A DNA stretch of 64,000 nucleotides from Parcubacteria group bacterium (GTDB lineage Bacteria > Patescibacteriota > Minisyncoccia > JACPHC01), in assembly GCA_016188775.1 (NCBI GenBank), contig JACPHC010000007.1:28097-92096 (forward strand), in the 5' to 3' direction. Of this stretch, positions 1 to 64,000 are shown piece after piece. Both the position numbers and the translations under genes were made by a program. How positions within the stretch are numbered: position 1 is the stretch's first letter; the number at the start of each line of letters is the position of its first letter. Under the pieces are notes generated by a model that was not told where the DNA came from, did not search any database, and saw nothing but the letters and a program-made list of their open reading frames with translations.

Positions 1-622
1 TTCGCGAATTTTTTGGCGGGCTCTGTTTTTCTACGATGGGAATTTTTCGGTCGAACCTCTCCATTATCCGGTTTCAATGGACGCGCCGCTGGCTGATAAA
101 TTTTATCAAACCGCGGTTAATGTTTATAAACAGCAAAGAAGGTGGGGTTGGGGCGTTGAAAACGCGCCTTATATTATTTTTGGTTTTTTCAAAAATAAAA
201 AAATTCCTTTTTTGACCAAGCTTTATTTCAGTTTTAATCAATTGGAGGGCTTTTGGTCTTGGAGCACCAACGCTCTAATAATTTATTTTTTAGGCTGGCT
301 GCCTTTATTTTTGGGCGGATTAAAATTTAATCAGACGATTTTGGCCAAAAGTTTACCACAAATCACGAAAATTTTAATGACTTTGGCTCTCGTCGGCGCG
401 CTCAGTTCCGCGATTTACAGCACCCGGCTTCTGCCGGAAAAAAAAGATAAAAGTATTTGGCAATATTTTTCAGTTTTTCTTCAATGGATTTTACTGCCCC
501 TGACGATTATGATTTTTGGAGCCATTCCCGGCCTGGAAGCTCAAACCCGATTAATGCTCGGCCGATATATGGGATTTTGGGTCACGCCGAAAATTCGGAA
601 AAATGAAAATTATTCCAAATAA
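1..622 (+). CDS. C-terminal fragment of a family-2 glycosyltransferase (processive, cellulose-synthase-like); the gene begins upstream of the window
   Basis: The reading frame is open from position 1. A QQRRW (QxxRW) motif is followed by hydrophobic helices. The listed ORF at 77..622 is only the internal-Met part. Confidence 0.5.
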   Translation, partial: SRIFWRALFFYDGNFSVEPLHYPVSMDAPLADKFYQTAVNVYKQQRRWGWGVENAPYIIFGFFKNKKIPFLTKLYFSFNQLEGFWSWSTNALIIYFLGWLPLFLGGLKFNQTILAKSLPQITKILMTLALVGALSSAIYSTRLLPEKKDKSIWQYFSVFLQWILLPLTIMIFGAIPGLEAQTRLMLGRYMGFWVTPKIRKNENYSK

Positions 623-2686
623 TTATTCCAAATGAAGAATTTTTTGGAATCGTTCCGTCCCTTTCTGAAGCAGGGGATAGTTTTTTAAAACGGGATCGGA
701 TTTTAATATTTTTAAGGCCGATTCTCTGGCCATTTTTATCAAATCAATATCTTTTAGCGAAGCCATGGCCAGATCCGGCAGGCCGGATTGGCGAACGCCG
801 GCCAAATCGCCCGGTCCCCGCAAAACTAGATCTCTTTCCGCCAGATCAAAACCGGAGTCAAATTTTTCCAGAGCTTTTAGCCGTTCCATCGAGTTTTTGG
901 CCGGCGATTCGGTCAGTAAAAAACAATAAGACTGGTGAGGGCCTCGGCCGACCCGGCCCCGGAATTGATGAAGCTGGGCCAGGCCGAAATGTTCCGCGCC
1001 TTCGATCATCATTATTGAAGCGTTCGGGATGTCAATACCGACTTCAACCACTGAAGTGGAAACCAAAATTTGAATTTCGCCTCGAGTAAATTTTTTCATA
1101 ATGGCCTCTTTTTCTTTTGATTTTAATTGGCCGTGGAGCATTGCTATTTTTAAATCCGGAAAAATTTCGCCTGATAATTTTTTGTATTCATTTTTGACCG
1201 CTTTAACCTCGGACATTAAAAGATCATCCCAAGAAGCCTGCCTCGGCATAAAATCTTCAAAATTTTCTTTTATTTTTTCTTCTATCCGCGGACAGATGAC
1301 GAAAACCTGCCGGTTCGCTTCAATTTCTTTTCGGATAAAATCGTAGGCGGCTTTTCTTTTTTCCGGCGGCACGATTTTGGTAATGATTTTTTTTCTGGCT
1401 TTGGGCATTTCTTTAATAAGTGAAATATCCAGATCGCCCCAGACGGCCAAAGCCACGGTGCGGGGAATCGGGGTGGCGCTCATTGAAAGAAAATGAGGGA
1501 CGAGTTTTTGGCTTTTGATCAGAGCGTGCCGTTGCGAGACGCCAAAGCGATGCTGTTCGTCAATAATGACCAGTCCGATATTTTTTAAATTAACGCTTTG
1601 GCTGATTAAGGCGTGAGTGCCGATTAAAAGTTCGGCGTCAAGATTTTCTTTTTTGGAAGAGGTAGCAATGCCGACGCTGTATTTTTTTTCTTGTCTGGCC
1701 ATTATTTCTTTGGCGGTTTTGAAATGCTGTTGGGCCAGTATTTCCGTCGGGCTCATTAAAACCGCCCGATAATTTTGATTCAGGACGGCCATAGCCGCGG
1801 CCAAAGCCACGATAGTTTTGCCGGAGCCGACATCGCCTTGAAGCAGCCGGTTCATCGGATAGGGCTTGTTTAAATCTTGAATGATTTCCCAGAGACTGTT
1901 TTTCTGATCCGGGGTCAGTTCAAAAGGCAGAGTTTTTAAAAATTTTTTTATTAGTTCAATATTAATTGGGATTTGGGGCGATTTTTCTTGGGCCAGTTTG
2001 TGTTTATTTTTTAAAAAAGCCAGCTGAATAAAAAATAATTCTTCAAAAGCGAATCGGCGTTTGGCAATTTCGGCCTCTTGGAAATTTTTCGGGAAGTGGA
2101 TTTGATTTAAAGCCCGCGGCAAATCAATGATTTTTGTCTTTTGTTTTAATTCGTTGGGCAAGGGATCGGGAATGGATTTTATCATTGGAAGCAAGGAACG
2201 AATATAAGTTCTTAGCCATCGGGAAGAGAGTCCCTGCGTTTCCGGGTAGATCGGCGCCAGCCGGGCCGTGTGTGTATTATTCAAGGCGTTTTCATAGGCC
2301 GGATTGGAAAGATAAAGCTCTTCGTCGCGGAAAGCGGTTTTTCCGGAGAGGCTTAAAATCAAGCCGGGTAAAAATGTTTTGGCCAGGTAGGGCTGGTTAA
2401 ACCAGATGGCTTTGATTTGTCCGGTTTGGTCTTCCAGTAAAGCCTCGGTTAGAATCATTCGTTTTTTCCAAGTTCTGACGGTGTTAATTTGTATTATTTT
2501 CGCTTTAATCGAAGCCGTCTCGCCTAAAACTAAATCAGCGATGTTTTTTTGATTGGAAAAATCTTCGTAGCGGTGAGGAAAATGCCACAAAAGATCGCGG
2601 ATAGTTTTAATTCCCAAGCGGTTAAGCCGTTTTTCAACAGCCGGCCCAATCTTGGTTAAAGTTTTGATGGAAGATTCAAGATTCAT
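623..2686 (-). CDS. recG: ATP-dependent DNA helicase RecG
   Basis: Walker A GDVGSGKT and DEQHRFG (DEAH-box) motifs, a wedge/OB-fold N-terminus and a helicase C-terminus; 687 aa. Confidence 0.9.
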   Translation of the reverse strand: MNLESSIKTLTKIGPAVEKRLNRLGIKTIRDLLWHFPHRYEDFSNQKNIADLVLGETASIKAKIIQINTVRTWKKRMILTEALLEDQTGQIKAIWFNQPYLAKTFLPGLILSLSGKTAFRDEELYLSNPAYENALNNTHTARLAPIYPETQGLSSRWLRTYIRSLLPMIKSIPDPLPNELKQKTKIIDLPRALNQIHFPKNFQEAEIAKRRFAFEELFFIQLAFLKNKHKLAQEKSPQIPINIELIKKFLKTLPFELTPDQKNSLWEIIQDLNKPYPMNRLLQGDVGSGKTIVALAAAMAVLNQNYRAVLMSPTEILAQQHFKTAKEIMARQEKKYSVGIATSSKKENLDAELLIGTHALISQSVNLKNIGLVIIDEQHRFGVSQRHALIKSQKLVPHFLSMSATPIPRTVALAVWGDLDISLIKEMPKARKKIITKIVPPEKRKAAYDFIRKEIEANRQVFVICPRIEEKIKENFEDFMPRQASWDDLLMSEVKAVKNEYKKLSGEIFPDLKIAMLHGQLKSKEKEAIMKKFTRGEIQILVSTSVVEVGIDIPNASIMMIEGAEHFGLAQLHQFRGRVGRGPHQSYCFLLTESPAKNSMERLKALEKFDSGFDLAERDLVLRGPGDLAGVRQSGLPDLAMASLKDIDLIKMARESALKILKSDPVLKNYPLLQKGTERFQKILHLE

Positions 2687-2700
2687 TTATCCTGAAACTA

Positions 2701-2730
2701 ACAAAAAATAGCTGGAAAATCCAGCTATTT
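2701..2730 (-). terminator. Rho-independent terminator hairpin (aaatagctgg/ccagctattt), followed on the minus strand by a T-tract
   Basis: A 10-bp stem followed by TTTTTGT, read on the minus strand downstream of tRNA-Arg. Confidence 0.4.
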
Positions 2731-2759
2731 TGTTTCAATTTATTTCTTTTAATTTATTT

Positions 2760-2791
2760 TAGCACTTAATTGCTATCGCTTATAAATGCTA
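2760..2791. repeat. 32-bp palindromic element TAGCACTTA-N13-TAAATGCTA (copy 1 of 3)
   Basis: Near-identical copies at 31724..31755 and 36524..36555. All three sit next to stable-RNA genes. Confidence 0.6.
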
Positions 2792-2818
2792 AATAAATTA
2801 TTGGAAATTATACATATA

Positions 2819-2890
2819 TGCCCCTGCGAGGAATCGGACCTCGATCTCGGGCTCCGCAAACCCACACTCTATCCATTGAGCTACAGGGGC
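2819..2890 (-). tRNA. tRNA-Arg (anticodon GCG)
   Basis: Manual cloverleaf: acceptor GCCCCTG/CAGGGGC, D-stem GCTC/GAGT, anticodon loop TTGCGGA, T-stem CGAGG/CCTCG; CCA is not encoded. The anticodon stem has two G·U pairs and the T-loop has C at position 55. Confidence 0.65.
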
Positions 2891-2894
2891 AAAA

Positions 2895-3410
2895 TTAAAG
2901 TTTTAATTTTTTAACGATAATATCAGTTAAACCTTCTTCCTGCTCTTTTTCCAACAGAAATTTTAAAAGGAATTCCCGAACTTGAAGCGGTTCTTGGTTC
3001 CCTAGCGGAATTTTAATATAAGGAGTTAACGTGTTTTTGCTTTCCAGGCTTAAAGTCGGCGGTTCGTTAAAAATCCAAAAAGACTCCAACTCGTTAAATT
3101 TGTAATGCCGGCTGCCTATCGCAATGCCGTTTGGGGATATTTGGAAATTATAAATTTTTGGCTGTTTTTTATTTTCAAAATAAAAAATCGCGGTAAAAAG
3201 AAAAAAAACCAGAGCGCCCAAATAATTTTTGAAAATAATGGAAATAATAATTAAAGTGGCCGCGCTAATGCCGGCGATCCAATACCAATTTTTCCCCCGC
3301 TCTTTTTTTTCAAAATCCGGGCCTTGCCATTCAAACATTTGATCCGACGAGGCGGCAATTTCAGTTGCTATCTCGGGGGTAGATTGATTTTTCTCAGTTT
3401 CAATATCCAT
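2895..3410 (-). CDS. hypothetical membrane protein
   Basis: 171-aa ORF with two predicted transmembrane helices and no recognisable domain. Confidence 0.4.
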   Translation of the reverse strand: MDIETEKNQSTPEIATEIAASSDQMFEWQGPDFEKKERGKNWYWIAGISAATLIIISIIFKNYLGALVFFLFTAIFYFENKKQPKIYNFQISPNGIAIGSRHYKFNELESFWIFNEPPTLSLESKNTLTPYIKIPLGNQEPLQVREFLLKFLLEKEQEEGLTDIIVKKLKL

Positions 3411-3478
3411 AATGCTAATTTATCACGAGAGGTCTAAAAAATCAATTTTAAAGACCCTACGAGGCATAGGGTCTTATT

Positions 3479-4654
3479 TTATTTAACATAAATTGGATTG
3501 GAAATTATCCAGGGATACCAAGAGCCGGCGATTTGCCGTTCCACTTCAACACGGTAAACGCCCGGCATTCCAATATGGGTTGTCAACGAAGCTGTTATGT
3601 TTTCGTCAATCACTTGGCCGTTTCGGAAGAAACGAATTTTCCCTTTTTGGGTAAGCCGAGTTTCAAAACGTATCATAAAGGCCGTGTCTTCGAGATTCGC
3701 CGTGCCTCCCATCATAAATATTTTGTCCTCTCCCTTTTTAGAAAGAAATTCCGCGTAGAAATTTAACTCATTAAAATTTCCGCCATTAACAATATCGAAT
3801 GAAATATAAGTTCGGCCATTTTTCAGAGCTTCCAGCACCGCGGCTTCTCTTAATTCCGGAGCCTGAACATGAACGCTGACCATATTGAAACTTAACCAAT
3901 ACGGATCCAGTTGCTTTCCCCAAATTTTTACATTTTGATGAGTGTCGTTTCCGGCAATGGCCGTGACGTGGCGGTTTTTTAGATTTTCATCCCATTTTTT
4001 TAAGGCGTTATCAGGCCGATCAAGGATTTGAAGAAAAATTTCTTTTTGATAATTTTTCCAGCAACATAAAATTCTGAAAATATGCCCGGGCCATTTCCAA
4101 AAAGGTTCGGTTAGCGCGTCATCAAAAATGTCGTAAATCTCAATAGCATCATAATCGGCAATTTCAAAATTTTTGTAAAGATAATCCGGATGGGCGATAG
4201 CGATTAAAGAATTTTGACCGCGAAGCTCTTCGGTTATTTCTTCCCAAGTCAATTTGCTTTTATCTATAAATTTTTTGGGCGCGATGGCGAGGATATCGGT
4301 TTTATCTTTGATAATTTCCGTCCCACGAATGAAAAGAATTCCGTCAATCAGTCCTTGAGGCTGGTCTCGAAATATTTTTTGATCGTTGTGATCGTTTAAA
4401 ATGACAAAATCCAAATTATTTTGATGAGCCGCGGCGATTATTTCATCAATTTTCCCTTCGCTGTCATGAGAAATGGAAGTATGGACATGAATAACGCCTT
4501 TATAATCATTGAGTTTAATAGGGTATAATGATCTATTCCTTATGCTAAAATTTTCTAAATCTTTTTTAATCGCTTCTAAATTTCCAGCGCAACCAAAAAT
4601 CAAAAATATGTTAATCAGGCTTAAAGCCGAAATGATAAATTTTTTAAAGAACAT
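3479..4654 (-). CDS. PHP-domain metal-dependent phosphoesterase, probable lipoprotein
   Basis: HVHTSISHD...NDHN polymerase/histidinol-phosphatase motifs; N-terminal signal with a lipobox-like LIFGC. Confidence 0.6.
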   Translation of the reverse strand: MFFKKFIISALSLINIFLIFGCAGNLEAIKKDLENFSIRNRSLYPIKLNDYKGVIHVHTSISHDSEGKIDEIIAAAHQNNLDFVILNDHNDQKIFRDQPQGLIDGILFIRGTEIIKDKTDILAIAPKKFIDKSKLTWEEITEELRGQNSLIAIAHPDYLYKNFEIADYDAIEIYDIFDDALTEPFWKWPGHIFRILCCWKNYQKEIFLQILDRPDNALKKWDENLKNRHVTAIAGNDTHQNVKIWGKQLDPYWLSFNMVSVHVQAPELREAAVLEALKNGRTYISFDIVNGGNFNELNFYAEFLSKKGEDKIFMMGGTANLEDTAFMIRFETRLTQKGKIRFFRNGQVIDENITASLTTHIGMPGVYRVEVERQIAGSWYPWIISNPIYVK

Positions 4655-4687
4655 TCATTCCTCCTTGCCCTTCCGTAGTGAGGGCTT

Positions 4688-5074
4688 TTATTTCGCTTCG
4701 TTATAATATTTAATAACTTTTTCAATTATCGTGTCAATTCTGGCGTTGGCTTTGATTAAAAAATCCGCTATTCCCAGAGCTTTAATTTTATCCACGTCGG
4801 CCATTTGGCTTAAATTAGAAATAACGATCACAGGGACGCTTTTCCAGCTTTCAATTTTTTTTATTTCCGAAAGTATTTCAAACCCGGACGCTCCGGGAAG
4901 CATCAAATCAAGGATAATCACGGTCGGCGGATTGCTTTTCGGGTCTTTTATGTAATTAAGCGCTTCTTTGCCGTTAATCAAAGGTTTTACCATCGCGTTT
5001 TGCTTGGCAAATTTAAGTTGGTAAGCCCTTTGGACCGATTGGTCGTCTTCAATTATGAGAATGTATTTTTCCAT
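4688..5074 (-). CDS. single-domain response regulator (receiver only)
   Basis: CheY-like fold with the DD...D...K residues. It is a close paralogue of the response regulator at 8058..8447. Its start overlaps the stop of the upstream response regulator by 1 nt. Confidence 0.8.
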   Translation of the reverse strand: MEKYILIIEDDQSVQRAYQLKFAKQNAMVKPLINGKEALNYIKDPKSNPPTVIILDLMLPGASGFEILSEIKKIESWKSVPVIVISNLSQMADVDKIKALGIADFLIKANARIDTIIEKVIKYYNEAK

Positions 5075-5460
5075 TACGCTTTTCCTTTATCCATTAACAT
5101 TGAAACTTCATTTATAAGGTTATCAAGTTTCCATTCGCTTTTGACAAAATATTCCAGGACCGAGAGTTTTTTAACTTCGTCTTTGGTGTCAAAGGTGCCG
5201 GAGACCGAGACAACCACCACTTTTTTGTCTTTTAATTCCGGTTCCCCCCTTAATTTTTTCAAAAAATCAAAGCCGGACATTTTGGGCAGCCGTAAATCAA
5301 GCCAAATAAGATCGATTTTTTCCGTTTTAAGCGAATTCATCGCTTCTTCGGCGGTGAAAGCGGAAAATGTTTTAAAGCCTTTTTCTTTAAGTCTTTCCAC
5401 GATAATTGAATTTAAGGCTTTTTCATCTTCAACAACAAGAATTGTTTTCACGTTTTCCAT
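5074..5460 (-). CDS. single-domain response regulator (receiver only)
   Basis: VVEDE...DLIWLDLRLPKMSGFDFL receiver motifs; 128 aa. Confidence 0.8.
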   Translation of the reverse strand: MENVKTILVVEDEKALNSIIVERLKEKGFKTFSAFTAEEAMNSLKTEKIDLIWLDLRLPKMSGFDFLKKLRGEPELKDKKVVVVSVSGTFDTKDEVKKLSVLEYFVKSEWKLDNLINEVSMLMDKGKA

Positions 5461-5488
5461 AAAAATTTATTTTTTTCGTTTTATTAAA

Positions 5489-7342
5489 TCAAGCTAAAGA
5501 GATAGTAAAATAAAAAGTCGCGCCTTTGCCTTCTTCGGATTCAAACCAAATTTTTCCTTCCCATAATTCCACCAATTTTTTGATCAAAGCCAGACCCAAG
5601 CCGTTGCCTTCGGGTATTTCAGTTACGGCGTTGTCGGCTCTGAAAAATTTTTCAAAAATATTTTTTTGCTGTTCTTTCGGTATTCCGATCCCGTTATCTT
5701 TAACCGAATAAATCAAAGTGTTTTCCGTTGCCGGGTCTTTTTCTATTTTTATTTCTATCGCGCCGTCTGTCCGCGTGTAATTTATCGCGTTTGAAAGAAG
5801 ATTAGTTATGACTTGCTCAAGCATAGTCAGGTCGGCCAGGGCATTTGCCAATTCTTTCGGGGGTTCGATAAAATTAACTTTGTGGTTTTTATTTTTAATA
5901 AGAGGGGAAAGATTTTTGACGATGTTATTCGTAACGTCCGAGAGATTAAGGCTAGTCATTTCATTTTTAATTCTGCCGCCTTCTATTCGCGCCAGAGACA
6001 AAAGCATATTAATGGTTTCGTTAAGCTTTAAAATTCCGGCATAAATTTGGCCAACGAAGTTTTTTTGGTCTTCATTAAGGGGCCCGGCATCTTCGCTTTC
6101 TATCATTTCGGTGTACCACCTCATGGTTGTCAGAGGAGTGCGCAACTGGTGGGAAGCGACGGAAATAAAACTGCTTTTCGTTTCGTCAATCTTTTTTTCT
6201 TCTTCGTTGTCCCTGAAAACGATTATGGCTCCGGTTATTCGCCCGGCCTCGTCTTTAAACGGAGCGGCTGTCAGAACAACGGGGAGTCTTTTTCCGGCCT
6301 TAGTTTCAAAATAATAATCGTCTTTTAACGATATTTCCATCGGTTTTCCGGTTTTTAACACGATTGCCGCGGGTCTTTTTTCTTCTTCTATTTTTTTTGA
6401 TCCCTGATAAACAAAAAAAACATCGCTGATTTTTTTTTCAACCGCGTCCGCTGTTTTAATTTCAAGAAGTTTTTCGCCTTTTTGATTGATGAGCGCGATT
6501 TTGAAAGACGAATCAATCAAAAGAACGCCGTCATCCATTGAAGAAATTAAAGTTTTAAACCGTTCGTATTCGTTTCTTATGTTTAACAGAGAGGTTTTTA
6601 GCTTAAGGCGCATATTGTCAAAATCGCCGATAAATTTTCCAAGCTCGTCATTTGATTTGTACGCGATTTTAAAATCAAAATTCTCTTTGCCGATGGCTTC
6701 GGAGCCTTTTTCAAGGATTTTTATCGGATTTTTAATGAATATTTGGAAAATAATGAAAATAGCGATAAAAATAAAAGCCCCGCCGATTCCAAGCGCTAAA
6801 ATAATGTTGTTAATTTGCGTCGTTATCGGGTTTAAAACGGCGTCAAGGACATCGTGAATTTCCACAACGCCCATAATTTGGCCGTTAATATTTATCGGGA
6901 TATAAATATCGAGAAAATCTCCGATTTCTGTTTCTTTAGGCTCGTTTTCATCTTCTTTTTTTTCTTCAAAAAACGATTTTTTTTCTTCCAGCGCGCGGCT
7001 GACATCCCGATGTTTCGGAAAATTTAGTCCGATCAAAGACTTGATGCTGGAAAATAATATTTTTTTATCGGCGCTCCAAATAGAAAAGCGGACTGTCCCC
7101 GGCGTCTTGATGTCTTCGCTGAAAATTTTGAATTTTTCCCGACTGGCCAGATCTTCCGGGTTAGAAAAATTTTCAGACAGAAGTTTTTCTTTTACCTTTT
7201 TATTTACCGTTTCGTTAATTCTTAAAAATTCCTCCTTGATAAATGAATTTTTTAATTGCTGGCGGATAAAAAAACCGATAATGGCAATAATGAAAATTAA
7301 AATTGCGATAACCGGTATCGTTATTTTATAGATAAGTTTCAT
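5489..7342 (-). CDS. sensor histidine kinase: two transmembrane helices, an extracytoplasmic sensor domain, HAMP, PAS, and HisKA-HATPase
   Basis: H-box SHQLRTPLT and N/G boxes (NLLSNAINYT, DNGIGI, GNGLGLALIKKL); two transmembrane helices flank a periplasmic domain of about 150 aa. Confidence 0.85.
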   Translation of the reverse strand: MKLIYKITIPVIAILIFIIAIIGFFIRQQLKNSFIKEEFLRINETVNKKVKEKLLSENFSNPEDLASREKFKIFSEDIKTPGTVRFSIWSADKKILFSSIKSLIGLNFPKHRDVSRALEEKKSFFEEKKEDENEPKETEIGDFLDIYIPININGQIMGVVEIHDVLDAVLNPITTQINNIILALGIGGAFIFIAIFIIFQIFIKNPIKILEKGSEAIGKENFDFKIAYKSNDELGKFIGDFDNMRLKLKTSLLNIRNEYERFKTLISSMDDGVLLIDSSFKIALINQKGEKLLEIKTADAVEKKISDVFFVYQGSKKIEEEKRPAAIVLKTGKPMEISLKDDYYFETKAGKRLPVVLTAAPFKDEAGRITGAIIVFRDNEEEKKIDETKSSFISVASHQLRTPLTTMRWYTEMIESEDAGPLNEDQKNFVGQIYAGILKLNETINMLLSLARIEGGRIKNEMTSLNLSDVTNNIVKNLSPLIKNKNHKVNFIEPPKELANALADLTMLEQVITNLLSNAINYTRTDGAIEIKIEKDPATENTLIYSVKDNGIGIPKEQQKNIFEKFFRADNAVTEIPEGNGLGLALIKKLVELWEGKIWFESEEGKGATFYFTISLA

Positions 7343-7354
7343 CCAAAAAATTTA

Positions 7355-7975
7355 TTAAATTTTTTTGAGAATCATTTTAATTACTAAAATCGAAACGATA
7401 AATCCGGCGGCGAGTTCAACAATGATTTTAGCGCCATTTTTAATGAAAGCGTTATTGATGTCTTTTTTTGTTTGGTTAAATGTTTGATAAATTTCCATAA
7501 CGCCCAAAACATTTTTCTGGCTATCAAGAATTGGGACGTAAGTTTCGGTAAATTCCGTATATTGTCGTTCGCTGGTTCTTTCAGCTTTAGAAAGCGATTT
7601 AAATTCAAACGCCGTTTCTCCGTCCAGGGCCTCTTTTACTTCATCGTTATCCGCGGCTTTCTCGCCGATAATTTCCGTAAGATTTGACCAGATTATTTTT
7701 GGTTCGCGGTCGTAAATTTTTATCCGAAAAAGCCTTGACGATTGGATTTTATCGAAGAAATTTTCAAAGACTCGCGCTTGCTCCTGCGTGGTTTTTTGCC
7801 AGACGGATTGGTCAATTAAAACGCTGGCTTGTTCTTGAATGAATTTTTCATTATCTTCTTTTAGATCGTCAATCGCTTCGTTTTTTATATTGTTGTAGCT
7901 TTTATAAAGCCAAAATCCGCCGCCTAAAATTGTTATAGCGGCTAAAATTAAAATAATTTTTAAATACTTGCTCAT
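7355..7975 (-). CDS. stand-alone membrane-anchored sensor-domain protein, paralogous to the periplasmic domain of the adjacent kinase
   Basis: Two transmembrane helices flank a domain that aligns with the kinase N-terminus (RFSIWSADKKILFSS vs RIKIYDREPKIIWSN; IYIPININGQIMGVVEIHDV vs TYVPILDSQKNVLGVMEIYQTF). It has no kinase core. Confidence 0.55.
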   Translation of the reverse strand: MSKYLKIILILAAITILGGGFWLYKSYNNIKNEAIDDLKEDNEKFIQEQASVLIDQSVWQKTTQEQARVFENFFDKIQSSRLFRIKIYDREPKIIWSNLTEIIGEKAADNDEVKEALDGETAFEFKSLSKAERTSERQYTEFTETYVPILDSQKNVLGVMEIYQTFNQTKKDINNAFIKNGAKIIVELAAGFIVSILVIKMILKKI

Positions 7976-8057
7976 ATTTATTTGAATTAATTATATGTAA
8001 ATTTTTATCGACCCCATAGTCATCTATAATAATAGCGAATATTTTTTATCGTATCAA

Positions 8058-8447
8058 TCAATCCTTCGCTTCGTTATAGTATTTAATAACAAGCTCGATC
8101 ATTTCGTCAATTCTAGTGTCGGCTTTGATTAAAAATTTTTTAATGCCCAGCGCTTTGACTTTTTCAATATCAGCGGCCTGGCTTAGATTGGAGAGCACCA
8201 GAACTGTCGCGTCTTTCCAGCCGTCTCGTTTTTTAATTTCCGAAAGAATTTGGAAACCCGAAGCGCGAGGCAACATCAAGTCAAGTATAATCACGGCCGG
8301 CGGTTCGTTTTTTAGGTTTTTGACGAAATCAATCGCTTCTTGTCCGTCCAAAACGGCTTTAAACGGCAAATTGTTTTTAGCGAATTTTAATTGATAGGCT
8401 TTTTGAATGACCGGATCGTCTTCAATTATGAAAATGTATTTATTCAT
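8058..8447 (-). CDS. single-domain response regulator (receiver only)
   Basis: Starts at MNKYIFIIEDD. The longer listed ORF at 8058..8672 runs into tRNA-Ser and is not real. The protein is highly similar to the one at 4688..5074. Confidence 0.8.
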   Translation of the reverse strand: MNKYIFIIEDDPVIQKAYQLKFAKNNLPFKAVLDGQEAIDFVKNLKNEPPAVIILDLMLPRASGFQILSEIKKRDGWKDATVLVLSNLSQAADIEKVKALGIKKFLIKADTRIDEMIELVIKYYNEAKD

Positions 8448-8537
8448 TGGCGGAGGGTGCAGGATTTGAACCTGCGAGGAGCTTTCGCCCCAACTGGTTT
8501 TCAAGACCAGCGCCATAAACCGCTCGGCCAACCCTCC
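8448..8537 (-). tRNA. tRNA-Ser (anticodon TGA), class II with a long variable arm; CCA encoded
   Basis: Cloverleaf GGAGGGT...CTGGT-CTTGAAA-ACCAG...GCAGG-TTCAAAT-CCTGC-ACCCTCC-G-CCA. Confidence 0.8.
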
Positions 8538-8632
8538 GTTTAAACCACTTCCGCCCAAGACGAACCAGCCTTGGGCTGACAGGCGCGTCTCCGTAATTTT
8601 AAAATTATCATTTATCATCGTTTTAATCAAAT

Positions 8633-8688
8633 AAAGCATCCGCGCCACCCTACGGGTGGCGCGGTATTGCAATAATGCTTTGTTATGA
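8633..8688 (+). repeat. GC-rich hairpin repeat (core copy A): AAAGCATCCGCGCC-loop-GGCGCGG..ATAATGCTTTGTTATGA
   Basis: Related copies at 19515, 42873 (minus) and 58080 (minus). GC-rich stem in an AT-rich genome. Confidence 0.6.
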
Positions 8689-8731
8689 GCGGCTTGATTT
8701 TATCGCGCCGCTGATAGTTTAAACCTATTAC

Positions 8732-9382
8732 TTATTTTTTTTCCAATTTTCCGTTGTTTAAATAATAAAGCGTGTCGCCGAGGTTTTTGGCGTCAGTCGG
8801 GTCGTGAGTGATAATAATGGCTGGCAGACGCAATTTTTTGATGAGCGCTCTAAGCTCTCGGCCCACCGATTCTTTTGTTTCAATATCAATCGCGGAAAGC
8901 GGCTCGTCAAGAAGAAATAATTTGGGCTGTATGGCCAGCGCTCTGGCCAGAGCCACGCGCTGTTTCTCTCCGCCGGAAATTTTTTCAACGTTTCGTTGGC
9001 CAAGTTCGTCGGGCAGTTCCGCGATTTTCAAAAGTTCTCTCACTTTTTTTTTTCGCGCCTCGGCGTCTTGTCCGCGGACGGCTAAACCAAAGCCGATGTT
9101 GTCTTGGACGGAAAGATGCGGAAAGAGTCCGTAATCTTGCGGGACATAGGCGATCTGTTTTTTTTCTATGGGCAAGGAAATTATATTTTGACCGTCAAAG
9201 GAAATTTCTCCCGCTTCAGGAACAATAAACCCCAAAATGCATAAAAGAAGCGTAGTTTTTCCAGAACCGGATTTGCCCATAACCGCGACAATTTCATTTT
9301 CATTGACCGCAAGATTAAGCCCGTCAAGAATTTTTTTATCATTATAGGATTTTGTCAGATTTTTTATTGTCAGCATTGGCAT
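8732..9382 (-). CDS. ABC transporter ATP-binding protein (CysA/ModC/TupC-like importer ATPase, no C-terminal regulatory domain)
   Basis: Walker A GKSGSGKTT, signature LSGGEKQRVALARA, Walker B LLLDEP. Confidence 0.85.
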   Translation of the reverse strand: MPMLTIKNLTKSYNDKKILDGLNLAVNENEIVAVMGKSGSGKTTLLLCILGFIVPEAGEISFDGQNIISLPIEKKQIAYVPQDYGLFPHLSVQDNIGFGLAVRGQDAEARKKKVRELLKIAELPDELGQRNVEKISGGEKQRVALARALAIQPKLFLLDEPLSAIDIETKESVGRELRALIKKLRLPAIIITHDPTDAKNLGDTLYYLNNGKLEKK

Positions 9383-9391
9383 AAAAATAAT

Positions 9392-10171
9392 TTATTCCAC
9401 TTTACGTTTAAAAAGGGAACGGACAATAATAATAGTGAAAAGAGCGAATATCGTTAACAGAGCTGTCGCGGCAAGGGCGAGGAACGGATTCGCGTCTACA
9501 ACTCGGCTGGCGTATGTCGGCAGAATTTCTGTTTTGTAGGAGATCACTCCGGCAAAAATAAGCGAGCCGCCGAATTCTCCCATGGCTCTAGCCCACGAAA
9601 GAGTAAGGCCGGCTGTAATATCGCGGCGAGCTAGGGGGATAAGAACGCGAAAAAGGACATCGCGCGCGCCCGCGCCCAAAGAGCGCGCGACTAAATCCAA
9701 TTTGGAATTTTTTATTTCCCGAAATTTTCTCAAGGTGTATCCGATCGTGAACGGAGCGGAAACCAAGAGTTTGGCAATGACTACCGCGGTGAAAGTGAAC
9801 GCGATATTGATTGGCGAAGACGGCCCCAGCATAAAAAGGTAAATGACGCCGACTGCCACCGGCGGAAAAGTTTGGGGGATATCGATCAAGAGCGCTTCCA
9901 CGAAATTATTATAGCGAAAAGAGCTATAGGTGAGAAAATAGGCTACCGGTATGGCAAAAAAAGCGGTCAGCAACACCACGACAACGGCGGAAGAAAAACT
10001 GATGAGGAAAGCGGACCAAAACCTTCCATCTTGAAGAACGGCCGATGCCGCGTCAAACTTTACAAAAAAAACGACAAAAAGAAATAAATACGGGATAATA
10101 AACCAGGCAATCCAGCTCCATGACGATATTTTAATAAAGAAATTGGTTTTGTCTTTTTCAGTTCTGTTCAT
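9392..10171 (-). CDS. ABC transporter permease (CysTW/ModB family)
   Basis: EAA loop LSWARAMGEFGGSLIFAG; six transmembrane helices. Confidence 0.8.
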   Translation of the reverse strand: MNRTEKDKTNFFIKISSWSWIAWFIIPYLFLFVVFFVKFDAASAVLQDGRFWSAFLISFSSAVVVVLLTAFFAIPVAYFLTYSSFRYNNFVEALLIDIPQTFPPVAVGVIYLFMLGPSSPINIAFTFTAVVIAKLLVSAPFTIGYTLRKFREIKNSKLDLVARSLGAGARDVLFRVLIPLARRDITAGLTLSWARAMGEFGGSLIFAGVISYKTEILPTYASRVVDANPFLALAATALLTIFALFTIIIVRSLFKRKVE

Positions 10172-10379
10172 AAAAAATTATTTCAGACGCTTTTTTCACT
10201 CTGTATAAATAAAATTGATAAAATTTTTGAAATCATTAATTTAATAATTATTGTTTATTTTCAATAAAAATTGGCGGCGTCTGTTTGAAAATATCTCCGC
10301 CAGAGGCGGACAGGCGAACGGAACTGGCTGGGCCCCGCCTGCGTTGAAACTTCGGCGGGCAGGTTGGCGAATTCCTGAA

Positions 10380-11963
10380 CTATCTTTTATAAACGGTTGG
10401 AGAATTGAAAATTAAATTTTCGCTACAGCTTATTTCCTGATGTTCTATTTTTAAAGTTTGATTGTTTTGCAACTGCATCAATATTCTTCCGGAAATCGGC
10501 TTGGCGGAGCTTACTTGTTGGTGACTGCCGCTTTGATAGCAATATATTTGGCCGTCGGCTTTGACTTCGCTCGGTTCACGATTTACAAGTCCTTTGTATT
10601 GCGGCGTGAAATCAATCGAGCCATGATTCGCGATAACTCCCGCCACTCCAATTACGCCGATAGAAGGGTCGGTGTTGTTATGCACGATACCCATAAGGAT
10701 AAGATCATTCAATGAATCCGGCTGGCCTTGAGCTTTCCAGTTGCCCTGAATAGTGCCGGCTTTGTCCTGCATCACCTCGCCGCAGCGCGGCGGAACCTCG
10801 CGGTCAAATTTTTCGTAGAGCTGTTCTTTGAGAGGTGAAGGAAAGTAATCAATCGGGCATGTTGTGTACTGGAGCCGATTATCAAACTGTTCGCCCAGAA
10901 ATCCAAGCTTGGGTATGCGAAAATCATAGACACCCCAGTCTAAGGTCGCCCCGGGGTAGTCGGGTCCGCCGGCAGTGCCAATGATTTCTCCGGGCTTTGT
11001 TATATAATCTATACGATAACTCTTTAGAACGGTTTCTTGATTTCCCTCCATGTCGCTTGCCACAAGCTCTGTGTTTTTGGCATTTTGGACGGCTTGCTTC
11101 AGGGCATCGGAAATGGTCCCCATAGCTTCGAAGTAAAAAAGAACTTCCTTGCAGGGCGTGAACCCTATTGAGTAGTATTTGTCGTCAACAATTACGCCGT
11201 TTACTTTTTTGATAGTTTGACGTACGCCAATGATATGAACTGCGCCCGGCGCTTTGATGTCGGTTAAGATGGGACGCCCCGCGCCCTCGCCCATTTGTGG
11301 CAATAGGTACTCCATGTGATCCATAGGTATCGCATGATGCGGCGTTCCAATATGGCCTAAAGGAATAAGACGGTTTACCATAGAAACATCGATTGGAGAA
11401 TCGGTGAGAAGAATATTCCCGACGCAGGACGAAAGTTTTTCCGTAACGGGTTGATTATAAGTAAAGTCATTGCCTTTTGTGCCTTGGGTCGCGGGACAAT
11501 TTGCCATTATCCAATCTTGTTCGTCTTTAGCAAGCGGCCTTGAAATCCCATTTGTAATGGCCAAGGTCTGGAGACCCTCACGCATTCGTATTTCATCGGG
11601 ACAAGAGAAAGATTTAGACGAGGCTGCGTTCATTTGCTTTGGTGACGACACATTTGATTCGTTGAGTCGAGCTCTCGTTTTCGGGCCGACAACGCCAATT
11701 TGCTCGATCCCATATTTTGCTTGTAATTTTTTTACTGCTTTTTCGGTTAACGCGCCGAAATAACCGCTCACCAGCCCTTCTGGATAAATTTCAGGCATCG
11801 TTTTTAAAACCTGCTGGAGGCGTGCGACTTCATTGCCGGAAGATCCACGCTTTAAATATGATTGGAAAACTGAACTTTCAGCGTAAACTAGCGGGATTGC
11901 CGAAAAGAATAAGAGCAGCAATAAAGTTATGCAAATGAATTTCACGCGCGTTTTATTTCTCAT
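10380..11963 (-). CDS. secreted protein with an N-terminal peptidoglycan-binding domain and a large uncharacterised C-terminal domain
   Basis: Signal peptide; PG_binding_1-like GNEVARLQQVLK...GYFGALTEKAVKKLQ. GC content is clearly above that of neighbouring genes. Confidence 0.55.
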   Translation of the reverse strand: MRNKTRVKFICITLLLLLFFSAIPLVYAESSVFQSYLKRGSSGNEVARLQQVLKTMPEIYPEGLVSGYFGALTEKAVKKLQAKYGIEQIGVVGPKTRARLNESNVSSPKQMNAASSKSFSCPDEIRMREGLQTLAITNGISRPLAKDEQDWIMANCPATQGTKGNDFTYNQPVTEKLSSCVGNILLTDSPIDVSMVNRLIPLGHIGTPHHAIPMDHMEYLLPQMGEGAGRPILTDIKAPGAVHIIGVRQTIKKVNGVIVDDKYYSIGFTPCKEVLFYFEAMGTISDALKQAVQNAKNTELVASDMEGNQETVLKSYRIDYITKPGEIIGTAGGPDYPGATLDWGVYDFRIPKLGFLGEQFDNRLQYTTCPIDYFPSPLKEQLYEKFDREVPPRCGEVMQDKAGTIQGNWKAQGQPDSLNDLILMGIVHNNTDPSIGVIGVAGVIANHGSIDFTPQYKGLVNREPSEVKADGQIYCYQSGSHQQVSSAKPISGRILMQLQNNQTLKIEHQEISCSENLIFNSPTVYKR

Positions 11964-12156
11964 AAAATTATTTTACTAACTCTTTTATTGAAACGCTCAA
12001 TGCTTTGACAATATTATCGAGCCAATGACTTCGTTTTCCAACTGGCGGGACATTCGGGCTAAGTACCCGTGATATACAAGCAGTATAAGGCTTTTTTGAG
12101 CTCTTTTCCAAAACGTGATTTGATGGGGTTCAGTCGTGGTCGAAAACGAAAACTGC

Positions 12157-13665
12157 TTACGGAACTTTAACGAATTGAGGAAGCGTAGCATTGTCTGAAA
12201 TTTTTAAATTTTCTCCGGTAAGCGGATCTAACATCCAAAGCTGGGGAAAAGATGGATCGAGTTTTTCTCCCTTCACGAAATCGCGAGGCGCTACGCGGTA
12301 ATAGAACTTACCGCCATAACTTGAGGCAATCCCCCAAATAAACTGTTCCTCAAGAGGAATTTTAAGACCGCCAATTTTATATTCTTGCAATGTTCTCTTT
12401 GAAGTATCAATTACTGTCAGCCAACTTTGTTGTTTTTCATGTTGTACGTCCTTAATTCTATGAATAGCAAGAAAGCGGCCGTCCTTTGACCAGACAAACT
12501 CGCCAAATAAGCCGGAATATATACCACCCTTAACTTCAAAAAGGAAATTGCCGTCATCATCAAAAAACAATGCTTTCGGGGTTATATAATTTTCGCTTGC
12601 CAAACAACAGCCGCCGTTTACCACAAGTTTTTTGCCATCCGGAGACCACGCTGAAGCAGAAAAGTATTCCGCGCCATTGGCGAGCGACATGGTAAGAATA
12701 GTTTTTACTTGAGTTCCATCCATGCTTGCAAGCCTCACCGCGGCGTTCGCCGTGTACGCAAATTGCTTGCCATCGGGCGAGAAAATTGGCGGGGGCATTA
12801 ATCCCTTCGGAATCCGAGAGAAATCTCCATACGAATCAAATTTCTTAATAGTGTTTTTAACAATATCGAGCTCCCAGAAGAGAATAGTTTGTGTACGCAT
12901 TTGAGAATCTTCGGTCAGCGTACGCAGCAGCGCCTTTTTACCGTCCGGGTACCACGCTTCAAAATCAGCCTTCTCAAAACCCTCGGGAGTTTTTAATTTA
13001 AATAGAGCGGTGCCGTCGGTTTTGACAATATAGAGAGCGGTGGCAATGTCGGTCACCTGCGCTCTCAAGACAGGATCGTATCCTAGCGGTTTTTCTTTCT
13101 CGATGTTTTCAAAAACGATATATTCTCCATCAGGAGAAATGCTATAAATACCCGTAGCTTTCGCTCTGCTGGTTATTTTTTCCTGGGGCCTGAAGGCAAG
13201 ATCTCCCCTCCAGATCTCCCCTTCATTAATGTAGAAAACGCTTGTCGCATTATCTAGAACAGCGAAATCCGCGCTTAGAATGGCCGGCTCCGGAACATTT
13301 AAACGTTTTTTCCGAACCTCATCAAAATAAATGAGGGATTGCCCAGCATTCACGTCTCTGATTCCCACGCCGTAGTAGAAAAGCGGGAATTTTGTTTCGG
13401 AAGGATATTCTTCGAGGAAGGTCAAAGTTGTTGCGGCGCCTGTTTCTCTCTTGAGTTCGCTTCGCTCAATCACTCCCTCGAAGGATCGCCCGGGGGCGCT
13501 AGATTGCCACGTCAACCTCGGCAGTATGAGAAACTTTATCATCATAAAAAGAAGAAATAAAATCGCGGCAATGACGAGCATTGCGACGAGTAATCCGATC
13601 AACCATCTCTTTTTACGACGTTTCCGGTCGTCCCCCTTTTGATTGGGAAACTCGTTTTTCTGCAT
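12157..13665 (-). CDS. membrane-anchored TolB-like beta-propeller (PD40 repeat) protein
   Basis: N-terminal transmembrane helix; repeated SPDGK/WSPDGKK propeller motifs. High GC. Confidence 0.55.
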   Translation of the reverse strand: MQKNEFPNQKGDDRKRRKKRWLIGLLVAMLVIAAILFLLFMMIKFLILPRLTWQSSAPGRSFEGVIERSELKRETGAATTLTFLEEYPSETKFPLFYYGVGIRDVNAGQSLIYFDEVRKKRLNVPEPAILSADFAVLDNATSVFYINEGEIWRGDLAFRPQEKITSRAKATGIYSISPDGEYIVFENIEKEKPLGYDPVLRAQVTDIATALYIVKTDGTALFKLKTPEGFEKADFEAWYPDGKKALLRTLTEDSQMRTQTILFWELDIVKNTIKKFDSYGDFSRIPKGLMPPPIFSPDGKQFAYTANAAVRLASMDGTQVKTILTMSLANGAEYFSASAWSPDGKKLVVNGGCCLASENYITPKALFFDDDGNFLFEVKGGIYSGLFGEFVWSKDGRFLAIHRIKDVQHEKQQSWLTVIDTSKRTLQEYKIGGLKIPLEEQFIWGIASSYGGKFYYRVAPRDFVKGEKLDPSFPQLWMLDPLTGENLKISDNATLPQFVKVP

Positions 13666-13956
13666 ATGTTAAATAATATCTCGAATCGAAAAAGTCAGAC
13701 ACCCCCGCCAAAGGCGGTGGCTTGATGAGTAGAATCGTCTCAAAGACGATCGGCCACGCTTGACGCTAGTGGTTAATGTTTAGAAGGAACCCTCACGGCT
13801 CTCCTCTTGATTTTCAATATACTCCCGAACCTGTTCGACTTCAAATTCGGAACGACTTCGCGCTACCTATGCTATGGCTGCGCGCGAAGCAAAAACCTGC
13901 ACTGTAAGAATGGCTATATAAGGGAAGAGGAATTGATAGACTAACTGGTCAAAGTA

Positions 13957-14208
13957 ATGGATAAAATCGATATCAATGAAATAGGCATGCGGCGCAAATT
14001 CGAAGAAGAAGTATCACGGTTCATGAAATTCCAAAAGAGCTTTTTCACGGGCGCGAAGAAGTTGAAGCCGGAGAAGAATATAGACTTGCGGAGCTACGCG
14101 AAGTACCTGTTACGAGAAGGCAGTGTGATCGAGAAACGCGAATTGCTATCGTGCATCAAAAATAAACTCATCCTAACGCAGAAAGCTCTGACGATAGAGA
14201 AAAAGTAG
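13957..14208 (+). CDS. hypothetical small protein
   Basis: 83-aa ORF with no recognisable domain. Confidence 0.3.
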   Translation: MDKIDINEIGMRRKFEEEVSRFMKFQKSFFTGAKKLKPEKNIDLRSYAKYLLREGSVIEKRELLSCIKNKLILTQKALTIEKK

Positions 14209-14315
14209 AAAAAAATAATACAGCAGAAAAATCTGCTGTATTATTTTGTTTTCGCGTTGAGCGTTCCGGTCTCACTAACGCCATCAGCGAGTCGGTTCTC
14301 GATAGCGAAAATCGT

Positions 14316-14407
14316 TGGCGGTGGGCAGAGGATTCGAACCTCTGTGGGATTTTTTAGATCCCGACGGTTTAGCAAACCGTTGCCTTAAGCCACTCGGCCA
14401 GCCCACC
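14316..14407 (-). tRNA. tRNA-Ser (anticodon GCT), class II; CCA encoded
   Basis: GGTGGGC...ACGGT-TTGCTAA-ACCGT...long variable arm...CAGAGG-TTCGAAT-CCTCTG-CCCACC-G-CCA. Confidence 0.8.
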
Positions 14408-14461
14408 TTTATTTACCCATCATGTTTCAATTTACCCGATTTTTTATTTTTTGGCAATCGT

Positions 14462-14500
14462 AAAATCTATGGGAGTTCAACTCCCATAGATTTTTTTTAT
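14462..14500. terminator. bidirectional rho-independent terminator (atctatgggagt/actcccatagat) between tRNA-Ser and comF
   Basis: 12-bp perfect stem with T-tracts on both sides. Confidence 0.5.
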
Positions 14501-15207
14501 CGGGCAACAACGATTGCCCAGATTTGTTTGGCTCCGGCGGCTTTTAAAATAATAGCGCATTCTTCCAAAGTCGCGCCGATGGTGGAAATATCATCAACCA
14601 AAATTACGATTTTATTTTTGATTATCTCCGGTTTTTTGACAACAAAGGCGTTTTTGATATTTTCTTTTCGTTCTTCAATATTTTTGATTTCCGCTTGCGG
14701 GATGGTATTTTTAAAACGGATTAAAACTTCCGTCTCTAAAGGCAGACGAAAATTATGGGCGATAATTTTTGCCAAGAGCTCGCTTTGATTAAATCCGCGC
14801 CAGCTGTATCTTTGTTTTGAAAGAGGGACGGGGATAATTAAAAATTTTTCCGGCTCTAAATTTTTTGGAAAATAGTTTTTCAGAAAATTTACAAGAAGAT
14901 TGCCAAGCGGTTCGGATAAATCCTTAATAAAATTATATTTAAATTTTCGGATCGCTTTTTTGATAAATTCGTTTTCATAATGATAGCCGGCGAAAAATCT
15001 TCTTATTTTTGTTTTTCGCGAGCAATTTCGGCAGATTTTTCCCTCCGGCGATCTTTTTTGACAGACAAAACAATTAGGAGCGTTGGTCGGAATTTTGGCC
15101 GCGCAGTTTAAACAAAAATAGTTTCCCTCTCGGCCGCAAAAAATACAGGCTGCCGGGAAAAGCAGGTCAAGAATAAATTGATATGTGGATAAAATAGTTT
15201 CGCGCAC
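14497..15207 (-). CDS. comF: ComF-family competence protein (phosphoribosyltransferase-like, ComFC)
   Basis: N-terminal Cys4 zinc finger (CIFCG...CLNC) and C-terminal PRTase motif VILVDDISTIGATL. Confidence 0.75.
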   Translation of the reverse strand: MRETILSTYQFILDLLFPAACIFCGREGNYFCLNCAAKIPTNAPNCFVCQKRSPEGKICRNCSRKTKIRRFFAGYHYENEFIKKAIRKFKYNFIKDLSEPLGNLLVNFLKNYFPKNLEPEKFLIIPVPLSKQRYSWRGFNQSELLAKIIAHNFRLPLETEVLIRFKNTIPQAEIKNIEERKENIKNAFVVKKPEIIKNKIVILVDDISTIGATLEECAIILKAAGAKQIWAIVVAR

Positions 15208-15273
15208 TTTTTATTTATGGTATAATTAAAATAAGCGTTTCGCGCATTTTAAAAAAACGCTGTTTTAAAGTCA

Positions 15274-16347
15274 ATGTTTTTATTCGGCGGAAAAAAAAGT
15301 TTTTTAGGCATTGATATTGGCACGACTTCCATCAAGATGGTAGAATTGGAAAAAGATCGAGTTGCCCGTCTCGTTACTTATGGCGAATTGGTTTTCAGGG
15401 AAAGCGATTCGATCAAATTGCTTGAGTCGGAAATGGCCGATTTTGTCAGGAAAATTTTGAAAGAATCCGGAGCGGCCAGCAAATCAGCCGTGATGTCTAT
15501 TCCTCTTTTTTCGAGTTTTTTAACAGTCGTTGAATTGCCGGCCATGAGCCAAGCCGAATTGGTTAAAGCCATTCCTTTTGAAGCCAAGGAATTTATTCCT
15601 GTCCCGATTGACGATGTCGTTTTGGATTGGCAGATAATCAGGGAGAAATTTTTGCCCAATCCCCGCGGTCCAAAATTCGAGCCGGTTAAAAAAATCGATG
15701 TTCTTTTAATAGTCGTGCCCAAAGAAACTATTTCTCGATATACTCGGATTGCCGAAGAAGCCGGCCTTTCATTGCTGGCATTGGAAGTCGAGCCGTTAAG
15801 TTTGGGCCGTTTGATTAAATTGATTCGGGCCGATGAAAAAGATCCGGGACTGTCTCTTGTTTTGGATATGGGCGAGCGGTATACTAATATCAGTATCATT
15901 GATAAAGGATTGCCGGTTTTGACTCACAGTATCGAGATCGCCGGCAGGGAGCTGACTAAAGCCTTGGTTCAGTCGGTTGGCATTAGCTGGGAAAGAGCGG
16001 AAGAAATCAAGCGCGAGCAGGGCTTGTCCGGCCAAGGAGGGGAGGCGCCGCTTTCCGATCTTTTAATTACGATTACGGATCGTTTAATTGCCGAACTGGA
16101 GCGCGTTATTTCCGATTTTAAACAAAAAAATGAAAAGAAAATCGATAAAATATTTGTTGCCGGCGGATCAGCCGCTCTTCCCGGCTTATCGGATTATTTG
16201 AATAAAAAATTTTCCCTGGCAGTCGTCGCTTTAAATCCTTTTTCAAAAATTGACCACCCAACGGTTTTGGATTCGGCGCTTGATAAATACGGATCGACTT
16301 TAAGCATTGCCTCGGGCCTGGCTTTAAGGCAAATCATCGAATCTTAA
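15274..16347 (+). CDS. pilM: type IV pilus assembly protein PilM (actin-like ATPase)
   Basis: LGIDIGTTSIKMVEL with an ASKHA fold; located in the pilus locus. Confidence 0.85.
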   Translation: MFLFGGKKSFLGIDIGTTSIKMVELEKDRVARLVTYGELVFRESDSIKLLESEMADFVRKILKESGAASKSAVMSIPLFSSFLTVVELPAMSQAELVKAIPFEAKEFIPVPIDDVVLDWQIIREKFLPNPRGPKFEPVKKIDVLLIVVPKETISRYTRIAEEAGLSLLALEVEPLSLGRLIKLIRADEKDPGLSLVLDMGERYTNISIIDKGLPVLTHSIEIAGRELTKALVQSVGISWERAEEIKREQGLSGQGGEAPLSDLLITITDRLIAELERVISDFKQKNEKKIDKIFVAGGSAALPGLSDYLNKKFSLAVVALNPFSKIDHPTVLDSALDKYGSTLSIASGLALRQIIES

Positions 16348-16370
16348 TTATTTTCATTTTTTTTTGAAAT

Positions 16371-16913
16371 ATGGCTATAGATTTATTAAAAAAAACAGAA
16401 GAAGGGTCGGGAGTTTTGCGTTTACGCAGGGTTCCGTCGACTTTGTCCACTTTTTTAGTCAGTCTCGTGACTTTAGTTATTATCAGCTTCGTCGGTCTTT
16501 TAGGTTTTAATTTTATTTTTGATCTTAAAGTTAAAAGTCTTGAGAAGGATATCAGCGAGACTCAAGTTCCGCTAACGGAGGTGGAGAGAATCAATGAGGT
16601 GAAAAATCGTTTGGCCAGTCTTGATTTTTTAATTTCCAATCATCGCCATCCGACTAAATTTTTTAAGTTTATTCAAAAGAATGCCGAGCCTAAAATCAGA
16701 TTTATCACTGTTAACGTTTCCGAGAACGCGTTGATTCTTTCCGGCGAGGCGGAAAATTATTCAGCGCTGGCCAAACAACTTGTTGTTTTTGAAAATAGGG
16801 AAATAAGTCAAGGAGTAAAATCGGTCGAACTCATAAGCCAAGGCTTAGGCGCTCAAGGAAGAATCAATTTCAATTTCCGCCTGGAATTGGAAAAAATTTT
16901 TTTTATTGAATAA
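16371..16913 (+). CDS. pilN: PilN-like pilus assembly protein
   Basis: Single N-terminal transmembrane helix followed by a coiled-coil periplasmic domain, directly after pilM. Confidence 0.5.
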   Translation: MAIDLLKKTEEGSGVLRLRRVPSTLSTFLVSLVTLVIISFVGLLGFNFIFDLKVKSLEKDISETQVPLTEVERINEVKNRLASLDFLISNHRHPTKFFKFIQKNAEPKIRFITVNVSENALILSGEAENYSALAKQLVVFENREISQGVKSVELISQGLGAQGRINFNFRLELEKIFFIE

Positions 16914-16918
16914 AAATT

Positions 16919-17467
16919 ATGTTTTTAAGAAATTTTATCATTACGATTTTGAGTCTGGCTATTATCATTGGCGGTCCGGTTTTTTTATTGAAACCGCAAT
17001 CGGAAAAAGCTTATGAGCTTTGGGTTAGAAATCGGGTTTCGACCGAAGAGTTGAAATTGAAAAGACAAATACAAAATCAAAGCCAGGAATTATCCGGAGC
17101 GCTGGATCAGCACAAAGATGAAATAGAAAACCGGCTTAAAATCGCGATTCCGAAAACTCTTGATAAAGCGAGTTTATTGCCTCAATTTGAAACTTTGGCC
17201 GCCAGTAACGGTTTAAATCTCGGATCAGTCGGTTTTGGCAAAGAAGAAACGATTAACGCTTCAATGGGCCTTAAAGCAACGAGTATTGATTTGACAGTAT
17301 CGGGCAATTTGCCTTCTTTTAGGAAATTCTTGGAAAGCCTTGAACAAAATCTTCGGATTTTTGATGTTAATAATTTCAGTTTTACCGCGCCGGCCAAAAC
17401 CGAAGATTTAATGTCGTTCAATTTAAAAATGTCGGTTTATTTTCAAGGCCGTCCATTAATAAAATAA
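16919..17467 (+). CDS. pilO: PilO-like pilus assembly protein
   Basis: Transmembrane helix plus coiled coil, after pilN. Confidence 0.45.
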   Translation: MFLRNFIITILSLAIIIGGPVFLLKPQSEKAYELWVRNRVSTEELKLKRQIQNQSQELSGALDQHKDEIENRLKIAIPKTLDKASLLPQFETLAASNGLNLGSVGFGKEETINASMGLKATSIDLTVSGNLPSFRKFLESLEQNLRIFDVNNFSFTAPAKTEDLMSFNLKMSVYFQGRPLIK

Positions 17468-17469
17468 AA

Positions 17470-17769
17470 ATGGCTATCATTCCCACAACTTTAAAACAGC
17501 CTTTGATTAAAAGAGAACAATTATTATTCGTTCTTTTGGGCCTTTTTATCGGCGCCGGCGTTTTGGCTCTTTACATTGGCATTTCAATTTCTAAAAAAGG
17601 CGGCGAATTTCTCCGTTTCAGAACCGAAATTCCCCTTGAGGAATTAAAAATTGATTTTTTAATTCTTGAAAATAAAAAATTTAAAGATTTGAAACTTCCG
17701 ATTAATCTCCCGATAAAACCGGAAGGAGGAGGAAGAACGAATCTAGACGATCCATTTTTACCATTTTAA
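17470..17769 (+). CDS. small membrane protein, possibly PilP-like
   Basis: 99 aa, single transmembrane helix, position in the operon. Confidence 0.3.
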   Translation: MAIIPTTLKQPLIKREQLLFVLLGLFIGAGVLALYIGISISKKGGEFLRFRTEIPLEELKIDFLILENKKFKDLKLPINLPIKPEGGGRTNLDDPFLPF

Positions 17770-17770
17770 A

Positions 17771-19516
17771 TTGGCAAAAGAAAAAACATTTTTTGATATT
17801 TTAGAGTCCAAAGGTCTTTTAAAAAGAACCGAGATTGATTTTATCGCCAAAGAAGCGAAAGATAAAAATATTGACCCGGAAGAACTGCTGATTGATAAAT
17901 ATCGTTTTTCAGCCATTGAAATCGCTAAAGCCAAAAGCGAGCTTACCGGCGCTCCCTTTAAAGTCATTCGAGCCGAAATTCCATTTGATGTTTTGCAATT
18001 GATTTCGGAAGAAGCGGCTCGGCGTTATCGTTTTATCCCTTTGGCGAAAACGGATAATATTCTTGAAGTCGGCATGATTAATCCCGAAGACGTCAAAGCC
18101 CAAGAAGCGCTCAAATTTATAATTTTAAGAAGCGGTTTGACCCCCAAAATTTATATTGTCAGCCGTTCCGATTTTGAAGATGTTTTGAAACAATATCGCG
18201 GTTTAAAAGGCGAGGTCAAAAAAGCCCTGAAAGAATACACCAAAGAAGCGGCCGAGGAAGAAATAATTTTGCCAAAATCTCCCTTGATTGAGAATTTAGA
18301 AAGAATGGCGGTTGAGGCGCCGATAACGAAAATAGTCTCGGTTATTTTAAGGCACGCGGTTGAAGGCAACGCTTCCGATGTTCACGTTGAGCCGACCGAT
18401 AAACAGCTTCGGGTGCGTTTTCGGGTGGACGGCATTCTTTATACCAGTCTTTTGCTGCCGGTGGAAATTCATTCGGCCGTTGTTTCCCGCATCAAAATTC
18501 TTTCTAATCTTCAGATAGACGAGACGCGCAAACCTCAAGACGGCCGTTTTCACACCGTTGTTGAAGATAAAGAGGTTGATTTTCGGGTTTCCACTTTTCC
18601 CACCAGTTTCGGCGAAAAAGTGGCGATGAGAATTTTGGATCCAACCGTCGGTCTTAAGAGTTTCAGCGACCTCGGCCTTCTCGGACGCAATGCCGAGGTT
18701 TTGTTTGAAGGATTGAAGCGGCCGTTCGGCTTGATTCTTTTGACCGGGCCGACCGGTTCGGGAAAATCCACCACCCTTTACGCGATTTTACAGTTTTTAA
18801 ACAAAGAGACGGTTAACATTGTCAGTCTTGAAGATCCGATTGAGTATTTTTTGGCCGGAGTCAATCAATCTCAAATTAAACCCGAGATCGGCTACGATTT
18901 CGCCACCGGGTTAAGGCATATTTTAAGAGGCGATCCGGATGTTATAATGGTGGGGGAAATCCGCGATCGGGAAACGGCCGCTTTGGCGGTTCACGCCGCC
19001 TTGACCGGCCATCTCGTTCTTTCCACTCTTCACACCAATGACGCTTTCGGCGTCATTCCCCGGCTGATTGATTTGGGCGTTGAGCCTTTTTTAATACCCT
19101 CGACATTAACCATTGCCATGGCTCAAAGATTGATTCGACGGCTTTGTCCGGAGTCAAGGCAGGAGACTGAGGTTGACCCGGAAAAATCCTTGATGATTGA
19201 AAAAACTTTAGCCGATTTACCCAAAGAAATTAAAGAGAGCGTTAAAATTAAAAAAGGCGCCAAAGTTTATCGGCCATTGGTTTCGCCAACGTGCCCGAAA
19301 GGCACGAGAGGCCGAATTGGCATTTACGAGGTTTTGCGAATGACGCCGGGGTTGGAAAAAATTATTTTGGAAGAACCGTCGGAAGCTCGGCTGAAAGAAG
19401 AAGCTAAAAAACAAGGGATGGTTTCAATGTACGCCGACGGCCTTTTAAAAGCGCTGGAGGGCGTTATCAGTTTTGAAGAACTGCAACAGACTGCCCAAAC
19501 GCCGGATGCCGAATAA
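17771..19516 (+). CDS. pilB: type IV pilus assembly ATPase PilB (GspE family)
   Basis: N-terminal T2SS-E domain; Walker A GPTGSGKST; tetracysteine motif. Confidence 0.9.
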   Translation: MAKEKTFFDILESKGLLKRTEIDFIAKEAKDKNIDPEELLIDKYRFSAIEIAKAKSELTGAPFKVIRAEIPFDVLQLISEEAARRYRFIPLAKTDNILEVGMINPEDVKAQEALKFIILRSGLTPKIYIVSRSDFEDVLKQYRGLKGEVKKALKEYTKEAAEEEIILPKSPLIENLERMAVEAPITKIVSVILRHAVEGNASDVHVEPTDKQLRVRFRVDGILYTSLLLPVEIHSAVVSRIKILSNLQIDETRKPQDGRFHTVVEDKEVDFRVSTFPTSFGEKVAMRILDPTVGLKSFSDLGLLGRNAEVLFEGLKRPFGLILLTGPTGSGKSTTLYAILQFLNKETVNIVSLEDPIEYFLAGVNQSQIKPEIGYDFATGLRHILRGDPDVIMVGEIRDRETAALAVHAALTGHLVLSTLHTNDAFGVIPRLIDLGVEPFLIPSTLTIAMAQRLIRRLCPESRQETEVDPEKSLMIEKTLADLPKEIKESVKIKKGAKVYRPLVSPTCPKGTRGRIGIYEVLRMTPGLEKIILEEPSEARLKEEAKKQGMVSMYADGLLKALEGVISFEELQQTAQTPDAE

Positions 19517-19695
19517 AGCATCCGCGCCGCAAGCGGCGCGGAATTGTGATAATGCTTTGTTATGAAAAGTTCTCGCTCGGCCCTGCCTGCCGGCAAGGCA
19601 GGCCGACCAACTCGCCTCGCTCGATTTAAACTCGTTTCGCTCGTTGCCTTCATCCCCGCGACAAGTCGCGTGGTATTCGGCGAATACATAATAAA
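19515..19695 (+). repeat. full-length (~180-nt) copy B of the GC-hairpin repeat family
   Basis: Its core matches 8633..8688. Its extension matches the reverse complement of 57917..58080 except for a 24-nt indel. The listed ORF MKSSRSA... is its translation. Confidence 0.6.
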
Positions 19696-19846
19696 CGCGA
19701 TAACGATCATGTTTCTTTTAAAAAAACAAAATAAAGGGTTTACCCCGTAAGACAACTTTGAATGCTGTCATTAAATTTTTTGATTAATGACAGTTTCAGG
19801 GCAAGATTATATAAATATGTTTGAATCTTTTAAAAAATCATCAATA

Positions 19847-20293
19847 ATGACAGTAAAAAATTTTTTTCAAAGTTGCTCTACGGGGTTTACTTTGATTGAA
19901 CTTTTGGTGGTAATCGCCATTATCGCTCTTTTAGCCGGCACGGTCCTTTATCTTTTGAGCCAATATCGAGCGCGCTTGCGCGATTCCCAGAGAATCGCCG
20001 CGGTTCGCGATATGGAAAAAGCTCTGGCTATTTATTATAATGGTAATTCTCTTTACCCGGCCGGCGGCTCTTGCGACACTACCGGTTGCGTTGTTGAACC
20101 TGGTAATATTATACTGGAAGGAACATTGGTGAGCCAATTTTTACTTTCCAGATTACCTAAAGACCCGTTCAACGCGACTCCTTATCAACTGATTTATTTT
20201 TCCAGCAGCAACGGCGCCAATTATGTTTTAAATTATTATCTTGAAACCACGTCAGGGGCAGGCAACGCGGGCTTAAACAGCATTCATCCGTAA
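19847..20293 (+). CDS. pilA: type IV pilin (prepilin with N-terminal cleavage/methylation domain)
   Basis: G|FTLIELLVVIAIIALLAG. The start is chosen at the ATG that gives a short leader; the listed ORF begins at 19787. Confidence 0.75.
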   Translation: MTVKNFFQSCSTGFTLIELLVVIAIIALLAGTVLYLLSQYRARLRDSQRIAAVRDMEKALAIYYNGNSLYPAGGSCDTTGCVVEPGNIILEGTLVSQFLLSRLPKDPFNATPYQLIYFSSSNGANYVLNYYLETTSGAGNAGLNSIHP

Positions 20294-20326
20294 ATTTTAA
20301 ATTTATTAAAAATTTCACTACCGAGT

Positions 20327-20728
20327 ATGCCAAAAGAAAAAAAATTATTTGTTTTAATAATAGACGATGATCCGTTTCTTTCCGAAATGTATTCCACTCG
20401 TTTTAAGCAAGATAAATTTGAAGCTGATGTCGCGGTCAACGGAGAAGAAGGATTTCAAAAAGCCAAGGAAAAAAAGCCGGATTTGATTTTGCTCGACGTG
20501 GTAATGCCGAAAATGGACGGTTTTGAAACCCTCAAAGCTCTGAAAGATAACATTGAAACAAAAGGCATTCCCGTTATTTTATTAACTAATTTGGGCCAGC
20601 GCGAAGATGTTGAAAAGGGATTGAAATTAGGCGCGGACGATTATGTTATCAAAGCCCATTTCACTCCGACTGAAGTTTTAAAAAGGGCGGAAAAGGTGTT
20701 AGAATCAAGAAAAAGTAAAAGTAAATAA
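20327..20728 (+). CDS. single-domain response regulator (PilH/CheY-like) inside the pilus operon
   Basis: IIDDD...DLILLDVVMPKMDGFE receiver motifs. Confidence 0.8.
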   Translation: MPKEKKLFVLIIDDDPFLSEMYSTRFKQDKFEADVAVNGEEGFQKAKEKKPDLILLDVVMPKMDGFETLKALKDNIETKGIPVILLTNLGQREDVEKGLKLGADDYVIKAHFTPTEVLKRAEKVLESRKSKSK

Positions 20729-20732
20729 TAAA

Positions 20733-21800
20733 ATGAGTTATTTTGAAGAACTGGAAAAACTTTTAGAAGCGGTGGTTATTCAAAACGGTTCCGATATTCA
20801 TATTAGCGTCGGCCGTCATCCCACGCTTCGGGTGGACGGGGCTTTGATCCCTTTGATTAAAAAACCGATTTTAAACGGCGAAGACGCGTTGGGTTTAATT
20901 CAGGCTCTTCTTAACGAGGAGCAGTTTAATCGTTTTTTAAAAGAAAAAGAACTGGATTTTTCTTACAGTTTTCGCGACCGGGCGCGTTTTCGGGCTAATG
21001 TGTTTTTCCAGCGCGGCTTTGCCGGCGCGGCTTTGCGTTTGATACCGGCTAAAATTAAAACCATTGAAGAGCTTAATCTTCCGCCGGTTTTGCGCGAATT
21101 CGCCCGTTACAGTCAGGGATTTTTTTTGGTGGTCGGGCCGACCGGGCACGGCAAAACCACGACCTTGGCTGCCCTAGTCGACGAGATTAATCATCAAAGA
21201 GACGAACACATCATTACCATTGAAGATCCGATTGAATATCTTTTTTCCCAATCCCGTTCGATTATTAACCAGAGGGAAGTGGGCATTGACACTGCCAATT
21301 TTCATAAAGCTCTTCGTTCGATGTTTCGGGAAGATATTGACGTGGCCATGATAGGAGAGATGCGCGATCCGGAAACGATGTCCGCCGCGGTCACGGCGGC
21401 CGAGACCGGCCATTTGGTTTTTTCCACTTTACACACCAACAGCGCCACCCAGACTATTGATCGGATTATTGATTCTTTTCCGTCCTCCCAGCAATCGCAA
21501 ATTCGCATTCAGCTGGCTTCGTCTTTAATCGGCATTGTTTCCCAGCGTTTGATTCCCCGAATTTCCGGCGGCTTGATTCCGGCCGTGGAGGTGATGATCG
21601 CCAATTCCGCCATCAGAAATTTAATTCGGGAAAATAAAACTCATCAATTAGATTTGGTGATTGACACGTCTTTTCAGGAAGGAATGGTATCTCTTAATCG
21701 ATCTTTGGCTGATTTGACGCGCCGGAAAGAAATCTCCTTAGAAAACGCGATGATTTATTCCACCAATCCGTCGGAATTAAGATTGCTTTTGAAAAAATAA
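20733..21800 (+). CDS. pilT: twitching-motility retraction ATPase PilT
   Basis: Walker A GPTGHGKTTT and PilT-family motifs; 355 aa. Confidence 0.9.
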   Translation: MSYFEELEKLLEAVVIQNGSDIHISVGRHPTLRVDGALIPLIKKPILNGEDALGLIQALLNEEQFNRFLKEKELDFSYSFRDRARFRANVFFQRGFAGAALRLIPAKIKTIEELNLPPVLREFARYSQGFFLVVGPTGHGKTTTLAALVDEINHQRDEHIITIEDPIEYLFSQSRSIINQREVGIDTANFHKALRSMFREDIDVAMIGEMRDPETMSAAVTAAETGHLVFSTLHTNSATQTIDRIIDSFPSSQQSQIRIQLASSLIGIVSQRLIPRISGGLIPAVEVMIANSAIRNLIRENKTHQLDLVIDTSFQEGMVSLNRSLADLTRRKEISLENAMIYSTNPSELRLLLKK

Positions 21801-21805
21801 GTAAA

Positions 21806-23008
21806 ATGCTTTTTCATTACGAAGTTTTAACCAAGGAAGGAAAAAGAGAAGAGGGCGAAATTGAAGCGGCCAATCAAGACGTGGCGGTTGACCTTCTCCA
21901 TCAGCGGGGTTTTGTCATCGCCTCAATAAGCTCAAAGCAAGTTCCTTTTTATCTCCAGCGGCTTAAAATTTTTGAACGCATTTCCCAGAAAGAAGTAATG
22001 ATTTTTTCCAGGCAGCTGGCCACTCTTTTTGAAGCCAAAGTGCCTTTGGTTCAATCTCTTCATGCTTTGGCCGATCAGACGACTAATTTTTATTTTCGGG
22101 AAAGAATTCAAAAAATCGTTTCCGACATTGAAGGCGGGACGACTTTTTCCGAATCTCTTTCTCGCCATCCGGATATTTTCGGCCCTTTGTATTACAATAT
22201 GATTAAATCCGGCGAGGTGGCCGGCAAACTTCAAGAAGTTCTTTTATATTTAGCCGACAATATTGAGCGCGAATTCGATCTTAAGCGCAAGGTAATCTCC
22301 TCGTTAATTTATCCCGCTTTTGTTTTGACCGGTTTTTTCATCGTGGCCGCGATTATGATTGTCGTTATTGTTCCCAAAATCACCGGCGTGCTTTTGGAAT
22401 CCGGACAAGAGCTACCTTTCTCCACTTCTTTAATTTTGGGCGTTTCCACTTTTTTACGCTACGCCGGCCTTCCGCTTTTGATTCTTTTGATCGGCGGCGT
22501 TATTCTGCTTGTCAATTTGATTCAAGTTCCGCGTTTTAGAAAAATTTTTGACGCTTTTTTGATTGATGTTCCGATTTTGGGCGATCTTTTCAGAAAAATT
22601 TATTTAGCCCGTTTTGCCAACAGTCTTGGCACTTTAATGACCGGCGGTTTGCCAATTATTCAAGCGATGCAGATTTCGGCGGACGTGGTTGGCAATTCCG
22701 TTTACAAAGAAATAATTTTATCGGCAGGGGAAGCGGTCAGGGGAGGCCGGTTTATCAGCGCGGTTTTTGACGTCAGCCCGGAAATCCCGCCGTTGGTGAC
22801 TCAAATGATCGCGGTGGGAGAAAAAACCGGAAAACTTGATCAAATTTTAACCAGTTTGGCAAAATTTTACCGCCGGGAAGTTGACGCCGCCCTGGACGTT
22901 TTAGTCAGCTTGATCGAGCCGGTTTTGATTGTCATTTTGGGCATTGGCGTCGGTTTTCTGGTTGCGGCGGTTTTAGTTCCGGTGTATAATTTAGCTGGGG
23001 TTTTTTAA
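21806..23008 (+). CDS. pilC: type IV pilus inner-membrane platform protein PilC (GspF family)
   Basis: Two T2SS-F repeats; 400 aa. Confidence 0.9.
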   Translation: MLFHYEVLTKEGKREEGEIEAANQDVAVDLLHQRGFVIASISSKQVPFYLQRLKIFERISQKEVMIFSRQLATLFEAKVPLVQSLHALADQTTNFYFRERIQKIVSDIEGGTTFSESLSRHPDIFGPLYYNMIKSGEVAGKLQEVLLYLADNIEREFDLKRKVISSLIYPAFVLTGFFIVAAIMIVVIVPKITGVLLESGQELPFSTSLILGVSTFLRYAGLPLLILLIGGVILLVNLIQVPRFRKIFDAFLIDVPILGDLFRKIYLARFANSLGTLMTGGLPIIQAMQISADVVGNSVYKEIILSAGEAVRGGRFISAVFDVSPEIPPLVTQMIAVGEKTGKLDQILTSLAKFYRREVDAALDVLVSLIEPVLIVILGIGVGFLVAAVLVPVYNLAGVF

Positions 23009-23079
23009 GTCTGTGGATAATTTAATAATTTTTGATTTCGGTAAAAAAGGTCGAGACATAAATTTATATTTGCTTTAAA

Positions 23080-23565
23080 ATGATAAAGAAAAATAAAGGT
23101 TTTACTTTAATTGAACTTTTGGTGGTAATCGCCATTATCGGTATTTTAGCCGGCATTGTTTTGGTTTCTCTGTCCACTGTCCGATCTCGAGGGCGGGATG
23201 CCAGACGGCAAGGAGACTTGGAATCGGTCAGGACCGCTTTGGAATTATATTTGGACGCCAATAACACGTATCCGGCTGGAAGCGGCACTACGCTCGCTGA
23301 CACCGCTAACGCGCTTCCCTCCGCTTTATCGCCGACTTATCTTGGCAAAATTCCGGGAAATCCTACGCCCTCCGGTACTCCTATATCCGCCTATCAATAT
23401 TTTGCGGGAACAGCTACTCCTCTTTCCACTTATCTGCTTAGGGTTAGCTTAGAAAATGGAAATTCTGCCGGTATTAATTCACTTCCTACTGGTTTTACTG
23501 CTGGCGGAACAGTAACTTGCGGTGATGGCTCATCAACAGATACAGTGCTTTGTTTCATTCCTTAA
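23080..23565 (+). CDS. type IV pilin (prepilin), second major-pilin candidate
   Basis: KG|FTLIELLVVIAIIGILAG N-terminus. Confidence 0.8.
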   Translation: MIKKNKGFTLIELLVVIAIIGILAGIVLVSLSTVRSRGRDARRQGDLESVRTALELYLDANNTYPAGSGTTLADTANALPSALSPTYLGKIPGNPTPSGTPISAYQYFAGTATPLSTYLLRVSLENGNSAGINSLPTGFTAGGTVTCGDGSSTDTVLCFIP

Positions 23566-23593
23566 ACTGATAAAAATTAGACTGCTAGAAAAT

Positions 23594-23667
23594 GTCATTG
23601 CGAGCGACCGAAGAAAGCGAAGCAATCTAGCTTTCATAAACGAGATTGCCACGGCGTCTTCGACGTC
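23594..23667. repeat. inverted-repeat miniature element (GTCATTGCGAG...GAAGCAATCT / AGATTGCC...CTCGCGATGAC)
   Basis: Imperfect 74-bp palindrome. The same arms flank the GIY-YIG remnant at 52.6-52.9 kb. Confidence 0.6.
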
Positions 23668-23781
23668 TCGCGATGACAAAAAATAAGTTTTCGGATAGTT
23701 TCTGAAAATTTTAAAATTAAAATCCCCTTGATTAACATCAAAGGGATTTTAATTTTAAATCGTTTGAAAATTTAATTAACT

Positions 23782-23911
23782 GTCATTGCGAGGAGCGAAG
23801 CGACGAAGCAATCTCAATAATATTAGCTAAAATACGAGATTGCCACGCTCCTTTCAGTCTCTCGCAATGACGCATGGGATTGCTTCGGCGATTTTATCGC
23901 CTCGCAATGAC
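23782..23911. repeat. second inverted-repeat miniature element (23782..23871) plus an extra half-arm (23878..23911)
   Basis: The same GTCATTGCGAG/GAAGCAATC arms; the half-arm GATTGCTTCGGCGATTTTATCGCCTCGCAATGAC matches 52588..52622 in reverse complement. Confidence 0.6.
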
Positions 23912-23980
23912 GATTGGCTTGCGGATTTTAGCCTAAGATATGATATTTTAATTTTAAACTCGTTAAGGTATAATAGAAAT

Positions 23981-24778
23981 ATGATTTTTTTTCTTTTTTT
24001 TATATTTGGTTTGGCAATCGGCAGTTTTTTAAACGTGGTGATCGCGCGTTTGGATACGAATCAGAGCATTGTGGGAGATCGGTCGCGATGCCCTCATTGC
24101 GATAAAATTCTTCGATGGTACGAATTGGCGCCTTTGATTAGTTTCATTGTCCAGAAAGGCCGGTGTCGAAATTGTCAAAAATCAATTTCATGTCATTATC
24201 CCGTAGTTGAAATATCCACGGGGTCGCTGTTTCTTTTAATTTTCAATCAATTTTCAATTTCTAATTTTTCAATTATTAATTTATTTTCTTTAATTTATTG
24301 GCTGTTTATTGCAAGTATTTTAATAATTATTTTTGTCTACGATTTTAAATATTACATTATTCCGGACAAAATTATCTGGCCCGCGATTTTGATAAGTTCG
24401 GGATTTAACGCCTTAAATTTGTTTTTGGTCCCGGATCCAAAATTTCAAATTTTTCATTTGATTTGGCACATTATTTTTTCTCAAATCGGCGCGATTTTCT
24501 TTTTGATTTTAATAATTATTTCCAAAGGAGAATGGATGGGTTTGGGTGATGTCAAATTGGCCGTTTTAATGGGGCTTATTTTGGGCTGGCCGAAAATTTT
24601 AGCCGCTTTATTTTTCAGTTTTATGATCGGTTCTTTTGTCAGCGTCATTTTAATGATTTTTAAAAGAAAAAACATAAAAGATCGGATTCCCTTCGGCCCG
24701 TTTTTAATTTTAGGGACGTTCATCGCCCTGTTTTTAGGGGATCAAGTTTTGAATTGGTATCTAAAATTCATTTTTTAG
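23981..24778 (+). CDS. pilD: prepilin peptidase PilD (A24 family)
   Basis: CPHCD...CRNC zinc-binding loop plus polytopic peptidase/methyltransferase core. The true start is at MIFFLFF; the listed ORF start at 23840 lies inside the repeat. Confidence 0.8.
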   Translation: MIFFLFFIFGLAIGSFLNVVIARLDTNQSIVGDRSRCPHCDKILRWYELAPLISFIVQKGRCRNCQKSISCHYPVVEISTGSLFLLIFNQFSISNFSIINLFSLIYWLFIASILIIIFVYDFKYYIIPDKIIWPAILISSGFNALNLFLVPDPKFQIFHLIWHIIFSQIGAIFFLILIIISKGEWMGLGDVKLAVLMGLILGWPKILAALFFSFMIGSFVSVILMIFKRKNIKDRIPFGPFLILGTFIALFLGDQVLNWYLKFIF

Positions 24779-24921
24779 ATATTTAAATAATAAATTTAAA
24801 TTTTTTACTAAACTTATTCTACGGCCGTTAAATAAGTTTAGTATCAATGATTTTTCCATCACGCTGTTAATTTTATCAAGAGATTTTAATCATTGTTGAA
24901 TCATTATTTTTTTTGTTATAA

Positions 24922-25515
24922 TTGGCTATGCTTTTTTTTGAGAAAAATGCCTGGTTTGTCCAGCGTTTTATAGAGAAAAAAGAAAGCGCGGGGTTTAGTC
25001 TTTTGGAACTTTTAATGTCAGCCGCGATTATTATGATTATTTCCGGCCTTGTGCTGGTTAATTTTAGAGTTGGTTTTGGAGAGCAAGCTCTGAATCGAGC
25101 AACGCAAAAATTAGTTTTGGATTTAAGAAAAACGCAAAATATGGCTCTGGCCGGAACAGAGATCTCCGGAACCACGCCTTGCGGTTTTGGCTTGGCAATT
25201 CCGGTTTCCGCGTCATTTCCGATTTCGGATTATCAGCTTTTTGCTTATTGGCCGGCTGTTTGTCCCGGTAATAGCCAAAAAAGCGCCGGAGATTCAACGA
25301 TTGAAAATTTGAAAATTTCGGAATCAGCCATTGAAATATCTTCTGCCGATTTTTCGAACGTGATTTTTTTTCCTCCGGAACCTAGAACAGCAATCAGAAA
25401 TTTGAGCGACACCGCCACTTTGTCTTCGGCTACTATTACCTTGCGGATAAAAAATAATCCTTCCAAAACTAAAATTATATTTATCAATGAAGCCGGTCAA
25501 ATTAGCATCCAATAA
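24922..25515 (+). CDS. minor pilin / pseudopilin (prepilin-type N-terminus)
   Basis: AG|FSLLELLMSAAIIMI N-terminal motif. Confidence 0.6.
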   Translation: MAMLFFEKNAWFVQRFIEKKESAGFSLLELLMSAAIIMIISGLVLVNFRVGFGEQALNRATQKLVLDLRKTQNMALAGTEISGTTPCGFGLAIPVSASFPISDYQLFAYWPAVCPGNSQKSAGDSTIENLKISESAIEISSADFSNVIFFPPEPRTAIRNLSDTATLSSATITLRIKNNPSKTKIIFINEAGQISIQ

Positions 25516-26032
25516 GGGACTTGCCCGTCTAAATTTTTCTAAAAACTTAGACGGGTTCACGTTGCTTGAAACCATTGTCGCTCTCGGTGTTTTTACCATT
25601 GCGATTTCCGCAGCTTTGACCTTGGCTAATCAAAGCATTGAATCTTCCCGGGTGGCTAAAGCGCGGTTTATCGCTTCTTCTTTAGCTGAAGAAGGCATTG
25701 AAGGCGTGAGAAACAAACGCGACACGAATTGGTTGGCAAGCCTGACAGGGCCGGATATTGATTGGCGGACCGGCCTATCCGATGGCTCTTACGAACTTAA
25801 TGTTTCGGAGACTGGAATTAGTTTTGCCTCAAACGCCAATCGATTTTTAAAATTTGATTCCGCCACAGGTTTGTACAATTACGCCGGCTCTGGTTCAACC
25901 GCCTATCAGAGAAAAATTGACATTTCAACGGTTAGCGCGGATGAAATGAAAGTCATTTCCACTATCACTTGGCGGTTAAAATCAAAAAATTACAGTTTTG
26001 TTGTTGAAGAACATTTATTTAATTGGAAGTAA
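25487..26032 (+). CDS. minor pilin (PilV-like, prepilin-type N-terminus)
   Basis: DG|FTLLETIVALGVFTIAI N-terminal motif. Confidence 0.6.
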   Translation: MKPVKLASNKGLARLNFSKNLDGFTLLETIVALGVFTIAISAALTLANQSIESSRVAKARFIASSLAEEGIEGVRNKRDTNWLASLTGPDIDWRTGLSDGSYELNVSETGISFASNANRFLKFDSATGLYNYAGSGSTAYQRKIDISTVSADEMKVISTITWRLKSKNYSFVVEEHLFNWK

Positions 26033-26129
26033 TTTATGATTTTTTTTGAATAAGCGAAGGAAAGCGGATTTTTAAAATAAGCAATATGCTAAGCAGTCTT
26101 TATTCAGTTGATGCATAAAAAAATAAATT

Positions 26130-26681
26130 ATGATTGACAATTTAAAATTTAAAAATAAAGAATCAGGATTTTCTTTGATGGAAATGATTGTCGCTATCGG
26201 CGTTTTTCTGATCATTTTTTCAATAATTATCGGCATTTTTATTTCCGCGAGCCGCGTTCAGCGCAAGACTTTGGGCTTAATAAGTATTATTAACGATTCG
26301 CGTTTTGTTTTCGAGCGAATGGGCAAAGAAATGAGGACCGGAAAAACTTTTCAGTTTCCGACCGGCGCTTTAAACGGCTCAAACAAAATTTGTTTCACTA
26401 ACGACAAAGGCATTCAAGTTGTTTATCAATTAAACGCGACTTCGATTGCTCGATACGAAGGAGTTTGCGATAGCGTTTTGCCGGCCAATTCGAAAATTAC
26501 CAGCCAGAACGTTGAAATAACATATTTAAAGTTTTATCTTTCAGGCGAAACTGCCCCGCCGGATACCAATCAGCCTCGGATAACCATAACCGCGGGATTA
26601 AAGTCATCTGGCATTCCCGCAACCGAAAGCAGTACTATCAATATTGAAAAAACGATTTCTCCCATTCCATTAAACGCTTAA
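26130..26681 (+). CDS. minor pilin (PilW-like, prepilin-type N-terminus)
   Basis: SG|FSLMEMIVAIGVFLII N-terminal motif. Confidence 0.6.
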   Translation: MIDNLKFKNKESGFSLMEMIVAIGVFLIIFSIIIGIFISASRVQRKTLGLISIINDSRFVFERMGKEMRTGKTFQFPTGALNGSNKICFTNDKGIQVVYQLNATSIARYEGVCDSVLPANSKITSQNVEITYLKFYLSGETAPPDTNQPRITITAGLKSSGIPATESSTINIEKTISPIPLNA

Positions 26682-26682
26682 A

Positions 26683-29168
<2,486 letters not shown>

Positions 29169-29178
29169 TTAAAGTAGC

Positions 29179-29283
29179 GAAGTCCCGTGCCAAGCTTTAC
29201 TTTGGCGCGTGGATGAAAAAGCCAAGCGGCTTAATGTCAAAATAATCAGAGAAAAAGAATTGCTGAATTTATTAAAAAATTAA
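29179..29283 (+). other. out-of-frame duplicate remnant of the ligA 3' end (BRCT tail)
   Basis: The +1 frame encodes ...VDEKAKRLNVKIIREKELLNLLKN*, which parallels the true LigA C-terminus ...[23 protein letters not shown]. Confidence 0.4.
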
Positions 29284-29300
29284 ATCGTATAAAAAAATTT

Positions 29301-29594
29301 ATGTTTTATGTCAGTCGTGTCGCGAAATTAGTCCGGATCGGATTTTCAAAAGAAGAAGAAAAGCGATTTTCCAAAGAATTGGAAGCGATTTTGGAATTTG
29401 TCAGTCAACTTCAGAAAGTTAACACCGATAACATTGAACCGATCAGTCACATTACCGGTTTAGTTAATGTGACGCGCGAAGATTGGCCGAAAGAAAAAGA
29501 ATTCAGAGAGGAAGACGCGAAAAGAGCGGATAAAATGTTGAAAATAGCGCCGGAAACAAAAAATAATTATGTTAAAGTAAAAGCGATTTTATAA
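29301..29594 (+). CDS. gatC: Asp/Glu-tRNA amidotransferase subunit C
   Basis: Glu-tRNAGln amidotransferase C-subunit-like protein of 97 aa, immediately upstream of gatA. Confidence 0.7.
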   Translation: MFYVSRVAKLVRIGFSKEEEKRFSKELEAILEFVSQLQKVNTDNIEPISHITGLVNVTREDWPKEKEFREEDAKRADKMLKIAPETKNNYVKVKAIL

Positions 29595-29620
29595 TTTTTT
29601 AAGAAAACTAATTTTGTTCT

Positions 29621-29696
29621 ATGGCTGGCGGAGGAGGTTTTTGCCACCTCACTGCTCCGCATGAGGATTCCGTCAAAAACCTCCTCCGCCAGCCAT
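29621..29696 (+). promoter_or_regulatory. large perfect stem-loop (23-bp stem) in the gatC-gatA intergenic region
   Basis: atggctggcggaggaggtttttg pairs perfectly with caaaaacctcctccgccagccat around a 30-nt loop that holds a smaller hairpin. Confidence 0.5.
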
Positions 29697-29710
29697 AAAT
29701 GGAATGAATT

Positions 29711-31129
29711 TTGGATTTTTTTATGGAATTTGATCAATTCACAATTAAGCAATTACATGAAGGACTGGTTAAAAAAGAATTTTCTTCCACTGAATTAACC
29801 AGCGATTTTTTAAATCGCATTCGTGAAAAGGACAAGGCAATTCACGCGTTTTTAAGTTTGAATTCCGAAGAAGCGATTGGGCAGGCGGAGAAAGTTGATG
29901 AAATGATCTCTCAAGGAGAAAAAATTGACGTTTTATCCGGCATTCCTTGCGCGGTCAAAGACAATATTTTAGTCGAGAATTTGCCGGCCACAGCCGGATC
30001 AAAAATTTTGGAAAATTACATAGCGCCTTACGATGCCACGGCGATTAAAAAATTAAAAGAAAAAAAATCGATATTTTTGGGAAAAACGAATTTGGACGAA
30101 TTTGCCATGGGTTCTTCCACGGAAAATTCCGCTTTTGGGCCTACGAAAAATCCGGTTGATTTGAATCGGGTCCCGGGCGGATCTTCCGGCGGTTCAGCCG
30201 CGGCCGTTAAGGCCGGAATGTGCGCGTTTGCTTTGGGGTCGGATACCGGCGGTTCAATCCGCCAGCCGGCTTCGTTTTGCGGCGTAGTGGGGCTTAAGCC
30301 GACTTACGGCGCGGTTTCCCGTTACGGTCTTATGGCTATGGCTTCTTCTTTAGATCAAATTGGGCCGATTACCAAAACCGTTGAAGACGCGGAAATAGTT
30401 TTTGACGCCATGGCCGGTTATGATCTTCTAGATTCCACCAGCGTTAAATTTCCAATTCCAGATTTAAGGTTTAAGATTCAAGGACTGCGAATCGGCATTC
30501 CCAAAGAATATTTTCAAAAAGGATTAGATCCGAAAGTGGACGAGGCCATTAAAAAAGCCATTAAACAATTTGAAGATTTAGGAGCCAGTATCGAAGAAAT
30601 AAGTTTGCCGCATACGTCCGACGCTCTCGCGTCTTATTATTTAATTATGCCCTCCGAAGTTTCAGCTAATCTTGCCAGGTACGACGGCATTAAATACGGC
30701 CTTTCAAAAGAAGGCGATGATTTGATATCGGTTTATTTAAATACCAGAAAAGAAGGTCTTGGCCAAGAAGTCAGAAGGAGAGTGATGTTGGGCGCTTACG
30801 CTTTATCGGCCGGCTATTACGACGCTTTTTATCTTAAAGCCCAAAAAGTTCGCGCGCTGATCAAACAAGATTTTGAAAAAGCTTTTTCCAAGGTTGATCT
30901 TTTACTGACGCCGACCAGTCCTCAAACCGCTTTTAAATTCGGCGAAAAAACAGCTGATCCGCTGGCAATGTATCTGGCCGATATTTACACCGTGCCGGTT
31001 AATTTGGCGGGTCTGCCGGCCATTTCAATTCCAGTTGAGCCGGTTGGCGGTTTACCAATCGGCCTTCAAATCATCGGCCGCTGGTTCGAAGAAAAATTAA
31101 TTTTAAAAGCGGCTCAAGAGTTAAAATAA
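29711..31129 (+). CDS. gatA: Glu-tRNA(Gln)/Asp-tRNA(Asn) amidotransferase subunit A
   Basis: Amidase-signature GGSSGGSAAAV with a Ser-cisSer-Lys triad. Confidence 0.9.
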   Translation: MDFFMEFDQFTIKQLHEGLVKKEFSSTELTSDFLNRIREKDKAIHAFLSLNSEEAIGQAEKVDEMISQGEKIDVLSGIPCAVKDNILVENLPATAGSKILENYIAPYDATAIKKLKEKKSIFLGKTNLDEFAMGSSTENSAFGPTKNPVDLNRVPGGSSGGSAAAVKAGMCAFALGSDTGGSIRQPASFCGVVGLKPTYGAVSRYGLMAMASSLDQIGPITKTVEDAEIVFDAMAGYDLLDSTSVKFPIPDLRFKIQGLRIGIPKEYFQKGLDPKVDEAIKKAIKQFEDLGASIEEISLPHTSDALASYYLIMPSEVSANLARYDGIKYGLSKEGDDLISVYLNTRKEGLGQEVRRRVMLGAYALSAGYYDAFYLKAQKVRALIKQDFEKAFSKVDLLLTPTSPQTAFKFGEKTADPLAMYLADIYTVPVNLAGLPAISIPVEPVGGLPIGLQIIGRWFEEKLILKAAQELK

Positions 31130-31130
31130 T

Positions 31131-31694
31131 ATGTCTCCGTTTCAAGCGCAAATGAGCAACGTTGCCTTAGACCTTTTTTTGCAAGTTTGGGACGATTTTT
31201 TGTTTTATTTATCGTCTTCGTTGGGAGATCAAATTTTATTTGCTTTTAAACTTATCGCCCTGATTATTTCTTTATTGCTTGGCGCGGCCATAGCTTATTT
31301 ATTAATTCAGATAAATCCGGTTGGCAAAAAAATTTCCGACCTGAAAGAAATTTTGCGAAGATCGTCTTTGGAAAAAGGCCGGGTTATCAAGGGCTGGAAA
31401 AAGATAATGGAAAGAATGAGTCAGCCGAACGAAGCGGATTATAAATTGGCGATCATAGAAGCGGACAAACTTTTTGACAATTTGCTTTTGGAAATCGGAT
31501 ACAAAGGAGAGACAATGGCGGAGAAACTGAAAAAAATAAACAAGGCCCAGCTTGCTTCGCTGGACGATCTTTGGCGGGCGCATAAGATAAGAAACGAGCT
31601 TGTCCATAATCCGGATTTTAAATTGGCGCGGCTTGAGGCCGAGGAGGCGATTAATATCTACAAAAAAGCCTTGGAGGAATTTGAAATTTTGTAA
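31131..31694 (+). CDS. hypothetical membrane protein (no gatB follows gatA)
   Basis: 187 aa with one transmembrane helix and no recognisable domain. Confidence 0.4.
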   Translation: MSPFQAQMSNVALDLFLQVWDDFLFYLSSSLGDQILFAFKLIALIISLLLGAAIAYLLIQINPVGKKISDLKEILRRSSLEKGRVIKGWKKIMERMSQPNEADYKLAIIEADKLFDNLLLEIGYKGETMAEKLKKINKAQLASLDDLWRAHKIRNELVHNPDFKLARLEAEEAINIYKKALEEFEIL

Positions 31695-31723
31695 TAATTT
31701 AATACTTGTATAATATATTTATT

Positions 31724-31755
31724 TAGCACTTACTTGCTATCGCTTATAAGTGCTA
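31724..31755. repeat. 32-bp palindromic element TAGCACTTAC-N12-ATAAGTGCTA (copy 2)
   Basis: Same family as 2760..2791 and 36524..36555. It lies about 115 bp upstream of the tRNA promoter. Confidence 0.6.
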
Positions 31756-31838
31756 TATCTGTTTCTATCTCGTAAAATTATCAATGATTCGATCCATTGG
31801 TAAAAAATAAAATTGGACTAACTGAACTAACAAAAAAT

Positions 31839-31867
31839 TTGCAAATTATCAAATTTTAAATTATAAT
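31839..31867 (+). promoter_or_regulatory. sigma70-like promoter for the tRNA at 31873 (TTGCAA-17-TATAAT)
   Basis: The -35 is at 31839..31844 and the -10 at 31862..31867, 5 nt upstream of the tRNA 5' end. Confidence 0.4.
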
Positions 31868-31872
31868 TTTTT

Positions 31873-31943
31873 CGCGGGATAGAGAAGCAGTATCTCGGGA
31901 GGCTCATAACCTCCAGACCCCGGTGCAAGTCCGGGTCCCGCAA
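31873..31943 (+). tRNA. tRNA-Met (anticodon CAT), initiator-like with a C1·A72 mismatch
   Basis: Cloverleaf CGCGGGA-TA-GAGA-AGCAGTA-TCTC-G-GGAGG-CTCATAA-CCTCC-AGAC-CCCGG-TGCAAGT-CCGGG-TCCCGCA-A. The T-loop has G where U55 is expected. Followed by ACA, not CCA. Confidence 0.55.
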
Positions 31944-32005
31944 CATTACGATCCTTTCAGCTTGAATTTTTCAGTGACCACGGTGTCATCCCTTCGGGAG
32001 ATCGC

Positions 32006-32025
32006 CCGCAGGGCGACAAGTCCGG
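32006..32025 (+). repeat. direct duplicate of the tRNA-Met 3' end (T-loop 3' half, T-stem, acceptor 3' strand, ACA), 60 nt downstream of the intact gene
   Basis: caagtccgggtcccgcaaca occurs at 31926..31945 and at 32006..32025. The intervening 60 nt contain two small GC hairpins. Confidence 0.6.
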
Positions 32026-32101
32026 GTCCCGCAACAAATTTTTATCCAGTAAAATTTACAAGGTCGACACAGTGAAATTAATTTTAATTAAATTATAAAA
32101 T

Positions 32102-32569
32102 ATGTTTTTACTTTTACTTATTGGCCGAATTATTTTAGGCGGTTATTTTATAATGAACGGCGTTACGCATTTGTCCGGATTTAAAATGATCAAGCAATAC
32201 GCCGAGTATAAAAAACTCCCGATGCCGGGATTTGGCGTTGTTATTTCCGGCTTGGCTTGGCTTATCGGCGGACTGGCTATTTTGCTTGGCGTTTATATTC
32301 AGTTGGGCATTTGGCTTTTGATTATTTTTCTTCTTGGAGCCGCTTTTAAATTCCACGATTTCTGGAACGAGGCTGATTTTAACGTAAAAATGGCTCAACA
32401 GGCGCATTTTGCCAAAAATATCGCTTTGGCCGCCAGTCTTTTGGTTATTCTGGGACTATTGAAAATCAGCGGAGATAATTTGGCTATTCGCGGTTCAGGT
32501 TTAGTTTGTAAAGTTCGGCCGGGCCTTTGCCAGCCTGTTCCGACCGGTTGGAGAAAGTTTATTTACTAA
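32102..32569 (+). CDS. DoxX-family membrane protein
   Basis: Four transmembrane helices; DoxX-like GGYFIMNGVTHL. Confidence 0.6.
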   Translation: MFLLLLIGRIILGGYFIMNGVTHLSGFKMIKQYAEYKKLPMPGFGVVISGLAWLIGGLAILLGVYIQLGIWLLIIFLLGAAFKFHDFWNEADFNVKMAQQAHFAKNIALAASLLVILGLLKISGDNLAIRGSGLVCKVRPGLCQPVPTGWRKFIY

Positions 32570-33895
32570 CTTTTTGAATTTTTCTCCTCGGATTCTGGAA
32601 TTCAAAAACATATCCAAACTCGCTGAAGCGGGCGAAAAAAGAACAATTTCGTCCGTTTTGGCTTTATTTTGAGCTATAAAAACGGCTTTTTCCAAAGTGG
32701 CTGTTTTTTCTATATTAATATTTTTTTTGGTTCTTGAAGCCGCTTGGGCGATTAAGGAACCAGTTTGGCCAATAGTAATTAAAAATTTGACTTTTTGAGC
32801 TATTTTTTGGCCTAATTTTTTAAAATTGAGATTTTTACTGGCTCCGCCGGCAATTAATATAATCGGCTGTTGAAAAGAATTTAGGGCCGCGATAGTTGAA
32901 ACGGGTGTTGTTGAGGCCGAGTCGTTAAAAAATTTAACGCCGTTTATTTCCCTGACAAATTCAATCCGATGTTCAACGCCGGGGAAATTTTTTATAGTTT
33001 TTTTGATTATAGATTTTGGAATTTTTAGAATTTTCGCGGCTTTAATAACGGCTAAAATATTTTCAAGACTGTGATCGCCGCGAAGAGTTATCGGGATGTT
33101 TAAGCTTTTTAAAATTTTTCTCTCCTTTTTTAAATTAAAAAATATTCTTCGCGCTTTAATTTTTTTTGCGACTTCTAAGCTTTTAAAATTACTTTCGTTG
33201 ATAACGGCGAAATCTTTTTTTGTCTGATTTTGAAAAATTATTTTTTTGGCTTGAATATAATGTCGCAAATTCGGATACCGATCCAAATGGTCTTCGTAGA
33301 TATTGGTCAGGACCGCGATAAAAGGCTTGAAGTTTTTATTGTTTTTTAAAAGTTCGAGCTGGAAACTGGAAAGCTCCAGCAGGACATAAGTTCGCGAATC
33401 AATTTTTTTCAAATCAGAAAGAAGGGATTTTCCCAGATTGCCGCCCAAGATGAATTTTTTATTCGCTGTTTTTAGAAGGCGAGCGATGAGCGAGACAGTG
33501 GTAGTTTTGCCTTTGGCGCCGGTAACTGCGATGATTTTGTTTGTTTTCGGGCTAGTTAGATTTATAAAAATTCCAATTTCGCTCTGGATTTTGGTTCCAT
33601 GTTTTTGAGCGATTTTTAAATAAGGCGAGTTTAACGAAATAGCCGGACTGGCCACGACGATTTCATTTTCTCTGAAAATATTTTTCGGATGTTTGCCCAG
33701 ATAATATTTAATCGGAAGATTTTTTAATTTTTTCAAACTAGGCTCCAATTCCTTTTTTGTCCGCAAATCGGTTATTGTAATTTTAGCTCTTTGTTTTGCC
33801 AAAAATTTGGCGACTGCCATTCCGCCATTCTGAAGCCCCAACCCCATAATCAGTATTTTTTTGTTTTTAAATTCGTTTCGCATAAGTTTTATCAT
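32501..33895 (-). CDS. murD: UDP-N-acetylmuramoylalanine--D-glutamate ligase MurD
   Basis: Mur ligase ATP-binding motif GAKGKTTT; N-terminal Rossmann fold ILIMGLGLQNGG. Confidence 0.85.
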   Translation of the reverse strand: MIKLMRNEFKNKKILIMGLGLQNGGMAVAKFLAKQRAKITITDLRTKKELEPSLKKLKNLPIKYYLGKHPKNIFRENEIVVASPAISLNSPYLKIAQKHGTKIQSEIGIFINLTSPKTNKIIAVTGAKGKTTTVSLIARLLKTANKKFILGGNLGKSLLSDLKKIDSRTYVLLELSSFQLELLKNNKNFKPFIAVLTNIYEDHLDRYPNLRHYIQAKKIIFQNQTKKDFAVINESNFKSLEVAKKIKARRIFFNLKKERKILKSLNIPITLRGDHSLENILAVIKAAKILKIPKSIIKKTIKNFPGVEHRIEFVREINGVKFFNDSASTTPVSTIAALNSFQQPIILIAGGASKNLNFKKLGQKIAQKVKFLITIGQTGSLIAQAASRTKKNINIEKTATLEKAVFIAQNKAKTDEIVLFSPASASLDMFLNSRIRGEKFKKLVNKLSPTGRNRLAKARPNFTN

Positions 33896-34104
33896 AGCAT
33901 TGAAAATTTGATTTTTGAATGCTAAATTATTATTGACCTTTTGCGAAATAATTTTTCGTAATGAAATTTGAAGATTTTGAGCGAAAATTGTGAAGAGTGA
34001 GGAAGCCGTATTTGGTTAAAAATACGGATACGAGCTCTGAACAATTTGCAGCCAAAATATTAAAATTGAAATAGAAAAGATTATTTCGCAAGAGGTCTAT
34101 ATTC

Positions 34105-34176
34105 GCCGGCGTAGCTCAGTGGCAGAGCGAGGCTTTCATAAGGCCGAGGTCAGAGGTTCGAATCCTCTCGCCGGCA
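34105..34176 (+). tRNA. tRNA-Met or tRNA-Ile2 (anticodon CAT), elongator type
   Basis: GCCGGCG-TA-GCTC-AGTGGCA-GAGC-G-AGGCT-TTCATAA-GGCCG-AGGT-CAGAGG? / T-arm GAGG-TTCGAAT-CCTC with acceptor CGCCGGC-A. Position 1-72 is paired. The anticodon stem has an A27·G43 mismatch. Confidence 0.7.
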
Positions 34177-34214
34177 CAAATTGCGTTTTTTGTTTATTTA
34201 ATTAAAATAATAAT

Positions 34215-35060
34215 ATGGAAGAAAACACAGAACATAAATACCATCATATAATGCCTCATCCGCCAAAGGTGATGATTTATTTCGTCAGTTTGTTTTTAAT
34301 AGTTATTTCGTTCAACTATTTTTTAGATTCTATTAAGATTTTAAAATCAATTAGAGCCGAGAAAAAAACTATCTCCGTCTCGGCCGAAGGCAAGCTTAGC
34401 GCGGTTCCGGATATCGCCTCTTTGACCTTATCGGTTATTATCGAAGATAAAGATCCAAAAAAAGTTGAATCGGAAAATTCTAAAAAAGCCAATGGAATTA
34501 TTGATTTTGTAAAATCGCTTGGAGTCAAAAGCGAAGACATAAAAACTTCCAATTATTCTTTAACGCCAAAGTATTATTATCCCTACGATTACCCGAGAAT
34601 TCCTTGTCCGCTTGAATCGGAAGTGATTTCGCCCAAGCCTTTTCTCTGTCCGCCGAAATTTTCTTTGATTATCGGCTATGAGTTGAATCAATCCATTAGT
34701 TTAAAAATCAGAGATTTTAAAATAATCGGCAGTGTTATTTCCGGTTCAATTGAAGCTGGCGCGAATCAAATTAGCGGCGTCAGTTTTTCCATTGAAGATC
34801 CGGATAAATTAAAAAATGAAGCCAAGAAATTAGCCATTGAATCGGCTAAAGAAAAAGCTAAAGAATTGGCTAAGTCCGCTGGCGTCAGATTGGGCCGAGT
34901 GGTTTCTTTTTCCGAAGGAGAAATTTTTTCCCCCCAACCCAGATTCTTAGAAGCCGGAACTGTCGGCGCGTTTAAATCCGAAAGCGCGGTTTTGCCCCAG
35001 ATTGAGCCGGGCTCGGAAGAAGTCAGAGCAACAATGAGCGTTATTTTTGAAATAAAATAA
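34215..35060 (+). CDS. SIMPL-domain (DUF541) membrane-anchored protein
   Basis: N-terminal transmembrane helix; C-terminal region resembles the 26-kDa periplasmic immunogenic protein family (KLKNEAKKLAIESAKEKAKELAKSAGVRLGRVVSFSEG). Confidence 0.55.
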   Translation: MEENTEHKYHHIMPHPPKVMIYFVSLFLIVISFNYFLDSIKILKSIRAEKKTISVSAEGKLSAVPDIASLTLSVIIEDKDPKKVESENSKKANGIIDFVKSLGVKSEDIKTSNYSLTPKYYYPYDYPRIPCPLESEVISPKPFLCPPKFSLIIGYELNQSISLKIRDFKIIGSVISGSIEAGANQISGVSFSIEDPDKLKNEAKKLAIESAKEKAKELAKSAGVRLGRVVSFSEGEIFSPQPRFLEAGTVGAFKSESAVLPQIEPGSEEVRATMSVIFEIK

Positions 35061-35087
35061 ATTTTACCCCTTCTATGTTTTTTAAAA

Positions 35088-35125
35088 AAACGACTTCGTG
35101 AAAACGAAGTCGTTTTGACTTTTTA
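35088..35125 (+). terminator. rho-independent terminator (acgacttcgt/acgaagtcgt)
   Basis: 10-bp stem with a GAAA loop and a T-tract. Confidence 0.5.
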
Positions 35126-35192
35126 GATCAATTAATGTATTTTTAGATTAGATTTTTTGAAAATTAATATTTAACAGAAAAAAGGAGAAAAA

Positions 35193-36377
35193 ATGAAAAA
35201 ATTTCTGTTTATTCTTGTTTTAGCTGTTTTGATTTTTCCAATGGTTTCTTACGCTTATTATGATTTAGGCGTAAATTATTCGTTAAAAGAGAATTATCTT
35301 CAAGGAGAAAAATTAGGGGCCAGTTCAGCGTTGTCTGATTATCTGGTAATGTGGGAAAAAGGCCAGCCGGTTATTTATATTAGTTATTCAATTTCGGAAA
35401 ACTCCGAAGAGAGTAAAAATAATCTTTCGTTAATTAAAAATCGATTTGATTTTGGCGCTTCGATGACGCTTGCTGAAAACTTGAAATTCAAATTCGCCGG
35501 CTCCAATCTTTTAGAAGAAAACACGGATAAATTTTCCGCTTACGGAATGTATTTAATCTGGCGGCCGAACCAATTTTTGAAAAAGATGGAATTGGGAGCG
35601 GAAATGGATACGGAATTAAAAACGTTTTATTTCGCGGCCAGCCGTTTTAATTTTTTTCACAAAGATGACTTCGATTATAATTGGCTGCTTGGATTTTCCA
35701 GTGAAAATACTTCTGATTCTGTTTCACAAAGATTTGGTTTCGGAAGCAATATGGGTCTTGGGGGTTATTCCGCGGTTATTGCTTTGACTCAAAATTTAGA
35801 CGATGGCGGACAGACGAGACTTTATGGCCTTGCGAAAAATAACAGTTTCATCGCGGTTTTTCGCGATAAGCCTGAAAGCGATTACTGGCTAGGCATCCTG
35901 ACTTTAAAGGGGCAAGCGTTAAATCTTAGAGCTAATCAAGAAATTTTTGACGCGTTCTTTGCCGGTTCTTTGTCTGGCACAAGAGTCGTTGCTAATCGGA
36001 ATTTTGATAAAATAGGCCTTTCACCGGCCTATCAAATTCAGGATTATGGAAAATTAGTTTTGAGCGTCAGCGTGTCCAAAATTGATATTGACGGCGCCAA
36101 TCTTTTAAATGACGCTCAAGAAATTGATTGGACTTTGGGCGATGCTTGGAAGATAAAATCTTTTTATCTTTCCGGCGGCCGAGTGGGGGAGACTAATCTT
36201 TTTTATAATTCCTTAAAAATGGGACTGGCCGAAGATTATCAAACAAGTTTGAGTCTCGGTTTTGGCGGCAAGGTTTCAATGTTTGACGTTCCGACGCGCT
36301 TCAGTATTACCAATTTTTACAGCTTAAATCAGTCTAATTGGGCTGGAGTTTCAACCCAGCTGATTTTCTCTTTTTAG
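35193..36377 (+). CDS. secreted hypothetical protein, possibly beta-rich / barrel-like
   Basis: Signal peptide MKKFLFILVLAVLIFPMVSYA; Gly/Ser/aromatic-rich alternating pattern; C-terminal ...LIFSF. Confidence 0.4.
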   Translation: MKKFLFILVLAVLIFPMVSYAYYDLGVNYSLKENYLQGEKLGASSALSDYLVMWEKGQPVIYISYSISENSEESKNNLSLIKNRFDFGASMTLAENLKFKFAGSNLLEENTDKFSAYGMYLIWRPNQFLKKMELGAEMDTELKTFYFAASRFNFFHKDDFDYNWLLGFSSENTSDSVSQRFGFGSNMGLGGYSAVIALTQNLDDGGQTRLYGLAKNNSFIAVFRDKPESDYWLGILTLKGQALNLRANQEIFDAFFAGSLSGTRVVANRNFDKIGLSPAYQIQDYGKLVLSVSVSKIDIDGANLLNDAQEIDWTLGDAWKIKSFYLSGGRVGETNLFYNSLKMGLAEDYQTSLSLGFGGKVSMFDVPTRFSITNFYSLNQSNWAGVSTQLIFSF

Positions 36378-36523
36378 AAGCGTAAATTTAAAAGCAGACA
36401 GAAATGCCTGCTTTTGTTTTTTAATAAAGTCTATATTCTAAGATAACTTGGGCGCTCTCAAAAAAACCAGTAAAAATTTCAAACAACCCTCATTTATATT
36501 ATTTATTTTTTTAGTATTTTATT

Positions 36524-36555
36524 TAGCACTTATAAGCGATAGCAAATAAGTGCTA
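36524..36555. repeat. 32-bp palindromic element TAGCACTTAT-N12-ATAAGTGCTA (copy 3, loop inverted relative to copies 1 and 2)
   Basis: About 145 bp upstream of tRNA-Asp. Confidence 0.6.
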
Positions 36556-36701
36556 AAATTAAAAGTAAATTTAAATAAGTTAAATAAGTTAAGTAAGTTA
36601 ATTAGTTTATCAAATCTAAATATAAAGTTTGCTTCGTATGAGATTTGCGTGTTCAAATAAAATTTGGTAGATTATTATGCCTTAATAATTTTTTAAATTT
36701 T

Positions 36702-36777
36702 GCAGCCGTGGTGTAGTCTGGTCTAACATGCCTCCCTGTCACGGAGGAGATCGCCGGTTCAAATCCGGTCGGCTGCG
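36702..36777 (+). tRNA. tRNA-Asp (anticodon GTC)
   Basis: GCAGCCG-TG-GTGT-AGTCTGGTCTA-ACAT-G-CCTCC-CTGTCAC-GGAGG-AGATC-GCCGG-TTCAAAT-CCGGT-CGGCTGC-G. Confidence 0.85.
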
Positions 36778-36784
36778 CAAAATT

Positions 36785-36947
36785 TAACGCGAACCGTAAA
36801 ACGATATCGCCGGTTTGGCCCGGGAAAGGGGTCGGGAAAACGAGAGTTTTCCCGTGGCGGAAGCAGCGAACGAAGTGAGCGTTGAAACCGCAAGGTTTCA
36901 ACGCGCAGCGAAGCGAGCAGTGAAAATCCGGTCGGCTGCGCAAAATT
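36785..36947 (+). other. 139-nt insertion after tRNA-Asp followed by a 24-nt direct duplicate of the tRNA 3' end (aaatccggtcggctgcgcaaaatt)
   Basis: The 24-mer occurs at 36761..36784 and at 36924..36947. The insert contains an 11-bp perfect hairpin (gcgttgaaacc/ggtttcaacgc) flanked by GCAGCGAA(C)GA(A)G direct repeats. A small terminator follows at 36948..36975. Confidence 0.55.
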
Positions 36948-37164
36948 AAAAATGCCCGAAAGGGTATTTTTTTGATGGATTTTAAGTTTGCTTTTTATTA
37001 TTTTTTTGCTAAAATAAAGATATGCCCAGTAGAAGAATTTCGATAGATTTCTTTTTTTATCATCAGATTATTACTTTTTATCTGGGTATATAATTTATTA
37101 TTAACAATTTCGACTTTCTATCCCAAGAAATCTTAATGATAGAATCGAAATTTCTCTACTGGGT

Positions 37165-37560
37165 ATGTCAGGTCGACGTTATTTCTGGTTTTTTAGCGTT
37201 ATTCTTATTTTATCCGGGATTAGTTTAGCGGGAATTTTTTATATAACCAATCCCAGGGAAGCGGGACTGATTTTGAAATTATTGATTTACGCGAATATTT
37301 TTTTCTTATTTTTCTCTTTTTTTTCGGTTCTATTTCTTAAATTAAGAAGATTTTTTAAACCCGACGGATTGATTTTTGAAGAGGTCAGCGTTTCTTTAAG
37401 GCAAGCCGGCCTTTTAGCTTTATTTTTGGCCATTCTCGCGTTTTTTTCTTCCCGAAAATTATTAAAATTTTATTTCATAATTCCTTTAGGTTCTATTTTT
37501 TTAATTCCGGAAATATATTTTTACTATAAAATAGTTAAAAGGAAAATATTTGGCGATTAA
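37165..37560 (+). CDS. small polytopic membrane protein (hypothetical)
   Basis: 131 aa with three or four predicted transmembrane helices. Confidence 0.35.
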   Translation: MSGRRYFWFFSVILILSGISLAGIFYITNPREAGLILKLLIYANIFFLFFSFFSVLFLKLRRFFKPDGLIFEEVSVSLRQAGLLALFLAILAFFSSRKLLKFYFIIPLGSIFLIPEIYFYYKIVKRKIFGD

Positions 37561-38557
37561 AATGGAAAAAGTTAATCTCAAAAATTTAAAGTTAAAAGCC
37601 GAAGAAGAGATTAAAAAAATATCATCGCTCAAAGAGCTCGATGATTTATATCGTTTTTATCTCGGCCGGAAAGGCGAATTAAATAAAATTTTTGACTCGC
37701 TGAAAATTTTGCCGTTGATTCAAAGAAAAAAAATAGCGGCTGACGCCAACGATTTTAAAAATAATTTAAATAAACTTTTTAAGGAGTATAAAGATCTGAT
37801 AAAAAAGGAAGTGGAAAAAACCGTTTTTAAAATGGAGCGGATCGATGTTTCCAGGCCCGGCCGGGAAGTTAAGATTGGCCATTGGCATCCGATTATCAAA
37901 ATACAGCGCGAGATTGAAGGCATATTTGAAAGTTTGGGCTTTGAAGTTGTTTTCGGTCCGGAAATTGAAACCGAATACTATAATTTTACGGCTCTAAACG
38001 TCGGGCCGGATCATCCGGCGCGCGATATGCAATCAAGTTTTTGGATTGACGAGAAAAAGGGATTGCTTTTAAGGACTCAAACTTCGCCGCTCCAGATTCG
38101 CTATATGGAAAAAAATTTTCCTCCCTTTCGAATGATCGCGCCCGGCCGGGTTTTTCGCTATGAAGCCACGGACGCCACTCACGATATTCAGTTTTATCAA
38201 GCGGAAGGCCTGATGATTGATAAAGATATTTCCGTGGCGAATTTTAAATCCGTGATTCATGATTTTTTCCGCCGGCTTTTTCATCCGAAAATAGAAATTC
38301 GGCTGGTTCCCAGTTATTTTCCTTTTGTCGAACCCGGTTTTGAGATTTATATTCGAGATAAAAACGGCAAATGGCTGGAGGTGATGGGCGCGGGAATGGT
38401 TCACTCGGATGTTTTAAAAAGAGTCGGCATCAATTCTGGGGAGTGGCAAGGTTTCGCTTTTGGCTTGGGGCCGGACAGGCTGGCGATGATTAAATACGGC
38501 ATCAATGATATTCGGCTATTTCATTCAAGCGATTTGAGATTTCTTCATCAATTCTAA
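37550..38557 (+). CDS. pheS: phenylalanine--tRNA ligase alpha subunit
   Basis: Class II aaRS motifs FRMIAPGRVFR and GLGPDRLAMI. Confidence 0.9.
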   Translation: MAIKMEKVNLKNLKLKAEEEIKKISSLKELDDLYRFYLGRKGELNKIFDSLKILPLIQRKKIAADANDFKNNLNKLFKEYKDLIKKEVEKTVFKMERIDVSRPGREVKIGHWHPIIKIQREIEGIFESLGFEVVFGPEIETEYYNFTALNVGPDHPARDMQSSFWIDEKKGLLLRTQTSPLQIRYMEKNFPPFRMIAPGRVFRYEATDATHDIQFYQAEGLMIDKDISVANFKSVIHDFFRRLFHPKIEIRLVPSYFPFVEPGFEIYIRDKNGKWLEVMGAGMVHSDVLKRVGINSGEWQGFAFGLGPDRLAMIKYGINDIRLFHSSDLRFLHQF

Positions 38558-38745
38558 CAAGGCGGTTTTAAATCGAGATCTGTAGATCCCTTACACGATA
38601 ATCTTTTCTACTACAATTATGCCTTTTCGGCTGCAAACAATTCATCGCTCGTCAATGAATATTCTGTATTCATCTCCTCGCGCTTCATTGTTTTCGCTCG
38701 AAAAAGAAGAATTTCGTGACGAAAAATTATTACGCAAAAGGTCTT

Positions 38746-40842
38746 ATGAAGTTTTCATTTAATTGGTTAAAAGATTTTGTTGATATCAAAATAAGGCCGG
38801 AAAAACTGGCCGAGTTTTTGAATTTGCGTTTGGCCGAAACTTTGGCGGAAAAACACGGAAAAGATTATATTTTTGACATTTCTATTTTGCCCAACAGAGC
38901 CCATGACGCGCTTTCGCATATTGGCATGGCCAGAGAAATCAGCGCTATCATCAATTCCCAATTTCAAATTCCCAATTCTAAATTCCAGGAAGATAAAAAA
39001 TTAAAAACAAAAGATTATTTGGATTTAAAAATTGAAAACGCGAAATTTTGTCCTCGTTATATCGGTCGGGTTATTGACAACGTTAAAGTCGGTCCGTCGC
39101 CAAAATGGCTTAAAGGAAGAATTGAAGCGGTCGGCTTAAGATCTATTAATAACATTGTTGACGCGACTAATTATGTGATGCTTGAAACCGGCCAACCTCT
39201 TCATGTTTTTGATTTTGATAAACTTGAAAAGAATAAAGGACGAGTCGTGATTTTCGTTCGTAATGCCAAAAAAGGAGAAAAAATAACAACTCTTGACAAA
39301 GAAAAGTATGAATTGGACGAAAGTGTTTTAATGATTGCCGACGCCCAAGAACCGATCGCCATTGCCGGCATCAAAGGCGGGAAAAAAGCCGAGATAGACG
39401 TCAAGACTCGCAGAGTGGTTTTGGAGGCGGCAAATTTTGATCCGGTTTCCATTCGAAGATCGTCAAAGAAATTAAATCTTGGCACTGACGCCTCTTTGCG
39501 TTTTGGGCAGGGGATTTCTCCGGAATTGGTTAAAATAGCCGAGGAGCGGGCTTCGGCCTTGATTCAAGAGATTGGCGGCGGGAAGATATTTAAGGGCGTT
39601 AAAGATTTTTATCCCAAAAAACAAGCGAAAGTTTTCGTCGGCTTGGAGTTGGATTGGCTGGAAAAATTTTTGGGAGTTAAAATTCCGGAGAGCGACGTAA
39701 AGAAAATTTTAAAATCGCTGGGCTTTAAATTAAAGCCTTTGAATAAAAATAAAATTTTGGTTGAAGCGCCGTTTTGGAGAGTTTTTGACACTAAAGAGCC
39801 GCCGGATTTGGCCGAAGAAATCGGTCGCGTTTGGGGTTATGAAAAAATTCCGGAAACACCGGCCCGAGCCGCTTTAACTTTGCCTAAAACTAACGAATTT
39901 AGAGATTTAGAAAATAGGATTGAAAAAAATCTTTTAGGAATGGGTTTTAGCCAGGTCTTGACTTATTCATTTCATGTTTTTTCAGCGGATAAATTAAGAG
40001 AGTTGGGAGAAAATCTTGCCGATCATTTAGCGGTTCAAAATCCGACCAGTCCGGAGAGAACTTGGCTTCGCGATAGTCTTATTTTAAATATAGTCGAGGC
40101 GGCTTCCCGGAATTTAAAAAATTTCGATGAAGTTCGTCTTTTTGAAATTGGGAAAATTTATAAATCCAACGGCGAAAAAACCATGCTGACCGGCATTTTA
40201 GCTTCTAAAAAAACATCAATCCAAAACAATGAATTTTTTGAGCTCAAAGGCGTTGCTAGCGGCTTGATGGAAAGTTTGGGAGCGGAAGATGTTTGGTATG
40301 ACGACTCAAGTCCGACGCCCTATGATTCTAATGCCTCGCTTTGGCATCCTTATCGAATGGCTGAAATCAAGATTGGGCCGGCCGATAAAAAATCCGAAAA
40401 AATTCGCGAGCATAAGGAAGAGGTCGGATTTTTGGGCGAGATTAATCCTCGGATTCTGGAAAAATTAGACATCAAAGAACGCGTGGCTGTTTTTGACATT
40501 GATCTGGAAAAGCTGGGAAAATTGATCCAAAAAGAATTTTATTTTGAGCCGTTTTCCAAATACCCGGCCGTGCGGCGCGATTTGTCAGTTTTGACGCCGA
40601 ACAATACCCGATTGGAAGACGTCCTTTATATTATTGAGACGGCTGGCGGCAGTCTTTTATTCGATCTTGATGTTTTTGATATTTATGAAGGCCCGGAACT
40701 GCCGGAAGGCAAAATCAATTTCGCTTTTCGTTTAGTTTTCCAATCTTTTGAAAAAACACTGACCGCCGATGAAATTGATGAGAAGATGAAAATAATTATC
40801 AAGGCTCTAGAAAAAAATCCCGAATGGGAAGTGAGAAAGTAA
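38746..40842 (+). CDS. pheT: phenylalanine--tRNA ligase beta subunit
   Basis: Begins MKFSFNWLKDFVDIK, the usual PheT N-terminus; B3/4 and B5 domains and an FDX-ACB C-terminus. The listed ORF starts 30 nt earlier, at 38716. Confidence 0.85.
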   Translation: MKFSFNWLKDFVDIKIRPEKLAEFLNLRLAETLAEKHGKDYIFDISILPNRAHDALSHIGMAREISAIINSQFQIPNSKFQEDKKLKTKDYLDLKIENAKFCPRYIGRVIDNVKVGPSPKWLKGRIEAVGLRSINNIVDATNYVMLETGQPLHVFDFDKLEKNKGRVVIFVRNAKKGEKITTLDKEKYELDESVLMIADAQEPIAIAGIKGGKKAEIDVKTRRVVLEAANFDPVSIRRSSKKLNLGTDASLRFGQGISPELVKIAEERASALIQEIGGGKIFKGVKDFYPKKQAKVFVGLELDWLEKFLGVKIPESDVKKILKSLGFKLKPLNKNKILVEAPFWRVFDTKEPPDLAEEIGRVWGYEKIPETPARAALTLPKTNEFRDLENRIEKNLLGMGFSQVLTYSFHVFSADKLRELGENLADHLAVQNPTSPERTWLRDSLILNIVEAASRNLKNFDEVRLFEIGKIYKSNGEKTMLTGILASKKTSIQNNEFFELKGVASGLMESLGAEDVWYDDSSPTPYDSNASLWHPYRMAEIKIGPADKKSEKIREHKEEVGFLGEINPRILEKLDIKERVAVFDIDLEKLGKLIQKEFYFEPFSKYPAVRRDLSVLTPNNTRLEDVLYIIETAGGSLLFDLDVFDIYEGPELPEGKINFAFRLVFQSFEKTLTADEIDEKMKIIIKALEKNPEWEVRK

Positions 40843-42795
<1,953 letters not shown>

Positions 42796-42816
42796 AAAAA
42801 TATTTTAACGCAAATA

Positions 42817-42852
42817 AAAACCGCGTCTTTAAATTTAGACGCGGTCTTTTTT
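42817..42852 (+). terminator. rho-independent terminator after gyrB (ccgcgtct/agacgcgg)
   Basis: 8-bp GC stem followed by TCTTTTTTG. Confidence 0.6.
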
Positions 42853-42872
42853 GTTTTATTATGTGTTCGTCT

Positions 42873-42919
42873 AGCATTATCACAATGCCGCGTCATCCTG
42901 CGGGTGACGCGGATGCTTT
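42873..42919 (-). repeat. GC-hairpin repeat, core copy C, minus orientation
   Basis: agcattatcacaatgccgcgtcatcctgcgggtgacgcggatgcttt. It overlaps the stop codon of the minus-strand peptidase gene. Confidence 0.6.
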
Positions 42920-44483
42920 ATTTAAACATTTCTATCAATTTGACAGGGTCAGTAAGGGCCGTATTGATTCTGACTGCCAGATGTAAATGAGGAGCGTTGG
43001 AATTGCCGGTTGAGCCAACTTTACCGACGATGTCTCCTTTTTTGACAAAATCGCCGATTTTTACCGAAAATTCGGATTGATGGAGATAAAAAGAAAATAT
43101 TCCGGCGCCGTGATCAATTACCGTGATATTGCCTTCAAGAAAATAATCATAGCCGAGATGGACTATGTGTCCGGCGGCAATGGCTTTAATCGGATAACCC
43201 GCCGGAGCCCGAAAGTCAGTTCCGTGATGAAGTCGAGATTTTTTATTTTTTGGATTGACTCTTTGCTGGCCGAATGGGCTTGTAATTTGACCGATATCCG
43301 CTTGTTTTTCAACCGGCCAATCAAATCCGTCGAGCCAATAATTTTCAGGGCTTTGATTTTGATAAGCTAATATTAATTCTCTATGCTCTTTTTCAATTCT
43401 CGCGTTTTCTTCGTCTGTCCAGTTCCTTCGATTCCATTGCTGACTGACGCTTTTTTTGAATTTACCCTTTTTGACGTTGATGATTTTTTCTTCAATGGGC
43501 CCGTCATTGCCTTTCTGATAAATCGCGAGCGGATAATCGCCCGGCGCCAAATAAAGATCAATGCCAACAAGGGCGTATGTTTTACTGTCTTTTTTAAAAA
43601 AGACAAGATTATATTTTTTCTCTTGAACCGTCAGAAATCCCTCCAGATCGTTCGGATCAACCTCGCTTTTTAAAGGAATTATTACAGGATCGCCTTGGAA
43701 AGCCGAACCGGAGTGGATATTGTTTGAATTCGCGGAAACATCAATGACTATCCTCTGTTTTTCTTTTAGCCAAAGTATATTTTCATTTTCGGAACATTTC
43801 GGATTAATAAATTCGCAAAGTTTTTTCGCGTCTTCTTTAAATAAGCGAATACAGCCGTGCGAGGCCGGATAGCCGGGAAGGTCGCCGCTATGAAGCCAGT
43901 AAGCGATGCCTTGCTCGTCAATGAAAAACATTGATGCGTAGGGCATCGGAATCGCGTTTTCCTCCGCGTCTTTGTAGACAGAGGAAAAATGGTCGCGATG
44001 AAAAGCCAGTGTTTCAAATAAACCAGTCGGAGTTTCACAGTTTTTTATTTTTTTAGTTTTTTCGTCTTGGCAACTTAATCGTCCTGAACTGATGGGAGCG
44101 GAAAAAATTAGTTTTCCTTTTTCGTAAGCTCCCAGCCATTGCTCTTCCAAATTGACTAAAATGGATTTTTCCAATTTTTTTCTTTCTTCAATCCTTTCCT
44201 TAATAAAAGGCGGCATTGGCTCGTAATTTTTAGCCTCCTCTATGTTTTTGGGCGCTTTAATTCTGTCCCCGGAGATTAAATGATTTTTGTCCATCCTGTT
44301 GAAGCGCGCCACCCAAGGCCATTCATTTTTAAATAACTTATAAAATGAATCCCCGGGCCCAACTCGATAATAGCTCCAAGCAATATTATTTTGCGAAGGA
44401 TAAATTGGCAATTCTCGAGCTGAAACTGCGTTTCCATTTAGCCACAAACCGATTAAAAATCCAACGGCGATTTTAAAAAACAT
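42918..44483 (-). CDS. bifunctional cell-wall enzyme: L,D-transpeptidase (YkuD) domain plus a C-terminal M23 metallopeptidase
   Basis: YkuD catalytic SHGCIRL; M23 HxxxD / HLH motifs (HHGTDF...APHLHLAV); signal peptide. Confidence 0.8.
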   Translation of the reverse strand: MFFKIAVGFLIGLWLNGNAVSARELPIYPSQNNIAWSYYRVGPGDSFYKLFKNEWPWVARFNRMDKNHLISGDRIKAPKNIEEAKNYEPMPPFIKERIEERKKLEKSILVNLEEQWLGAYEKGKLIFSAPISSGRLSCQDEKTKKIKNCETPTGLFETLAFHRDHFSSVYKDAEENAIPMPYASMFFIDEQGIAYWLHSGDLPGYPASHGCIRLFKEDAKKLCEFINPKCSENENILWLKEKQRIVIDVSANSNNIHSGSAFQGDPVIIPLKSEVDPNDLEGFLTVQEKKYNLVFFKKDSKTYALVGIDLYLAPGDYPLAIYQKGNDGPIEEKIINVKKGKFKKSVSQQWNRRNWTDEENARIEKEHRELILAYQNQSPENYWLDGFDWPVEKQADIGQITSPFGQQRVNPKNKKSRLHHGTDFRAPAGYPIKAIAAGHIVHLGYDYFLEGNITVIDHGAGIFSFYLHQSEFSVKIGDFVKKGDIVGKVGSTGNSNAPHLHLAVRINTALTDPVKLIEMFK

Positions 44484-44578
44484 TTTTAAGCCCTCCTTGT
44501 AAAGAACTGTAAATAAGATTATTATATGATTAGTTTTTTCGCAAGCCTACTTATTGGTTCTTTAAAAAGGAGATAAAA

Positions 44579-45439
44579 GTGATTAAAAGAATCGCGTTTT
44601 TATTGATTATTTTTTTATTTTTCGGCCTAAAAGAATCTTTTTCTTTGCCGAATTTGCCCGAGGAAATATTTTTTGCCGGCCAAAAAATTGATCTTGAAAA
44701 AACCCGATATTTAAAAGAAAGAGTGGAAGCCGAATTTTATGATTATTTACAAGACAAAGAGAGCGTTTTAACAGCTAAAAGAGCCGGCCGATATTTTCCA
44801 ATTTTTGAAAAAGCTCTAGCCGAAGCCGGTCTTGACGAAGATTGGAAATATTTAGCCATAACCGAGAGCAATTTGAAGCCAATGGCCGGGTCCATGGCCA
44901 ATGCCAGCGGTCTTTGGCAATTTATTCCTTCAACAGGAAAACGTTTTGGTTTAAAAATCAACGCGATTATTGATGAACGTTATGATCCGGTTTTGGCGAG
45001 CGAGGCCGCGGTAAAATATATCAAAGAACTTCTTTCCCTATTTAATAATGATATTTTTTTGGCTATGGCTGGCTATAACGCCGGTGAAAATAATATTACC
45101 AACGCTTTAAAACAGCAGGGGATAAAAGATTTTTGGTCGCTTTATTATAGAAATAAAAATTATCCACACAATGAAACGTTGCGATACGTTCCCAGAGTTA
45201 TTGCGGCAAAAATAATTTTTTCCGATATCGATCGTTATTTCGGCTTATCCGAAAGTGAGCTTTACAAGCCATTTGAATTTAACGAAATATCCGTGGAAGT
45301 TAAGGAAAAATTAAAATCTTTGGTTGAAATAGCTAAAGAGCATAGCAGCGCTTTATTGGATTTAAAAACTTTAAATCCTCAAATAAAAACCGATTATCTT
45401 CCTCGCGGAAAATATAAAATAAAATTTCCCGTGAAATAA
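44579..45439 (+). CDS. lytic transglycosylase (SLT domain)
   Basis: Catalytic ES...GLWQF and AGYNAG motifs; signal peptide. Confidence 0.8.
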   Translation: MIKRIAFLLIIFLFFGLKESFSLPNLPEEIFFAGQKIDLEKTRYLKERVEAEFYDYLQDKESVLTAKRAGRYFPIFEKALAEAGLDEDWKYLAITESNLKPMAGSMANASGLWQFIPSTGKRFGLKINAIIDERYDPVLASEAAVKYIKELLSLFNNDIFLAMAGYNAGENNITNALKQQGIKDFWSLYYRNKNYPHNETLRYVPRVIAAKIIFSDIDRYFGLSESELYKPFEFNEISVEVKEKLKSLVEIAKEHSSALLDLKTLNPQIKTDYLPRGKYKIKFPVK

Positions 45440-45440
45440 A

Positions 45441-45468
45441 CCCGTTCTATTTTTAGGACGGGTTTTGT
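45441..45468 (+). terminator. rho-independent terminator after the transglycosylase gene
   Basis: cccgtt/gacggg stem followed by a T-tract. Confidence 0.45.
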
Positions 45469-45513
45469 GTTAGAATAAAGAAAAAGAATATTATTGTCTT
45501 TAAAGTCAAAAAA

Positions 45514-45912
45514 ATGGAAAAAATAATAATCCAAACAAAAAAATTTAAAGAGATCGTTGATTTAACCGATTTAATCAATAAAAAGATTCAAGAAGATAAA
45601 TTTGAAGAGGGGCTTTGTCATTTGTTTTTGCTTCACACAACCGCGGCTTTAACTTGCGCGGATTTGGATCCGGGAACGGATTTGGATATGTTTGACGCTT
45701 TTGAAGCAATAATGCCGAAATTAAAATATCGCCATTCGCATAATCCGGCTCACACGCCCGATCACATTCTTTCGGCCATGATTGGAGTTTCGCTTTTCGT
45801 TCCCGTTAGAGACGGAAATTTAGAGCTTGGCGAATGGCAAAGAGCGGTCTTGATAGAGCTTGACGGGCCGCGCGAAAGAGAAGTTGCCATCTCTTACGTT
45901 AAAACATTTTAA
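45514..45912 (+). CDS. YjbQ/UPF0047 family protein (secondary thiamine-phosphate synthase-like)
   Basis: HTTAALTCADLDPG...HNPAHTPDHILSAMIG family pattern. Confidence 0.7.
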   Translation: MEKIIIQTKKFKEIVDLTDLINKKIQEDKFEEGLCHLFLLHTTAALTCADLDPGTDLDMFDAFEAIMPKLKYRHSHNPAHTPDHILSAMIGVSLFVPVRDGNLELGEWQRAVLIELDGPREREVAISYVKTF

Positions 45913-45983
45913 TATATTAACCCCGTTAGAAATTATAATGCTGATTTCGCGGAGAGAGATATTAAATATCGAGTTAAAAAAAT

Positions 45984-47282
45984 ATGGAAATACAAAAGCA
46001 AAAAATTTCTAATGGGGTGAAAGAAATTATTTCCGAATTTGAATCTCCGATGCACAAAATCGCCAAAGAGCAGTTCGAAGAAGCGGCTGAAATTTTAAAC
46101 TTGGATCCGAATTTAAGAGACCGGCTAAAAAAGCCCGCTCGGGCTTTGGTGGTTTCTGTTCCCATTAAAATGGATAACGGCCGAGTGGAAGTTTTTCAGG
46201 GTTATCGGGTTCAGCATGATAGTGTTCTGGGGCCGACCAAGGGCGGAATTCGGTATCACCCCGATGTTAATTTAGGCGAAGTGGCGGCTTTGGCGATGTG
46301 GATGACTTGGAAGTGCGCTTTAGTCGGGCTTCCTTATGGCGGAGCCAAAGGAGGTATTCGGGTTGATCCTAATAAATTATCCATAAACGAACTGGAACGG
46401 CTGACCAGAAGGTTTACCGCTGAAATTTTTCCGTTGATCGGTCCGACTCAAGATATTCCGGCTCCGGACGTCGGCACTAACGATCAAATAATGGCTTGGA
46501 TGATGGATACTTATTCCCAGCAAATCGGTTATTCCGTGCCCGGCGTTGTCACCGGCAAGCCGATTTCCATCGGCGGCACTTACGGCCGGCCTGAAGCCAC
46601 GGGTCAGGGTTTGGTTTATGTGATTTTGGAAACTTTGAAAAATATGAAAATTTCGCCCAAAAATTCAACGGCCGTTATTCAGGGATTTGGCAATGTTGGA
46701 GAAAATGTAGCTCGGCTTTTGAGCGAACAAGGCGTTAAAATAATAGCCGTCTCGGACATCCAAGGCGGTATTTATAATAAAAGAGGGCTTAATATTAGCG
46801 AGGTTATAAAATATAAAGAAAAAAATAAAATTTTGCGAGGTTTTCCCAACGCTCAAAATATCACCAACGATGAATTATTGGAACTTTCAGCGACTATTCT
46901 TTGTCCGGCCGCCCTTTCCGGAGTCATTACTGAAAAAAACGCCGATAAAATTAAAGCAAAAGTATTAGTCGAAGGAGCCAATGGTCCGACAACCCCTGGG
47001 GCGGATAAAATTTTAAATAAAAAGAATATATTTATTATTCCGGACATTCTTGCCAATTCCGGCGGCGTGATTGTTTCTTATTTTGAATGGGTGCAGGACA
47101 TCGAGTCGTATTTTTGGGATATAGAGGAAATTAACAAGAAATTGTTTAAAATTATTACCTCGGCGTTTTATCGGGTTTGGGATTTTTCTAAAAAGAAAAA
47201 AGTTTCAATGCGCCAAGCCGCGTTAATGTCTGGCATAAATAAAATCGCCGAAGCGCATAAATTAAGAGGGCTTTATCCCTAA
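45984..47282 (+). CDS. gdhA: glutamate dehydrogenase (Glu/Leu/Phe/Val dehydrogenase family)
   Basis: Catalytic GGAKGGI and NAD(P)-binding GFGNVG. Confidence 0.9.
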   Translation: MEIQKQKISNGVKEIISEFESPMHKIAKEQFEEAAEILNLDPNLRDRLKKPARALVVSVPIKMDNGRVEVFQGYRVQHDSVLGPTKGGIRYHPDVNLGEVAALAMWMTWKCALVGLPYGGAKGGIRVDPNKLSINELERLTRRFTAEIFPLIGPTQDIPAPDVGTNDQIMAWMMDTYSQQIGYSVPGVVTGKPISIGGTYGRPEATGQGLVYVILETLKNMKISPKNSTAVIQGFGNVGENVARLLSEQGVKIIAVSDIQGGIYNKRGLNISEVIKYKEKNKILRGFPNAQNITNDELLELSATILCPAALSGVITEKNADKIKAKVLVEGANGPTTPGADKILNKKNIFIIPDILANSGGVIVSYFEWVQDIESYFWDIEEINKKLFKIITSAFYRVWDFSKKKKVSMRQAALMSGINKIAEAHKLRGLYP

Positions 47283-47288
47283 AAATCA

Positions 47289-47322
47289 AAAACTCCGCAA
47301 AAGCGGAGTTTTTGATTTTTAC
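47289..47322. terminator. bidirectional terminator (aaaactccgc/gcggagtttt) between the convergent gdh and 47335 genes
   Basis: 10-bp stem with T/A tracts on both sides. Confidence 0.55.
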
Positions 47323-47334
47323 TTTTTCTATCTG

Positions 47335-47760
47335 TTAATTGGCTTTTACGTCATCTCCAGCGCTGTCAGCTTTGCCGGTGGCAGGAGGCTTACAGGCGCC
47401 ATTATCTGTTTTGAAAGTATTCCAAGCTGATTTTCTAGAAACGCTTAATATTTGAGTGGCGCTCTTTCTTGAATCTCTCCATTTTTTCCAGGCGTCTTTG
47501 CGAGCGGTTTTTACTTCGCCCACGGTTGATTTACCCCAGGCGGCCACTAAATCAGTCTTAAGAGTGGTGCGAGCTGTTTTTACGGCCGCGGTCCAAACGT
47601 CATAACTAGTCATGAGCGCGTCCTCGCGCTTGGTAACCGCGGTTTGCATGCAAGTTTGCTGATCCGTTGTTAAGGTATCCGTGTCTGAAACCGCTAAAGC
47701 GGGAATGACTCCGGTAAACATCCAAATTAAGGCAGTTAATGATGCGATTATTTTTTTCAT
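47335..47760 (-). CDS. small secreted protein (hypothetical)
   Basis: Signal peptide; 141 aa; two cysteines. Confidence 0.4.
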   Translation of the reverse strand: MKKIIASLTALIWMFTGVIPALAVSDTDTLTTDQQTCMQTAVTKREDALMTSYDVWTAAVKTARTTLKTDLVAAWGKSTVGEVKTARKDAWKKWRDSRKSATQILSVSRKSAWNTFKTDNGACKPPATGKADSAGDDVKAN

Positions 47761-47817
47761 GGTTTTAAATTAATATTAAATCAATAATTCGACCTTTTAA
47801 ACTAATCATATTATATT

Positions 47818-48531
47818 TTAAAGCATATTACCTTTTTCCGCAATTTCTTGAAAGAGTTTATAAACTTCTTTTAGCTGGGTTTTTAATGAATCTATGGCTA
47901 TTTTTATTTCTGGCAATTTTTTATTTGAAAGATTTTTTTCAGCGTCACTATTTTCAATTGAGTTTTTCAATGCAATCACCTGATTTTTGATGGAAGCGAT
48001 TTTAGTGTTCGCGCTATTAAGAATTATTTCCAAGCTCGTTACGTCTTTTCCGTTATTTTTAAGCTCCGAGATTTTATTTTTAATTTTTTCGTTTCTAGTT
48101 TCAGCGTTATCGATAATGTTTTTTTCAAATTTTTCAATTAAAGGAAGCAATTGCGATTTTCTTGTTTGTGGAATATTTTTCCGATACTTTTTTAATTCTC
48201 CGGATATTTTTTTTAGATCTTCTTCTGATTTAACCGATTCGATTTTAATAGCGAGCGGCCTTGCGAGTATCTCATTAATTTGATTAAGCTGCTCTTTTCG
48301 ATTTTCAAAGATTTGTTTTTCAATATCTGGCAATTTTTTTATGGAGTTTTTTTCTTTTTCTTGTTTTAGCCTGCTGAAATTTTTTCTTTTTTCACGAAAT
48401 TTATCAAAAACGTCTTGAAAAAAGAGCCGCGCTTTAATTTCTGGTTTTTTAGCTGACGCGGAAACGGTGGATATTCCGATTATTATTAAAATCAAGACCG
48501 TAATTATTATGAATTTTTTTAAATTTTTCAT
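47818..48531 (-). CDS. secreted coiled-coil protein (hypothetical)
   Basis: Signal/anchor sequence; heptad-rich region; 237 aa. Confidence 0.4.
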   Translation of the reverse strand: MKNLKKFIIITVLILIIIGISTVSASAKKPEIKARLFFQDVFDKFREKRKNFSRLKQEKEKNSIKKLPDIEKQIFENRKEQLNQINEILARPLAIKIESVKSEEDLKKISGELKKYRKNIPQTRKSQLLPLIEKFEKNIIDNAETRNEKIKNKISELKNNGKDVTSLEIILNSANTKIASIKNQVIALKNSIENSDAEKNLSNKKLPEIKIAIDSLKTQLKEVYKLFQEIAEKGNML

Positions 48532-48554
48532 AATTTTTTACTTATTTATCAAAA

Positions 48555-49079
48555 TTAAAATTCTGATAATGCTAGATCAATTTCTTGCATAGCCGCTTCT
48601 TTTGAGAAAAAATCGTCTAAATCTGAATCAAAATTGTTTATTTTTTTTGATTCCGATTGAATCATGGCAAGTTCAAAAACATCCGTTTTTTGAGTCCTGA
48701 AATTAAAAACTGTCAAAGCCAAAAGAATTATAAGCGCGATTCCGGTTGGAAAAAAAATTAGTCGATTGGAGAGGATAGATCTAAATGATTTTGAAAATTT
48801 TTGAAGAGAGAACTTAAAAAGATAACGAATATCTTTTTTGTTTGTGACATTTTCTGATGATAAAGAGATGGAGGCGAGGATTTCGGATAAAAGTTGTTTC
48901 GGCGGAGCGATGTTATCTCTTTGTTTTTTAATCAGCCGCACAATTTCAAAATTTTCTTTGAGATAATCTTTGTCGTCCGGGAAAATTCTCAAAATTTCCG
49001 GAATGGTTTTCCCTTTTTCAATCAATCCAAAAGCTTTATTTAATATTTTTTCTTTTTTTTCTTGTTCGAATTGATTCAT
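48555..49079 (-). CDS. putative membrane anti-sigma factor
   Basis: Overlaps the stop of the upstream ECF sigma factor gene by 4 nt; single transmembrane helix with a cytoplasmic N-domain. Confidence 0.4.
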   Translation of the reverse strand: MNQFEQEKKEKILNKAFGLIEKGKTIPEILRIFPDDKDYLKENFEIVRLIKKQRDNIAPPKQLLSEILASISLSSENVTNKKDIRYLFKFSLQKFSKSFRSILSNRLIFFPTGIALIILLALTVFNFRTQKTDVFELAMIQSESKKINNFDSDLDDFFSKEAAMQEIDLALSEF

Positions 49080-49645
49080 ATTAATTTTTTATTTTTCAAA
49101 TATTGGCGAATTGTTTTAAGCGCCCGGCATTGAATTTGCCTGACTGTTTCTTCTTTTTTCCCCAAAATTCCGGCGATTTCTTTATTAGTCAAATCATTAA
49201 TGAATTTTAAAATAATAACCGTTTGCTGTTCTTCTTTCAAAAATTGGATTGCCTGATAAATTATTTTTTGGTCCTCTTTTTCTTTTAATGATTCTTCTAA
49301 TGTCTGACGAGGCGTTTGAAGTATGTCTTGGTTGTTCGTGAGGATTTCTTTTTTCTTTCGCCAATAATCTATTAAAGTGTTTCTTGCTACCGTAAAAAAA
49401 TAGGCAAGCGGCGTTTTATTTTTTTCTTGGAATCTACCGATGGATTTATAAACTTTTATAAAAACATCCTGCGTTAAATCTTCAGTCACGGTTTTATTTT
49501 TTAATCTGAAATAGATATAGCGAAAAACCGGCGTGAAATAGAGACGATATAGATTATCGAAAGCCGTTTTATCGCCTATTTTCGCCATCATCATTAAATT
49601 TTTCGGATCCTCGGTAATTTCTTCTTTAAAAAAACTAATTTTCAT
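49076..49645 (-). CDS. ECF-type RNA polymerase sigma-70 factor
   Basis: Region 2 DLTQDVFIKVYKSIGRF; region 4 HTH LTNKEIAGILGKKEETVRQI. Confidence 0.8.
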   Translation of the reverse strand: MKISFFKEEITEDPKNLMMMAKIGDKTAFDNLYRLYFTPVFRYIYFRLKNKTVTEDLTQDVFIKVYKSIGRFQEKNKTPLAYFFTVARNTLIDYWRKKKEILTNNQDILQTPRQTLEESLKEKEDQKIIYQAIQFLKEEQQTVIILKFINDLTNKEIAGILGKKEETVRQIQCRALKTIRQYLKNKKLI

Positions 49646-49689
49646 GGAAATATAACGAATAAAGTTTCAATACGTGACAGCTAAATCGG

Positions 49690-51300
49690 CTAATTGGATT
49701 CGGATTTTTTCATTATTTTATAAACCGCGAAAAGAATTAAAGAAGCGATAATGACAGCGCCGGCGCCCAAAAGCGTTTTTAAATTTTCTTTTTGAATTAT
49801 TCCAGAGATACTTGCCGCGATTTGAGACTGAATGGGACTGTTTATTTCTGATTTTAAATCGGCAAGATTTATCGGCGCCGGAGATGATTTTTGAATTTGT
49901 TTTTCTAAAATTACCTTATTAACCGGCATTTTAACGCTGTTTTTATTTTCCGGTTCTTCGGCTGAATTAAAAATATTTTTCCCGCCGGGCGTCGAATTTT
50001 CCGTCCAGCTGAAAGTCCCGTCGGTTTTTCGTCCGGCTGAAAATCCTTCCAGGGCTTTGTCGTAGGCGATTTTATCGGCTATTTCGCCATTGGGATAAAT
50101 AAGATCAATTTCGCCGCCTTTATTATTTAGGGCTAATTTAGTCGTTGGTCGGGATAAAATAAGATAGCCTTTGCCTGAAATAAAAGTTTCTTCGTGAAAA
50201 ATAAAAGCTTTTGAACCGTCCGGCCCGTCGTCTAATTTCCATTGGCTTAAATTTATCAGCCGATTGTTATCATTAAAAATTTCTATCCATTCGGCCTCAA
50301 TGTCTTTGCCGATAGGCGATGGCATAAATTCGTTAATAAAAATGCCCGTTGGCAATATTTGGACGTTTAGCTGATCGGTTTTTGCGGCAACGCCGTCCGA
50401 GATGATTAAAGCGGCAATATAATCGCCTTCATATTTATAATTATGCTCGATTTTTATGCCTTCGCCGGTTTGGCCGTCTCCAAAATTCCATTTATAAGTC
50501 AGTTGAGAATTATTTGGATTTGAGGAATTTGAACCGTCAAAAATAACCGTTTGGCCGGCTTTAGCTTGAACATCTTTTCCGGCATCAGCGGTAAAAGATT
50601 CGGGCGAATTAATCGATTGCGTCTCGGGTGTTGGCAAAGAAGTTTGATTTGAAGAAGAAGTTTGAGTCGTTGTTGCATTGATTGAATTATCAGTTTGAAT
50701 TGTTTGAATCGTTAAAATAGAATTTTGCGATCTGGGAGTGCCGATAATTGGATTTCCAAGCGCGTCTTTTCCGTTAATGGTTATCTGATTATTTGTTTGC
50801 CACGATCCATCAGTTGCTTTTTCCATTGAAGCTTTTAAATCATTCTTTCCGGCTGGCCAGACGGACAAAGCGTCGATTTCATCAATAATATTTCCAGCGG
50901 CGTCTTTTAAAACAAGACGTTCTCCGGCATTGGCCAGCCCGTTTCCGTCGCCAAATGATCCAGAAACATCGGCCTTAATATCGGAAATCGTGCTGTCATC
51001 GGTGCGTTCAATTAAATAATAATTATTAGGAGAAATATTTCCGACCAAAGAAATAATTTTTGTATCTCCGCCGGCCTCGTAAAGAACCCAACCTTCTAAA
51101 TTTATCGTCTCGGAAGTCTTATTGAAAAGTTCAATCCATTCGTCCGAAAAGCTCGCCTTTGTTCCCATCCAGGCGACTTCATTTATAATGACGTCGCCGG
51201 TCGCGGTTCCGTAAGAAATTTTTGGGAAAAAAATAAAATAAAAAGAGATAAAAAATAAACCGGCGCCAGATAGTATAATTTTTAGCGATTTTCTTTTCAT
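49690..51300 (-). CDS. secreted surface protein with two lamin-tail (LTD) domains and a PKD domain, C-terminal transmembrane anchor
   Basis: Two VIINEVAW...EWIELFN LTD patterns; PKD WNFGDG...Y..G.Y. The start is chosen at MKRKSLKIIL (signal peptide); the listed ORF extends to 51381. Confidence 0.6.
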   Translation of the reverse strand: MKRKSLKIILSGAGLFFISFYFIFFPKISYGTATGDVIINEVAWMGTKASFSDEWIELFNKTSETINLEGWVLYEAGGDTKIISLVGNISPNNYYLIERTDDSTISDIKADVSGSFGDGNGLANAGERLVLKDAAGNIIDEIDALSVWPAGKNDLKASMEKATDGSWQTNNQITINGKDALGNPIIGTPRSQNSILTIQTIQTDNSINATTTQTSSSNQTSLPTPETQSINSPESFTADAGKDVQAKAGQTVIFDGSNSSNPNNSQLTYKWNFGDGQTGEGIKIEHNYKYEGDYIAALIISDGVAAKTDQLNVQILPTGIFINEFMPSPIGKDIEAEWIEIFNDNNRLINLSQWKLDDGPDGSKAFIFHEETFISGKGYLILSRPTTKLALNNKGGEIDLIYPNGEIADKIAYDKALEGFSAGRKTDGTFSWTENSTPGGKNIFNSAEEPENKNSVKMPVNKVILEKQIQKSSPAPINLADLKSEINSPIQSQIAASISGIIQKENLKTLLGAGAVIIASLILFAVYKIMKKSESN

Positions 51301-51392
51301 ACGCGTCAATATAAATATCAAACTAAATTTAGTCAAGACAAATTTAACAAACAGAAAATAAAGCGTTAGATTAATTTTCATTATTCATCGGA

Positions 51393-51461
51393 AGGTTTCA
51401 AAATCAATTATAGCATTTTCTTTCATACTACGTAGTATGAAAGAAAATGCTATAATTGATT
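51393..51461. repeat. 60-bp perfect palindromic element with an outer GGTTTCAAAATCAA arm (left terminal-inverted-repeat-like copy)
   Basis: aatcaattatagcattttctttcatactacgtagtatgaaagaaaatgctataattgatt. An inverted copy lies at 63336..63390 and a degenerate copy at 62697..62730. Confidence 0.65.
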
Positions 51462-51699
51462 TTTTTATCTTCTTAAAAGATTTTCTAATTATTTAAAGAG
51501 TTGATTTTTTTCTCATGCTTTTTTAAAAATAGCCTAGTTTGTTGACTTATTGATTTATATATTTATACTGAATTTTAATGAATCCCGCACGGAGCCGCGA
51601 TCGCTTCTTCTTGGGATACGCATAAATATTATAAATTAGAAATTATAAAAATTAATACAAGCGGATTGCGTCTTTTGATCGCGATTTGCTTCGTACGGG

Positions 51700-52320
51700 A
51701 TGAACCAGTTTTCCGAAAAAAATCTTAAATTAGCTATTGCTCTCCATCGTTTAACGACCTTTTTCCCCGAAGAAGAGATTCTGAAAAACCAGCTTCAAGA
51801 AAAAGCCAATGAAATATTTACTAATTCTTATTTGTTGGAAGAAGATGGCTTGAATCTGCCTGACGATAAGAGAATTGATGTTAAATATAATTTATTGGCC
51901 AGCCTTCGTTTAATGAACGGTTTTTTGCTTTTAGCCAAAAATTTGGATTTCCCCAAAAAAGAAAGCCTGGAAATATTGGAAAATGAATATCAGAAAATTT
52001 TCGAACAATTAAAGTATAAATTTGAAGAAAAAATTAACCATTTTGAAAGAGAAATTGATAGCGTTGAAAAAGAAAAGGAGCCGATTTTATCCCAGCTTTC
52101 TTCCCGACAATTAAGAATTATCAAAGAGATTAAGAAAAACAAAGAAATGCGAGTGGGGGATTTGGCCCATACTTTTGGAAACCGGTTTTCTCCCAAAACA
52201 TTTCAGCGGGAACTTCAAGAATTAATGGCTAGAGGATTAATTGAAAGAACCGGAGATTATAAAAACACTTATTATGTTTTATCCCGAGGGCTTGAAAAAG
52301 TTATAAACCCCGTTCATTAA
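51700..52320 (+). CDS. DNA-binding protein with a C-terminal winged helix-turn-helix (possible regulator or replication-initiator-like protein)
   Basis: C-terminal LSSRQLRIIKEIKKNKEMRVGDLAHTFG...ELMARGLIERTGDYKNTYYVL wHTH pattern, followed directly by a repeat array. Confidence 0.45.
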   Translation: MNQFSEKNLKLAIALHRLTTFFPEEEILKNQLQEKANEIFTNSYLLEEDGLNLPDDKRIDVKYNLLASLRLMNGFLLLAKNLDFPKKESLEILENEYQKIFEQLKYKFEEKINHFEREIDSVEKEKEPILSQLSSRQLRIIKEIKKNKEMRVGDLAHTFGNRFSPKTFQRELQELMARGLIERTGDYKNTYYVLSRGLEKVINPVH

Positions 52321-52331
52321 TCAGTAATTTT

Positions 52332-52503
52332 ACGGGACAATTCGGGACATTAATCGGACAATTTATCGGACAAAATATTGTGAAAGAAAATATTTATATT
52401 TGTCCGATAAAATTTATCGCTTTACTCAGATTTTAATTCAAAAATTTTTCAATTTTGTATATTAACAATTTATCAGACAATTTAAGACATTTGTCTGATA
52501 AAT
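52332..52503. promoter_or_regulatory. iteron/operator-like array: at least seven copies of ATC(G/A)GACAA in direct and inverted orientation, including four direct repeats phased at 10-12 bp
   Basis: Direct copies at 52332, 52342, 52353, 52365 and 52471; inverted copies at 52400 and 52491. They form two palindromes, TTATCGGACAA-N27-TTGTCCGATAA and TTATCAGACAA-N11-TTGTCTGATAA. Confidence 0.55.
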
Positions 52504-52554
52504 CGAGTTAAACTTTAATAATATACTTCATTACTCCTAAGCAAAACATTTTAC

Positions 52555-52866
52555 TTGTCGTTGCGAGAAGGTATAAACCGACCCATTTGTCATCGCGAGG
52601 CGATAAAATCGCCGAAGCAATCTTTCAATGGTTATGAACTAAAAGCATTATTATATATACAATATACATACACATTAAAATATAACATTATAAAACTCGT
52701 TTATTACGAAACTTTTGACAGTCCGGAGGTAGCTATTCAAAGAAAAAAACAAACTAAAGGCGGTTCCCGTAAAAAGAAAATATATTTAATAAAAAGCATC
52801 AACCCTGAATTTAAAGATTTGAGTGATTCTCTTTGAGATTGCTTCGCCTTCGGCTCGCAATGACAA
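52555..52866 (+). pseudogene. decayed GIY-YIG nuclease gene bracketed by the GTCATYGCGAG / GAAGCAATCT inverted repeats
   Basis: Retains the C-terminal ...KLVYYETFDSPEVAIQRKKQTKGGSRKKKIYLIKSINPEFKDL of small GIY-YIG proteins; the N-terminal GIY/YIG region is shortened and degenerate (LLYIQYT). Inverted repeats lie at 52588..52622 and 52835..52866. Confidence 0.5.
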
Positions 52867-52927
52867 ATTAAAGTAAGATAATGTTCGCTTATCGGAAAAA
52901 TAACATTACAATTAAATGATATTTTCT

Positions 52928-53000
52928 GTCGTCATTGCGAGGCGATGAAATCGCCGAAGCAATCTCTCAATGACAAAGCAAATTCGGCTCGCAATGACAA
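52928..53000. repeat. further copy of the GTCATTGCGAG...GAAGCAATC / CTCGCAATGAC miniature element
   Basis: gtcattgcgaggcgatgaaatcgccgaagcaatctctcaatgacaaagcaaattcggctcgcaatgac. Confidence 0.6.
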
Positions 53001-53586
53001 GGAGTGGCAGAATTGACATTTTTTGAATTTTAAAATAGAGTGTTTTTCGATTATTGTTTGTTCATTGTTTGACATTGAAAAATTTGTTATTATTAGTTTA
53101 TCAGGCTTTAAAAAAAGTTATCCACAGTTGTAGGCTTGCAGTGAAAAATAGAAGTCGCTATAATAATAAAGAAATGAATTTTAGTCGGCATTTTCTACGA
53201 TGATTAAGCCTTTTTGGCTTATTTTGACATTATAAATTTGAAAGCTTTGCCGGATATTGTTAAAATAAAATTAGCTTGCAATTCGCGAGTTATAATTTAT
53301 AAATTGTAATCCGCGAATTGCAAGTCCGGATCCTTGAAAATTAAATATGAAACAGTATGGTTGAGAGATAAAAGTATTATTAGTATTCTTAAATTTTTTT
53401 CTGTTTGTTAGCTTCGTGGTCGATGAAATTGGAAATCAAAAAAAGTCGAATTTTTTTGATTCAATAATTTCAGCTCTCTCTAAAAATTTGACATTATAAA
53501 TTAGAAAAATAAAATTGACAGGCTTAAGAAGATTGTCGGTTTTCTTAGCCTTGAAAAATTAATTAAAATTAAATCAAAATTAAATT

Positions 53587-56500
53587 ATGGAAAGTATATT
53601 AAGTTCCAGAATGAAAAAAGGGATTTCAAAAATCTCTTCAATCGTTCTGACTTTGACTACTACCATTTGGCTGTCGGGCCTTGCTGCCTTGATGCCAGTG
53701 GCCGTAGTTCACGCGGTTCATACTCCCGCCACCGAAAGTTTCACCTTCAAGAAAACGCTTAAATTCGGTTCGCGGGGCACTGATGTAACCGAACTCCAGC
53801 AAATCCTGATTGACGAAGGATTTCTGGATATAGACGAGCCAACTGGATATTATGGAAGTTTAACAAGAACGGCAGTTATGGATTTACAGGAAGAAAATGA
53901 TTTGCCGAGAGTTGGCGTAGTTGGTCCGTTAACTCGCGCGATATTAAATGATGTTCTTGAAGGAGGAACGGCCACTCCGGCTCCGGCTCCAACTCCGACT
54001 CCGACTCCGACCGCGACAGTTCTCGGAGTAAAAGTAGCTTCAGACACTCCGGCAGCCGGACCGGTGGCTAAAAACTCGCAAGATGTTTCAATGACAAAAT
54101 TAGATTTCACCGCGGGTGATTCAGATGTCACTATTTCATCTTTGAAGGTGACTCGAAGCGGTCTTTCCGCCGACTCAGATGTTTCTAACGTCAAATTATG
54201 GTGGAAAGGCGTTCAAATTGGTTCAACTCAAGCTCTTTCAACCACTACTCACACAGCGACCTTTACCGGTCTTAATGTGGTAGTCGCGAAAAACACGACT
54301 GAATCAATTTTGATCAGCGCTACTATAGCGGCTAGCCCGACCGTTGGCGACACTATTGTTCTTGGTATTGCCGCTCAAGGCGATATCACTTCAACGGTAG
54401 CGTTTTCAGGCACTTATCCTTTAAATGGTAATGCTAAAACAACTGCCGGCATTTCCGTCGGTCAGCTCGATGTTGATAAACAAACAACTCCGGCCGCGGC
54501 CACTATTCTTTCCGGCGCTACCGATCAGTCTATTGCGGCTTGGAAATTCGCGGCCAATGCCACTGAAGGATTTAAGGTTCAGAAAGTCAAAATTACCAAT
54601 ACCGGTTCAGCGGTTCCTGCTGATGTTTCTAATTTGAAACTGAAAATCGGCGCTGACGTGGTCAGTCCGACCGTTACCGCTTTAGGAGCGGATCAGACAG
54701 TCACCTTTGATCTTTCCGCCAGTCCGATTGCTATTACCGCCGGCACCAATAAGATTATCACCGCTTACGCTGATGTCGCGGCTGGAATCAATTCCGCCCG
54801 GACCATTATTTTTGAGATTACCAATGTCCAAGATGTGATGGCCACTGGCGATAATTCCGGCGGAGGCGTCACTATTACTCAATCAAGCGGCACCGCTTAT
54901 GTTAAACAGACCGGCGCTACTATGACTATTGGCCAGGGCACTTTAACTGTTGCTTTGGATACGGCGGTTAATCCGTCAAATAAGACTTATGTTAAGGGGA
55001 CCCCGGGCCGTCTTTTTTCCGCCTTTAAATTCTCAGCTGGTTCTACTGAAGGCGCTCGGATAACGGAAATTACCTTGACTCGGGTCGGCTCCGGCACAGC
55101 CACTGACCTTTCTAATATCACTTTGGTCAATAACGCCACTAACGCGGTTATTGCCACTGGCGGCAGTATTACCGGCAGCACGGTTAAATTCGGTCTTAAC
55201 ACTATTGGCTATGACGCCACTGGTTTGTTTGATGTGCCTGTTTCCGGCAATGTGACAGTTTTAGTTAAAGCTGACATTGCTTCAGGCGCGACTGCCACCG
55301 CGGTTGATAGTTTGGAGATTGCCGCTAATACCGATATTAAAGCTGATGGTCTGACTTCTAAATATGATATTGCCTCAGGCAGTATTACTGATAGCACTGG
55401 TTCGGGCAGTGAGGCCGACCATACCATTGGCGCTAAAGGCGACTTAACCGCCACTTTGTCAGCCAATGCTCCAGCCGCGGCTAATATCGTTAAAGGCGCG
55501 ACTGGTCTTAAATACGCCACCTTTACTCTAACGGCTGGCGATGGCGAAGATGTGGTTGTTTCCGGCTTGACTTTGACTCTTCAGAAATCAACTGGCACAG
55601 CCGCGGGTTCAGGCGACTTTACTAATGTTAAAGTTGTTAGAAGCGATAATAACGTTCAATACGGTTCAACTGTGGCTTCTCCGACCAGTTCCGCTTCATT
55701 CTCCGGTAATTTAGTGATTCCGGCCGGCACAGCCATTGATCTTCAAGTCTACTCCGATGTCCCGACTGGTTCCGCTTCTACCACCAGCCGCGTCACTATA
55801 AACGCCGCGGGCGATTTGACCTTGACCGGTTCTTCATCCAGCGCTTCAATTACCGCTGGCGGCACATACGCGATTAACGCTAACACAATGACTGTTGCTT
55901 CTGGCACGATTGTTCACGCTATGTTGGCTACTCCTCCGGCTTCCAGTTACGTAATCAATGCCGCCGGAGTAACTCTGGCTAAATTATCCTTGACTGCTGG
56001 CACGGCCGAAGATGTTAAAGTGACTACTATCAAGCTGACGGCCGCGACTTCCGGCGATACCGGATTTGTCGGCGCCAGTACTGCTCAGACTGATTTTGCC
56101 GATCTTAAGCTGGTTGACGATTCAGCCGGTACTAATATCTCTATCAGTCCGTCTGTCTTTACCGACGGCACTCCCGACACTATTACTTACACCGGTCTTG
56201 AATACACAGTGCCTAAAGGCATTCAGAAGATTATTCGAGTCGTTGGCACTGTTAAAGCCTCAACCGGAGTCTATATTATCGGTGTTAAAGCGAATGGCGA
56301 TGTTGTTGGTTCAGGTCTAACTTCCGGCGCTTCTATCAGCTCAACCGGCGGCACAGTTGCTTCTAAGAATATTACTATGACAACTGCCGGCTCTCTGGCT
56401 GTGGCTGATGGCGGCTCTCCGGTTAAAACTATTGTCGCTGTTGGAACTAGCGGCAAAACAGGCGTTGACTTTGCCAGAGTTAAGCTGACCGCCACTAATG

Positions 56501-57399
56501 AGGATATTAAGATTTCCAAGATTGTTATTACCAGATCTGGCGGCGCTAATGGAGATTTCTCCGCTGTTAAACTCTATGACACCACTACCAGTTCTACGGG
56601 TACGCAGATTGGTTCAACTATAAATTTTGTCGGCACTGCCACTACTGTTGATTTTAACTTCAATCCCGGATCTGAATTCGTTGTTACTAAAGACACGGAT
56701 AAATATATTACCGTCAGAGCCGATCTTAACGGCACTTCTACCGGTGCGGCTTCCAATGATCAGCCAATCTTGTCGCTTGCCGCTACCACTGACATCACTG
56801 CCACTGGTGTTGCTTCCGGATCGTCTTCAATCACTATTACCGGCACAGTCACCGGCAACGCTCAAGCCTTAGTCAAGGCTAAGCCGATTATTGAAAAAGT
56901 GGCCTTGTCAACTCTTGATATTACTCCGGGCGTTATGACTGTGTTTAAGCTCAAGATTACGGCTGATGGTGGCGATGTTAAATTCTTAAGTTCGACTGCT
57001 TCCAATAATATGAAATTTACCATCGCGCAGGCTGGAGGCACGACAACAACGAGAAATATCAAGATTGTCTTATCAACCGCTCCGGGCACTGTTTATGATC
57101 AAAACGCTAACAGCGCTACAACTGGAGCGGGCAACATTGATTTCACAACCGCTGGCACGGCCAACTTCGGATTTGAAGAAAATGAATTGACTGTTTTCTC
57201 CGGTACGCCGGTTACTCTTGATGTTCAGGCTGACTTGACCGATTACGCCACAGCCGGTGAATCATTCAGGCTTGATATAAATAATGCCAACACTGATCTT
57301 AGTTACAATGACGGAAGCGCGACAACCTCTGATATCAATTTGACAAGTTTCCTTGGTTATGGATTGCCAATTACCGGCGATACTGTGACTAAGAAATAA
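53587..57399 (+). CDS. giant (1270-aa) surface protein: signal/anchor, peptidoglycan-binding domain, TP-rich linker, at least 10 tandem Ig-like repeats of about 95 aa
   Basis: PG_binding_1 pattern (TELQQILIDEGFL...GYYGSLTRTAVMDLQ), linker PAPAPTPTPTPT, then repeated ...LTATLSANAPAAANIVKGATGLKYATFTLTAG...V..L.L type units. GC content is higher than the flanks. Confidence 0.65.
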   Translation: MESILSSRMKKGISKISSIVLTLTTTIWLSGLAALMPVAVVHAVHTPATESFTFKKTLKFGSRGTDVTELQQILIDEGFLDIDEPTGYYGSLTRTAVMDLQEENDLPRVGVVGPLTRAILNDVLEGGTATPAPAPTPTPTPTATVLGVKVASDTPAAGPVAKNSQDVSMTKLDFTAGDSDVTISSLKVTRSGLSADSDVSNVKLWWKGVQIGSTQALSTTTHTATFTGLNVVVAKNTTESILISATIAASPTVGDTIVLGIAAQGDITSTVAFSGTYPLNGNAKTTAGISVGQLDVDKQTTPAAATILSGATDQSIAAWKFAANATEGFKVQKVKITNTGSAVPADVSNLKLKIGADVVSPTVTALGADQTVTFDLSASPIAITAGTNKIITAYADVAAGINSARTIIFEITNVQDVMATGDNSGGGVTITQSSGTAYVKQTGATMTIGQGTLTVALDTAVNPSNKTYVKGTPGRLFSAFKFSAGSTEGARITEITLTRVGSGTATDLSNITLVNNATNAVIATGGSITGSTVKFGLNTIGYDATGLFDVPVSGNVTVLVKADIASGATATAVDSLEIAANTDIKADGLTSKYDIASGSITDSTGSGSEADHTIGAKGDLTATLSANAPAAANIVKGATGLKYATFTLTAGDGEDVVVSGLTLTLQKSTGTAAGSGDFTNVKVVRSDNNVQYGSTVASPTSSASFSGNLVIPAGTAIDLQVYSDVPTGSASTTSRVTINAAGDLTLTGSSSSASITAGGTYAINANTMTVASGTIVHAMLATPPASSYVINAAGVTLAKLSLTAGTAEDVKVTTIKLTAATSGDTGFVGASTAQTDFADLKLVDDSAGTNISISPSVFTDGTPDTITYTGLEYTVPKGIQKIIRVVGTVKASTGVYIIGVKANGDVVGSGLTSGASISSTGGTVASKNITMTTAGSLAVADGGSPVKTIVAVGTSGKTGVDFARVKLTATNEDIKISKIVITRSGGANGDFSAVKLYDTTTSSTGTQIGSTINFVGTATTVDFNFNPGSEFVVTKDTDKYITVRADLNGTSTGAASNDQPILSLAATTDITATGVASGSSSITITGTVTGNAQALVKAKPIIEKVALSTLDITPGVMTVFKLKITADGGDVKFLSSTASNNMKFTIAQAGGTTTTRNIKIVLSTAPGTVYDQNANSATTGAGNIDFTTAGTANFGFEENELTVFSGTPVTLDVQADLTDYATAGESFRLDINNANTDLSYNDGSATTSDINLTSFLGYGLPITGDTVTKK

Positions 57400-57454
57400 C
57401 TTGCTTGACTTAAAAATCTAGTTTCTTTGCCTAGTTTTTAAGCCTGATTTCTTC

Positions 57455-57522
57455 CCTTGATGGTTTAAACCTCAAGGGAGGATAATCAAAAGCCCTTGTT
57501 TTAACAAGGGCTTTTGATTATC
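57455..57522 (+). terminator. tandem rho-independent terminator hairpins after the giant gene
   Basis: ccttga..tcaagg stem, then aaaagcccttgtt/aacaagggctttt as a perfect 13-bp stem. Confidence 0.55.
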
Positions 57523-57607
57523 CAGATTTAAATTATTTTAAATTTTAATTCTAAATTCACGCTTCTACGGACGATCGTCGCTAAATGTGTAAATTTTTTA
57601 GAGTTTA

Positions 57608-57637
57608 TTGACTTTAAACTTTCTACTTTGCTACAAT
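57608..57637 (+). promoter_or_regulatory. candidate sigma70 promoter for hicB (TTGACT-18-TACAAT)
   Basis: Read directly from the sequence; 9 nt upstream of the hicB ATG. Confidence 0.35.
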
Positions 57638-57645
57638 TAATTTAA

Positions 57646-57864
57646 ATGAAAAAAACATCTTTAACTAACATAGTTTGGAAAGAAGGTAAATATTATGTTG
57701 CCCAATGTCTTAACGTTGACGTGTCAAGTTTTGGCAGAACAAAAGCCGAAGCTTTAAAAAATCTTGAAGAAGCGCTTGAACTTTATTTTGAAGATTTTTC
57801 CATTTCTAAAATTATTCGCGTAGAAAAGCCGGTTTTTGTTGAATTGTCTTTTTCAAATGCCTAA
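57646..57864 (+). CDS. hicB: HicB-family antitoxin
   Basis: GKYYVAQCLNVDVSSFGRTKAEALKNLEEALELYFE matches the HicB/UPF0150 N-domain pattern. Confidence 0.6.
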   Translation: MKKTSLTNIVWKEGKYYVAQCLNVDVSSFGRTKAEALKNLEEALELYFEDFSISKIIRVEKPVFVELSFSNA

Positions 57865-57967
57865 GTTTTATTCTTCTCGATACATCATTAAAGTCCTGGA
57901 AAAACAGGGCTTTATTTTTATTATGTATCCGCCGAATACCCCATCTCCCATAAGGAGACGGGATTGA
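57857..57967 (+). pseudogene. hicA: truncated hicA toxin gene (only about 22 native codons) interrupted by the GC-hairpin repeat element
   Basis: MPKFYSSRYIIKVLEKQGFIFI matches the HicA N-terminus (..KVLEK.GF..). The frame then runs into repeat sequence (MYPPNTPSPIRRRD*). Its start overlaps the hicB stop. Confidence 0.5.
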
Positions 57968-58080
57968 GGCGGCGAGCGAAGCGAGTCTGAATCGAGCGAG
58001 GCAAGTTGGTCGAGCCGAGCGAGAACTTTTCATAACAAAGCATTATCACAATGCCGCGCCGCAAGCGGCGCGGATGCTTT
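57917..58080 (-). repeat. full-length copy D of the GC-hairpin repeat family (reverse orientation), inserted into hicA
   Basis: Its reverse complement matches 19515..19695 except for a 24-nt indel. The listed ORF 57812..58033 (MKSSRSA...) is its translation. Confidence 0.6.
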
Positions 58081-58091
58081 ATTTCTCAAAC

Positions 58092-60257
58092 ATGATAAAA
58101 AAAAATATATTAAAGAAAATTATTCGCTTGGGCGTGTATTTAATAATTTTTACCCCTCTTTTAGTTTTTTCTGCCACTATTTATCCTGCTTTGACCGGAA
58201 AAGTTGTTATTTTCCGTATTTTAATTGAAATTTTATTTATTTTTTGGCTTTTCTTGATTTTTTTTTATAAAGAATATCGGCCCAATTTAAAATCTCCGCT
58301 TTTTTTGTCAATTTTTATATTTATATCAGTTTCTTTTATCTCCGCTTTTTTAGGAATTAATCCTTGGCAAAGTTTTTTCAGCACTGCCGACCGTTTAATG
58401 GGTATTTTCACTTGGCTGCATTTTTTTGGTCTTTTTTTGATAATTTCAATTTTCTCTAAAGAGGAGCGGGAAAAATTTTTAAAACTTACCTTATTCGTCA
58501 GTTTTCTCGTTAGCCTTTCCGCGATTTATCAAAGAATTAATCCCGATTTTCTTTCTTTTGGCAGCAGCGAACGTCTGGCCGGCACTATTGAAAACCCGGG
58601 TTTTTTTGCCAGTTATTTAATTCCGCATATTTTTTTGGCCCTGTATTTTGTTTTTCAGAATTATTCCGCATCCAATATCTCAAATTTTATATTTTACATT
58701 TTTTATTCCCAATATTTTTGGCTTCTTCTTCTGGAATCTTTGATGTTGTTTTTTACCGGCACTCGGGGCGCGATTTTAGCTTTTGGATTTACTTTGATTT
58801 TATTAGTTTTTCTTTTTAGTTTTACGAGGCTAAGCCTCGTAAAAAGCGATTTTAAAAATTCGTTTCCGAAGTTTTTTAGACGTCCGGCATCTTTAATTTT
58901 GGCAGTTTTAATATTAATTTTTGCTCTAGGTTTTCTTTTTCGCCATCAACCGTTTTTTTATCAGATTCCATTTTTGAAACGTTTCGCCGGACTTTCTTTT
59001 AACGATCCGACAATTCAGACGAGATTTTTAACTTGGAAAATAGCTTTTAAGGGATGGCAAGAACGGCCATTTTTTGGCTGGGGTCCGGAAAATTTTAATA
59101 TTCCATTTAATAAATATTATGATCCGTCTTTTTTGAAATACGGTTTTCAAGAAACATGGTTTGACCGGGCGCATAATATCATTTTTGATAATTTAATAGC
59201 CGCCGGTCTTTTAGGTCTTATTAGTTATTTGGCTATTTTTTTCAGCGCTTTTTATTTGATTTTTAAATCAAAGGAATTTATAACTCAAAAATTAGTTTTA
59301 ATCGCCGGACTTCTCGCCTATTTTATTCAAAATCTTTTTATTTTTGATACCTTTGTCGGTTTATTGCCTTTATTTTTAGTTTTTGGTTTTATCAATACTC
59401 AATCCGTTTCCCGGCCTTTATTGGAATTATCCGGCAAAACCGGAAAAATTTTAAAATTATTTATTTTTTTTGTCGTCGGAGCATTAATTTTTACAGCCTT
59501 AGTTGTAAATTTTTCCACTTTTAAAAACGCTGTTAGTTTAAGAAACGCCATTTTAGCTGAATTGAAGAATAATTTTAATCTTTCCAGAAATATAACTAAA
59601 AAAAATTTAAGTTCTTTTTATCCTTATAAAGAAGAAACTGGCTTGCAATTTATGGCATTTATAAAACAATCTTTTGATAAAGGGTTAGATAGAGGAGAAG
59701 CGATTCAAGATATAAAATTAGCGGAAGATTTTTTTTCTTTAATCTCCTCCCGCCACAAAAAAAATTCGTTTTTATATTTCCAATATGGCAATTTTTTAAA
59801 TTCAGCCGCTAATTACGATAAAGCTTATCTCGCTAAAACCGATGAAGTGTTTAATAAAGCTTTGGAATTAAGCCCTCGGCGTCAGCAAATTCATCATTCT
59901 CTTGGAGTTAATAAAATAATGGAAGGAGAATATGAAGAGGCGATTTGGATATTTAAAAAATCCGCTTCTTTTTATAACGCGGCTCCCGATCCCCATTTTT
60001 ATTTAGGTCTTGCTTATTTTGCGATGAAAGACGAGAAAAACGGATTTGTTGAAATTGAGAAAGCCTTGGAATTCGGCTACACTGCGAAAACGCCGGAAGA
60101 AGGATTATATTTAGGGGATATTTATGAAAAAAATATTAATCTTCAAAAAGCCCTTTTTTTCTACGAATCGGCTTTATCGCTGGATCCGCAAAACAAAAAA
60201 ATTCAAGCCAAAGTTGAAACGATTAAAAATCAATTAAATAATGAAACTTCCAACTGA
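58092..60257 (+). CDS. polytopic membrane protein with an O-antigen-ligase/polymerase-like (Wzy_C) domain and C-terminal TPR repeats
   Basis: At least 10 transmembrane helices; WGPENF...FDRAHNIIFD (Wzy_C AHN motif); a C-terminal TPR region of about 250 aa. The start is moved to MIKKNIL because the listed start lies inside the repeat. Confidence 0.6.
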   Translation: MIKKNILKKIIRLGVYLIIFTPLLVFSATIYPALTGKVVIFRILIEILFIFWLFLIFFYKEYRPNLKSPLFLSIFIFISVSFISAFLGINPWQSFFSTADRLMGIFTWLHFFGLFLIISIFSKEEREKFLKLTLFVSFLVSLSAIYQRINPDFLSFGSSERLAGTIENPGFFASYLIPHIFLALYFVFQNYSASNISNFIFYIFYSQYFWLLLLESLMLFFTGTRGAILAFGFTLILLVFLFSFTRLSLVKSDFKNSFPKFFRRPASLILAVLILIFALGFLFRHQPFFYQIPFLKRFAGLSFNDPTIQTRFLTWKIAFKGWQERPFFGWGPENFNIPFNKYYDPSFLKYGFQETWFDRAHNIIFDNLIAAGLLGLISYLAIFFSAFYLIFKSKEFITQKLVLIAGLLAYFIQNLFIFDTFVGLLPLFLVFGFINTQSVSRPLLELSGKTGKILKLFIFFVVGALIFTALVVNFSTFKNAVSLRNAILAELKNNFNLSRNITKKNLSSFYPYKEETGLQFMAFIKQSFDKGLDRGEAIQDIKLAEDFFSLISSRHKKNSFLYFQYGNFLNSAANYDKAYLAKTDEVFNKALELSPRRQQIHHSLGVNKIMEGEYEEAIWIFKKSASFYNAAPDPHFYLGLAYFAMKDEKNGFVEIEKALEFGYTAKTPEEGLYLGDIYEKNINLQKALFFYESALSLDPQNKKIQAKVETIKNQLNNETSN

Positions 60258-62427
60258 AAAAAAACTTATTCAAATTTCAGTCATTCTTATTTTTTTATCA
60301 TTATTCTTGCCATCATTTCGTTTTAAAAGTCAGCTTTTTATTCCTTTTAAGTCTTTGCTTTTTCAATTTTTTGTTAGTTTATTATTTTTGATTTATTTTT
60401 ATCTGACGCTTAATAATTCCAAATTTCGTCCTAAATTTTCCTGGTTAAACTTAGCTGTTATTTTATTTTTAATCTCTTCTTTAATTTCTTTATTTTTTGG
60501 GGTTAATCCGGAGAAAAGTTTCTTCGGAACTCTTGAAAGAATGGGGGGATTTCTCTCTCTTTTTTATTATGGCGTTCTCTTTTTTATTTTAAGTCATTTA
60601 TTTAAAGGAGAATACCAAGAAAAATGGCGAAAATTTATAAATTGGAGTTTAATCGCCGGCTTTCTCGCTGCTTTTTGGGGAATAGGACAATGGCTAAAAA
60701 TCTCTTTTTTATTTTTTGAAGGAGAACGGGTAAGCGGGCCGATCGGCAATCCGATTTTTTTCGCTGCTTATCTTCTTTTTATGGTATTTTTTAGTTTATT
60801 ATTTTTTTTGGAATCAAAAACAAAACAAGCAAAAATTTTATACAGCTCTGTTTTGATGATTTCTGTCTTCGCGATCATTCTTTCCGGAAGTCGGGCAGTC
60901 TCCCTCAGTCTTATTTTAGGGTTAATTTTTTTCAGCCTTTTTTACGCTTTTTTAACTCAAAATAAAAAAATAAAAAAAATTTCCGTCGCCGTCGCGATTT
61001 TTATTATTTTGATATTCGGTTCAATTTTATTTTTTAAAAATCAGCCTTTTATTCAAAATAATTTTTATCTTTCTCGATTAGCTCTCGGTTCTTTAAAAGA
61101 TTTTCGGAATCGGTATCTCGCTTGGCAGATCAGTTGGGAAGCTTTTAAAGAGCGGCCCGTTTTTGGCTGGGGCGAGGAAAATTTTAAAATCGCTTTTAAC
61201 AAATATTTTAGTCCAGCCTATTTTGACACGCCAACAGCGGAAGTTTTTTTTGATCGCGCCCATAATGTTATTTTTGATCGCTTAACAAGCATTGGAATCG
61301 TTGGCCTTTTGAGCTATCTTTTTATTTTTCTCGCTATTTATTTGACAGTTTTTCAATTAAAAAAAGGAAAAAAAATAAACGAAGGCCAATTTGTCATTTT
61401 TCTTGTTTTGCCCGCGGCGTATTTTTTGCAGAATTTTTTCGCTTTTGACACCTTCCCGACCTATCTTAAGTTTTTCTTTTTTTTAGCGTATTTAAATTCG
61501 TTTGTTTTAGGTGGCGAGCCCAAAAATAAATTTGAGTTTTTTAAAAAAATAAATTTTCCGTCTCAATATCGTCTTTTTATTTTTATTCCGGTTTCTTTTT
61601 TGATATTTTTCGCGATTTATAAATTTAATATTAAGCCGCTAATTTCAATTTTTTATTATGTTAAGTCTCAAAACGTCCAATTATTGCCAGAAGCGTTGAA
61701 ATACTACAAAAAATCCGTTTCTTTTAATACCTTCGCCAACGCTGACATTCATGATTATTTTTCAAGGCGGTTTTTTCAAAATGTCGCCAATGATTTTATA
61801 AAAACAAAAGAAGAGAAACAAAAATATCTTTTAATGGCCGAGGAGGCGATGCGAAAAGCCGCGATTCTAGACCCCCAAAATTCTGATTTTTGGCTGAAAT
61901 TAGCCGGAATTCAAATAATGCTTGTAGAAAATGACATTAAAGAAGGACTGGAAAGAGCGGAAATTTCTTTAAAAAAAGTTTTGGAATTAAGTCCAAATAA
62001 TTTGCCCGCCCTTCTTGATCTAGCGGAGGTTAAAAGACTTCAGGACCGGCCGGAAATATTTTTAGAGCTGGCAAAAAAGGGCGTAGCATTAAATTCGAAA
62101 TCATCCGTGGCGCATTGGTATTTAGCCGCGGCTTATATCGCGAATAAAAATGAAATTGACGCGCAAAAAGAATTTGATATCGCTTACGGTTCAGGCTACA
62201 AAGAGGATATTCGAGATTTAAGATATCTGGCGGGCATTTATCGAAAATTAAATCAATGGCAGAAAGTCGCGAAATTTTACGAAGAAATTATAAAAAAAGA
62301 TTCAACAAACGCGGATTTTTATCTGCGACTGGCTGAGGCTTATTATAATTTAGGAAAAATCGATCAAGCGGAGAAAATTTTTGAAAAAGCGAAAACGATT
62401 AATCTCGATTTGGAAAAAATAAAATAG
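60241..62427 (+). CDS. tandem paralogue: Wzy_C-like polytopic membrane protein with C-terminal TPR repeats
   Basis: WGEENF...FDRAHNVIFD; same architecture as the upstream gene; 17-nt overlap with it. Confidence 0.6.
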   Translation: MKLPTEKKLIQISVILIFLSLFLPSFRFKSQLFIPFKSLLFQFFVSLLFLIYFYLTLNNSKFRPKFSWLNLAVILFLISSLISLFFGVNPEKSFFGTLERMGGFLSLFYYGVLFFILSHLFKGEYQEKWRKFINWSLIAGFLAAFWGIGQWLKISFLFFEGERVSGPIGNPIFFAAYLLFMVFFSLLFFLESKTKQAKILYSSVLMISVFAIILSGSRAVSLSLILGLIFFSLFYAFLTQNKKIKKISVAVAIFIILIFGSILFFKNQPFIQNNFYLSRLALGSLKDFRNRYLAWQISWEAFKERPVFGWGEENFKIAFNKYFSPAYFDTPTAEVFFDRAHNVIFDRLTSIGIVGLLSYLFIFLAIYLTVFQLKKGKKINEGQFVIFLVLPAAYFLQNFFAFDTFPTYLKFFFFLAYLNSFVLGGEPKNKFEFFKKINFPSQYRLFIFIPVSFLIFFAIYKFNIKPLISIFYYVKSQNVQLLPEALKYYKKSVSFNTFANADIHDYFSRRFFQNVANDFIKTKEEKQKYLLMAEEAMRKAAILDPQNSDFWLKLAGIQIMLVENDIKEGLERAEISLKKVLELSPNNLPALLDLAEVKRLQDRPEIFLELAKKGVALNSKSSVAHWYLAAAYIANKNEIDAQKEFDIAYGSGYKEDIRDLRYLAGIYRKLNQWQKVAKFYEEIIKKDSTNADFYLRLAEAYYNLGKIDQAEKIFEKAKTINLDLEKIK

Positions 62428-62585
62428 TTATCCACATTGACACGATTTTTCAATATGAAATAATTAAAATAGAGCAGATGATTATTTACGATCTTTCAAA
62501 AAATAATGAGCGAGTCGTCATCGCTTGTTAAAATTAAAAAGTTTAAAACTTAAATTTAAAAATTTATGTTTTAAACAAAACCTAG

Positions 62586-62624
62586 ATGGCAGCCAAGAAA
62601 AAGGCCAAGAAGAAAAAGAAGTAA
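62586..62624 (+). other. micro-ORF encoding MAAKKKAKKKKK followed immediately by a strong terminator
   Basis: A 12-codon Lys-rich ORF; the terminator hairpin at 62633..62667 begins 9 nt after its stop. Confidence 0.2.
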
Positions 62625-62632
62625 TTTTATTT

Positions 62633-62667
62633 CAACCTCTCCTAATAATAGGAGAGGTTGATTTTTT
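62633..62667 (+). terminator. rho-independent terminator (aacctctcc/ggagaggtt)
   Basis: 9-bp stem, 8-nt loop, T-tract. Confidence 0.55.
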
Positions 62668-62696
62668 ATTCTTTAAATTATAATTTGACAAAAACT

Positions 62697-62730
62697 TTGA
62701 TACTACTTAGTATTAAAGAAAATGTTAAAA
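62697..62730. repeat. degenerate copy of the 60-bp palindromic element (tttgatactacttagtattaaagaaaatg)
   Basis: Differs from the core tttcatactacgtagtatgaaagaaaatg at 3 positions. It lies about 55 bp upstream of the yerC-like gene. Confidence 0.45.
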
Positions 62731-62782
62731 AATAAAATATAAATTGTATTAAATTAATTTTTTTTAAATATCCTAAATTTAG

Positions 62783-63313
62783 ATGGCTAAATTTTTAAAA
62801 AGGAATCGTTTAACCAAAGAAGAGCAAGAAAAAGCGGTGCTTACTCTTTGCCAGGCCTTGGTTGTTATTAAAGATTTTAATGAGGCGGCAAGTTTACTTG
62901 TTGATCTTTTTTCACGTCAAGAAATGGAAATGATAGCCAAACGTTTAATGATTGCTAAATTTCTTATTCAAGGGAAAAGTTACGATGATATTCGTCAAAA
63001 TCTAAAAGTGAGTCATGCTACTATCGCGAGGGTTAGCTCTTGGCTAGAACAATCCGGCGCGGGGTATCGTTTAGTGATTGAACGGTCAAAAAATTTAAAA
63101 TTATCAGAATTATCAAAAAGCAAGATTTCCAATTGGAGTCAATTGAGACGACGTTATCCTTTATATTTTTGGCCCCAGATTCTTCTTGAAGAAATAGTTC
63201 GTAAAGCGCAAAAAAGAGATCGAGATAAATTACTTAATACCTTAGATGTATTGAAAAAAGCGGGAGAAAAGAATCAACTTTTTAAACAATTAGAAAATCT
63301 TTTAAGAAGATAA
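62783..63313 (+). CDS. TrpR-related YerC/YecD-family DNA-binding protein
   Basis: AKRLMIAKFLIQGKSYDDIRQNLKVSHATIARVS matches the Trp-repressor-like HTH pattern; 176 aa. Confidence 0.5.
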   Translation: MAKFLKRNRLTKEEQEKAVLTLCQALVVIKDFNEAASLLVDLFSRQEMEMIAKRLMIAKFLIQGKSYDDIRQNLKVSHATIARVSSWLEQSGAGYRLVIERSKNLKLSELSKSKISNWSQLRRRYPLYFWPQILLEEIVRKAQKRDRDKLLNTLDVLKKAGEKNQLFKQLENLLRR

Positions 63314-63335
63314 AATTTAATTATATTAATTATTA

Positions 63336-63390
63336 CATTTTCTTTCATACTACGTAGTATGAAAGAAAATTTAATTTTGATTTTGAAACC
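63336..63390. repeat. right (inverted) copy of the 60-bp palindromic element, with the GGTTTCAAAATCAA arm on the outside
   Basis: cattttctttcatactacgtagtatgaaagaaaat plus ttaattttgattttgaaacc. It is the reverse complement of the left copy's outer arm. Confidence 0.65.
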
Positions 63391-63588
63391 CCCTGATGAA
63401 AATGAAAATTTCATCTAACGCCTTATTTTCCGTTTGTTTTTCAAAACAGATTATCTCCATTACAATTTATGATGACAATTCAGCCGGAGTTATTACCTAT
63501 TAATTTGCCTCAGGAGTCCAAAATTGGGTGGCATTATGCATTGATTTGACATTTTATTATCATTTGTTAGTTTTAAATTTATCAAAAT

Positions 63589-64000
63589 ATGATTAAAAAT
63601 ATATTCACAAAACAAAATTTAAAGCGAGTCGGGATTGTTATTTTAGGTCTTCTCGCTCTTTTTTTTATCATTATCTTAGCCGGGGATAAATATTACAAAT
63701 ATAGCCAAGAAAAAGCTCAAAAGAAACTTGTTGAGGAAATGAACAGGCCTTATTTGGAAGATACTTATGGAGGAAAAACGCCGGAGGAGACTTTCGCGAT
63801 GTTTTTGGACGCGCTTAAAAAAGGAGATATTGAATTGGCGAGTAAGTATTTTGTGATTGGTAATTTTCAAGAAGAGAATAAAAAATATCTAAAAATATTA
63901 GAAGAAAAAAATAATTTATCACAGTCAATTCAACAATGGGAAGACGCATTAATCTCCGGAACCAAATTTGAAGGAGAAAAAAATGATTATTCTATAACCT
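63589..64000 (+). CDS. membrane-anchored hypothetical protein; the 5' part of a gene that continues past the window end
   Basis: ATG at 63589, a transmembrane helix (VGIVILGLLALFFIIILAG), and an open frame to position 64000. It is not in the ORF track because there is no stop in the window. Confidence 0.4.
   Translation, partial: MIKNIFTKQNLKRVGIVILGLLALFFIIILAGDKYYKYSQEKAQKKLVEEMNRPYLEDTYGGKTPEETFAMFLDALKKGDIELASKYFVIGNFQEENKKYLKILEEKNNLSQSIQQWEDALISGTKFEGEKNDYSIT

Follow-up and report, generated by a model that had tools for sequence, protein, structure and literature searches.

A gene that encodes only the sensor part of a histidine kinase, placed directly upstream of the gene for such a kinase, raises the question of what a sensor without an output would do. 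This arrangement was found in a 64-kb stretch of DNA (the window, analysed over its whole length), where the stand-alone sensor protein (SA) and the kinase (HK) are encoded together with regulators consisting of a receiver domain only. Our preferred reading, to which we give a probability of about 55 %, sees in SA an accessory subunit or co-sensor of a WalK-like kinase whose signalling runs via receiver-only regulators.

Layout of the cluster

Every gene was located where an initial annotation of the window had placed it, on the minus strand and in the same order (Table 1). Read in the direction of transcription, this order is tRNA-Ser, RR1, SA, HK, RR2 and RR3. The tRNA gene marks the upstream boundary of the cluster, with its encoded 3' CCA abutting the start codon of RR1. 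A listed ORF of 204 aa (8058..8672) was rejected because it reads through the tRNA; the true start of RR1 is the ATG at 8447. The gap of 82 nt between RR1 and SA contains a promoter-like site, which would be the start of an SA–HK–RR2–RR3 transcript but is a candidate only, as the regional total of such sites was not above shuffled expectation. SA and HK are spaced by 12 nt, while the start of RR3 overlaps the stop of RR2 by 1 nt. A CehA/McbA-family gene that may belong to the same operon lies 33 nt downstream of RR3.

Table 1. Positions of the features in the window
Feature	Position	Strand	Description	Evidence
CehA/McbA-family gene	3479..4654	-	PHP metallohydrolase, lipoprotein-like N-terminus	NCBIfam NF038032, 89.7 bits (cut-off 80); weak Pfam PHP
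RR3	4688..5074	-	Receiver-only response regulator, type B, 128 aa	Pfam
RR2	5074..5460	-	Receiver-only response regulator, type A, 128 aa	Pfam
HK	5489..7342	-	WalK-like histidine kinase, 617 aa	Pfam; NCBIfam HK_WalK
HK HATPase_c	5495-5833	-		
HK HisKA	5975-6178	-		
HK PAS	6206-6565	-		
HK HAMP	6596-6736	-	Weak	
HK TM2	6731-6793	-		
HK sensor	6794-7261	-	Cache-type	
HK TM1	7262-7330	-		
SA	7355..7975	-	Stand-alone TM1–extracytoplasmic WalK-type Cache/PDC–TM2 protein, 206 aa	No Pfam match; AF2; Foldseek
SA TM2	~7370-7438	-		
SA ectodomain	~7478-7900	-		
SA TM1	~7901-7963	-		
Promoter-like site	8029..8057	-	TTGATA, 17 nt spacer, TATTAT	Consensus scan, 10/12 matches
RR1	8058..8447	-	Receiver-only response regulator, type B, 129 aa	Pfam PF00072 only
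tRNA-Ser	8448..8537	-	Anticodon tga	ARAGORN; Rfam RF00005, 59.6 bits
RR4	20327..20728	+	Receiver-only, loosely type B, 133 aa	Pfam

The stand-alone sensor and its family

HK had been described as having an extracytoplasmic sensor between two transmembrane helices, and the gene directly upstream as encoding that sensor with two helices of its own and no kinase core. Both descriptions held, with a Cache-type sensor found in HK between TM1 (approximately residues 5-27 by hydropathy) and TM2 (approximately 184-204). The cytoplasmic tails of SA comprise a few residues only, so that its action must be confined to the membrane or the cell exterior.

The similarity reported between the two sensors was confirmed by BLASTP (25 % identity over 110 extracytoplasmic residues, pairwise E 2e-7) and by hhalign (probability 100 %, E 3.9e-48, 140 columns), the latter on ectodomain-only family alignments from which the membrane helices had been removed. 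This likeness exceeds chance and extends beyond the helices. These alignments make SA a true paralogue of the TM–Cache–TM sensor module of the kinase; it is an ancient one and lacks any kinase part. No Pfam family, including YycH and YycI, matched SA, which carries only the name 'hypothetical protein', and its sole NCBIfam match was to the N-terminal part of HK_WalK (14-203). The best PDB matches of the AF2 model (pLDDT 95.3) were the WalK extracellular domain (Foldseek, 1.3e-9 to 1e-7), followed by KinD, CitA and DcuS. A Cache/PDC fold nearest to that of the WalK extracellular domain is therefore predicted by the model.

Searching 1.84 billion representative proteins with a profile gave 1655 matches at E<=1e-3. 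Proteins of 190-235 aa accounted for about 66 of the best 150 of these 1655, with 56 in the 200-224 aa bin, and most of them stop a few basic residues past TM2. The roughly 1:1 ratio of short to long proteins is not an unbiased census, as both were recruited with a joint profile. The nearest neighbour was another short protein in 51 out of 61 cases, and the short proteins lie away from the sensors that are attached to kinases. They form an old, separate clade, in a neighbour-joining tree that carries no bootstrap values.

SA and the kinase sensor have core residues in common (R84, W88, S97, G104, Y146, P148, G158 and E161), and the invariant residues of SA hold across 41 diverse homologues. 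Other near-invariant residues are particular to SA (K86, W96, N110, E132, E136, E144 and Y163); the kinase sensor has T/S in place of K86, Q in place of E136 and a variable residue in place of Y163. These differences speak for a distinct specificity or interface rather than for a plain copy of the sensor. Conservation is also stronger in SA, with a mean pairwise identity of 39 %, versus 34 % for the kinase sensor.

Related loci, the kinase and its receivers

SA was neither absent nor pseudogenised in relatives, being upstream of and immediately adjoining a signalling gene in all 13 related loci examined. Where SA was at least 32 % identical to that of the window, a kinase with a paralogous sensor lay directly downstream (11 of 11 loci), this sensor being 30-40 % identical to that of HK. 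Among these loci are one MAG each of Saccharibacteria and Paceibacterota, and a second pair from the MAG that contains the window, so that the pair is duplicated as a whole unit within one genome. Spacing between SA and kinase was -4 to +18 nt in 11 of 12 pairs (window counted), with an overlap of 4 nt in three related loci; the second pair of the same genome is spaced by 117 nt. Distance matrices of SA and of the kinase sensors were correlated (Mantel r=0.80, p=4e-4), a measure of co-inheritance and not of physical contact. Paralogous pairing is not universal, as in two more distant loci (L015 and L016), with an SA about 27 % identical to that of the window, the signalling protein encoded after SA lacks a sensor of clear homology. 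Receiver-only regulators recur as well: L008 and L014 each have two and L012 has one downstream of the kinase gene, and in L019 a single one lies upstream of SA. The conserved module, of which the cluster is one copy, has SA first, a WalK-like kinase second and one or two regulators of the receiver-only kind last. The same neighbourhoods also contain further sensor proteins without an output, of about 500 aa and with a multi-TM plus dCache_3 architecture.

HK matched the NCBIfam HK_WalK model end to end (E 8.8e-85), with its Pfam domains in the order weak HAMP, PAS, HisKA and HATPase_c, and its best PDB sequence match was VicK (4i5s). The score of 285 bits is far under the WalK equivalog cut-off of 725, so that HK is best described, as a sequence, as WalK-like over its full length yet under this cut-off. 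No WalR-type (OmpR-type) regulator is present near HK. The phospho-His motif SHQLRTPLT (H398-Q399) has Gln in place of Glu/Asp at H+1. An E-to-Q change at this position in CrdS abolishes autokinase activity and spares phosphatase activity, and the same phenotype is known for NtrB (PMC3510030). By analogy, HK may be biased towards phosphatase activity. Against this, autokinase activity may persist in kinases that naturally have His-Gln, and HK has intact ATP-binding motifs (N, G1, F and G2). The source genome has one His-Gln kinase (HK) and one His-Glu kinase (L017), which may, again by analogy, oppose each other on the same receiver.

A census of the whole window gave one kinase and exactly four receiver proteins, all receiver-only. 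As initially annotated, the three regulators of the cluster lack a DNA-binding or enzymatic output, with PF00072 as their only Pfam domain. RR1 and RR3 had been called near-identical, but their identity is 65 % for protein and 71 % for DNA, with dS of about 1.6 (synonymous sites saturated) and dN/dS of 0.15. These values indicate old paralogues under purifying selection. RR1, a lineage-specific paralogue of RR3, retains the signature residues E9/D10/D11, D56, S85 and K108. RR2 is 40-44 % identical to its counterpart at the same position in L008 (L008_a), and RR3 is 44-45 % identical to L008_b and has further relatives among the receivers of L012 and L014. The fourth receiver-only protein had been placed in the pilus operon, and RR4 does lie there, between the pilin gene and PilT of a type IV pilus PilM/O/B/T/C/D operon (15274-24778). 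It is 29-31 % identical to RR1 and RR3 in alignment (31-36 % in BLAST local comparison), its α1 helix resembles that of type-B receivers, and it is a candidate for an additional target of HK. The regulators without output domains, and the receiver-only neighbours in four related loci, argue fairly for a non-transcriptional or relay output.

Alternative roles and comparison with known systems

The initial annotation had proposed that SA is a decoy or a co-sensor. A decoy or dominant-negative SA would damp signalling by soaking up the ligand of the kinase or by forming dead-end 1:1 dimers with kinase monomers, as might be expected from its having the same fold and common core residues as the kinase sensor. 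A precedent exists in SkiA (pXO2-61) and pXO1-118 of Bacillus anthracis, free-standing proteins similar to the signal-sensor domain of the sporulation kinase BA2291, which modulate its output and are proposed to titrate its signal as inhibitors (PMC8407390). However, a protein that is anchored in the membrane and made in about the same amount as the kinase cannot buffer a freely diffusing extracellular ligand. SkiA and pXO1-118 are globin-like domains, soluble in the cytoplasm and encoded in trans by virulence plasmids, whereas SA is membrane-anchored, extracytoplasmic, of Cache type, encoded in cis in tight spacing with the kinase, and a member of an ancient clade spread across phyla. Its near-invariant residues at 86, 136 and 163 also differ from the kinase sensor, and strong conservation together with tight or overlapping genes is typical of stoichiometric subunits. 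Dead-end dimerisation is opposed by the lack of a DHp domain in SA; it is this cytoplasmic domain that drives dimerisation of histidine kinases. A decoy is thus unlikely, its ligand-titrating form fitting less well than a dedicated partner subunit. A role of SA apart from the kinase is very unlikely; SA would then be, for instance, a protein anchored in the membrane that binds or scaffolds envelope enzymes, with adjacency due to shared regulation only. The absence of a signalling output in SA, of a detectable paralogous sensor in the partners in L015 and L016, and the other output-less sensors nearby would agree with such a role, but it is opposed by the adjoining signalling gene in every related locus, mostly with overlap or very short spacing, by duplication of the pair as a unit and by co-divergence of the two families. 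That SA is left over from a kinase duplicate in decay, is a pseudogene or results from misannotation, as its missing Pfam family and its name could imply, is refuted by an intact ORF in a discrete conserved length class, the invariant residues, the high-confidence predicted structure, a clade of its own and its presence in every relative examined.

A chemotaxis-like phosphorelay, possibly controlling pili, had also been proposed in place of transcriptional control. The output-less regulators agree with the relay part of this proposal, while the chemotaxis part is opposed by HK being a classical HisKA/WalK-like kinase and not CheA, and by the absence of CheA, CheW, chemoreceptor, CheB and CheR genes from the cluster. 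A Chp/Pil-type pathway acting on type IV pilus dynamics, with CheY-like receivers as outputs and phosphate sinks, would accommodate the four receiver-only proteins, the position and α1 helix of RR4, and L019, where a CheD gene and a receiver 47 % identical to RR4 lie directly upstream of the SA–kinase pair. Yet L019 provides the only leads from related loci, and none of the 13 has pilus genes in the fetched flanks. In the window the pilus operon is about 7 kb off on the opposite strand, beyond unrelated ABC-transporter, peptidoglycan-binding, β-propeller and ComF-like genes. The link to pili and chemotaxis is therefore weak, and such a pathway is quite unlikely.

The preferred co-sensor reading is close to what is known of WalRK (YycFG/VicRK) of Firmicutes, where the kinase has the same succession of TM, extracellular Cache/PAS, TM, HAMP, PAS, DHp and CA, and which is the source of the best matches of both HK and SA. 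WalK is negatively regulated in a membrane complex with WalH and WalI, and its ectodomain senses peptidoglycan cleavage products (PMC7299342). In both systems the operon of the kinase also encodes a membrane protein with an extracellular domain but without enzymatic output. They differ in that the regulators of the window are receiver-only, with no OmpR-type WalR, and in that SA, unlike WalH (YycH) and WalI (YycI), spans the membrane twice, is a paralogue of the sensor in its kinase and is encoded upstream of that kinase. Auxiliary regulators of histidine kinases are also found in further 'three-component systems', such as LiaF with LiaS and MzrA with EnvZ. They resemble SA in being envelope proteins whose genes accompany a two-component system, and they act on its kinase from within the periplasm or membrane, as SA would; to our knowledge, no auxiliary of the QseG, LiaF or MzrA type is a paralogue of the sensor module of its kinase. 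Single-domain receivers serve as output in the DivJ/PleC–DivK circuits and in the Sinorhizobium CheY1/CheY2 sinks, and kinase-biased and phosphatase-biased kinases may likewise share one receiver there; no sequence or context link was found between the cluster and these systems. The lipoprotein QseG is another extra envelope protein that acts on a two-component kinase, QseE (PMC6075780).

As a co-sensor, SA would be co-produced with the kinase from their closely spaced or overlapping genes. We infer that the two associate in a mixed sensor complex, held together by the membrane helices, by the long helix at the N-terminus of the Cache fold, or by both. A β-sheet face of SA (R84, K86, E144, Y146, E161 and Y163), its own and more strongly conserved, would bind a ligand or the kinase ectodomain, and this binding would set the kinase/phosphatase balance. 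The kinase would control phosphorylation of RR2 and RR1/RR3, and perhaps of RR4, and these would work through contacts with other proteins or serve as phosphate sinks, not via DNA binding. A peptidoglycan-related signal may be considered by analogy, from resemblance to WalK in fold and family only. SA would thus parallel WalH/WalI in function while differing in origin, by sensor duplication; its family carries no annotation. The same pair recurs in many related ultra-small (CPR) bacteria, which makes SA probably a so far undescribed accessory subunit of the sensor rather than a broken gene.

Gene cluster and surroundings

The five minus-strand genes lie where the initial annotation had placed them, in a metagenome-assembled genome (MAG) of the Parcubacteria group (see table). 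SA, the stand-alone transmembrane (TM)–sensor–TM protein, and the kinase encoded after it each contain two strongly hydrophobic segments bracketing ~150 residues in hydropathy profiles. A census of ORFs over the whole window yielded one kinase and four receiver proteins, all receiver-only, namely RR1, RR2 and RR3 of the cluster and RR4, whose reported location inside the pilus operon was confirmed.

Features of the two-component module and of related genes (positions in the window unless a contig is named)
Feature	Position	Strand	Description
tRNA-Ser(tga)	8537..8448	minus	encoded CCA end abuts RR1 start codon (8447..8445), zero gap
RR1	8447..8058	minus	129 aa; Pfam receiver domain only
SA	7975..7355	minus	206 aa; zero Pfam matches; locus tag HYV52_02505
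Histidine kinase	7342..5489	minus	617 aa; weak HAMP, PAS, HisKA, HATPase_c (Pfam)
RR2	5460..5074	minus	128-129 aa class; Pfam receiver domain only
RR3	5074..4688	minus	128-129 aa class; Pfam receiver domain only
RR4	20327..20728		receiver-only; between pilin gene and PilT in PilM/O/B/T/C/D operon
Second SA–kinase pair, same MAG	L017:125-2698		HYV52_00800; SA2 (204 aa) and 613-aa HAMP-PAS-HisKA-HATPase kinase

RR1 starts with the ATG at 8447, immediately past the CCA of the tRNA, so that a 5′ UTR or a Shine–Dalgarno sequence outside the tRNA is impossible. This suggests a tRNA–mRNA co-transcript in which the RR1 mRNA is leaderless once the tRNA 3′ end has been processed. A 204-aa ORF at 8058..8672 was discarded as an artefact, its reading frame running through the tRNA-Ser gene. 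Counts from promoter and terminator scans were not above shuffled expectation and transcript boundaries are therefore tentative. Two Logan contigs of the same organism (L001 and L002), assembled independently from two samples, each break off within tRNA-Ser just upstream of RR1, which could reflect strain variation or a repeat-caused assembly problem at the junction. The cluster is flanked by tRNA-Ser and tRNA-Arg, with a GC content of about 0.36–0.39 vs 0.45 in ABC-transporter genes. A tRNA-flanked genomic island was considered and dropped because neither a direct repeat of the tRNA 3′ end nor an integrase was found at the cluster and because the module (SA, kinase and receivers) is chromosomally conserved elsewhere.

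On the minus strand 33 nt downstream of RR3 (3479–4654) is a gene for a PHP metallohydrolase of the CehA/McbA family (NCBIfam NF038032, above cut-off) with a lipoprotein-like N-terminus (…LIFGC…). This gene may share a transcript with those of the module. The interval separating the module from the pilus operon contains, also on the minus strand (10380–13665), genes for two envelope-related neighbours of the WalK-like system, a 527-aa PG_binding_1 protein and a membrane-anchored PD40 β-propeller protein of 502 aa.

Homology, fold and distribution of SA

Residues 70–175 of SA align with residues 71–179 of the kinase, all extracytoplasmic, at 25% identity (BLASTP, pairwise E 2e-7). Family alignments of the ectodomains only, with membrane helices excluded, matched over 140 columns with an hhalign probability of 100% and E 3.9e-48. 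The resemblance first noticed between SA and the kinase sensor thus extends beyond the TM segments, and SA, as a free-standing protein homologous to a kinase sensor domain, is in this respect of the SkiA/pXO1-118 type. An AF2 model of SA was uninformative from the single sequence (pLDDT 49) but scored a pLDDT of 95.3 and a pTM of 0.86 with a 41-sequence alignment. In the latter model (helices 3–53, 63–77, 111–117 and 167–205; strands 82–88, 93–97, 122–127, 141–150 and 156–165), TM1 is extended by a long helix; next comes an antiparallel β-sheet of five strands, flanked by helices, and at the C-terminus a helix that runs on as TM2. This predicted layout is that of the Cache/PDC extracytoplasmic sensor fold. 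In Foldseek searches of the PDB, the WalK extracellular domain ranked first (9a5d, 7dud, 4ywz, 5is1; E 1e-9 to 4e-6), followed by KinD, CitA, DcuS and DctB, with a probability of 1.00 to the ectodomains of all five. No Pfam model, including those of the Cache clan, matched SA or the kinase sensor region at E≤0.01, and precomputed Pfam annotation was empty in 21 of 22 SA-profile matches, the sole exception having PAS domains only. The only NCBIfam match of SA was to HK_WalK (N-terminal 14–203). About four residues at each end of SA are cytoplasmic, so signalling would be possible only through the membrane or extracellularly.

A joint profile of SA and the kinase sensor, searched against 1.84 billion representative proteins, matched 1655 proteins at E≤1e-3 (412 of them at E≤1e-10), comprising hundreds of 50%-identity clusters. 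Among the best 150 of the 1655 matches, 66 (about 44%) were SA-like with lengths of 190–235 aa, and 56 fell in the 200–224 aa bin. Most of the short proteins terminate a few basic residues past TM2, a common ending that excludes random truncation at contig ends as their origin. A neighbour-joining tree of the sensor regions placed the short proteins apart from kinase-attached sensors, and the nearest neighbour was also short for 51 of 61 short proteins. Common to both clades is a core of F59, F70, F73, R84, W88, S97, G104, Y146, P148, G158 and E161, and further near-invariant positions are specific to the SA clade (K86, W96, N110, G119, E132, E136, E144 and Y163). The pairs R84/K86 on β1, E144/Y146 on β4 and E161/Y163 on β5 alternate along their strands and so line one sheet face. 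Judging from the predicted secondary structure, this conserved face is probably the one on which Cache/PDC domains usually hold their ligands. SA homologues carried no informative name or Pfam domain ("hypothetical protein" only), and word-indexed protein searches found only SA itself and nothing for the kinase sensor, because the sequences are too diverged for such an index.

Thirteen distinct related loci, obtained from pattern scans and exact-protein look-ups, were compared; the pattern scan with a 6-sequence alignment contributed two genome loci and five metagenome loci. SA homologues at least 32% identical to the window SA (L003–L009, L012–L014 and L019) were each followed by a kinase with a paralogous N-terminal sensor, 30–40% identical to that of the window kinase. 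These loci include a Saccharibacteria MAG (L003), a Paceibacterota MAG (L004) and L007, which is from the same organism as L010/L011. In the second pair of the window's own MAG, SA2 is 37–42% identical to SA and the kinase sensors of the two pairs are 30% identical. More distant homologues (about 27% identical; L015 and L016) precede PAS/GAF signalling proteins without a clearly homologous sensor. Of 12 pairs, only L017 (117 nt) falls outside a spacing of −4 to +18 nt between SA and kinase. Distance matrices of SA and kinase sensor were correlated (Mantel r=0.80, p=4e-4), and mean conservation was 39% for SA vs 34% for the kinase sensor. The adjacency, the correlation and the second pair indicate that the pair is inherited and duplicated as a unit; the correlation was rejected as proof of physical interaction since it reflects co-inheritance only. 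A pseudogene or remnant, which would be missing or decayed in relatives, is refuted by the presence of SA across the 13 loci.

In the higher-GC relatives L006, L007 and L010, the first kinase has GAF where others have PAS and overlaps by 4 nt a second, 472-aa HisKA/HATPase kinase (L006:4677–6095, L007:7549–8967, L010:9561–10979). These second kinases are without an SA-type sensor, stand where other loci have receivers and are not followed by a receiver. Genes for cytochrome bd and cytochrome c are present on L010/L011 (52% GC) and on the L006 and L007 contigs, which may thus not be CPR; the module may therefore extend beyond CPR. L019 (5634–8627) and L014 (3860–6048) have, upstream of the pair, a ~500-aa protein with several membrane helices, dCache_3 and no output domain, which makes it an output-less sensor of a second kind. 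After this protein, L019 encodes a receiver with 47% identity to RR4 and then CheD, the gene for which ends in an overlap with the SA start.

The kinase and its receivers

The kinase has the architecture of WalK (TM, extracellular Cache/PAS, TM, HAMP, PAS, HisKA, HATPase_c; Pfam and hydropathy), and its best PDB sequence match is VicK, a WalK orthologue. Its best NCBIfam model is HK_WalK (NF033092), aligned from profile position 8 to 593 of 594 with residues 6–615 (E 8.8e-85) at a score of 285.4 bits, below the curated cut-off of 725. These matches point to a kinase of WalK-like design that is not a WalK equivalog. No OmpR-family WalR was found beside it; all four window receivers are receiver-only, and the YycF model matches them over the receiver part alone, with scores far below cut-off. 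Neither SA nor the neighbouring genes had a Pfam match to WalH/WalI (YycH/YycI), and receivers and the PHP hydrolase are found downstream. In B. subtilis, experiments have shown that the WalK ectodomain senses peptidoglycan cleavage products of D,L-endopeptidases and that the system controls cell-wall hydrolases (PMC7299342). Envelope proteins such as WalH/I and QseG are well known as auxiliary regulators of histidine kinases (PMC6075780). SA differs from WalH/WalI by origin, being a duplicate of the sensor module itself.

The H-box of the kinase reads SHQLRTPLT (H398-Q399, window 6146–6151); the residue after the phospho-His, here Gln, is normally Glu or Asp in HisKA kinases. His-Gln was present in 13 of 47 kinase-class representatives, the remaining motif-bearing ones having Glu (28), Asp (5) or Gly (1). 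It also occurs in the kinases of L008 and L019, while the second-pair kinase of L017 has His-Glu. In CrdS, the substitutions E372Q, E372A, E372G and E372D abolish autokinase and fully keep phosphatase activity, NtrB E140Q shows the same phenotype, and Thr/Asn at His +4 is required for phosphatase activity (PMC3510030). The window kinase has this His +4 residue and intact ATP-binding motifs (N, G1, F and G2). By analogy with these mutants, a bias towards phosphatase activity is plausible.

All four receivers (128–133 aa, PF00072 only) conserve the ED(D/E), D of 'LD', (S/T) and K columns of single-domain CheY-like proteins, and the phospho-acceptor Asp and remaining signature residues were kept in all receivers compared. 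The earlier observation that they carry no DNA-binding or enzymatic output agrees with Pfam, which detects the receiver domain only. Single-domain response regulators are common. CPR-type loci in which the region after the kinase was recovered have receiver-only partners, with two such proteins after the kinase in L008, one in L012 and two in L014; one precedes SA in L019. No DNA-binding regulator linked to the module was found at any locus examined. Receivers of type A (RR2 and L008_a of L008) lie directly after the kinase, and those of type B (RR1, RR3, L008_b and the receivers of L012 and L014) follow type A or stand alone after the kinase. RR1 and RR3 had been described as near-identical but share only 65% protein and 71% DNA identity (dS about 1.6; dN/dS 0.15), values expected of old paralogues under purifying selection. 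They form a 300-nt direct repeat (4692–4991 and 8065–8364; 71% identity, spacing 3373 nt) bracketing SA, kinase and RR2, the age of which excludes a recent rearrangement; a recent segmental duplication was rejected because synonymous sites are saturated. L008 has a single type-B receiver, about 44% identical to RR1 and RR3 alike, indicating that RR1 is a lineage-specific duplicate of RR3.

Role of SA and implications

Given the persistent tight pairing, the separate and strongly conserved clade and the inheritance of the pair as a unit, the most likely role of SA is that of a subunit dedicated to the adjacent kinase, as an accessory or as a co-sensor. How far the receiver-only regulators are phosphorylated would depend on the kinase, and these regulators would work through contacts with other proteins or as sinks. 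Observed properties of the SA module are its architecture, its homology, its fold, its clade structure and its gene order; that SA and the kinase associate physically, that a ligand is bound, which sign the regulation has and what the targets are is what we infer. The initial annotation had proposed a decoy or a co-sensor. A decoy that titrates the signal or inhibits the kinase is possible and has a precedent in B. anthracis SkiA/pXO1-118 with BA2291 (PMC8407390), but is a poor fit to a protein that is anchored in the membrane, is produced in step with the kinase and bears its own distinct conserved residues. The co-sensor part of the proposal is favoured. A function of SA independent of the kinase is disfavoured by the conserved gene order.

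Chemotaxis-like control of pili had also been suggested, and there are weak leads towards it in the position of RR4 inside the pilus operon and in the CheD gene and RR4-like receiver adjoining the L019 pair. However, the kinase is of the HisKA type, and CheA (Hpt, P5), CheW and a chemoreceptor are absent from the cluster and from the pilus-operon genes scanned. Moreover, pilus genes are absent from the flanks of the module retrieved for 13 relatives, and CheD was seen only in L019. A more elaborate scheme, improbable when all of its parts are taken jointly, would have SA combine obligatorily with the kinase ectodomain in a mixed Cache receptor, or 'split' sensor, of general CPR/Patescibacteria design, with the ligand site provided or gated by the paralogue that has no kinase part. 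The His-Gln kinase of the window, as a phosphatase-biased enzyme, and its His-Glu paralogue of L017, as a kinase-competent one, would be opposed on shared receiver-only regulators, the ligand would be cell-wall fragments, possibly the host's (by analogy with WalK), and the output would be pilus-mediated attachment via RR4. With DNA-binding regulators missing and the kinase a His-Gln variant, the wiring of phosphorylation seems to depart from the textbook pathway.

No description of the module was returned by literature searches, of incomplete coverage, that addressed two-component systems in CPR/Patescibacteria, WalK in connection with Saccharibacteria, and Cache proteins lacking an output. 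Since there is also no Pfam or NCBIfam family, the widespread, unannotated TM–Cache–TM family, paralogous to the sensor module of the adjacent WalK-like kinase, appears to be undescribed. To our knowledge, signalling in CPR/Patescibacteria is almost unexplored; the genomes of these organisms are so tiny that retained and duplicated genes are likely to matter. The analysis defines an unannotated protein family and ties it to WalK-like kinases in the loci examined. If the sensor module has indeed been duplicated into a separate subunit, the pair would be a natural system for transmembrane Cache signalling via helix packing. Saccharibacteria are epibiotic and now genetically manipulable, and the module may offer a handle on envelope/host sensing in epibiotic bacteria.

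What the first reader, a model, noticed from the sequence alone, without database searches (positions are those of the whole stretch)
19515..19695. A GC-rich hairpin repeat family: four copies, two full length, at gene ends
The core AAAGCATCCGCG(N)C-loop-G(N)CGCGG-N-ATTG-YR-ATAATGCTTTGTTATGA forms a long imperfect hairpin with a GC-rich centre. It occurs at 8633..8688 (+), 19515..19565 (+), 42873..42919 (-) and 58036..58080 (-). Copies B and D extend to about 180 nt and match each other in reverse orientation except for a 24-nt indel that is itself a hairpin (cctgcctgccggcaaggcaggccg). They share the terminal motif GGTATTCGGCGRATACATAAT. The copies abut stop codons (pilB, the M23 peptidase) or a tRNA gene, like REP/BIME or MITE elements. 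One copy has visibly disrupted hicA. ORF callers translate these elements into spurious MKSSRSA... proteins.
Basis: seen in the sequence. Interest (0 to 1): 0.55.

Follow-up and report, generated by a model that had tools for sequence, protein, structure and literature searches.

The report
Small hairpin-ended mobile repeat in Parcubacteria
A short non-coding repeat with hairpin ends is scattered at gene ends in this tiny uncultivated bacterium's genome; it looks like a miniature transposable element seen only in this lineage, which makes it a new example of a familiar kind of genomic parasite, not a new kind of system.

Summary
Four copies lie at the stated coordinates, and a fifth, a 17-nt relic, lies about 1 kb left of the window. 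B (19512-19695, +, 184 nt) and D (57917-58083, -, 167 nt) are full length. C (42855-42922, -) is an internal-deletion derivative that keeps both ends. A (8630-8688, +) is a left-end fragment.

All three complete copies are bounded by AATAAA on both sides. At D, removing the element plus one AATAAA rejoins a hicA remnant that is colinear, in DNA and protein, with intact hicA of a relative. That is an insertion signature with a 4-6 bp duplication. The nearest available relative (pilB 75% identical) shows no element in the 45 nt of contig that follow its pilB stop codon.

No transposase, integrase or reverse transcriptase was found among the window ORFs scanned. No copy turned up in GTDB species genomes, JGI metagenomes, IMG/VR or 1.2 Mb of Parcubacteria loci.

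Best reading: a lineage-restricted, non-autonomous MITE-like element that targets AATAAA, which often overlaps TAA stop codons. Its GC-rich hairpin looks like an intrinsic terminator in the reverse orientation. B's "24-nt indel" is a nested copy of a separate mini-palindrome that is widespread in Patescibacteria. I class this as a new member of a known kind, of modest interest.

The parts
8630..8688 (+). Copy A: left-end fragment (AATAAA, long hairpin, TTGTTATGA). Homology stops at 8688 and there is no right terminus. It lies between the ABC-ATPase gene (8732-9382, -) and tRNA-Ser (8448-8537, -).
   Evidence: CM 89 bits
19512..19695 (+). Copy B: full-length element, 184 nt including both flanking AATAAA. 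The left AATAAA supplies the pilB TAA stop codon. The pilin gene follows downstream.
   Evidence: (I1, I9)
19512..19561 (+). Hairpin 1 of copy B. A 10-bp outer stem (AAUAAAGCAU/AUGCUUUGUU, with one G-U) and an 8-bp GC stem (CCGCGCCG/CGGCGCGG) are separated by a conserved 10-nt 3' bulge, AATTGTGATA. Read on the opposite strand it matches the intrinsic-terminator pattern (stem followed by TGCTTTATTC).
19582..19603 (+). Nested mini-palindrome CCTGCCTGCCGGCAAGGCAGGC, absent from copy D. It is a copy of a separate palindrome family found in other Patescibacteria genomes.
19604..19656 (+). Central non-palindromic segment with three TCGCTCG motifs, 85% identical to the same segment of copy D.
   Evidence: (I9)
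19657..19670 (+). Hairpin 3 of copy B (CGCGAC-AA-GTCGCG). Copy D has an unrelated hairpin at the same position (57941-57959, CCCGTCTCC-TTATG-GGAGATGGG).
19672..19695 (+). Right terminus GGTATTCGGCGAATACATAATAAA: a small hairpin (GTATTCG/CGAATAC) followed by ACAT and AATAAA. The reverse strand reads TATTAT, which resembles a -10 box.
42855..42922 (-). Copy C: 68-nt internal-deletion derivative. Hairpin 1 is joined after ATAATGCT directly to the right terminus GACGAACACATAATAAA. The left AATAAA supplies the TAA stop of the YkuD/M23 peptidase gene (42918-44483, -). An ordinary bidirectional terminator follows at 42816-42849.
57917..58083 (-). Copy D: full-length element, 167 nt including both AATAAA. 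It is inserted in a hicA remnant between the hicB-family gene (57646-57864, +) and a Wzy_C/TPR gene (ATG at 58092, +).
57857..57916 (+). 5' part of the hicA remnant (MPKFYSSRYIIKVLEKQGFI FI), ending in the target TTTATT that is duplicated at 57917-57922 and 58078-58083.
58084..58095 (+). Continuation of the hicA remnant on the far side of copy D (TCT CAA ACA TGA = S Q T stop). It is colinear with ISQRGSH of intact HicA in relative L118. The rest of hicA is missing.

Best explanation
This is a lineage-restricted family of small, non-coding, non-autonomous transposable elements, MITE-like in the broad sense. The core is about 155-172 nt (GCATCCGCG...GGCGRATACAT). Its left end folds into a long GC-rich hairpin with a conserved bulge, and its right end folds into a small hairpin with a related stem (GYATYCG). 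The termini are weakly inverted-repeat-like: AAGCATCCGC versus ATGTATYCGC, 7-8 of 10 matches.

The element integrates at AATAAA (or AATA) and duplicates 4-6 bp. AATAAA often overlaps TAA stop codons and the A/T tracts of terminators in this AT-rich genome, so copies end up exactly at gene ends without destroying genes.

Shown here:
- dispersed copies in both orientations and in unrelated contexts;
- identical sharp boundaries;
- a flanking direct repeat;
- one reconstructable empty site, in hicA;
- decay products: an internal deletion, a truncation and a relic.

Inferred, not shown:
- mobilisation in trans by a transposase encoded elsewhere in the genome, or now lost;
- a cut-and-paste mechanism with staggered cuts;
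- a secondary role of the GC hairpin as a terminator or mRNA-end structure. It matches the terminator pattern in the reverse orientation in all four copies.
For: - Copy number: five copies in about 69 kb of one genome, two on the + strand and two on the - strand within the window, with unrelated flanks.
- Boundaries: homology starts at AATAAAGC in all five copies and stops at ACATAATAAA in B, C and D. AATAAA therefore brackets all three complete copies, although it is a common hexamer (245 occurrences on the two strands).
- Empty site at D: deleting the element plus one TTTATT gives MPKFYSSRYIIKVLEKQGFIFISQT. This aligns without gaps to HicA of relative L118 (17 of 24 identical, E = 1e-11), including residues S and Q encoded beyond the element. 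The DNA is also colinear with two relatives through TTTATTTCTCAAA. The restored peptide's only Pfam hit is HicA_toxin, and it is weak (E = 0.18).
- Empty sites at B and C: in-silico excision keeps the pilB and M23 stop codons.
- Relative: the nearest relative's pilB (75% identical) is followed by unrelated AT-rich sequence with no hairpin in the 45 nt available.
- Conservation pattern: the termini (96% between B and D) are better conserved than the interior (85%).
- Coding: the element does not encode a protein. The B and D ORFs lose frame, the substitutions I checked by eye are mostly non-synonymous, and no homologous protein exists.
- Assembly: assemblers treat it as a repeat. Logan contigs from four runs end inside it.
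Against: - None of the roughly 45 window ORFs scanned matches a transposase, integrase, RAYT, TnpB or RT family. The autonomous partner is unknown.
- The terminal inverted repeat is short and imperfect.
- The flanking 'duplication' is the same hexamer in every copy. It could therefore be a fixed target or part of the element, not a true target-site duplication.
- Only one empty site could be reconstructed, and that hicA is independently truncated 9 nt beyond the element.
- No copy was found in any other genome or metagenome searched, so insertion polymorphism is untested. The copy at D appears fixed in four samples.
- Genome-wide copy number is unknown.
Confidence: 0.62

Rival explanations
1. 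The element is mobile, but it moves as single-stranded DNA recognised through its hairpins, as in a REP/RAYT system or an IS200/IS605-derived PATE. In that case AATAAA is a fixed target motif next to the left end, and the element's own right end happens to carry the same motif. It would not be a true duplication.
For: - Both ends carry subterminal hairpins with related stems (GCATCCG and GTATTCG/GTATCCG).
- The flanking hexamer is invariant in all copies, as expected for target-specific insertion.
- G-T wobbles (outer stem of hairpin 1, and hairpins 3 and 4 of D) pair on one strand only, which suggests a strand-specific fold.
- Hairpin apices vary freely while the stem bases are fixed.
Against: - No Y1 transposase or RAYT was found in the window.
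- The two hairpins differ greatly in size and only the left one has the conserved bulge.
- There is no GTAG-type motif.
- The unit (155-172 nt) is far longer than a REP.
- Copy orientation shows no consistent relation to the apparent replication direction.
Confidence: 0.15
2. The element is a functional RNA or regulatory module, not a parasite. Two versions are possible. One is a small RNA gene on the reverse strand, with the TATTAT -10-like box at the 'right terminus' and the GC hairpin plus AUGCUUUAUU as its terminator. The other is a portable terminator/promoter cassette, with the forward-strand bulge TGTGATAAT acting as an extended -10 box.
For: - The hairpin matches the intrinsic-terminator pattern on the reverse strand in 4 of 4 copies.
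- TATTAT is conserved in B, C and D and was picked as a -10 box at C and D.
- TGnGATAAT/TGnAATAAT is conserved in the bulge.
- The hairpins keep pairing through changes on both sides, and hairpin 3 is replaced by a different hairpin.
- D folds better than shuffled sequence (z = -3.4).
Against: - Homology ends at the -10-like box, so no -35 box or upstream region is shared.
- Copy B lacks a plausible -35 box on the reverse strand (my own reading of the sequence).
- Orientation relative to neighbouring genes is split 2:2.
- The interior is less conserved than the ends.
- There is no Rfam match.
- The element is not conserved in any related genome or after pilB of the nearest relative in the 45 nt available there.
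- Apparent compensatory changes in DNA palindromes can arise from template switching without any selection on RNA (established knowledge of quasi-palindrome mutagenesis).
- This reading does not explain the split hicA remnant.
Confidence: 0.15
3. The copies arose by local segmental duplication or gene conversion of an intergenic terminator region, with no transposition.
For: All known copies lie within about 69 kb of one contig. No copies were found elsewhere.
Against: - The flanks share no homology beyond the sharp boundaries.
- The copies lie in both orientations and at five unrelated loci.
- One copy lies inside a gene remnant with a short duplication.
- The sequence between copies is single-copy housekeeping DNA.
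Confidence: 0.04

Closest known systems
Bacterial MITEs such as Neisseria Correia elements, pneumococcal RUP and enterobacterial ERIC/IRU (comparison from my own knowledge of these families)
   Same: All are 100-200 nt, non-coding and dispersed in intergenic regions and at gene ends in both orientations. They are flanked by a short AT-rich duplication, have inverted-repeat-like ends that can fold into a long hairpin, and can carry promoter-like and terminator-like signals. Deletion derivatives also occur.
   Different: There is no sequence similarity to any of them. The terminal inverted repeat is only about 10 nt and imperfect. The flanking repeat is an invariant AATAAA/AATA, not TA. No cognate insertion sequence is known. 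The family was seen in only one Parcubacteria lineage.
REP/BIME elements with RAYT transposases
   Same: Both are GC-rich extragenic palindromes at 3' ends of genes in either orientation, with conserved stem bases and variable apices. Both can act as terminators or mRNA stabilisers.
   Different: The unit here is much longer and composite (155-172 nt, with a non-palindromic centre). There is no GTAG-like motif and no RAYT gene in the window. A duplication is present at the one reconstructable site.
IS200/IS605-derived palindrome-associated transposable elements (PATEs)
   Same: Both have subterminal hairpins at the two ends, and the insertion lies next to a fixed short motif.
   Different: The left and right hairpins are dissimilar in size. 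No TnpA or TnpB is nearby. The apparent duplication is not expected for this family unless the right end mimics the target.
GC clusters of yeast mitochondria and Rickettsia palindromic elements
   Same: Both are GC-rich palindromic modules colonising an AT-rich genome and nesting in one another. This applies mainly to the CCTGCCTGCCGGCAAGGCAGGC insert in copy B. Relatives of that insert sit in frame inside a DNA ligase gene in another Patescibacteria genome, much as Rickettsia palindromic elements sit inside genes.
   Different: The hosts and sequences are unrelated. Mobility of the mini-palindrome is inferred only from its scattered distribution.

Membership tests
MITE (miniature inverted-repeat transposable element) | Small (under about 500 bp) with no coding capacity | tested here: met
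   The copies are 167-184 nt. The ORFs in B and D are not colinear, and no homologous protein exists among 5.8 billion.
MITE (miniature inverted-repeat transposable element) | Multiple dispersed copies in one genome | tested here: met
   Five copies at unrelated loci within about 69 kb. The genome-wide number could not be obtained.
MITE (miniature inverted-repeat transposable element) | Target-site duplication flanking the element | tested here: inconclusive
   AATAAA flanks B, C and D on both sides. The hicA site shows that exactly one extra copy of the hexamer accompanies the element. Because the hexamer is the same in every copy, a fixed target or an element-borne repeat cannot be excluded.
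MITE (miniature inverted-repeat transposable element) | Terminal inverted repeats | tested here: inconclusive
   AAGCATCCGC matches the reverse complement of the right end, ATGTATCCGC, at 8 of 10 positions in D and 7 of 10 in B. This comes from my own reading of the sequences. The repeat is short and imperfect.
MITE (miniature inverted-repeat transposable element) | A cognate autonomous insertion sequence with the same ends | tested here: not met
   No transposase family matched any of the roughly 45 window ORFs scanned.
REP/BIME | A 20-40 nt imperfect palindrome with a conserved 5' tetranucleotide (GTAG type) | tested here: not met
   The hairpin spans about 50 nt with a 10-nt bulge and is part of a 155-172 nt unit. 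No GTAG motif is present.
REP/BIME | An associated RAYT (Y1 transposase) gene | tested here: not met
   None among the window ORFs. This is not testable genome-wide.
IS200/IS605-type PATE | Similar subterminal hairpins at both ends, no duplication, insertion 3' of a fixed tetra- or pentanucleotide | tested here: inconclusive
   A fixed flanking motif is present and the two stems are related (GYATYCG). However, the hairpins are very unequal in size and the hexamer is present on both sides.
Intrinsic (Rho-independent) terminator | A GC-rich stem-loop followed at once by a U-rich tract | tested here: met
   The pattern is met on the reverse strand of the element in all four copies (stem of 8-11 bp followed by ATGCTTTATT). 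On the forward strand it is not met. This is a pattern match only. Function was not tested.
Rfam RNA families | A match to a curated covariance model at or above the gathering score | tested here: not met
   Only tRNAs reach the gathering score in the window. The best sub-threshold hit over the element is 26.6 bits against a threshold of 70.
Diversity-generating retroelement TR/VR pair | Differences between repeats confined to adenine positions, with a reverse transcriptase nearby | tested here: not met
   B and D differ by 9 transitions and 6 transversions of all types. No reverse transcriptase is in the window.

The most novel reading that the evidence does not exclude
GC-rich palindromes may behave as independent, exchangeable selfish modules in Patescibacteria genomes. 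The copies of this element differ almost only by palindromic modules. The apex of hairpin 1 is swapped or flipped (CAAG versus CTTG, ACCCTACGGGT, ACCCGCAGGAT). A 22-nt palindrome is present in B only. Hairpin 3 is replaced wholesale. The B-only palindrome also recurs, nearly identical, in at least five other Parcubacteria genomes, including in-frame tandem copies inside a DNA ligase gene. That would point to a palindrome-propagating process, either hairpin-templated insertion or an unknown hairpin-specific enzyme, that acts across the phylum. The 170-nt element would be one of its substrates. A still more speculative variant is that the forward-strand TGTGATAAT promoter-like box drives an RNA through the right end into flanking DNA, as an orphan guide-RNA-bearing transposon end would.
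Probability: 0.15. Interest if true: 0.65.

Novelty: new member of a known kind. Interest (0 to 1): 0.35.

Why it matters
Patescibacteria (the candidate phyla radiation, CPR) have very small, streamlined genomes. I found no description of miniature transposable elements in them in the searchable literature. A documented MITE-like family would have four practical consequences:
- It shows that non-autonomous mobile DNA persists in these reduced genomes.
- It explains recurrent assembly breaks in such MAGs.
- It warns annotators about hairpin-derived ORFs and about stop codons supplied by an insertion.
- It provides a marker for strain-level variation.

The nested mini-palindrome shared across distant Parcubacteria may be the more general phenomenon worth following up. 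None of this changes how such elements are understood in bacteria generally.

Tried and rejected
- **Known RNA family:** Rfam at gathering score and at E <= 10 gave nothing relevant.
- **Protein-coding:** the MKSSRSA ORFs of B and D diverge by frame and have no homologue.
- **Exact-pattern scans:** GTDB species genomes gave 0 hits. JGI metagenomes gave 26 hits, all chance matches inside GC-rich coding sequence with no hairpin. IMG/VR gave 0 hits for three patterns.
- **Covariance model of the hairpin:** searched against 1.25 Mb of sequence (the window plus about 1.2 Mb of Parcubacteria loci), it found only the window's own four copies. BLASTN-short against the same loci found only the nested palindrome.
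- **Inverted repeats of a 38-kb mobile island (B and D):** rejected, because the interior is the type IV pilus operon, ligA, gatCA, a Mur ligase, pheST and gyrB.
- **DGR template/variable repeats:** rejected, because the substitutions are not adenine-specific and there is no reverse transcriptase.
- **Integron attC:** there are no R''/R' (RYYYAAC/GTTRRRY) motifs (my reading of the sequence).
- **Xer/dif-like site:** GATAA-N7-TTATG has some resemblance to a dif core. However, the spacer is 7 nt, the outer arms fit poorly, and the site is multi-copy. I judged this to be chance.
- **DNA-uptake sequence:** the conserved 12-mer occurs only inside the elements.
- **Replichore-linked orientation bias:** copy orientations do not track GC skew or gene-strand switches.
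- **More sequence from the same genome:** one protein look-up failed. The others gave only 5.2 kb of new sequence, because the short-read contigs break at every repeat.
Full report
**Observation**

All four share AATAAAGCATCCGCG, a GC-rich stem with a variable apex, and CGCGG-N-ATTG-YR-ATAATGCT. The copies lie at 8630 (+), 19512 (+), 42922 (-) and 58083 (-).

- The 12-mer AAAGCATCCGCG occurs exactly four times. With one mismatch allowed there are five matches in all, against a mean of 0.54 in dinucleotide-preserving shuffles, and none of 100 shuffles reaches five.
- The 23-mer following the stem occurs three times, with none expected.
- The terminal motif GGTATTCGGCGRATACATAAT occurs twice, with 0.01 expected.
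- The repeat finder independently paired 19512-19581 with 58014-58083 (70 nt, 96% identical), 19604-19656 with 57960-58012 (85%), and 8629-8679 with 42873-42923 (82%).

**Anatomy**

A global alignment gives copy B as 19512-19695 (184 nt) and copy D as 57917-58083 (167 nt, minus strand). Of the aligned columns, 140 are identical, 15 are mismatches (9 transitions, 6 transversions) and 41 are gaps. The gaps fall in two places.

- The second is a hairpin near the right end that has been replaced outright. B has CGCGAC-AA-GTCGCG, while D has CCCGTCTCC-TTATG-GGAGATGGG.

Copy C (42855-42922, minus strand, 68 nt) keeps hairpin 1 up to ATAATGCT and then joins directly to GACGAACACATAATAAA, the right terminus. 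It is therefore an internal-deletion derivative with both ends, not merely a core. Copy A (8630-8688) keeps AATAAA, the hairpin and TTGTTATGA, and then loses homology.

Hairpin 1 has a 10-bp outer stem, an 8-11-bp GC stem, and a conserved 10-nt bulge on the 3' side (N-ATTG-YR-ATA). Across the four copies 98.7% of cells are paired, and two pairs changed on both sides (C-G to U-A, and A-U to G-C). The loops of B and D are reverse complements of each other (CAAG versus CTTG).

**Host and distribution**

- The window's PilB is 100% identical to a protein from an NCBI "Parcubacteria group bacterium" MAG with a contig of 94,994 bp. It is also found in Logan assemblies of SRR12113420, -21, -22 and -24.
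- The best PilB in GTDB species representatives is only 56-60% identical (Sungiibacteriota and Portnoybacteria). The best anywhere is 75% identical.
- Logan contigs stop inside the element. L107 ends 56 nt after the pilB stop at ...GTTATGAAAAGTTC. L110 and L111 begin at window position 58023. Four contigs from four runs all end 169 nt after the hicB stop, inside copy D. Short-read assemblers behave this way at repeats. It also shows that copy D is present in all four samples.
- A contig that extends 5.2 kb beyond the left edge of the window (L109) holds a fifth copy at 9441-9457. It is a 17-nt relic, AAATAAAGCATCCGCGC, lying next to the terminator of a Pup-ligase gene.
- No real copy was found elsewhere. 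GTDB species genomes gave 0 hits. JGI metagenomes gave 26 hits, all chance matches in GC-rich coding sequence. IMG/VR gave 0 hits. A covariance model of the hairpin, searched over 1.25 Mb (the window plus about 1.2 Mb of Parcubacteria loci), found only the four window copies.

**Insertion signatures**

Homology begins at AATAAAGC in all five copies and ends at ACATAATAAA in B, C and D. The three complete copies are therefore bracketed by AATAAA.

At B and C, the TAA inside the left AATAAA is the stop codon of pilB and of the YkuD/M23 peptidase gene. Removing the element plus one AATAAA leaves GAA TAA A... after pilB, and AAA TAA followed by an ordinary bidirectional terminator after the peptidase gene. 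Both gene ends therefore remain intact.

The decisive case is copy D.

- The ORF at 57646-57864 is named a HicB-family antitoxin by NCBI.
- A relative, L118, has an intact hicB-hicA pair. Its HicA begins MPKLYSSSHIIKVLQSKGFIYISQRGSHVKF....
- In the window the plus strand reads ...GGC TTT ATT TTT ATT | element | TTT ATT TCT CAA ACA TGA.
- Deleting the element and one TTTATT gives MPKFYSSRYIIKVLEKQGFIFISQT. This aligns to the relative's HicA without gaps over 24 residues (17 identical, E = 1e-11). The alignment includes S and Q, which are encoded on the far side of the element.
- The DNA is likewise colinear with hicA of two relatives through TTTATTTCTCAAA.
- The restored peptide's only Pfam hit is HicA_toxin, which is weak (E = 0.18). 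The uninterrupted reading through the element does not hit HicA.

The element therefore sits inside a hicA remnant together with a 4-6-bp duplication. The last two bases are ambiguous, because the element would then begin with AA.

Two caveats apply. The remaining 47 or so codons of hicA are absent for an independent reason: the next gene starts 9 nt beyond the element. The duplicated hexamer is also the same in every copy.

Finally, the 75%-identical relative has unrelated AT-rich sequence after its pilB stop (GAATAGAAAATTTCAAAT...) and no hairpin in the 45 nt available before the contig ends.

**Context**

Pfam scans of about 45 window ORFs found no transposase, integrase, Y1/RAYT, TnpB or reverse transcriptase. 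The 38 kb between the inverted copies B and D holds the type IV pilus operon, ligA, gatCA, a Mur ligase, pheST and gyrB. B and D are therefore not the ends of an island.

Orientation relative to the neighbouring genes is split. B and C read in the same direction as the upstream gene, while A and D read against it. Orientation also does not follow GC skew.

**Signals within the element**

On that same strand the right terminus reads TTTATTATG. Its TATTAT was picked as a -10 hexamer at C and D, but only together with -35 boxes that lie outside the element.

This is my own reading of the sequence.

**Interpretation**

The following features fit a non-autonomous transposable element of the MITE type best (confidence about 0.6):
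- dispersed copies in both orientations;
- sharp common boundaries;
- a flanking short direct repeat;
- one reconstructable empty site;
- ends better conserved than the interior;
- an internal-deletion derivative, a truncated copy and a relic;
- no coding capacity;
- absence after pilB of the nearest relative, in the 45 nt available there.

A preference for AATAAA explains why copies sit exactly on TAA stop codons and beside terminators. The transposase and the chemistry remain inferred.

Three rivals remain. The first is a hairpin-directed single-strand mechanism (REP/RAYT or IS200/IS605-like), which the invariant flanking motif and the related stems at the two ends keep alive (about 0.15). 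The second is a functional RNA or a terminator/promoter cassette (about 0.15). It fails to explain the split hicA, the 2:2 orientation, the weaker conservation of the interior and the lack of any conservation outside this lineage. The third is local duplication (about 0.04).

The apparent compensatory changes cannot be taken as evidence for selection on RNA structure. Template switching within DNA palindromes produces the same pattern (established knowledge of quasi-palindrome mutagenesis).

**The nested palindrome**

The insert that distinguishes B from D matches other Parcubacteria loci.
- A 26-nt stretch spanning the insert is 100% identical in a Giovannonibacteria contig, beside a tRNA gene (L043:5639-5664).
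- Variants occur in L032, L054 and L085.
- In L090 there are several copies. Four tandem 21-nt units and a further single copy lie in frame inside a 609-aa ORF that reads as an ATP-dependent DNA ligase from its C-terminal motif (my reading; Pfam was not run). They encode LPAGRYG and LPAGRQG repeats.

The core pattern gives seven hits in 1.27 Mb, spread over six genomes. This is far above chance for a 16-20-mer. The insert is therefore a separate, phylum-wide mini-palindrome that has landed inside copy B.

Taken together with the swapped apex of hairpin 1 and the replaced hairpin 3, the copies differ almost only by palindromic modules. This is the most unusual aspect of the locus, and it forms the basis of the "novel case".

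**Comparison and verdict**

The element works like bacterial MITEs (Correia, RUP, ERIC) but shares no sequence with them and lacks a known parent insertion sequence.
- For MITE membership it meets three criteria (size, non-coding, multi-copy), is inconclusive on two (duplication, terminal inverted repeats), and fails one within the window (cognate IS).
- It does not meet the REP criteria.
- I found no report of such elements in Patescibacteria in the searchable literature.

My verdict is a real, lineage-specific, MITE-like repeat: a new member of a known kind, of modest interest (0.35).

Noticed in passing
window 19582-19603; L043:5639-5664; L032:143-158; L054:11605-11620; L085:18218-18233; L090:19743-19830 and 21124-21147: A GC-rich mini-palindrome, CCTGCCTGCCGG(C/T)A(A)GGCAGG, recurs nearly identically in at least six Parcubacteria genomes. 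In L090 it forms four tandem 21-nt units plus one further copy, all in frame inside a 609-aa ORF that reads as an ATP-dependent DNA ligase (LPAGRYG and LPAGRQG repeats). This resembles Rickettsia palindromic elements or mitochondrial GC clusters.
   Followed up: partly
window 23594-23911 and 52556-52990: There are clusters of a second hairpin family, GTCATTGCGAG...GAAGCAATC. At least eight copies lie in both orientations. One cluster surrounds what reads like the C-terminal fragment of a small GIY-YIG-type nuclease gene (about 52690-52835). These hairpins are common in Patescibacteria and are often translated into spurious peptides.
   Followed up: no
window 51346-51527 versus 63251-63438 (inverted), also 62695-62730: A repeat of about 180 nt (82-91% identical) is centred on a perfect 34-nt palindrome, ATTTTCTTTCATACTACGTAGTATGAAAGAAAAT. 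It lies next to a Trp-repressor-family gene (62783-63313) and upstream of 51700-52320. It looks like a shared operator/promoter region or another repeat family. Logan contigs also break here.
   Followed up: no
window 2758-2794, 31722-31758, 36522-36558: A 37-nt motif, TTTAGCACTTAnTTGCTATCGCTTATAAGTGCTA, lies beside three tRNA genes (Arg, Met, Asp), once in inverted orientation. It may be a shared tRNA promoter or processing signal.
   Followed up: no
window 57857-57916 plus 58084-58095; L116:1117-1335: hicA is decaying in more than one lineage. In the window only about 25 codons remain. In relative L116 the hicA next to an intact hicB carries a premature stop (MPKLCS*). Orphan HicB antitoxins therefore seem common in these genomes.
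   Followed up: partly
L109:9488-13267 (just left of the window start): A Pup-ligase (PafA-like) gene and an AAA ATPase with a proteasomal OB domain sit next to recG. This suggests a pupylation/proteasome-type system in this Parcubacteria genome.
   Followed up: no
window 4692-4991 versus 8065-8364: A 300-nt direct repeat, 71% identical, corresponds to paralogous response-regulator genes. The ORF at 8058-8672 on the minus strand overruns tRNA-Ser and copy A, so its long form is probably a mis-extension.
   Followed up: no

Follow-up and report, generated by a model that had tools for sequence, protein, structure and literature searches.

The DNA analyzed here (the window) is a 64,000-nt stretch from a member of the Parcubacteria (CPR/Patescibacteria), with an overall GC content of 39%. 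It carries the genes for LigA, GatC, GatA, and a 187-aa protein, a tRNA-fMet gene, the genes for DoxX and MurD (the latter on the minus strand), a tRNA-Met gene (34105–34176), the genes for a SIMPL protein and a 394-aa protein, a tRNA-Asp gene, and the genes for a 131-aa protein, PheS, and PheT. The tRNA genes were called with ARAGORN and Rfam, which were concordant for the tRNA-Met(CAT) at 31873–31943 and for tRNA-Asp(GTC).

For comparison, we used a set of fetched loci, labeled L001 etc. and 160 in total, in which the useful relatives were obtained through protein look-ups. Scans of GTDB genomes and JGI metagenomes returned distant relatives only, the best identities being 53% for PheS and 38% for MurD. 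The closest relative was found in the Logan metagenome SRR22387819, with identities of 78% for PheS, 68% for the 394-aa protein, and 61% for the 187-aa protein; its contig L100 covers the fMet side of the region and its contig L098 the Asp side.

Two tRNA Genes Followed by Copies of Their Own 3′ Ends

Each of the two tRNA genes is intact and is followed by a second copy of its 3′ end. At the tRNA-fMet locus, the features are the following:

31839–31867 (+), promoter-like site TTGCAA-17-TATAAT upstream of tRNA-fMet, the −10 hexamer ending 5 nt before base 1 of the tRNA
31873–31943 (+), intact, initiator-like tRNA-Met(CAT) with the T-loop TGCAAGT (ARAGORN; Rfam tRNA score 53.7 bits)
31916–31925 (+), segment A, GACCCCGGTG, from the end of the variable loop through the 5′ half of the T-stem to T54-G55 (delimited by reading the sequence)
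31926–31945 (+), repeat B, first copy, CAAGTCCGGGTCCCGCAACA, running from C56 of the T-loop through the 3′ half of the T-stem, the 3′ acceptor strand, and the discriminator to 2 nt beyond it
31946–31975 (+), spacer s, 30 nt, 33% GC, with no counterpart in L100
31976–31985 (+), segment A′, GACCACGGTG, the 5′ part of the displaced fragment, matching segment A (31916–31925) at 9 of 10 positions
31986–32016 (+), block I, 31 nt, GC-rich, lying in the T-loop of the displaced fragment at 55|56
32017–32036 (+), repeat B, second copy, the identical 20-nt CAAGTCCGGGTCCCGCAACA, followed by AATTTTT...

The tRNA at 31873–31943 is called initiator-like because of its C1×A72 mismatch. The two copies of its 3′ end are 71 nt apart, and block I between them can form two small hairpins, TCCC-TTCG-GGGA and GCCC-GCA-GGGC. 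A preliminary description of this DNA had reported an exact 20-nt repeat at 32006–32025, 60 nt after the tRNA. The repeat is indeed exact, but it lies 11 nt further on, at 32017–32036, after a gap of 71 nt, and positions 32006–32025 in fact read CCGCAGGGCGACAAGTCCGG. The fMet locus is identical, base for base over 376 nt, in two independent Logan assemblies from other sequencing runs, and the same-species Logan contigs show no population variant at this locus.

The tRNA-Asp locus contains the following features:

36702–36777 (+), intact tRNA-Asp(GTC) (ARAGORN; Rfam score 62.8 bits)
36747–36759 (+), segment A, GAGATCGCCGGTT, found by repeat search (family D5)
36761–36784 (+), repeat B, first copy, AAATCCGGTCGGCTGCGCAAAATT, 24 nt, from A57 of the T-loop to 7 nt past the discriminator
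36785–36802 (+), spacer s, 18 nt
36803–36815 (+), segment A′, GATATCGCCGGTT, matching segment A (36747–36759) at 12 of 13 positions
36816–36923 (+), block I, 108 nt, GC-rich, at T-loop position 55–57 of the displaced fragment
36924–36947 (+), repeat B, second copy, exact AAATCCGGTCGGCTGCGCAAAATT, whose flank AATTAAAAAT resembles the AATTAAAGAT found 3′ of tRNA-Asp in L098
36953–36973 (+), terminator-like hairpin TGCCC-GAAA-GGGTA followed by T7, identified by eye and not listed by the consensus scan

Here, the arrangement was as previously described: the tRNA occupies 36702–36777, its 24-nt end recurs at 36924–36947, the gap between the two copies measures 139 nt, and a repeat search confirms that they are exact. 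Block I contains the GNRA-capped hairpins CGGGAAAAC-GAGA-GTTTTCCCG and GCGTTGAAACC-GCAA-GGTTTCAACGC. On reading the sequence, we saw no terminator signal between tRNA-Asp and the second copy; because the sole terminator-like signal stands after this copy, the insert is probably cotranscribed with the tRNA. The Asp trailer is known from a single assembly, the Logan contigs ending at 36748 and resuming at 36961.

When up to three mismatches were allowed, the fMet 20-nt repeat and the Asp repeat each had exactly two occurrences in the 64 kb, and in neither case did any of 100 shuffled sequences contain two matches. A chance origin of both duplications is thus unlikely, as had been supposed at the outset.

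The two loci share a common order, namely the tRNA (ending in A-B), the spacer s (30 nt in fMet, 18 nt in Asp), A′, block I (31 or 108 nt), B, and the native flank. Matches as good as the A′ segments were rare in shuffled inserts (44 of 20,000 for the 9/10 match of fMet and 2 of 20,000 for the 12/13 match of Asp), and the displaced fragment therefore begins in the variable loop and reaches the 3′ end of the tRNA, its T-loop being interrupted by 31 nt in fMet and by 108 nt in Asp. That the downstream copies also retain the 5′ half of the T-stem (A′) is new relative to the preliminary description. On its left side, the duplication starts at 55|56 of the T-loop in fMet and at 56|57 in Asp, and again at 56|57 in both extra copies of a further locus, L021, presented below; the left boundary lies within the T-loop in all five displaced copies. 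The right edge is found 1, 2, or 7 nt beyond the discriminator.

Empty Sites in Related Genomes

In the closest relative, the tRNA-fMet gene (L100, 1803–1874) has no duplicate and is directly followed by AATTTTGAAAA... and then DoxX. In the window, the corresponding AATTTTTATCC... and DoxX come after the second fMet copy, which is therefore the native, displaced 3′ end. On the other side, the alignment pairs the L100 promoter region with the first fMet copy of the window; because the −35 and −10 hexamers are also recognizable in L100, the 5′ side of this copy is native as well. Relative to L100, the window thus has a 91-nt insertion, that is, 71 nt plus one repeat. On the Asp side, L098 starts with a single tRNA-Asp 3′ end, followed by GAGAATTAAAGAT, which resembles the window flank after the second copy, AAAATTAAAAAT. 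No second tRNA-Asp 3′ copy was found in the next 280 nt of L098, where downstream synteny differs.

More distant relatives, L099 (60% identity in PheS) and two contig groups (L101–L120), have a compact fMet-Met-Asp cluster located between the gene for a 177/183-aa protein and PheS, and no duplicate of a tRNA 3′ end was found in these clusters, the sites of both tRNAs being empty. Since these relatives do not have the duplicates, the arrangement is lineage-specific. An empty site could also arise when the DNA between two direct repeats is deleted, but parsimony across several relatives favors an insertion. The comparison of relatives suggested in the preliminary description therefore did reveal empty sites (L100 for fMet, and no duplicates in L098, L099, and L101–L120); an identical arrangement with a conserved insert in all relatives, which would have pointed away from an insertion, was not what we found, and the insertion reading survives.

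As a separate observation, the initiator-like tRNA of this clade (window, 31873–31943; L100, 1803–1874; L099, 9599–9670; L101, 3785–3856) has the T-loop TGCAAGT, TGCAAAT, or TGCAATT, with a G at position 55 in place of the near-universal U (pseudouridine), and a short D-loop without the G18-G19 pair. These two features together suggest an unusual tRNA elbow.

Composition and Folding of the Inserts

The A′+I blocks have a GC content of 59–68%, compared with 62% for the tRNAs and 19–29% for the nearby intergenic DNA, and their hairpins are capped by UUCG, GAGA, GCAA, and GAAA loops. Such a composition is not that of random decayed DNA; high GC content combined with UUCG/GNRA loops points to a recent arrival or to selection on structure rather than to junk. 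The Asp trailer folds far better than its shuffled versions (z about −4.7 to −4.9), whereas the fold of the fMet trailer is not unusual by the same comparison (z −1.2 to −2.3). The minimum free energy (MFE) fold of the Asp transcript joins the 5′ acceptor strand to the distal copy, while GCGCAGC in block I takes the proximal 3′ end as its partner.

This fold (z −4.9), together with the location of GC-rich, structured inserts between tRNA and terminator, would agree with a functional cis-acting RNA that tunes the maturation of the tRNA, either by offering the 5′ acceptor strand a second, competing 3′ half or by serving in processing or termination. However, neither the closest relative nor any of the more distant ones, with a single exception, has such a trailer, no sequence or structure is conserved between the units, complementarity between insert and repeat B is at shuffle level, and the fMet transcript has an ordinary fold (z −1.75). 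We therefore consider a functional trailer very improbable; the deliberate competing 3′ half envisaged in the preliminary description receives no comparative support, the closest relative being devoid of the structure.

Two more specific candidates were rejected. The duplex energies between insert and B were no better than those of shuffled sequences (229–430 of 1000), so that a designed "anti-acceptor" pairing between insert and repeat is not supported. Likewise, block I and spacer s do not derive from the remainder of the tRNA, on either strand, as local alignments were no better than with shuffled sequences.

Searches for an Enzyme, a Donor, and Known Families

Neither the inserts and their surroundings, nor the rest of the 64-kb window, nor the fetched loci yielded an integrase or other recombinase gene when searched by tblastn with XerD and lambda Int (best E-value 0.48 in the window and nothing at E ≤ 1e−3 in the fetched loci). 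No ORF was found within the window inserts. Viral contigs yielded no attP, the only matches being phage tRNA arrays or random high-GC matches: the fMet 20-mer matched nothing but a phage tRNA array, the Asp 19-mer and the L021 18-mer had zero matches, and a 16-mer gave 29 random matches in high-GC phages. An integrase with an attP matching the repeat, for which the preliminary description proposed to look, thus came to light neither in the window and the fetched loci nor in viral contigs.

BLAST searches with both trailers found no homologs of the inserts in the window and in 130 (L001–L130) to 160 fetched loci, and Rfam, at E ≤ 5 over positions 31000–38000, reported only the three tRNAs and subthreshold noise, with no intron family. 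That the inserts have neither homologs nor an Rfam family fits independent acquisitions rather than one conserved RNA.

Several kinds of known elements were examined and discarded. A MITE- or RPE-like palindromic family is not supported, because no further copies occur in the window or in L001–L130 and no terminal inverted repeats were visible by eye; as these were not seen, a casposon- or transposon-style target-site duplication is also unlikely. A homing-endonuclease cassette was discarded because a nuclease ORF is absent from the window inserts and occurs only in an unrelated locus (L016, see below). Finally, a tRNA intron (group I or bulge-helix-bulge) is not supported, given the continuity of the functional tRNAs and the lack of an Rfam intron match. 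The group I introns described in tRNAs of Patescibacteria, inserted in the anticodon loop at 35/36 (PMC13011429), do resemble our inserts in phylum, type of target gene (tRNA-Asp), and structured, GC-rich nature. Unlike these introns, the inserts leave the functional tRNAs of the window uninterrupted and lie in the T-loop of the displaced fragment, and their blocks, of 31 and 108 nt, could not accommodate a group I core and do not match Rfam Intron_gpI.

Other Disturbed tRNA Loci in CPR

In a single distant relative, L021 (49% identity in PheS), the last 18 nt of tRNA-Asp recur twice downstream of the gene (copies at 6743, 6928, and 7088, the last with one mismatch). The inserts between the copies measure 167 and 142 nt; BLAST showed no relationship between the two, or between either of them and the inserts of the window, and no A′ was recognizable in this locus. 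A terminator-like hairpin with a T-run stands after copy 1 and another after copy 2, whereas the DNA after copy 3 is merely AT-rich. The same point of tRNA-Asp was thus struck independently in two lineages, and serially in one of them. Just 3′ of the third copy, at 7215–8158, lie two paralogous small ORFs of 121 and 177 aa, neither of which matches Pfam and which are missing from the compact GatA-tRNA-PheS arrangement of the other relatives; they may represent island cargo.

Other fetched loci show tRNA genes disturbed in different ways. In L016 (DAOSMC010000012.1, Paceibacterota), positions 12700–13554 contain tandem units made of a tRNA-Phe-like copy, cut after T-loop position 56, and an 88-aa ORF. 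Downstream of these units come a tRNA-Phe(GAA) that is intact and a displaced Phe-like fragment whose "anticodon loop" has 6 nt. The 88-aa ORF encodes a GIY-YIG nuclease (Pfam E-value 2.7e−16), of which no homolog was found in the window.

In L095 (743–957; Logan SRR22387819_891228), the homolog of the tRNA-Met of the window (34105–34176) has its D-loop split by a clean 32-nt GC hairpin and its anticodon loop split by a helix of 13 bp (CCCGCCCACTTTT/AAAAGTGGGCGGG), inside which lies another complete tRNA-Met(CAT), distinct from the first (826–898); pairing by hand revealed no bulge-helix-bulge motif in this nested tRNA. In L071 (7034–7306; OZ244961.1, Paceibacterota), the first 24 nt of a tRNA-Thr(TGT) are repeated upstream of the gene and its last 45 nt downstream. 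Both partial copies are joined, between D arm and anticodon stem, to a hairpin of 24 nt (GTGAGAAG-N7-CTTCGAACC), and compensatory changes distinguish one hairpin from the other.

Origin of the Insertions

The reading that we prefer, and to which we give roughly an even chance, is that both loci are lineage-specific, site-specific insertions at the T-loop to 3′-end part of a tRNA gene, that is, very small att-type scars or nonautonomous remnants. The incoming DNA would enter at T-loop position 55|56 (fMet) or 56|57 (Asp) and supply a copy of the tRNA 3′ end, so that the gene is rebuilt from the host 5′ part and the supplied 3′ part. The original 3′ end of the host would thereby be moved downstream, by 91 nt in fMet and 163 nt in Asp, to its present position before the native flank (and, in Asp, the terminator), and the scar would now be passively transcribed as a tRNA trailer. 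It agrees with the exactness of the repeats, their boundary in the T-loop, the existence of empty sites, the native nature of the outer flanks, and the accretion in tandem. We infer the action of a tyrosine integrase or a similar recombinase, an original element of larger size, whose attachment site the GC-rich A′-I block once adjoined, and a trailer with no present-day function. In our judgment, a free double-stranded circle of 91 or 163 bp is mechanically unlikely as an integrative element; for this reason, we favor remnants of larger elements, or another route of insertion, over autonomous minicircles.

Several points do not sit easily with a plain scar. Besides the missing integrase in the window and fetched loci, the missing attP in viral contigs, and the tRNA-like, structured composition described above, the four CPR inserts all measure 71–167 nt, whereas the random decay of islands of kilobase size should give a wider spread. 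In a simple attR, A′ and B should be contiguous, whereas block I separates them at both loci. Moreover, the perfect Asp identity up to 7 nt past the discriminator is as easily explained by in situ copying as by an attP.

Known crossover positions of tyrosine integrases in tRNA genes are the anticodon loop, the T-loop, and the 3′ acceptor end. An attB in the T-loop is an established integrase target, as for mycobacteriophage Ms6 in tRNA-Ala (PMC1762012), and a regenerated tRNA with a displaced 3′ fragment is an accepted marker of island ends, the replacement 3′ end being supplied by the element (PMC4383910, PMC9897764). Compared with the attL/attR repeats of such systems (Ms6, PMC1762012; Islander islands, PMC4383910; tRNA gene fragments, PMC9897764), our loci have in common an intact tRNA with a direct displaced 3′ fragment, a duplication that extends from the T-loop to or just past the 3′ end (18–24 nt), empty sites, and, in L021, tandem sites. 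They differ in their size, 71–167 nt instead of kilobases, in the lack of an integrase, cargo, and arm sites, in a displaced T-loop that is split by a GC-rich hairpin block, and in the tRNA-like GC content of the inserts. The attL/attR scars proposed in the preliminary description are hence supported in part. In favor are the intact tRNA with its direct displaced 3′ repeat, the left edge at a known crossover position in the T-loop, the empty sites in relatives, the unconserved inserts, and the three-copy series of L021; against are the A′-I-B layout, the composition of the inserts, and the failure to find an integrase in the window or the fetched loci or a corresponding attP in viral contigs.

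The geometry of the loci could also result from cleavage by a T-loop-specific endonuclease of the homing type, followed by copy-and-join repair, for which no recombinase or circle is required. After a break at 55–57, the 3′ end would be copied from a sister copy and filler DNA captured, leaving [A′]-I-[B] 3′ of the restored gene. Filler repair has precisely the observed geometry, in which A′ ends and B starts exactly at the T-loop break point, and an arbitrary right edge (1, 2, or 7 nt past the discriminator) is expected if copying stops at random. In L016, the GIY-YIG ORF comes after position 56 of the tRNA-Phe-like copies, which have both the intact tRNA-Phe gene and the displaced 3′ piece as neighbors, and GIY-YIG enzymes that cut in tRNA gene clusters are known, such as T4 SegB, a free-standing homing endonuclease (PMC2330249). 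SegB-type nucleases resemble the presumed agent in targeting tRNA gene DNA, a point also illustrated by the L016 ORF at T-loop 56|57, and in that repair copies the flanks. However, SegB homing leaves no duplicated 3′ ends with filler, the window loci have no nuclease gene, and the window has no homolog of the L016 ORF. In addition, the source of the filler is not identifiable, the spacer s is unaccounted for, and the same complex, multipart outcome would be needed twice. On balance, break repair seems unlikely to us.

We give a smaller chance still to natively small noncoding cassettes (B′-s-A′-I, 91–185 bp) that are still mobilized in trans by an enzyme encoded elsewhere, and that would form a class resembling CIMEs or integron cassettes, acting on tRNA T-loops with the GC-rich hairpins as recognition structure. 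Such cassettes would explain the narrow size range of all four CPR inserts (71–167 nt), the tRNA-like composition with stable tetraloops, the serial accretion of unrelated units in L021, and the presence of the A′ T-stem half in both window units. Yet neither insert is duplicated in the 64 kb or in the fetched loci, the units are alike only in what the target dictates, with A′ not recognizable in L021, and no candidate enzyme was found; circles of 91–163 bp would also probably be too stiff as recombination substrates. CIMEs are cis-mobilizable, att-flanked remnants without recombination genes of their own, about a kilobase in scale and located beside a cognate ICE. Our loci share with them noncoding DNA between two att-like repeats at a tRNA 3′ end and tandem accretion, and differ from them in their much smaller size and in that no ICE or integrase was seen.

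A broader version of the cassette hypothesis, of similarly low probability in our view, would be an undescribed class in CPR/Patescibacteria of ~70–190 bp, GC-rich, structured, noncoding cassettes that insert at T-loop 55–57, are self-healing through a replacement tRNA 3′ end, and stack in tandem. The replacement end would sometimes be provided with its own terminator, the cassettes may be driven by T-loop nucleases like the GIY-YIG ORF located at the same position in L016, and the nested or hairpin-interrupted tRNA copies of L095 and L071 may reflect the same process of tRNA-gene invasion and replacement.

Returning to site-specific insertion, the two loci represent a known phenomenon in a small and unusual form. 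They belong to a wider pattern, seen in CPR genomes, of disturbed tRNA loci that could merit a systematic survey. If they are only scars, they mark tRNA T-loops as recombination hot spots in the ultra-small genomes of CPR, where the tRNA is always rebuilt, and they explain orphan tRNA fragments that can mislead annotation and break assemblies. If the small, structured inserts instead form a separate mobile class, no smaller tRNA-targeting insertion units would be known, and they would tie T-loop-specific nucleases or recombinases to the odd tRNA architecture of Patescibacteria (introns, nested, and split-looking copies).

Additional Repeats and Hairpins in the Window

Other structured sequences were observed in the window. 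GC-rich, hairpin-forming stretches directly adjoin two further tRNA genes, both on the minus strand, as a 60-nt leader 5′ of tRNA-Ser(TGA) (8538–8597) and as a ~75-nt trailer between tRNA-Ser(GCT) and its terminator (about 14240–14315); neither duplicates tRNA sequence. A separate repeat family, AATAAAGCATCCGCG-hairpin-CGCGGNATTGYRATAATGCTTTGTTATGA, occurs at 8629–8688, 19512–19700, 42873–42923 (−), and 57917–58084 (−). Its members at 19512–19700 and 57917–58084 (inverted) have ~190 nt in common, in which motifs of the GAGCGAAGCGAG type occur, as does what may be a short ORF starting with ATG (MKSSRSA...).

Finally, a 32-nt palindromic motif, TAGCAYTTA-N14-TAAGTGCTA with the core GCGATAGC, is present at 2760–2791 (−), 31724–31755, and 36524–36555, in both orientations, and adjoins tRNA genes, being located 27 nt 3′ of tRNA-Arg, 118 nt 5′ of tRNA-fMet, and 147 nt 5′ of tRNA-Asp. 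Logan contigs break at this motif, and the closest relative has an analogous hairpin near tRNAs, with the core CGCTATAGCG or CGCTATAACG (L098, about 70–115; L100, about 1640–1680).

Follow-up and report, generated by a model that had tools for sequence, protein, structure and literature searches.

What do two inverted copies of a long palindrome, lying ~12 kb apart in the genome of a Parcubacteria group bacterium, delimit? The window, i.e., the whole stretch of 64,000 nucleotides analysed here, contains a 30-nt core, TTTCTTTCATACTACGTAGTATGAAAGAAA, in two exact copies (51417-51446 and 63339-63368). No further copy was found in the 64-kb window at up to three mismatches, and shuffled sequences are expected to contain none. 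The shorter pattern ATACT-N4-AGTAT occurs three times in the 64 kb, compared to an expectation of 0.00. A sequence-only reading of this DNA had taken the two copies as the bounds of an accessory module, possibly a mobile one.

Anatomy of the inverted repeat

The left copy (site X, 51400-51463, no strand assigned) is indeed a perfect palindrome, with a length of 64 bp rather than the 60 bp initially given. The right copy (site D, 63337-63370, no strand assigned) is perfect over 34 bp only and starts 24 nt past the stop codon of a gene encoding a TrpR/YerC-like regulator (yerC). An outer arm, GGTTTCAAAATCAA, is common to both copies and lies on the outside each time, as had been described. The degenerate third copy is likewise present, with ATACTACTTAGTAT at 62700-62713 in the promoter of yerC. 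It belongs to an imperfect palindrome, CTTTGATACTACTTAGTATTAAAG (site U, 62695-62718, no strand assigned), ~75 nt 5' of the yerC ATG. Each arm of site X contains an extended -10-like box, TGCTATAAT, and these boxes point outward on both strands.

The repeat is longer than first described. The true inverted repeat covers ~182 nt (51346-51527 and 63251-63438), with 163 of 192 columns of a gapped alignment being identical (84.9%) and an alignment score of 232, while shuffles reach 33 at most. Its right arm (D module, 63251-63438, plus strand) consists of the last 22 codons of yerC, the palindrome and ~68 nt downstream. The left arm (X module, 51346-51527, minus strand) is the inverted duplicate of this module and sits between the divergent genes of an LTD-domain protein (minus strand) and a winged-helix-like protein (wHTH, plus strand). 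The inner 65 nt of the repeat represent the 3' end of yerC, which is intact on the right and interrupted by two in-frame stops on the left. There, a pseudogene fragment (51464-51527, minus strand) reads FKKA*EKNQLFK*LENLLRR* compared to LKKAGEKNQLFKQLENLLRR* in the intact gene. The outer ~60 nt form a non-coding leader 5' of the LTD gene. Because the palindrome is itself self-symmetric, the inverted orientation is set solely by these flanks. As judged from this anatomy, each repeat arm is a piece of a resident gene together with its downstream regulatory site, and site X is a short, inverted duplicate of the site downstream of yerC and not a transposon end.

The cores of X and D agree at 34 of 34 positions, and their flanks are ~82% identical as counted on the alignment; by our own arithmetic, the chance of such an intact core beside such flanks is about 0.001. 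The core of site X thus appears to be maintained. A cluster of changes in one arm (TTATAGC versus AATTAA) may have made the left palindrome perfect over 64 bp, in the way expected of template switching. Independent Logan contigs simply end at the palindromes.

These observations bear on the proposal that the 12 kb are a non-autonomous element, a composite transposon, or a decayed island or plasmid with the palindromes as terminal inverted repeats. Inverted repeats of ~182 nt do lie on both sides of the segment, and the enclosed genes are of an accessory type (surface protein, Wzy_C, GIY-YIG remnant, repeat elements). However, the arm includes part of a gene that is resident and inherited vertically, and no target-site duplication was found at the initially proposed boundaries (51392/51393 and 63390/63391), at the true repeat ends (51345/51346 and 63438/63439) or around the left module by itself. 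Among the ORFs of 50 aa or more, there is no transposase or integrase, as had already been noticed, and neither a relaxase nor a replication gene. No tRNA is located in 51-64 kb, with the tRNAs of the window being confined to 2.8-36.8 kb, and IMG/VR contains neither the palindrome nor a member of the regulator family. In most other genomes examined, the same type of palindrome flanks yerC alone (see below). Moreover, the segment ends coincide with no boundary in composition or skew, as GC3 and third-position skews of the enclosed genes match those of other plus-strand genes. Genes with a low GC3 are found within the block (58-63 kb) as well as beyond it (47.8-49.6 kb), and the 1270-aa gene highlighted as GC-richer is GC-rich but ordinary in its GC3 (0.43). 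We consider a mobile module highly improbable; the 12 kb between the copies look like ordinary chromosomal DNA lying by chance between two operator copies.

The gene content gives a mixed picture. From the cargo initially listed, we recovered two Wzy_C+TPR genes, PG_binding_1 in the 1270-aa protein, the Trp_repressor domain and the C-terminal half of a decayed GIY-YIG gene. The winged-helix assignment is weak and rests on sub-threshold matches, and the supposed hicB/truncated hicA pair yielded only a sub-threshold DUF7387 match. Nor is the left flank housekeeping: it encodes a surface protein with LTD and PKD domains as well as an ECF sigma factor. Three defined classes of element were considered and rejected: a transposable element bounded by element-specific terminal inverted repeats, as the arms consist of a gene 3' end, a palindrome and a leader; a genomic island or integrated plasmid, as integrase, replication genes, a nearby tRNA and compositional deviation are all lacking; and a site-specific invertible switch, as no recombinase lies in or adjoins the segment. 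The palindromes share with MITEs, composite transposons and REP/BIME elements that they are short intergenic palindromes or inverted repeats, occasionally multiplied locally. In contrast to these, they occur in 2-4 copies only, always at or near one specific gene, lack target-site duplications, transposase and RAYT, and have a core that is conserved across classes of the candidate phyla radiation (CPR).

A TrpR/YerC-like regulator and its two flanking sites

The gene between U and D (62783-63313, plus strand) encodes a 176-aa protein whose N-terminal domain is TrpR-like and whose C-terminal four-helix domain is specific to CPR bacteria. A profile search assigned Pfam Trp_repressor (PF01371) with 57.0 bits at a cutoff of 27, and profile matches in the PDB include 3frw, 3g1c (HisR of E. 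eligens) and 3kor with E-values of 1e-14 to 1e-16. In the AF2 model (pLDDT 76), residues 12-102 adopt a TrpR-like fold, which is followed by the separate four-helix C-domain. The top Foldseek matches are TrpR-like structures with target-normalised TM-scores of 0.74-0.86, including the operator complex 1tro, and the tandem-binding TrpR structure 1trr is also among the fold matches. Judging from the domain score above the curated threshold and the predicted fold, the protein belongs to the TrpR/YerC family (PF01371). Its C-domain contains the motif KRRYPLYFWPQ and is conserved across 14 homologs. The invariant residues are P, Y, W, P and K, none of which looks catalytic in these 14 sequences. 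A consensus scan predicts a yerC promoter, TTGACA-17-TAGTAT (62685-62713, plus strand; 10/12 matches), with the right half-site of U as its -10 box. At least five of six matches to TTGACA are found 16-18 nt upstream in 19 of 67 homologous upstream sites (28%), compared to 1.6% of random positions.

To place these sites in a wider context, we collected 86 yerC-like loci, 6 of them from GTDB genomes and 80 from metagenomes. The 77 non-identical loci of other CPR bacteria and this window, 78 in total, were scanned for ATA[CG]T-N2-8-A[CG]TAT, with 515 kb serving as background. Site density amounts to 5.0/kb in the 200 nt upstream and 4.3/kb in the 200 nt downstream of the gene compared to 0.037/kb elsewhere, i.e., a more than 100-fold enrichment beside the yerC-like gene across the 78 loci. 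An upstream site is present in 69/78 loci, a downstream site in 59/74 and both in 56/74. In the homologs, the centre of the upstream site precedes the ATG by a median of 43 nt (range 12-166), and that of the downstream site follows the stop codon by a median of 17.5 nt. A motif-free control gave a concordant result: the longest exact word common to both 200-nt flanks has a median length of 17 nt and reaches at least 14 nt in 53/68 loci, compared to a median of 8 nt and 1/92 for control windows 1 kb away. The palindrome is lineage-specific in sequence, but of the same type on both sides of the gene and with a common core, ATACT-N4-AGTAT. Its consensus is aAAtACTtCaATACT-nnnn-AGTATtGaAGTatTt, the spacer measures 4 nt in 126 of 141 sites and palindromy fades ~17 nt from the centre. 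Very distant lineages share an invariant ATACT/AGTAT core but vary in the outer stem, and in most lineages a second ATACT half-site lies 8 bp further outward. One clade has its second site within the yerC coding region, ~100 nt before the stop codon. Because the downstream neighbours are unrelated across loci (the 58 genes fall into 65 Pfam families, none of which is shared by more than four of them), D goes with the regulator gene and not with a particular neighbour. Site D occurs at 6 of the 10 convergent neighbours, and close relatives within other lineages retain synteny around yerC. By this comparison, the two-site bracket is a conserved property of the regulator family in most CPR relatives examined. 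A bracket of two operators around the gene of such a CPR-specific two-domain TrpR relative seems not to have been described before.

The asymmetric 4-nt spacer is the same in U and D at 48 of 56 loci. This is not obviously explained by a symmetric dimer and suggests copying, by gene conversion or duplication, besides selection. The spacer-sharing pairs are in direct (27) or inverted (12) orientation. Furthermore, extra copies of the site lie in intergenic spacers 0.4-5 kb from yerC at L007, L011, L014, L015, L037, L065 and L081, in the last case just beyond a 1223-aa LTD-domain protein. One could imagine the modules as recombination sites of an attC- or dif-like type that capture accessory genes beside yerC, with the YerC-like protein as site-recognition factor. 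The 12-kb block and the module-bracketed single genes of other lineages would then be captured cassettes. Indeed, L011, L014, L015 and L037 hold single unrelated genes between near-identical modules beside yerC, among them an AAA_33 kinase, DUF3750 and a PEP-utiliser protein. The L014 module even repeats the last yerC codons, the spacer sharing in both orientations would fit, one clade has an indel hot spot just 3' of yerC, and L083-L085 show a 128-nt direct duplication on both sides of the yerC unit. However, no recombinase is associated with the sites, and the C-terminal domain is devoid of catalytic-looking invariant residues. A Campbell-type capture would also leave the duplication of both module flanks in the window unexplained, and duplication of a promoter module accounts for the arrays equally well. 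We thus regard gene capture as very unlikely.

Probable operators, possible RNA hairpins and related systems

Since the same bracket recurs in CPR loci and the sites are more than 100-fold enriched beside the gene, the palindromes are most likely operators of the regulator. The extra intergenic copies near yerC in other lineages speak for this reading as well. We consider it probable that U is an autoregulatory and D an auxiliary operator, that X is a duplicated operator module and that the 12 kb are ordinary; the assignment to the regulator is by association only. A 30-bp palindromic operator had been offered as one alternative in the sequence-only reading. This idea holds in substance and can be generalised, as the YerC-like gene is flanked by two palindromes across CPR bacteria. 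Members of the TrpR/YerC family have palindromic sites at the promoters they regulate, often their own, and on comparative evidence the sites described here fit this pattern.

Mechanistically, dimers of the regulator would recognise ATACT half-sites arranged as ATACT-N4-AGTAT, with another half-site 8 bp out per arm in most lineages. Binding to U over the -10 box of the yerC promoter would result in autorepression, while D, ~650 bp from U and just 3' of the stop codon, would serve as an auxiliary operator. Looping between U and D might plausibly proceed via the family-specific C-terminal helical domain. We infer both the binding and the looping, and likewise a ligand. No recognition-helix residues were found to co-vary with ATACT versus ATAGT half-sites, and the distances between U and D showed no helical phasing (best uncorrected p ~0.065).

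The palindromes could also act at the RNA level, as intrinsic terminators that work in both directions or as hairpins that insulate the yerC transcription unit, in which case their conservation would be incidental or result from copying. A hairpin with a T-rich tail is scored for all three strong copies (X on both strands, D on the plus strand), the arms are often A-rich 5' and T-rich 3', and positions just past a stop codon and just past the upstream gene would suit terminators. Yet the invariant core sits at the hairpin tip and the outer stem is variable, which is the opposite of terminators, and the stems are AT-rich with loops of 0-4 nt. There is also no G:U bias, with G:T versus A:C mismatches numbering 6 versus 8 upstream and 5 versus 2 downstream, and one clade has its second site inside the coding sequence. 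Moreover, the upstream palindrome would not be fully transcribed because it overlaps the -35/-10 geometry. A purely RNA-level function is therefore improbable in our view; a dual role as DNA operator and RNA element is possible, and D as an RNA hairpin might aid transcription termination.

How does the operator reading compare to known systems? The operator half-site of TrpR is GNACT within the motif TGTACTnGTnnACnAGTACA, Firmicutes HisR recognises cacTTTA-N6-TAAAgtg, and about half of hisR genes are reported to have a site in front (PMC9413887). Autoregulation through such a site is frequent among TrpR-family repressors. The CPR protein resembles HisR (B. subtilis YerC) and E. coli TrpR in Pfam family (PF01371) and fold, in the ~20-bp palindromic operators of short half-sites, where GNACT of TrpR and ATACT share an NNACT resemblance, and in the site before the regulator gene. 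The 8-bp half-site periodicity recalls tandem TrpR binding (1trr). In contrast to TrpR and HisR, which comprise fewer than 110 aa, the CPR protein has 176 aa with an extra conserved C-terminal helical domain of ~60 aa, ATACT-N4-AGTAT differs from both of their motifs, no his or trp genes lie beside the sites examined here, and a second identical site is regularly found 3' of the gene. A functional ortholog of HisR was rejected given the different motif, the non-his genes at neighbouring and extra sites and the 176-aa protein with its added domain.

A promoter operator with a second copy hundreds of base pairs downstream, sometimes within coding sequence, is also known from lac O1-O2, gal OE-OI and deo; the in-coding second site of one clade parallels lacO2 and galOI. 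As in such auxiliary-operator systems, dimer-dimer contacts could be mediated here by the extra CPR domain of the modelled protein. No helical phasing was detected for the putative loop, and unlike the lac, gal and deo loops it would enclose the regulator's own gene instead of a regulated operon.

Origin and setting of the copy beside the LTD gene

How site X arose is a separate question. It may be an inversion scar: yerC, the palindrome and the LTD gene would once have been adjacent and co-directional, and an inversion of 12 kb, with breaks at the palindrome that were staggered or duplicated, would have left one copy of the junction between the yerC 3' end, palindrome and leader at each end, inverted. 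This would concern the origin of X only and is compatible with an operator function. Long perfect palindromes are known fragile sites, and the layout L-aPb-M-b'Pa'-R is the expected product of an inversion with a duplicated breakpoint. Each copy has one live and one dead side: on the right, the 3' end of yerC is intact but the outer segment has no continuation; on the left, the yerC remnant is decayed but the outer segment runs on into the leader of the LTD gene. In addition, the LTD block lies on the minus strand amid genes of the plus strand, and an LTD protein adjoins yerC in L081. Staggered-break inversions and quasipalindrome template switches similarly place junction sequence at both segment ends in inverted orientation; here, however, neither an outgroup nor strand skew gives a sign of an actual flip. 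No outgroup with yerC-LTD adjacency was found, and the nearest YerC homolog (59% identical) has different neighbours. GC/TA third-position skews of four ordinary block genes (+0.03/+0.17 on the coding strand) match those of other plus-strand genes (+0.03/+0.15), whereas minus-strand genes differ (GC skew -0.12 to -0.18, TA ~0) and are resembled by the LTD block, although this argument is weak given the large per-gene scatter. Because the skews fit the current strands, a recent flip of either block is not visible, even though the repeat flanks have diverged by only 9-18%. Overall, an inversion origin seems to us rather unlikely.

The LTD+PKD surface-protein gene (49690-51300, minus strand; Pfam LTD and PKD) opens a minus-strand block of five genes, one of which encodes the ECF sigma factor; the start of the LTD gene at 51300 is taken from the NCBI product length of 536 aa. 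To the right of X, the first gene (51700-52320, plus strand) encodes a 206-aa, weakly wHTH-like protein with sub-threshold matches to HTH_DeoR, MarR_2 and HVO_A0114. The X duplicate would thereby place an operator in a divergent intergenic region, with the LTD/ECF-sigma genes on one side and the wHTH gene on the other, and both sides might come under control of the regulator through it. A promoter scan located an LTD promoter-like site at 51336-51308, ~95 nt from the centre of the X palindrome, and given this distance X could be an idle though maintained copy. The block from LTD through a 141-aa gene, GDH and SLT is syntenic in a distant relative (L090).

The inverted repeat and the 12-kb segment of the window

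A scan of the window located the 30-nt core TTTCTTTCATACTACGTAGTATGAAAGAAA as exact copies at 51417-51446 and 63339-63368; allowing up to three mismatches revealed no further copy in the window, and none in 100 shuffles. Of the related motif ATACT-N4-AGTAT, the window contains three copies (0.00 expected). A sequence-only reading had described a perfect 60-bp palindrome at both ends of a ~12-kb accessory module (51393-63390). The palindromes are indeed present, but their lengths differ. The left copy (51400-51463), located between an LTD gene on the minus strand and a 206-aa wHTH-like gene on the plus strand, is perfect over 64 bp, and the right copy (site D, 63337-63370), downstream of the yerC-like gene, over 34 bp. 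The proposed degenerate third copy was also recovered, as ATACTACTTAGTAT at 62700-62713 upstream of the same gene (site U).

Repeat finding and alignment showed that both outer palindromes lie within an inverted repeat of ~182 nt (51346-51527 and 63251-63438), which aligns with 163 identities in 192 columns (84.9%) and a score of 232 compared to at most 33 in shuffles. The inner part of the right arm (65 nt) corresponds to the final 22 codons of the yerC-like gene (62783-63313, plus strand), and the left arm carries, on the minus strand, the matching yerC 3' stretch with two in-frame stops (FKKA*EKNQLFK*LENLLRR* compared to LKKAGEKNQLFKQLENLLRR*). The outer ~60 nt of the repeat are non-coding. 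The arms are thus formed by the yerC 3' end, the palindrome and the downstream leader; what was taken for a terminal inverted repeat is a duplicated segment. No direct repeat indicative of a target-site duplication was found at the previously proposed boundaries or at the true repeat ends. The neighboring LTD protein comprises 536 aa in the NCBI annotation, with its start at 51300 and a promoter-like site at 51336-51308.

The 34-nt core of the left copy is identical to site D, whereas the flanks are only ~82% identical. By our arithmetic this would occur by chance with a probability of ~0.001, and the left core has therefore been maintained by selection or conversion. One arm of the left copy contains a clustered change (TTATAGC versus AATTAA) that renders the palindrome perfect over 64 bp, reading TGCTATAAT on both strands; we infer a change of the type expected from quasipalindrome template switching. 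Each flank is matched by independent short-read Logan contigs (L001-L003) of the same organism, which stop inside or beside the palindromes and neither confirm nor contradict the joins; L002 and L003 begin within the 64-bp palindrome, 30 nt from its end. The perfect 32-nt symmetry argues that the two left arms are truly in cis.

Inspection of the gene content by Pfam confirmed the absence of a transposase or integrase from the block and its flanks. Concerning the proposed cargo, Wzy_C+TPR was recovered in two proteins, PG_binding_1 in the protein of 1270 aa and Trp_repressor in that of 176 aa; the 206-aa 'wHTH' protein showed sub-threshold HTH matches only, and the 'hicB' reading frame just a sub-threshold match to DUF7387. 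The left flank, previously taken as housekeeping, instead encodes an LTD+PKD surface protein, an ECF sigma factor and three unknowns. Nor is the 1270-aa gene the GC-rich outlier it was thought to be, its GC3 of 0.43 being ordinary. Low-GC3 genes were found on either side of the left palindrome, and the tRNAs of the window are confined to 2.8-36.8 kb. On the coding strand, the four ordinary genes of the block show a GC3 skew of +0.03 and a TA3 skew of +0.17, compared to +0.03 and +0.15 for the other plus-strand genes and to -0.12 to -0.18 and about 0 for minus-strand genes. Thus, neither GC3 nor the third-position skews reveal a boundary at the block ends, and no trace of a recent strand flip is visible in these skews. 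Rfam matched no family at the palindromes or in the block, the sole hit (58025-58080) being sub-threshold and due to chance. With arms made of a resident-gene fragment, and with target-site duplication, transposase, integrase and compositional boundary all not found, the interpretation of the 12-kb segment as a mobile module is not supported. Retiring this claim is useful, as a new mobile or accessory unit would have been a false lead.

The skews also bear on the origin of the left copy. An inversion, by which the 12-kb segment was flipped with a duplicated breakpoint from an ancestral row of yerC, palindrome and LTD gene, would agree with the anatomy of the repeat arms; however, the third-position skews weakly oppose a recent flip of either block, and we consider this scenario unlikely. 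A dispersed duplication, in which a module of ~182 nt was copied, inverted, into the intergenic region, would agree with the anatomy of the arms as well. The nature of the palindromes is unchanged whether or not an inversion took place. The closest homologs of YerC and of the LTD protein share 59% and 48% identity, respectively, and lie in neighborhoods that differ from that of the window. For the sole relative syntenic with the left flank (LTD…GDH…SLT; contig L090), a distant one, the contig begins only 74 nt upstream of the LTD gene, with …GAAGGTATTGAACC…, which hints at a repeat or operator-like sequence at this position too.

Palindromes on both sides of the yerC-like gene

Relatives of the 176-aa protein were collected from GTDB genomes (6 loci, from Uhrbacteria, Doudnabacteria, Sungiibacteriota, Saccharibacteria and one labelled Gammaproteobacteria) and from metagenomes (80 loci), and motifs were counted in 77 non-identical loci plus the window. 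In nearly all fetched loci, the yerC-like gene carries a lineage-specific palindrome both upstream and downstream, the same at both positions. The motif ATA[CG]T-N2-8-A[CG]TAT reaches 5.0/kb in the 200 nt upstream and 4.3/kb in the 200 nt downstream, compared to 0.19/kb within the gene and 0.037/kb in 515 kb of other flanking DNA. The upstream site is present in 69/78 loci, the downstream site in 59/74 and both in 56/74, with a spacer of 4 nt in 126 of the 141 sites and median site centers 43 nt before the ATG and 17.5 nt past the stop. A motif-free control gave the same picture: the longest exact word common to both 200-nt flanks has a median length of 17 nt (at least 14 nt in 53/68 loci) versus 8 nt in control windows 1 kb off (at least 14 nt in 1/92). 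In the consensus aAAtACTtCaATACT-nnnn-AGTATtGaAGTatTt, each arm contains the ATACT half-site twice at a distance of 8 bp, and the symmetry fades ~17 nt from the center. Judging from these loci, the suggestion that the palindrome is an operator tied to the YerC-like regulator is supported and generalizes beyond the window. Two identical sites bracketing the regulator's own gene represent an unusual and conserved architecture, and this bracket explains why short-read assemblies of CPR genomes tend to break beside the yerC-like gene.

The genes downstream of the bracket are diverse, with 58 neighbors distributed over 65 Pfam families and at most four genes sharing one, and site D is kept at 6 of 10 convergent neighbors. 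Both observations rule out site D as the promoter of a particular target gene. In one clade (L036, L046, L049, L057-L060 and L024) the second ATACT-N4-AGTAT site is placed within the coding sequence of yerC, where it encodes SILSSIEG ~100 nt ahead of the stop codon (e.g., L036 6469-6482). In this clade the upstream site ends just ~8 nt before the ATG, a gap that suggests a leaderless mRNA.

A TrpR-family regulator and its predicted operators

The 176-aa protein belongs to the TrpR family, as judged by the Pfam model Trp_repressor (57 bits, cutoff 27) and by sequence-profile matches to 3frw, 3g1c (E. eligens HisR) and 3kor. Its predicted fold (pLDDT 76) resembles TrpR-like structures over residues 12-102, with a target-normalized TM-score of up to 0.86 and with the 1tro operator complex and the 1trr tandem-binding complex among the matches. 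The predicted fold places a conserved C-terminal domain of ~60 aa (KRRYPLYFWPQILLEE...) in a four-helix unit of its own, for which a structure search with the model returned no match. In a 50%-identity library, the family is represented by 93 clusters at E<=1e-30 (1236 at E<=1e-10, other TrpR-like proteins included), and JGI metagenomes contribute more than 200 loci; it is a widespread, CPR-specific branch of TrpR-family proteins. IMG/VR contained neither the palindrome nor any family member. The yerC unit was also considered as a cassette hopping on short time scales and rejected, as its flanks stay collinear in relatives of 73-85% DNA identity; the same relatives show indels directly downstream of the gene. 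The regulator gene itself is apparently not mobile.

In the window, site U overlaps the promoter TTGACA-17-TAGTAT (62685-62713), and the same geometry (TTGACA matched in at least 5/6 positions, with the right half-site 16-18 nt further downstream) is found at 19/67 homologous upstream sites compared to 1.6% of random positions. The best reading of the palindromes is that site U is a predicted operator at the gene's own promoter, which would mediate autorepression, and that site D would serve as an auxiliary operator, located 490-740 bp from the upstream site across loci. The C-terminal domain is a candidate for the dimer-dimer contact in a putative looping step; helical phasing of the U-D distances was not detected, the lowest uncorrected p being 0.065, at 10.6 bp. 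A secondary role as terminators is possible since the palindromes satisfy a simple scan for a hairpin followed by a T-tract, although the sites lack the bias towards G:U-type mismatches that marks an RNA hairpin. Returning to the operator reading, recognition-helix residues co-varying with ATACT versus ATAGT half-sites gave no clear determinant in a comparison confounded by phylogeny.

Operators of the TrpR family are palindromes of ~20 bp, and TrpR recognizes GNACT half-sites and binds in tandem (PMC9413887). The Firmicutes YerC is HisR, in Bacillus a short, histidine-responsive repressor whose motif differs from the CPR one, and about half of the HisR (B. subtilis YerC) genes are preceded by their own site (PMC9413887). 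The CPR protein remains a TrpR-family member but differs from HisR in motif, length and neighboring genes. A literature search of limited scope yielded no description of a CPR TrpR-like regulator or its palindromes. Taken together, comparison at the sequence level supports the predicted operator arrangement, a novel architecture within an established type of system.

CPR organisms are almost entirely uncultured, and to our knowledge very few pairs of transcription factor and operator have been predicted for them. The predicted operator is precisely defined, by ATACT-N4-AGTAT and outer half-sites at 8 bp, and opens regulon prediction for thousands of CPR genomes, with LTD-type surface proteins possibly among the targets.

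Concerted evolution, extra copies and further repeats

The 4-nt spacers of sites U and D are identical in 48/56 loci (27 direct, 12 inverted, 9 self-complementary), compared to 5.6% identity between different loci. Therefore, the two sites evolve in concert with free orientation, a pattern that fits symmetric recognition plus copying between sites. Extra palindrome copies were found in intergenic spacers 0.4-5 kb from yerC in L007, L011, L014 (two), L015, L037, L065 and L081. Over 20-80 nt, the sequence flanking them matches that of the gene-proximal sites, and in L014 the matching part includes the last yerC codons. The genes enclosed by copies have no relation to one another and encode an AAA_33 kinase, a DUF3750 protein, a PEP-utiliser protein and a lipase/beta-helix protein; in L081 the gene is that of a 1223-aa LTD-domain protein. 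The left copy of the window is another such duplicated module, differing from the extra copies of other lineages in being inverted and 11.3 kb away.

Because the U and D sites evolve in concert, spacers included, and extra copies bracket variable accessory genes beside the regulator, the modules might be recombination or gene-capture sites, or loop anchors for a small domain of the chromosome, recognized by the YerC-like protein. The palindrome-yerC-palindrome unit may then be more than an autoregulated repressor. We regard this as quite improbable; if true, the surface-protein/Wzy block of 12 kb would represent a bracketed domain of this type.

Several further features were observed around these modules. 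An OLD-family (AAA_15/AAA_21 + TOPRIM) nuclease-like defence gene (L014 7693-9342) and an 891-aa beta-helix/lipase-like protein (L065 7014-9686) lie beside extra palindrome copies; the module-bracketed yerC neighborhood therefore tends to hold accessory genes. In L083-L085, the whole palindrome-yerC-palindrome unit lies between two direct copies (128 nt, 94.5% identical) of the 5' end of a glycosyltransferase-like gene (e.g., L084 ~5575-5702 and 6609-6735), an arrangement that looks like the footprint of an insertion or rearrangement.

Within the window, a five-gene minus-strand islet (47335-51381; LTD/PKD, ECF sigma, three unknowns) is embedded among the plus-strand genes of 15-64 kb. The GC3 skew of the plus strand is positive across the window whatever the gene orientation, and the orientation switch near 14 kb is therefore probably not a replication origin. 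The iteron-like array noted earlier is real: dense direct and inverted repeats of the GGACAAT/ATCGGACAA type (…CGGGACAATTCGGGACATTAATCGGACAATTTATCGGACAA … TTTGTCCGATAAA … TTATCAGACAATTTAAGACATTTGTCTGATAAATCG) occupy 52327-52520, directly downstream of the 206-aa wHTH-like gene, and may form a binding array for the adjacent 206-aa protein. At least five copies were found of a 42-nt hairpin repeat (GTCATTGCGAGGCGAT..ATCGCCGAAGCAATC; 52589-52630, 52931-52972 and within 23640-23911), two of them flanking the decayed C-terminal half of a GIY-YIG gene (~52680-52836; …LVYYETFDSPEVAIQRKKQTKGGSRKKKIYLIKSINPEF…). Finally, a repeat of 65-150 nt is present in four copies (19512-19656 and 8629-8688 on the plus strand, 57960-58114 and 42873-42923 on the minus strand), of which 57960-58114 overlaps the 'truncated hicA' of the sequence-only reading and the start of the first Wzy_C gene. 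Its core, AAATAAAGCATCCGCGCC[loop]GGCGCGGnATTGTGATAATGCTTTGTTATGA, is a GC-rich hairpin that matched no Rfam family, and compensatory changes between copies (CGCGCCGC/GCGGCGCG, CGCGCCACCC/GGGTGGCGCG and CGCGTCACCC/GGATGACGCG) suggest a structured RNA or a REP-like element.
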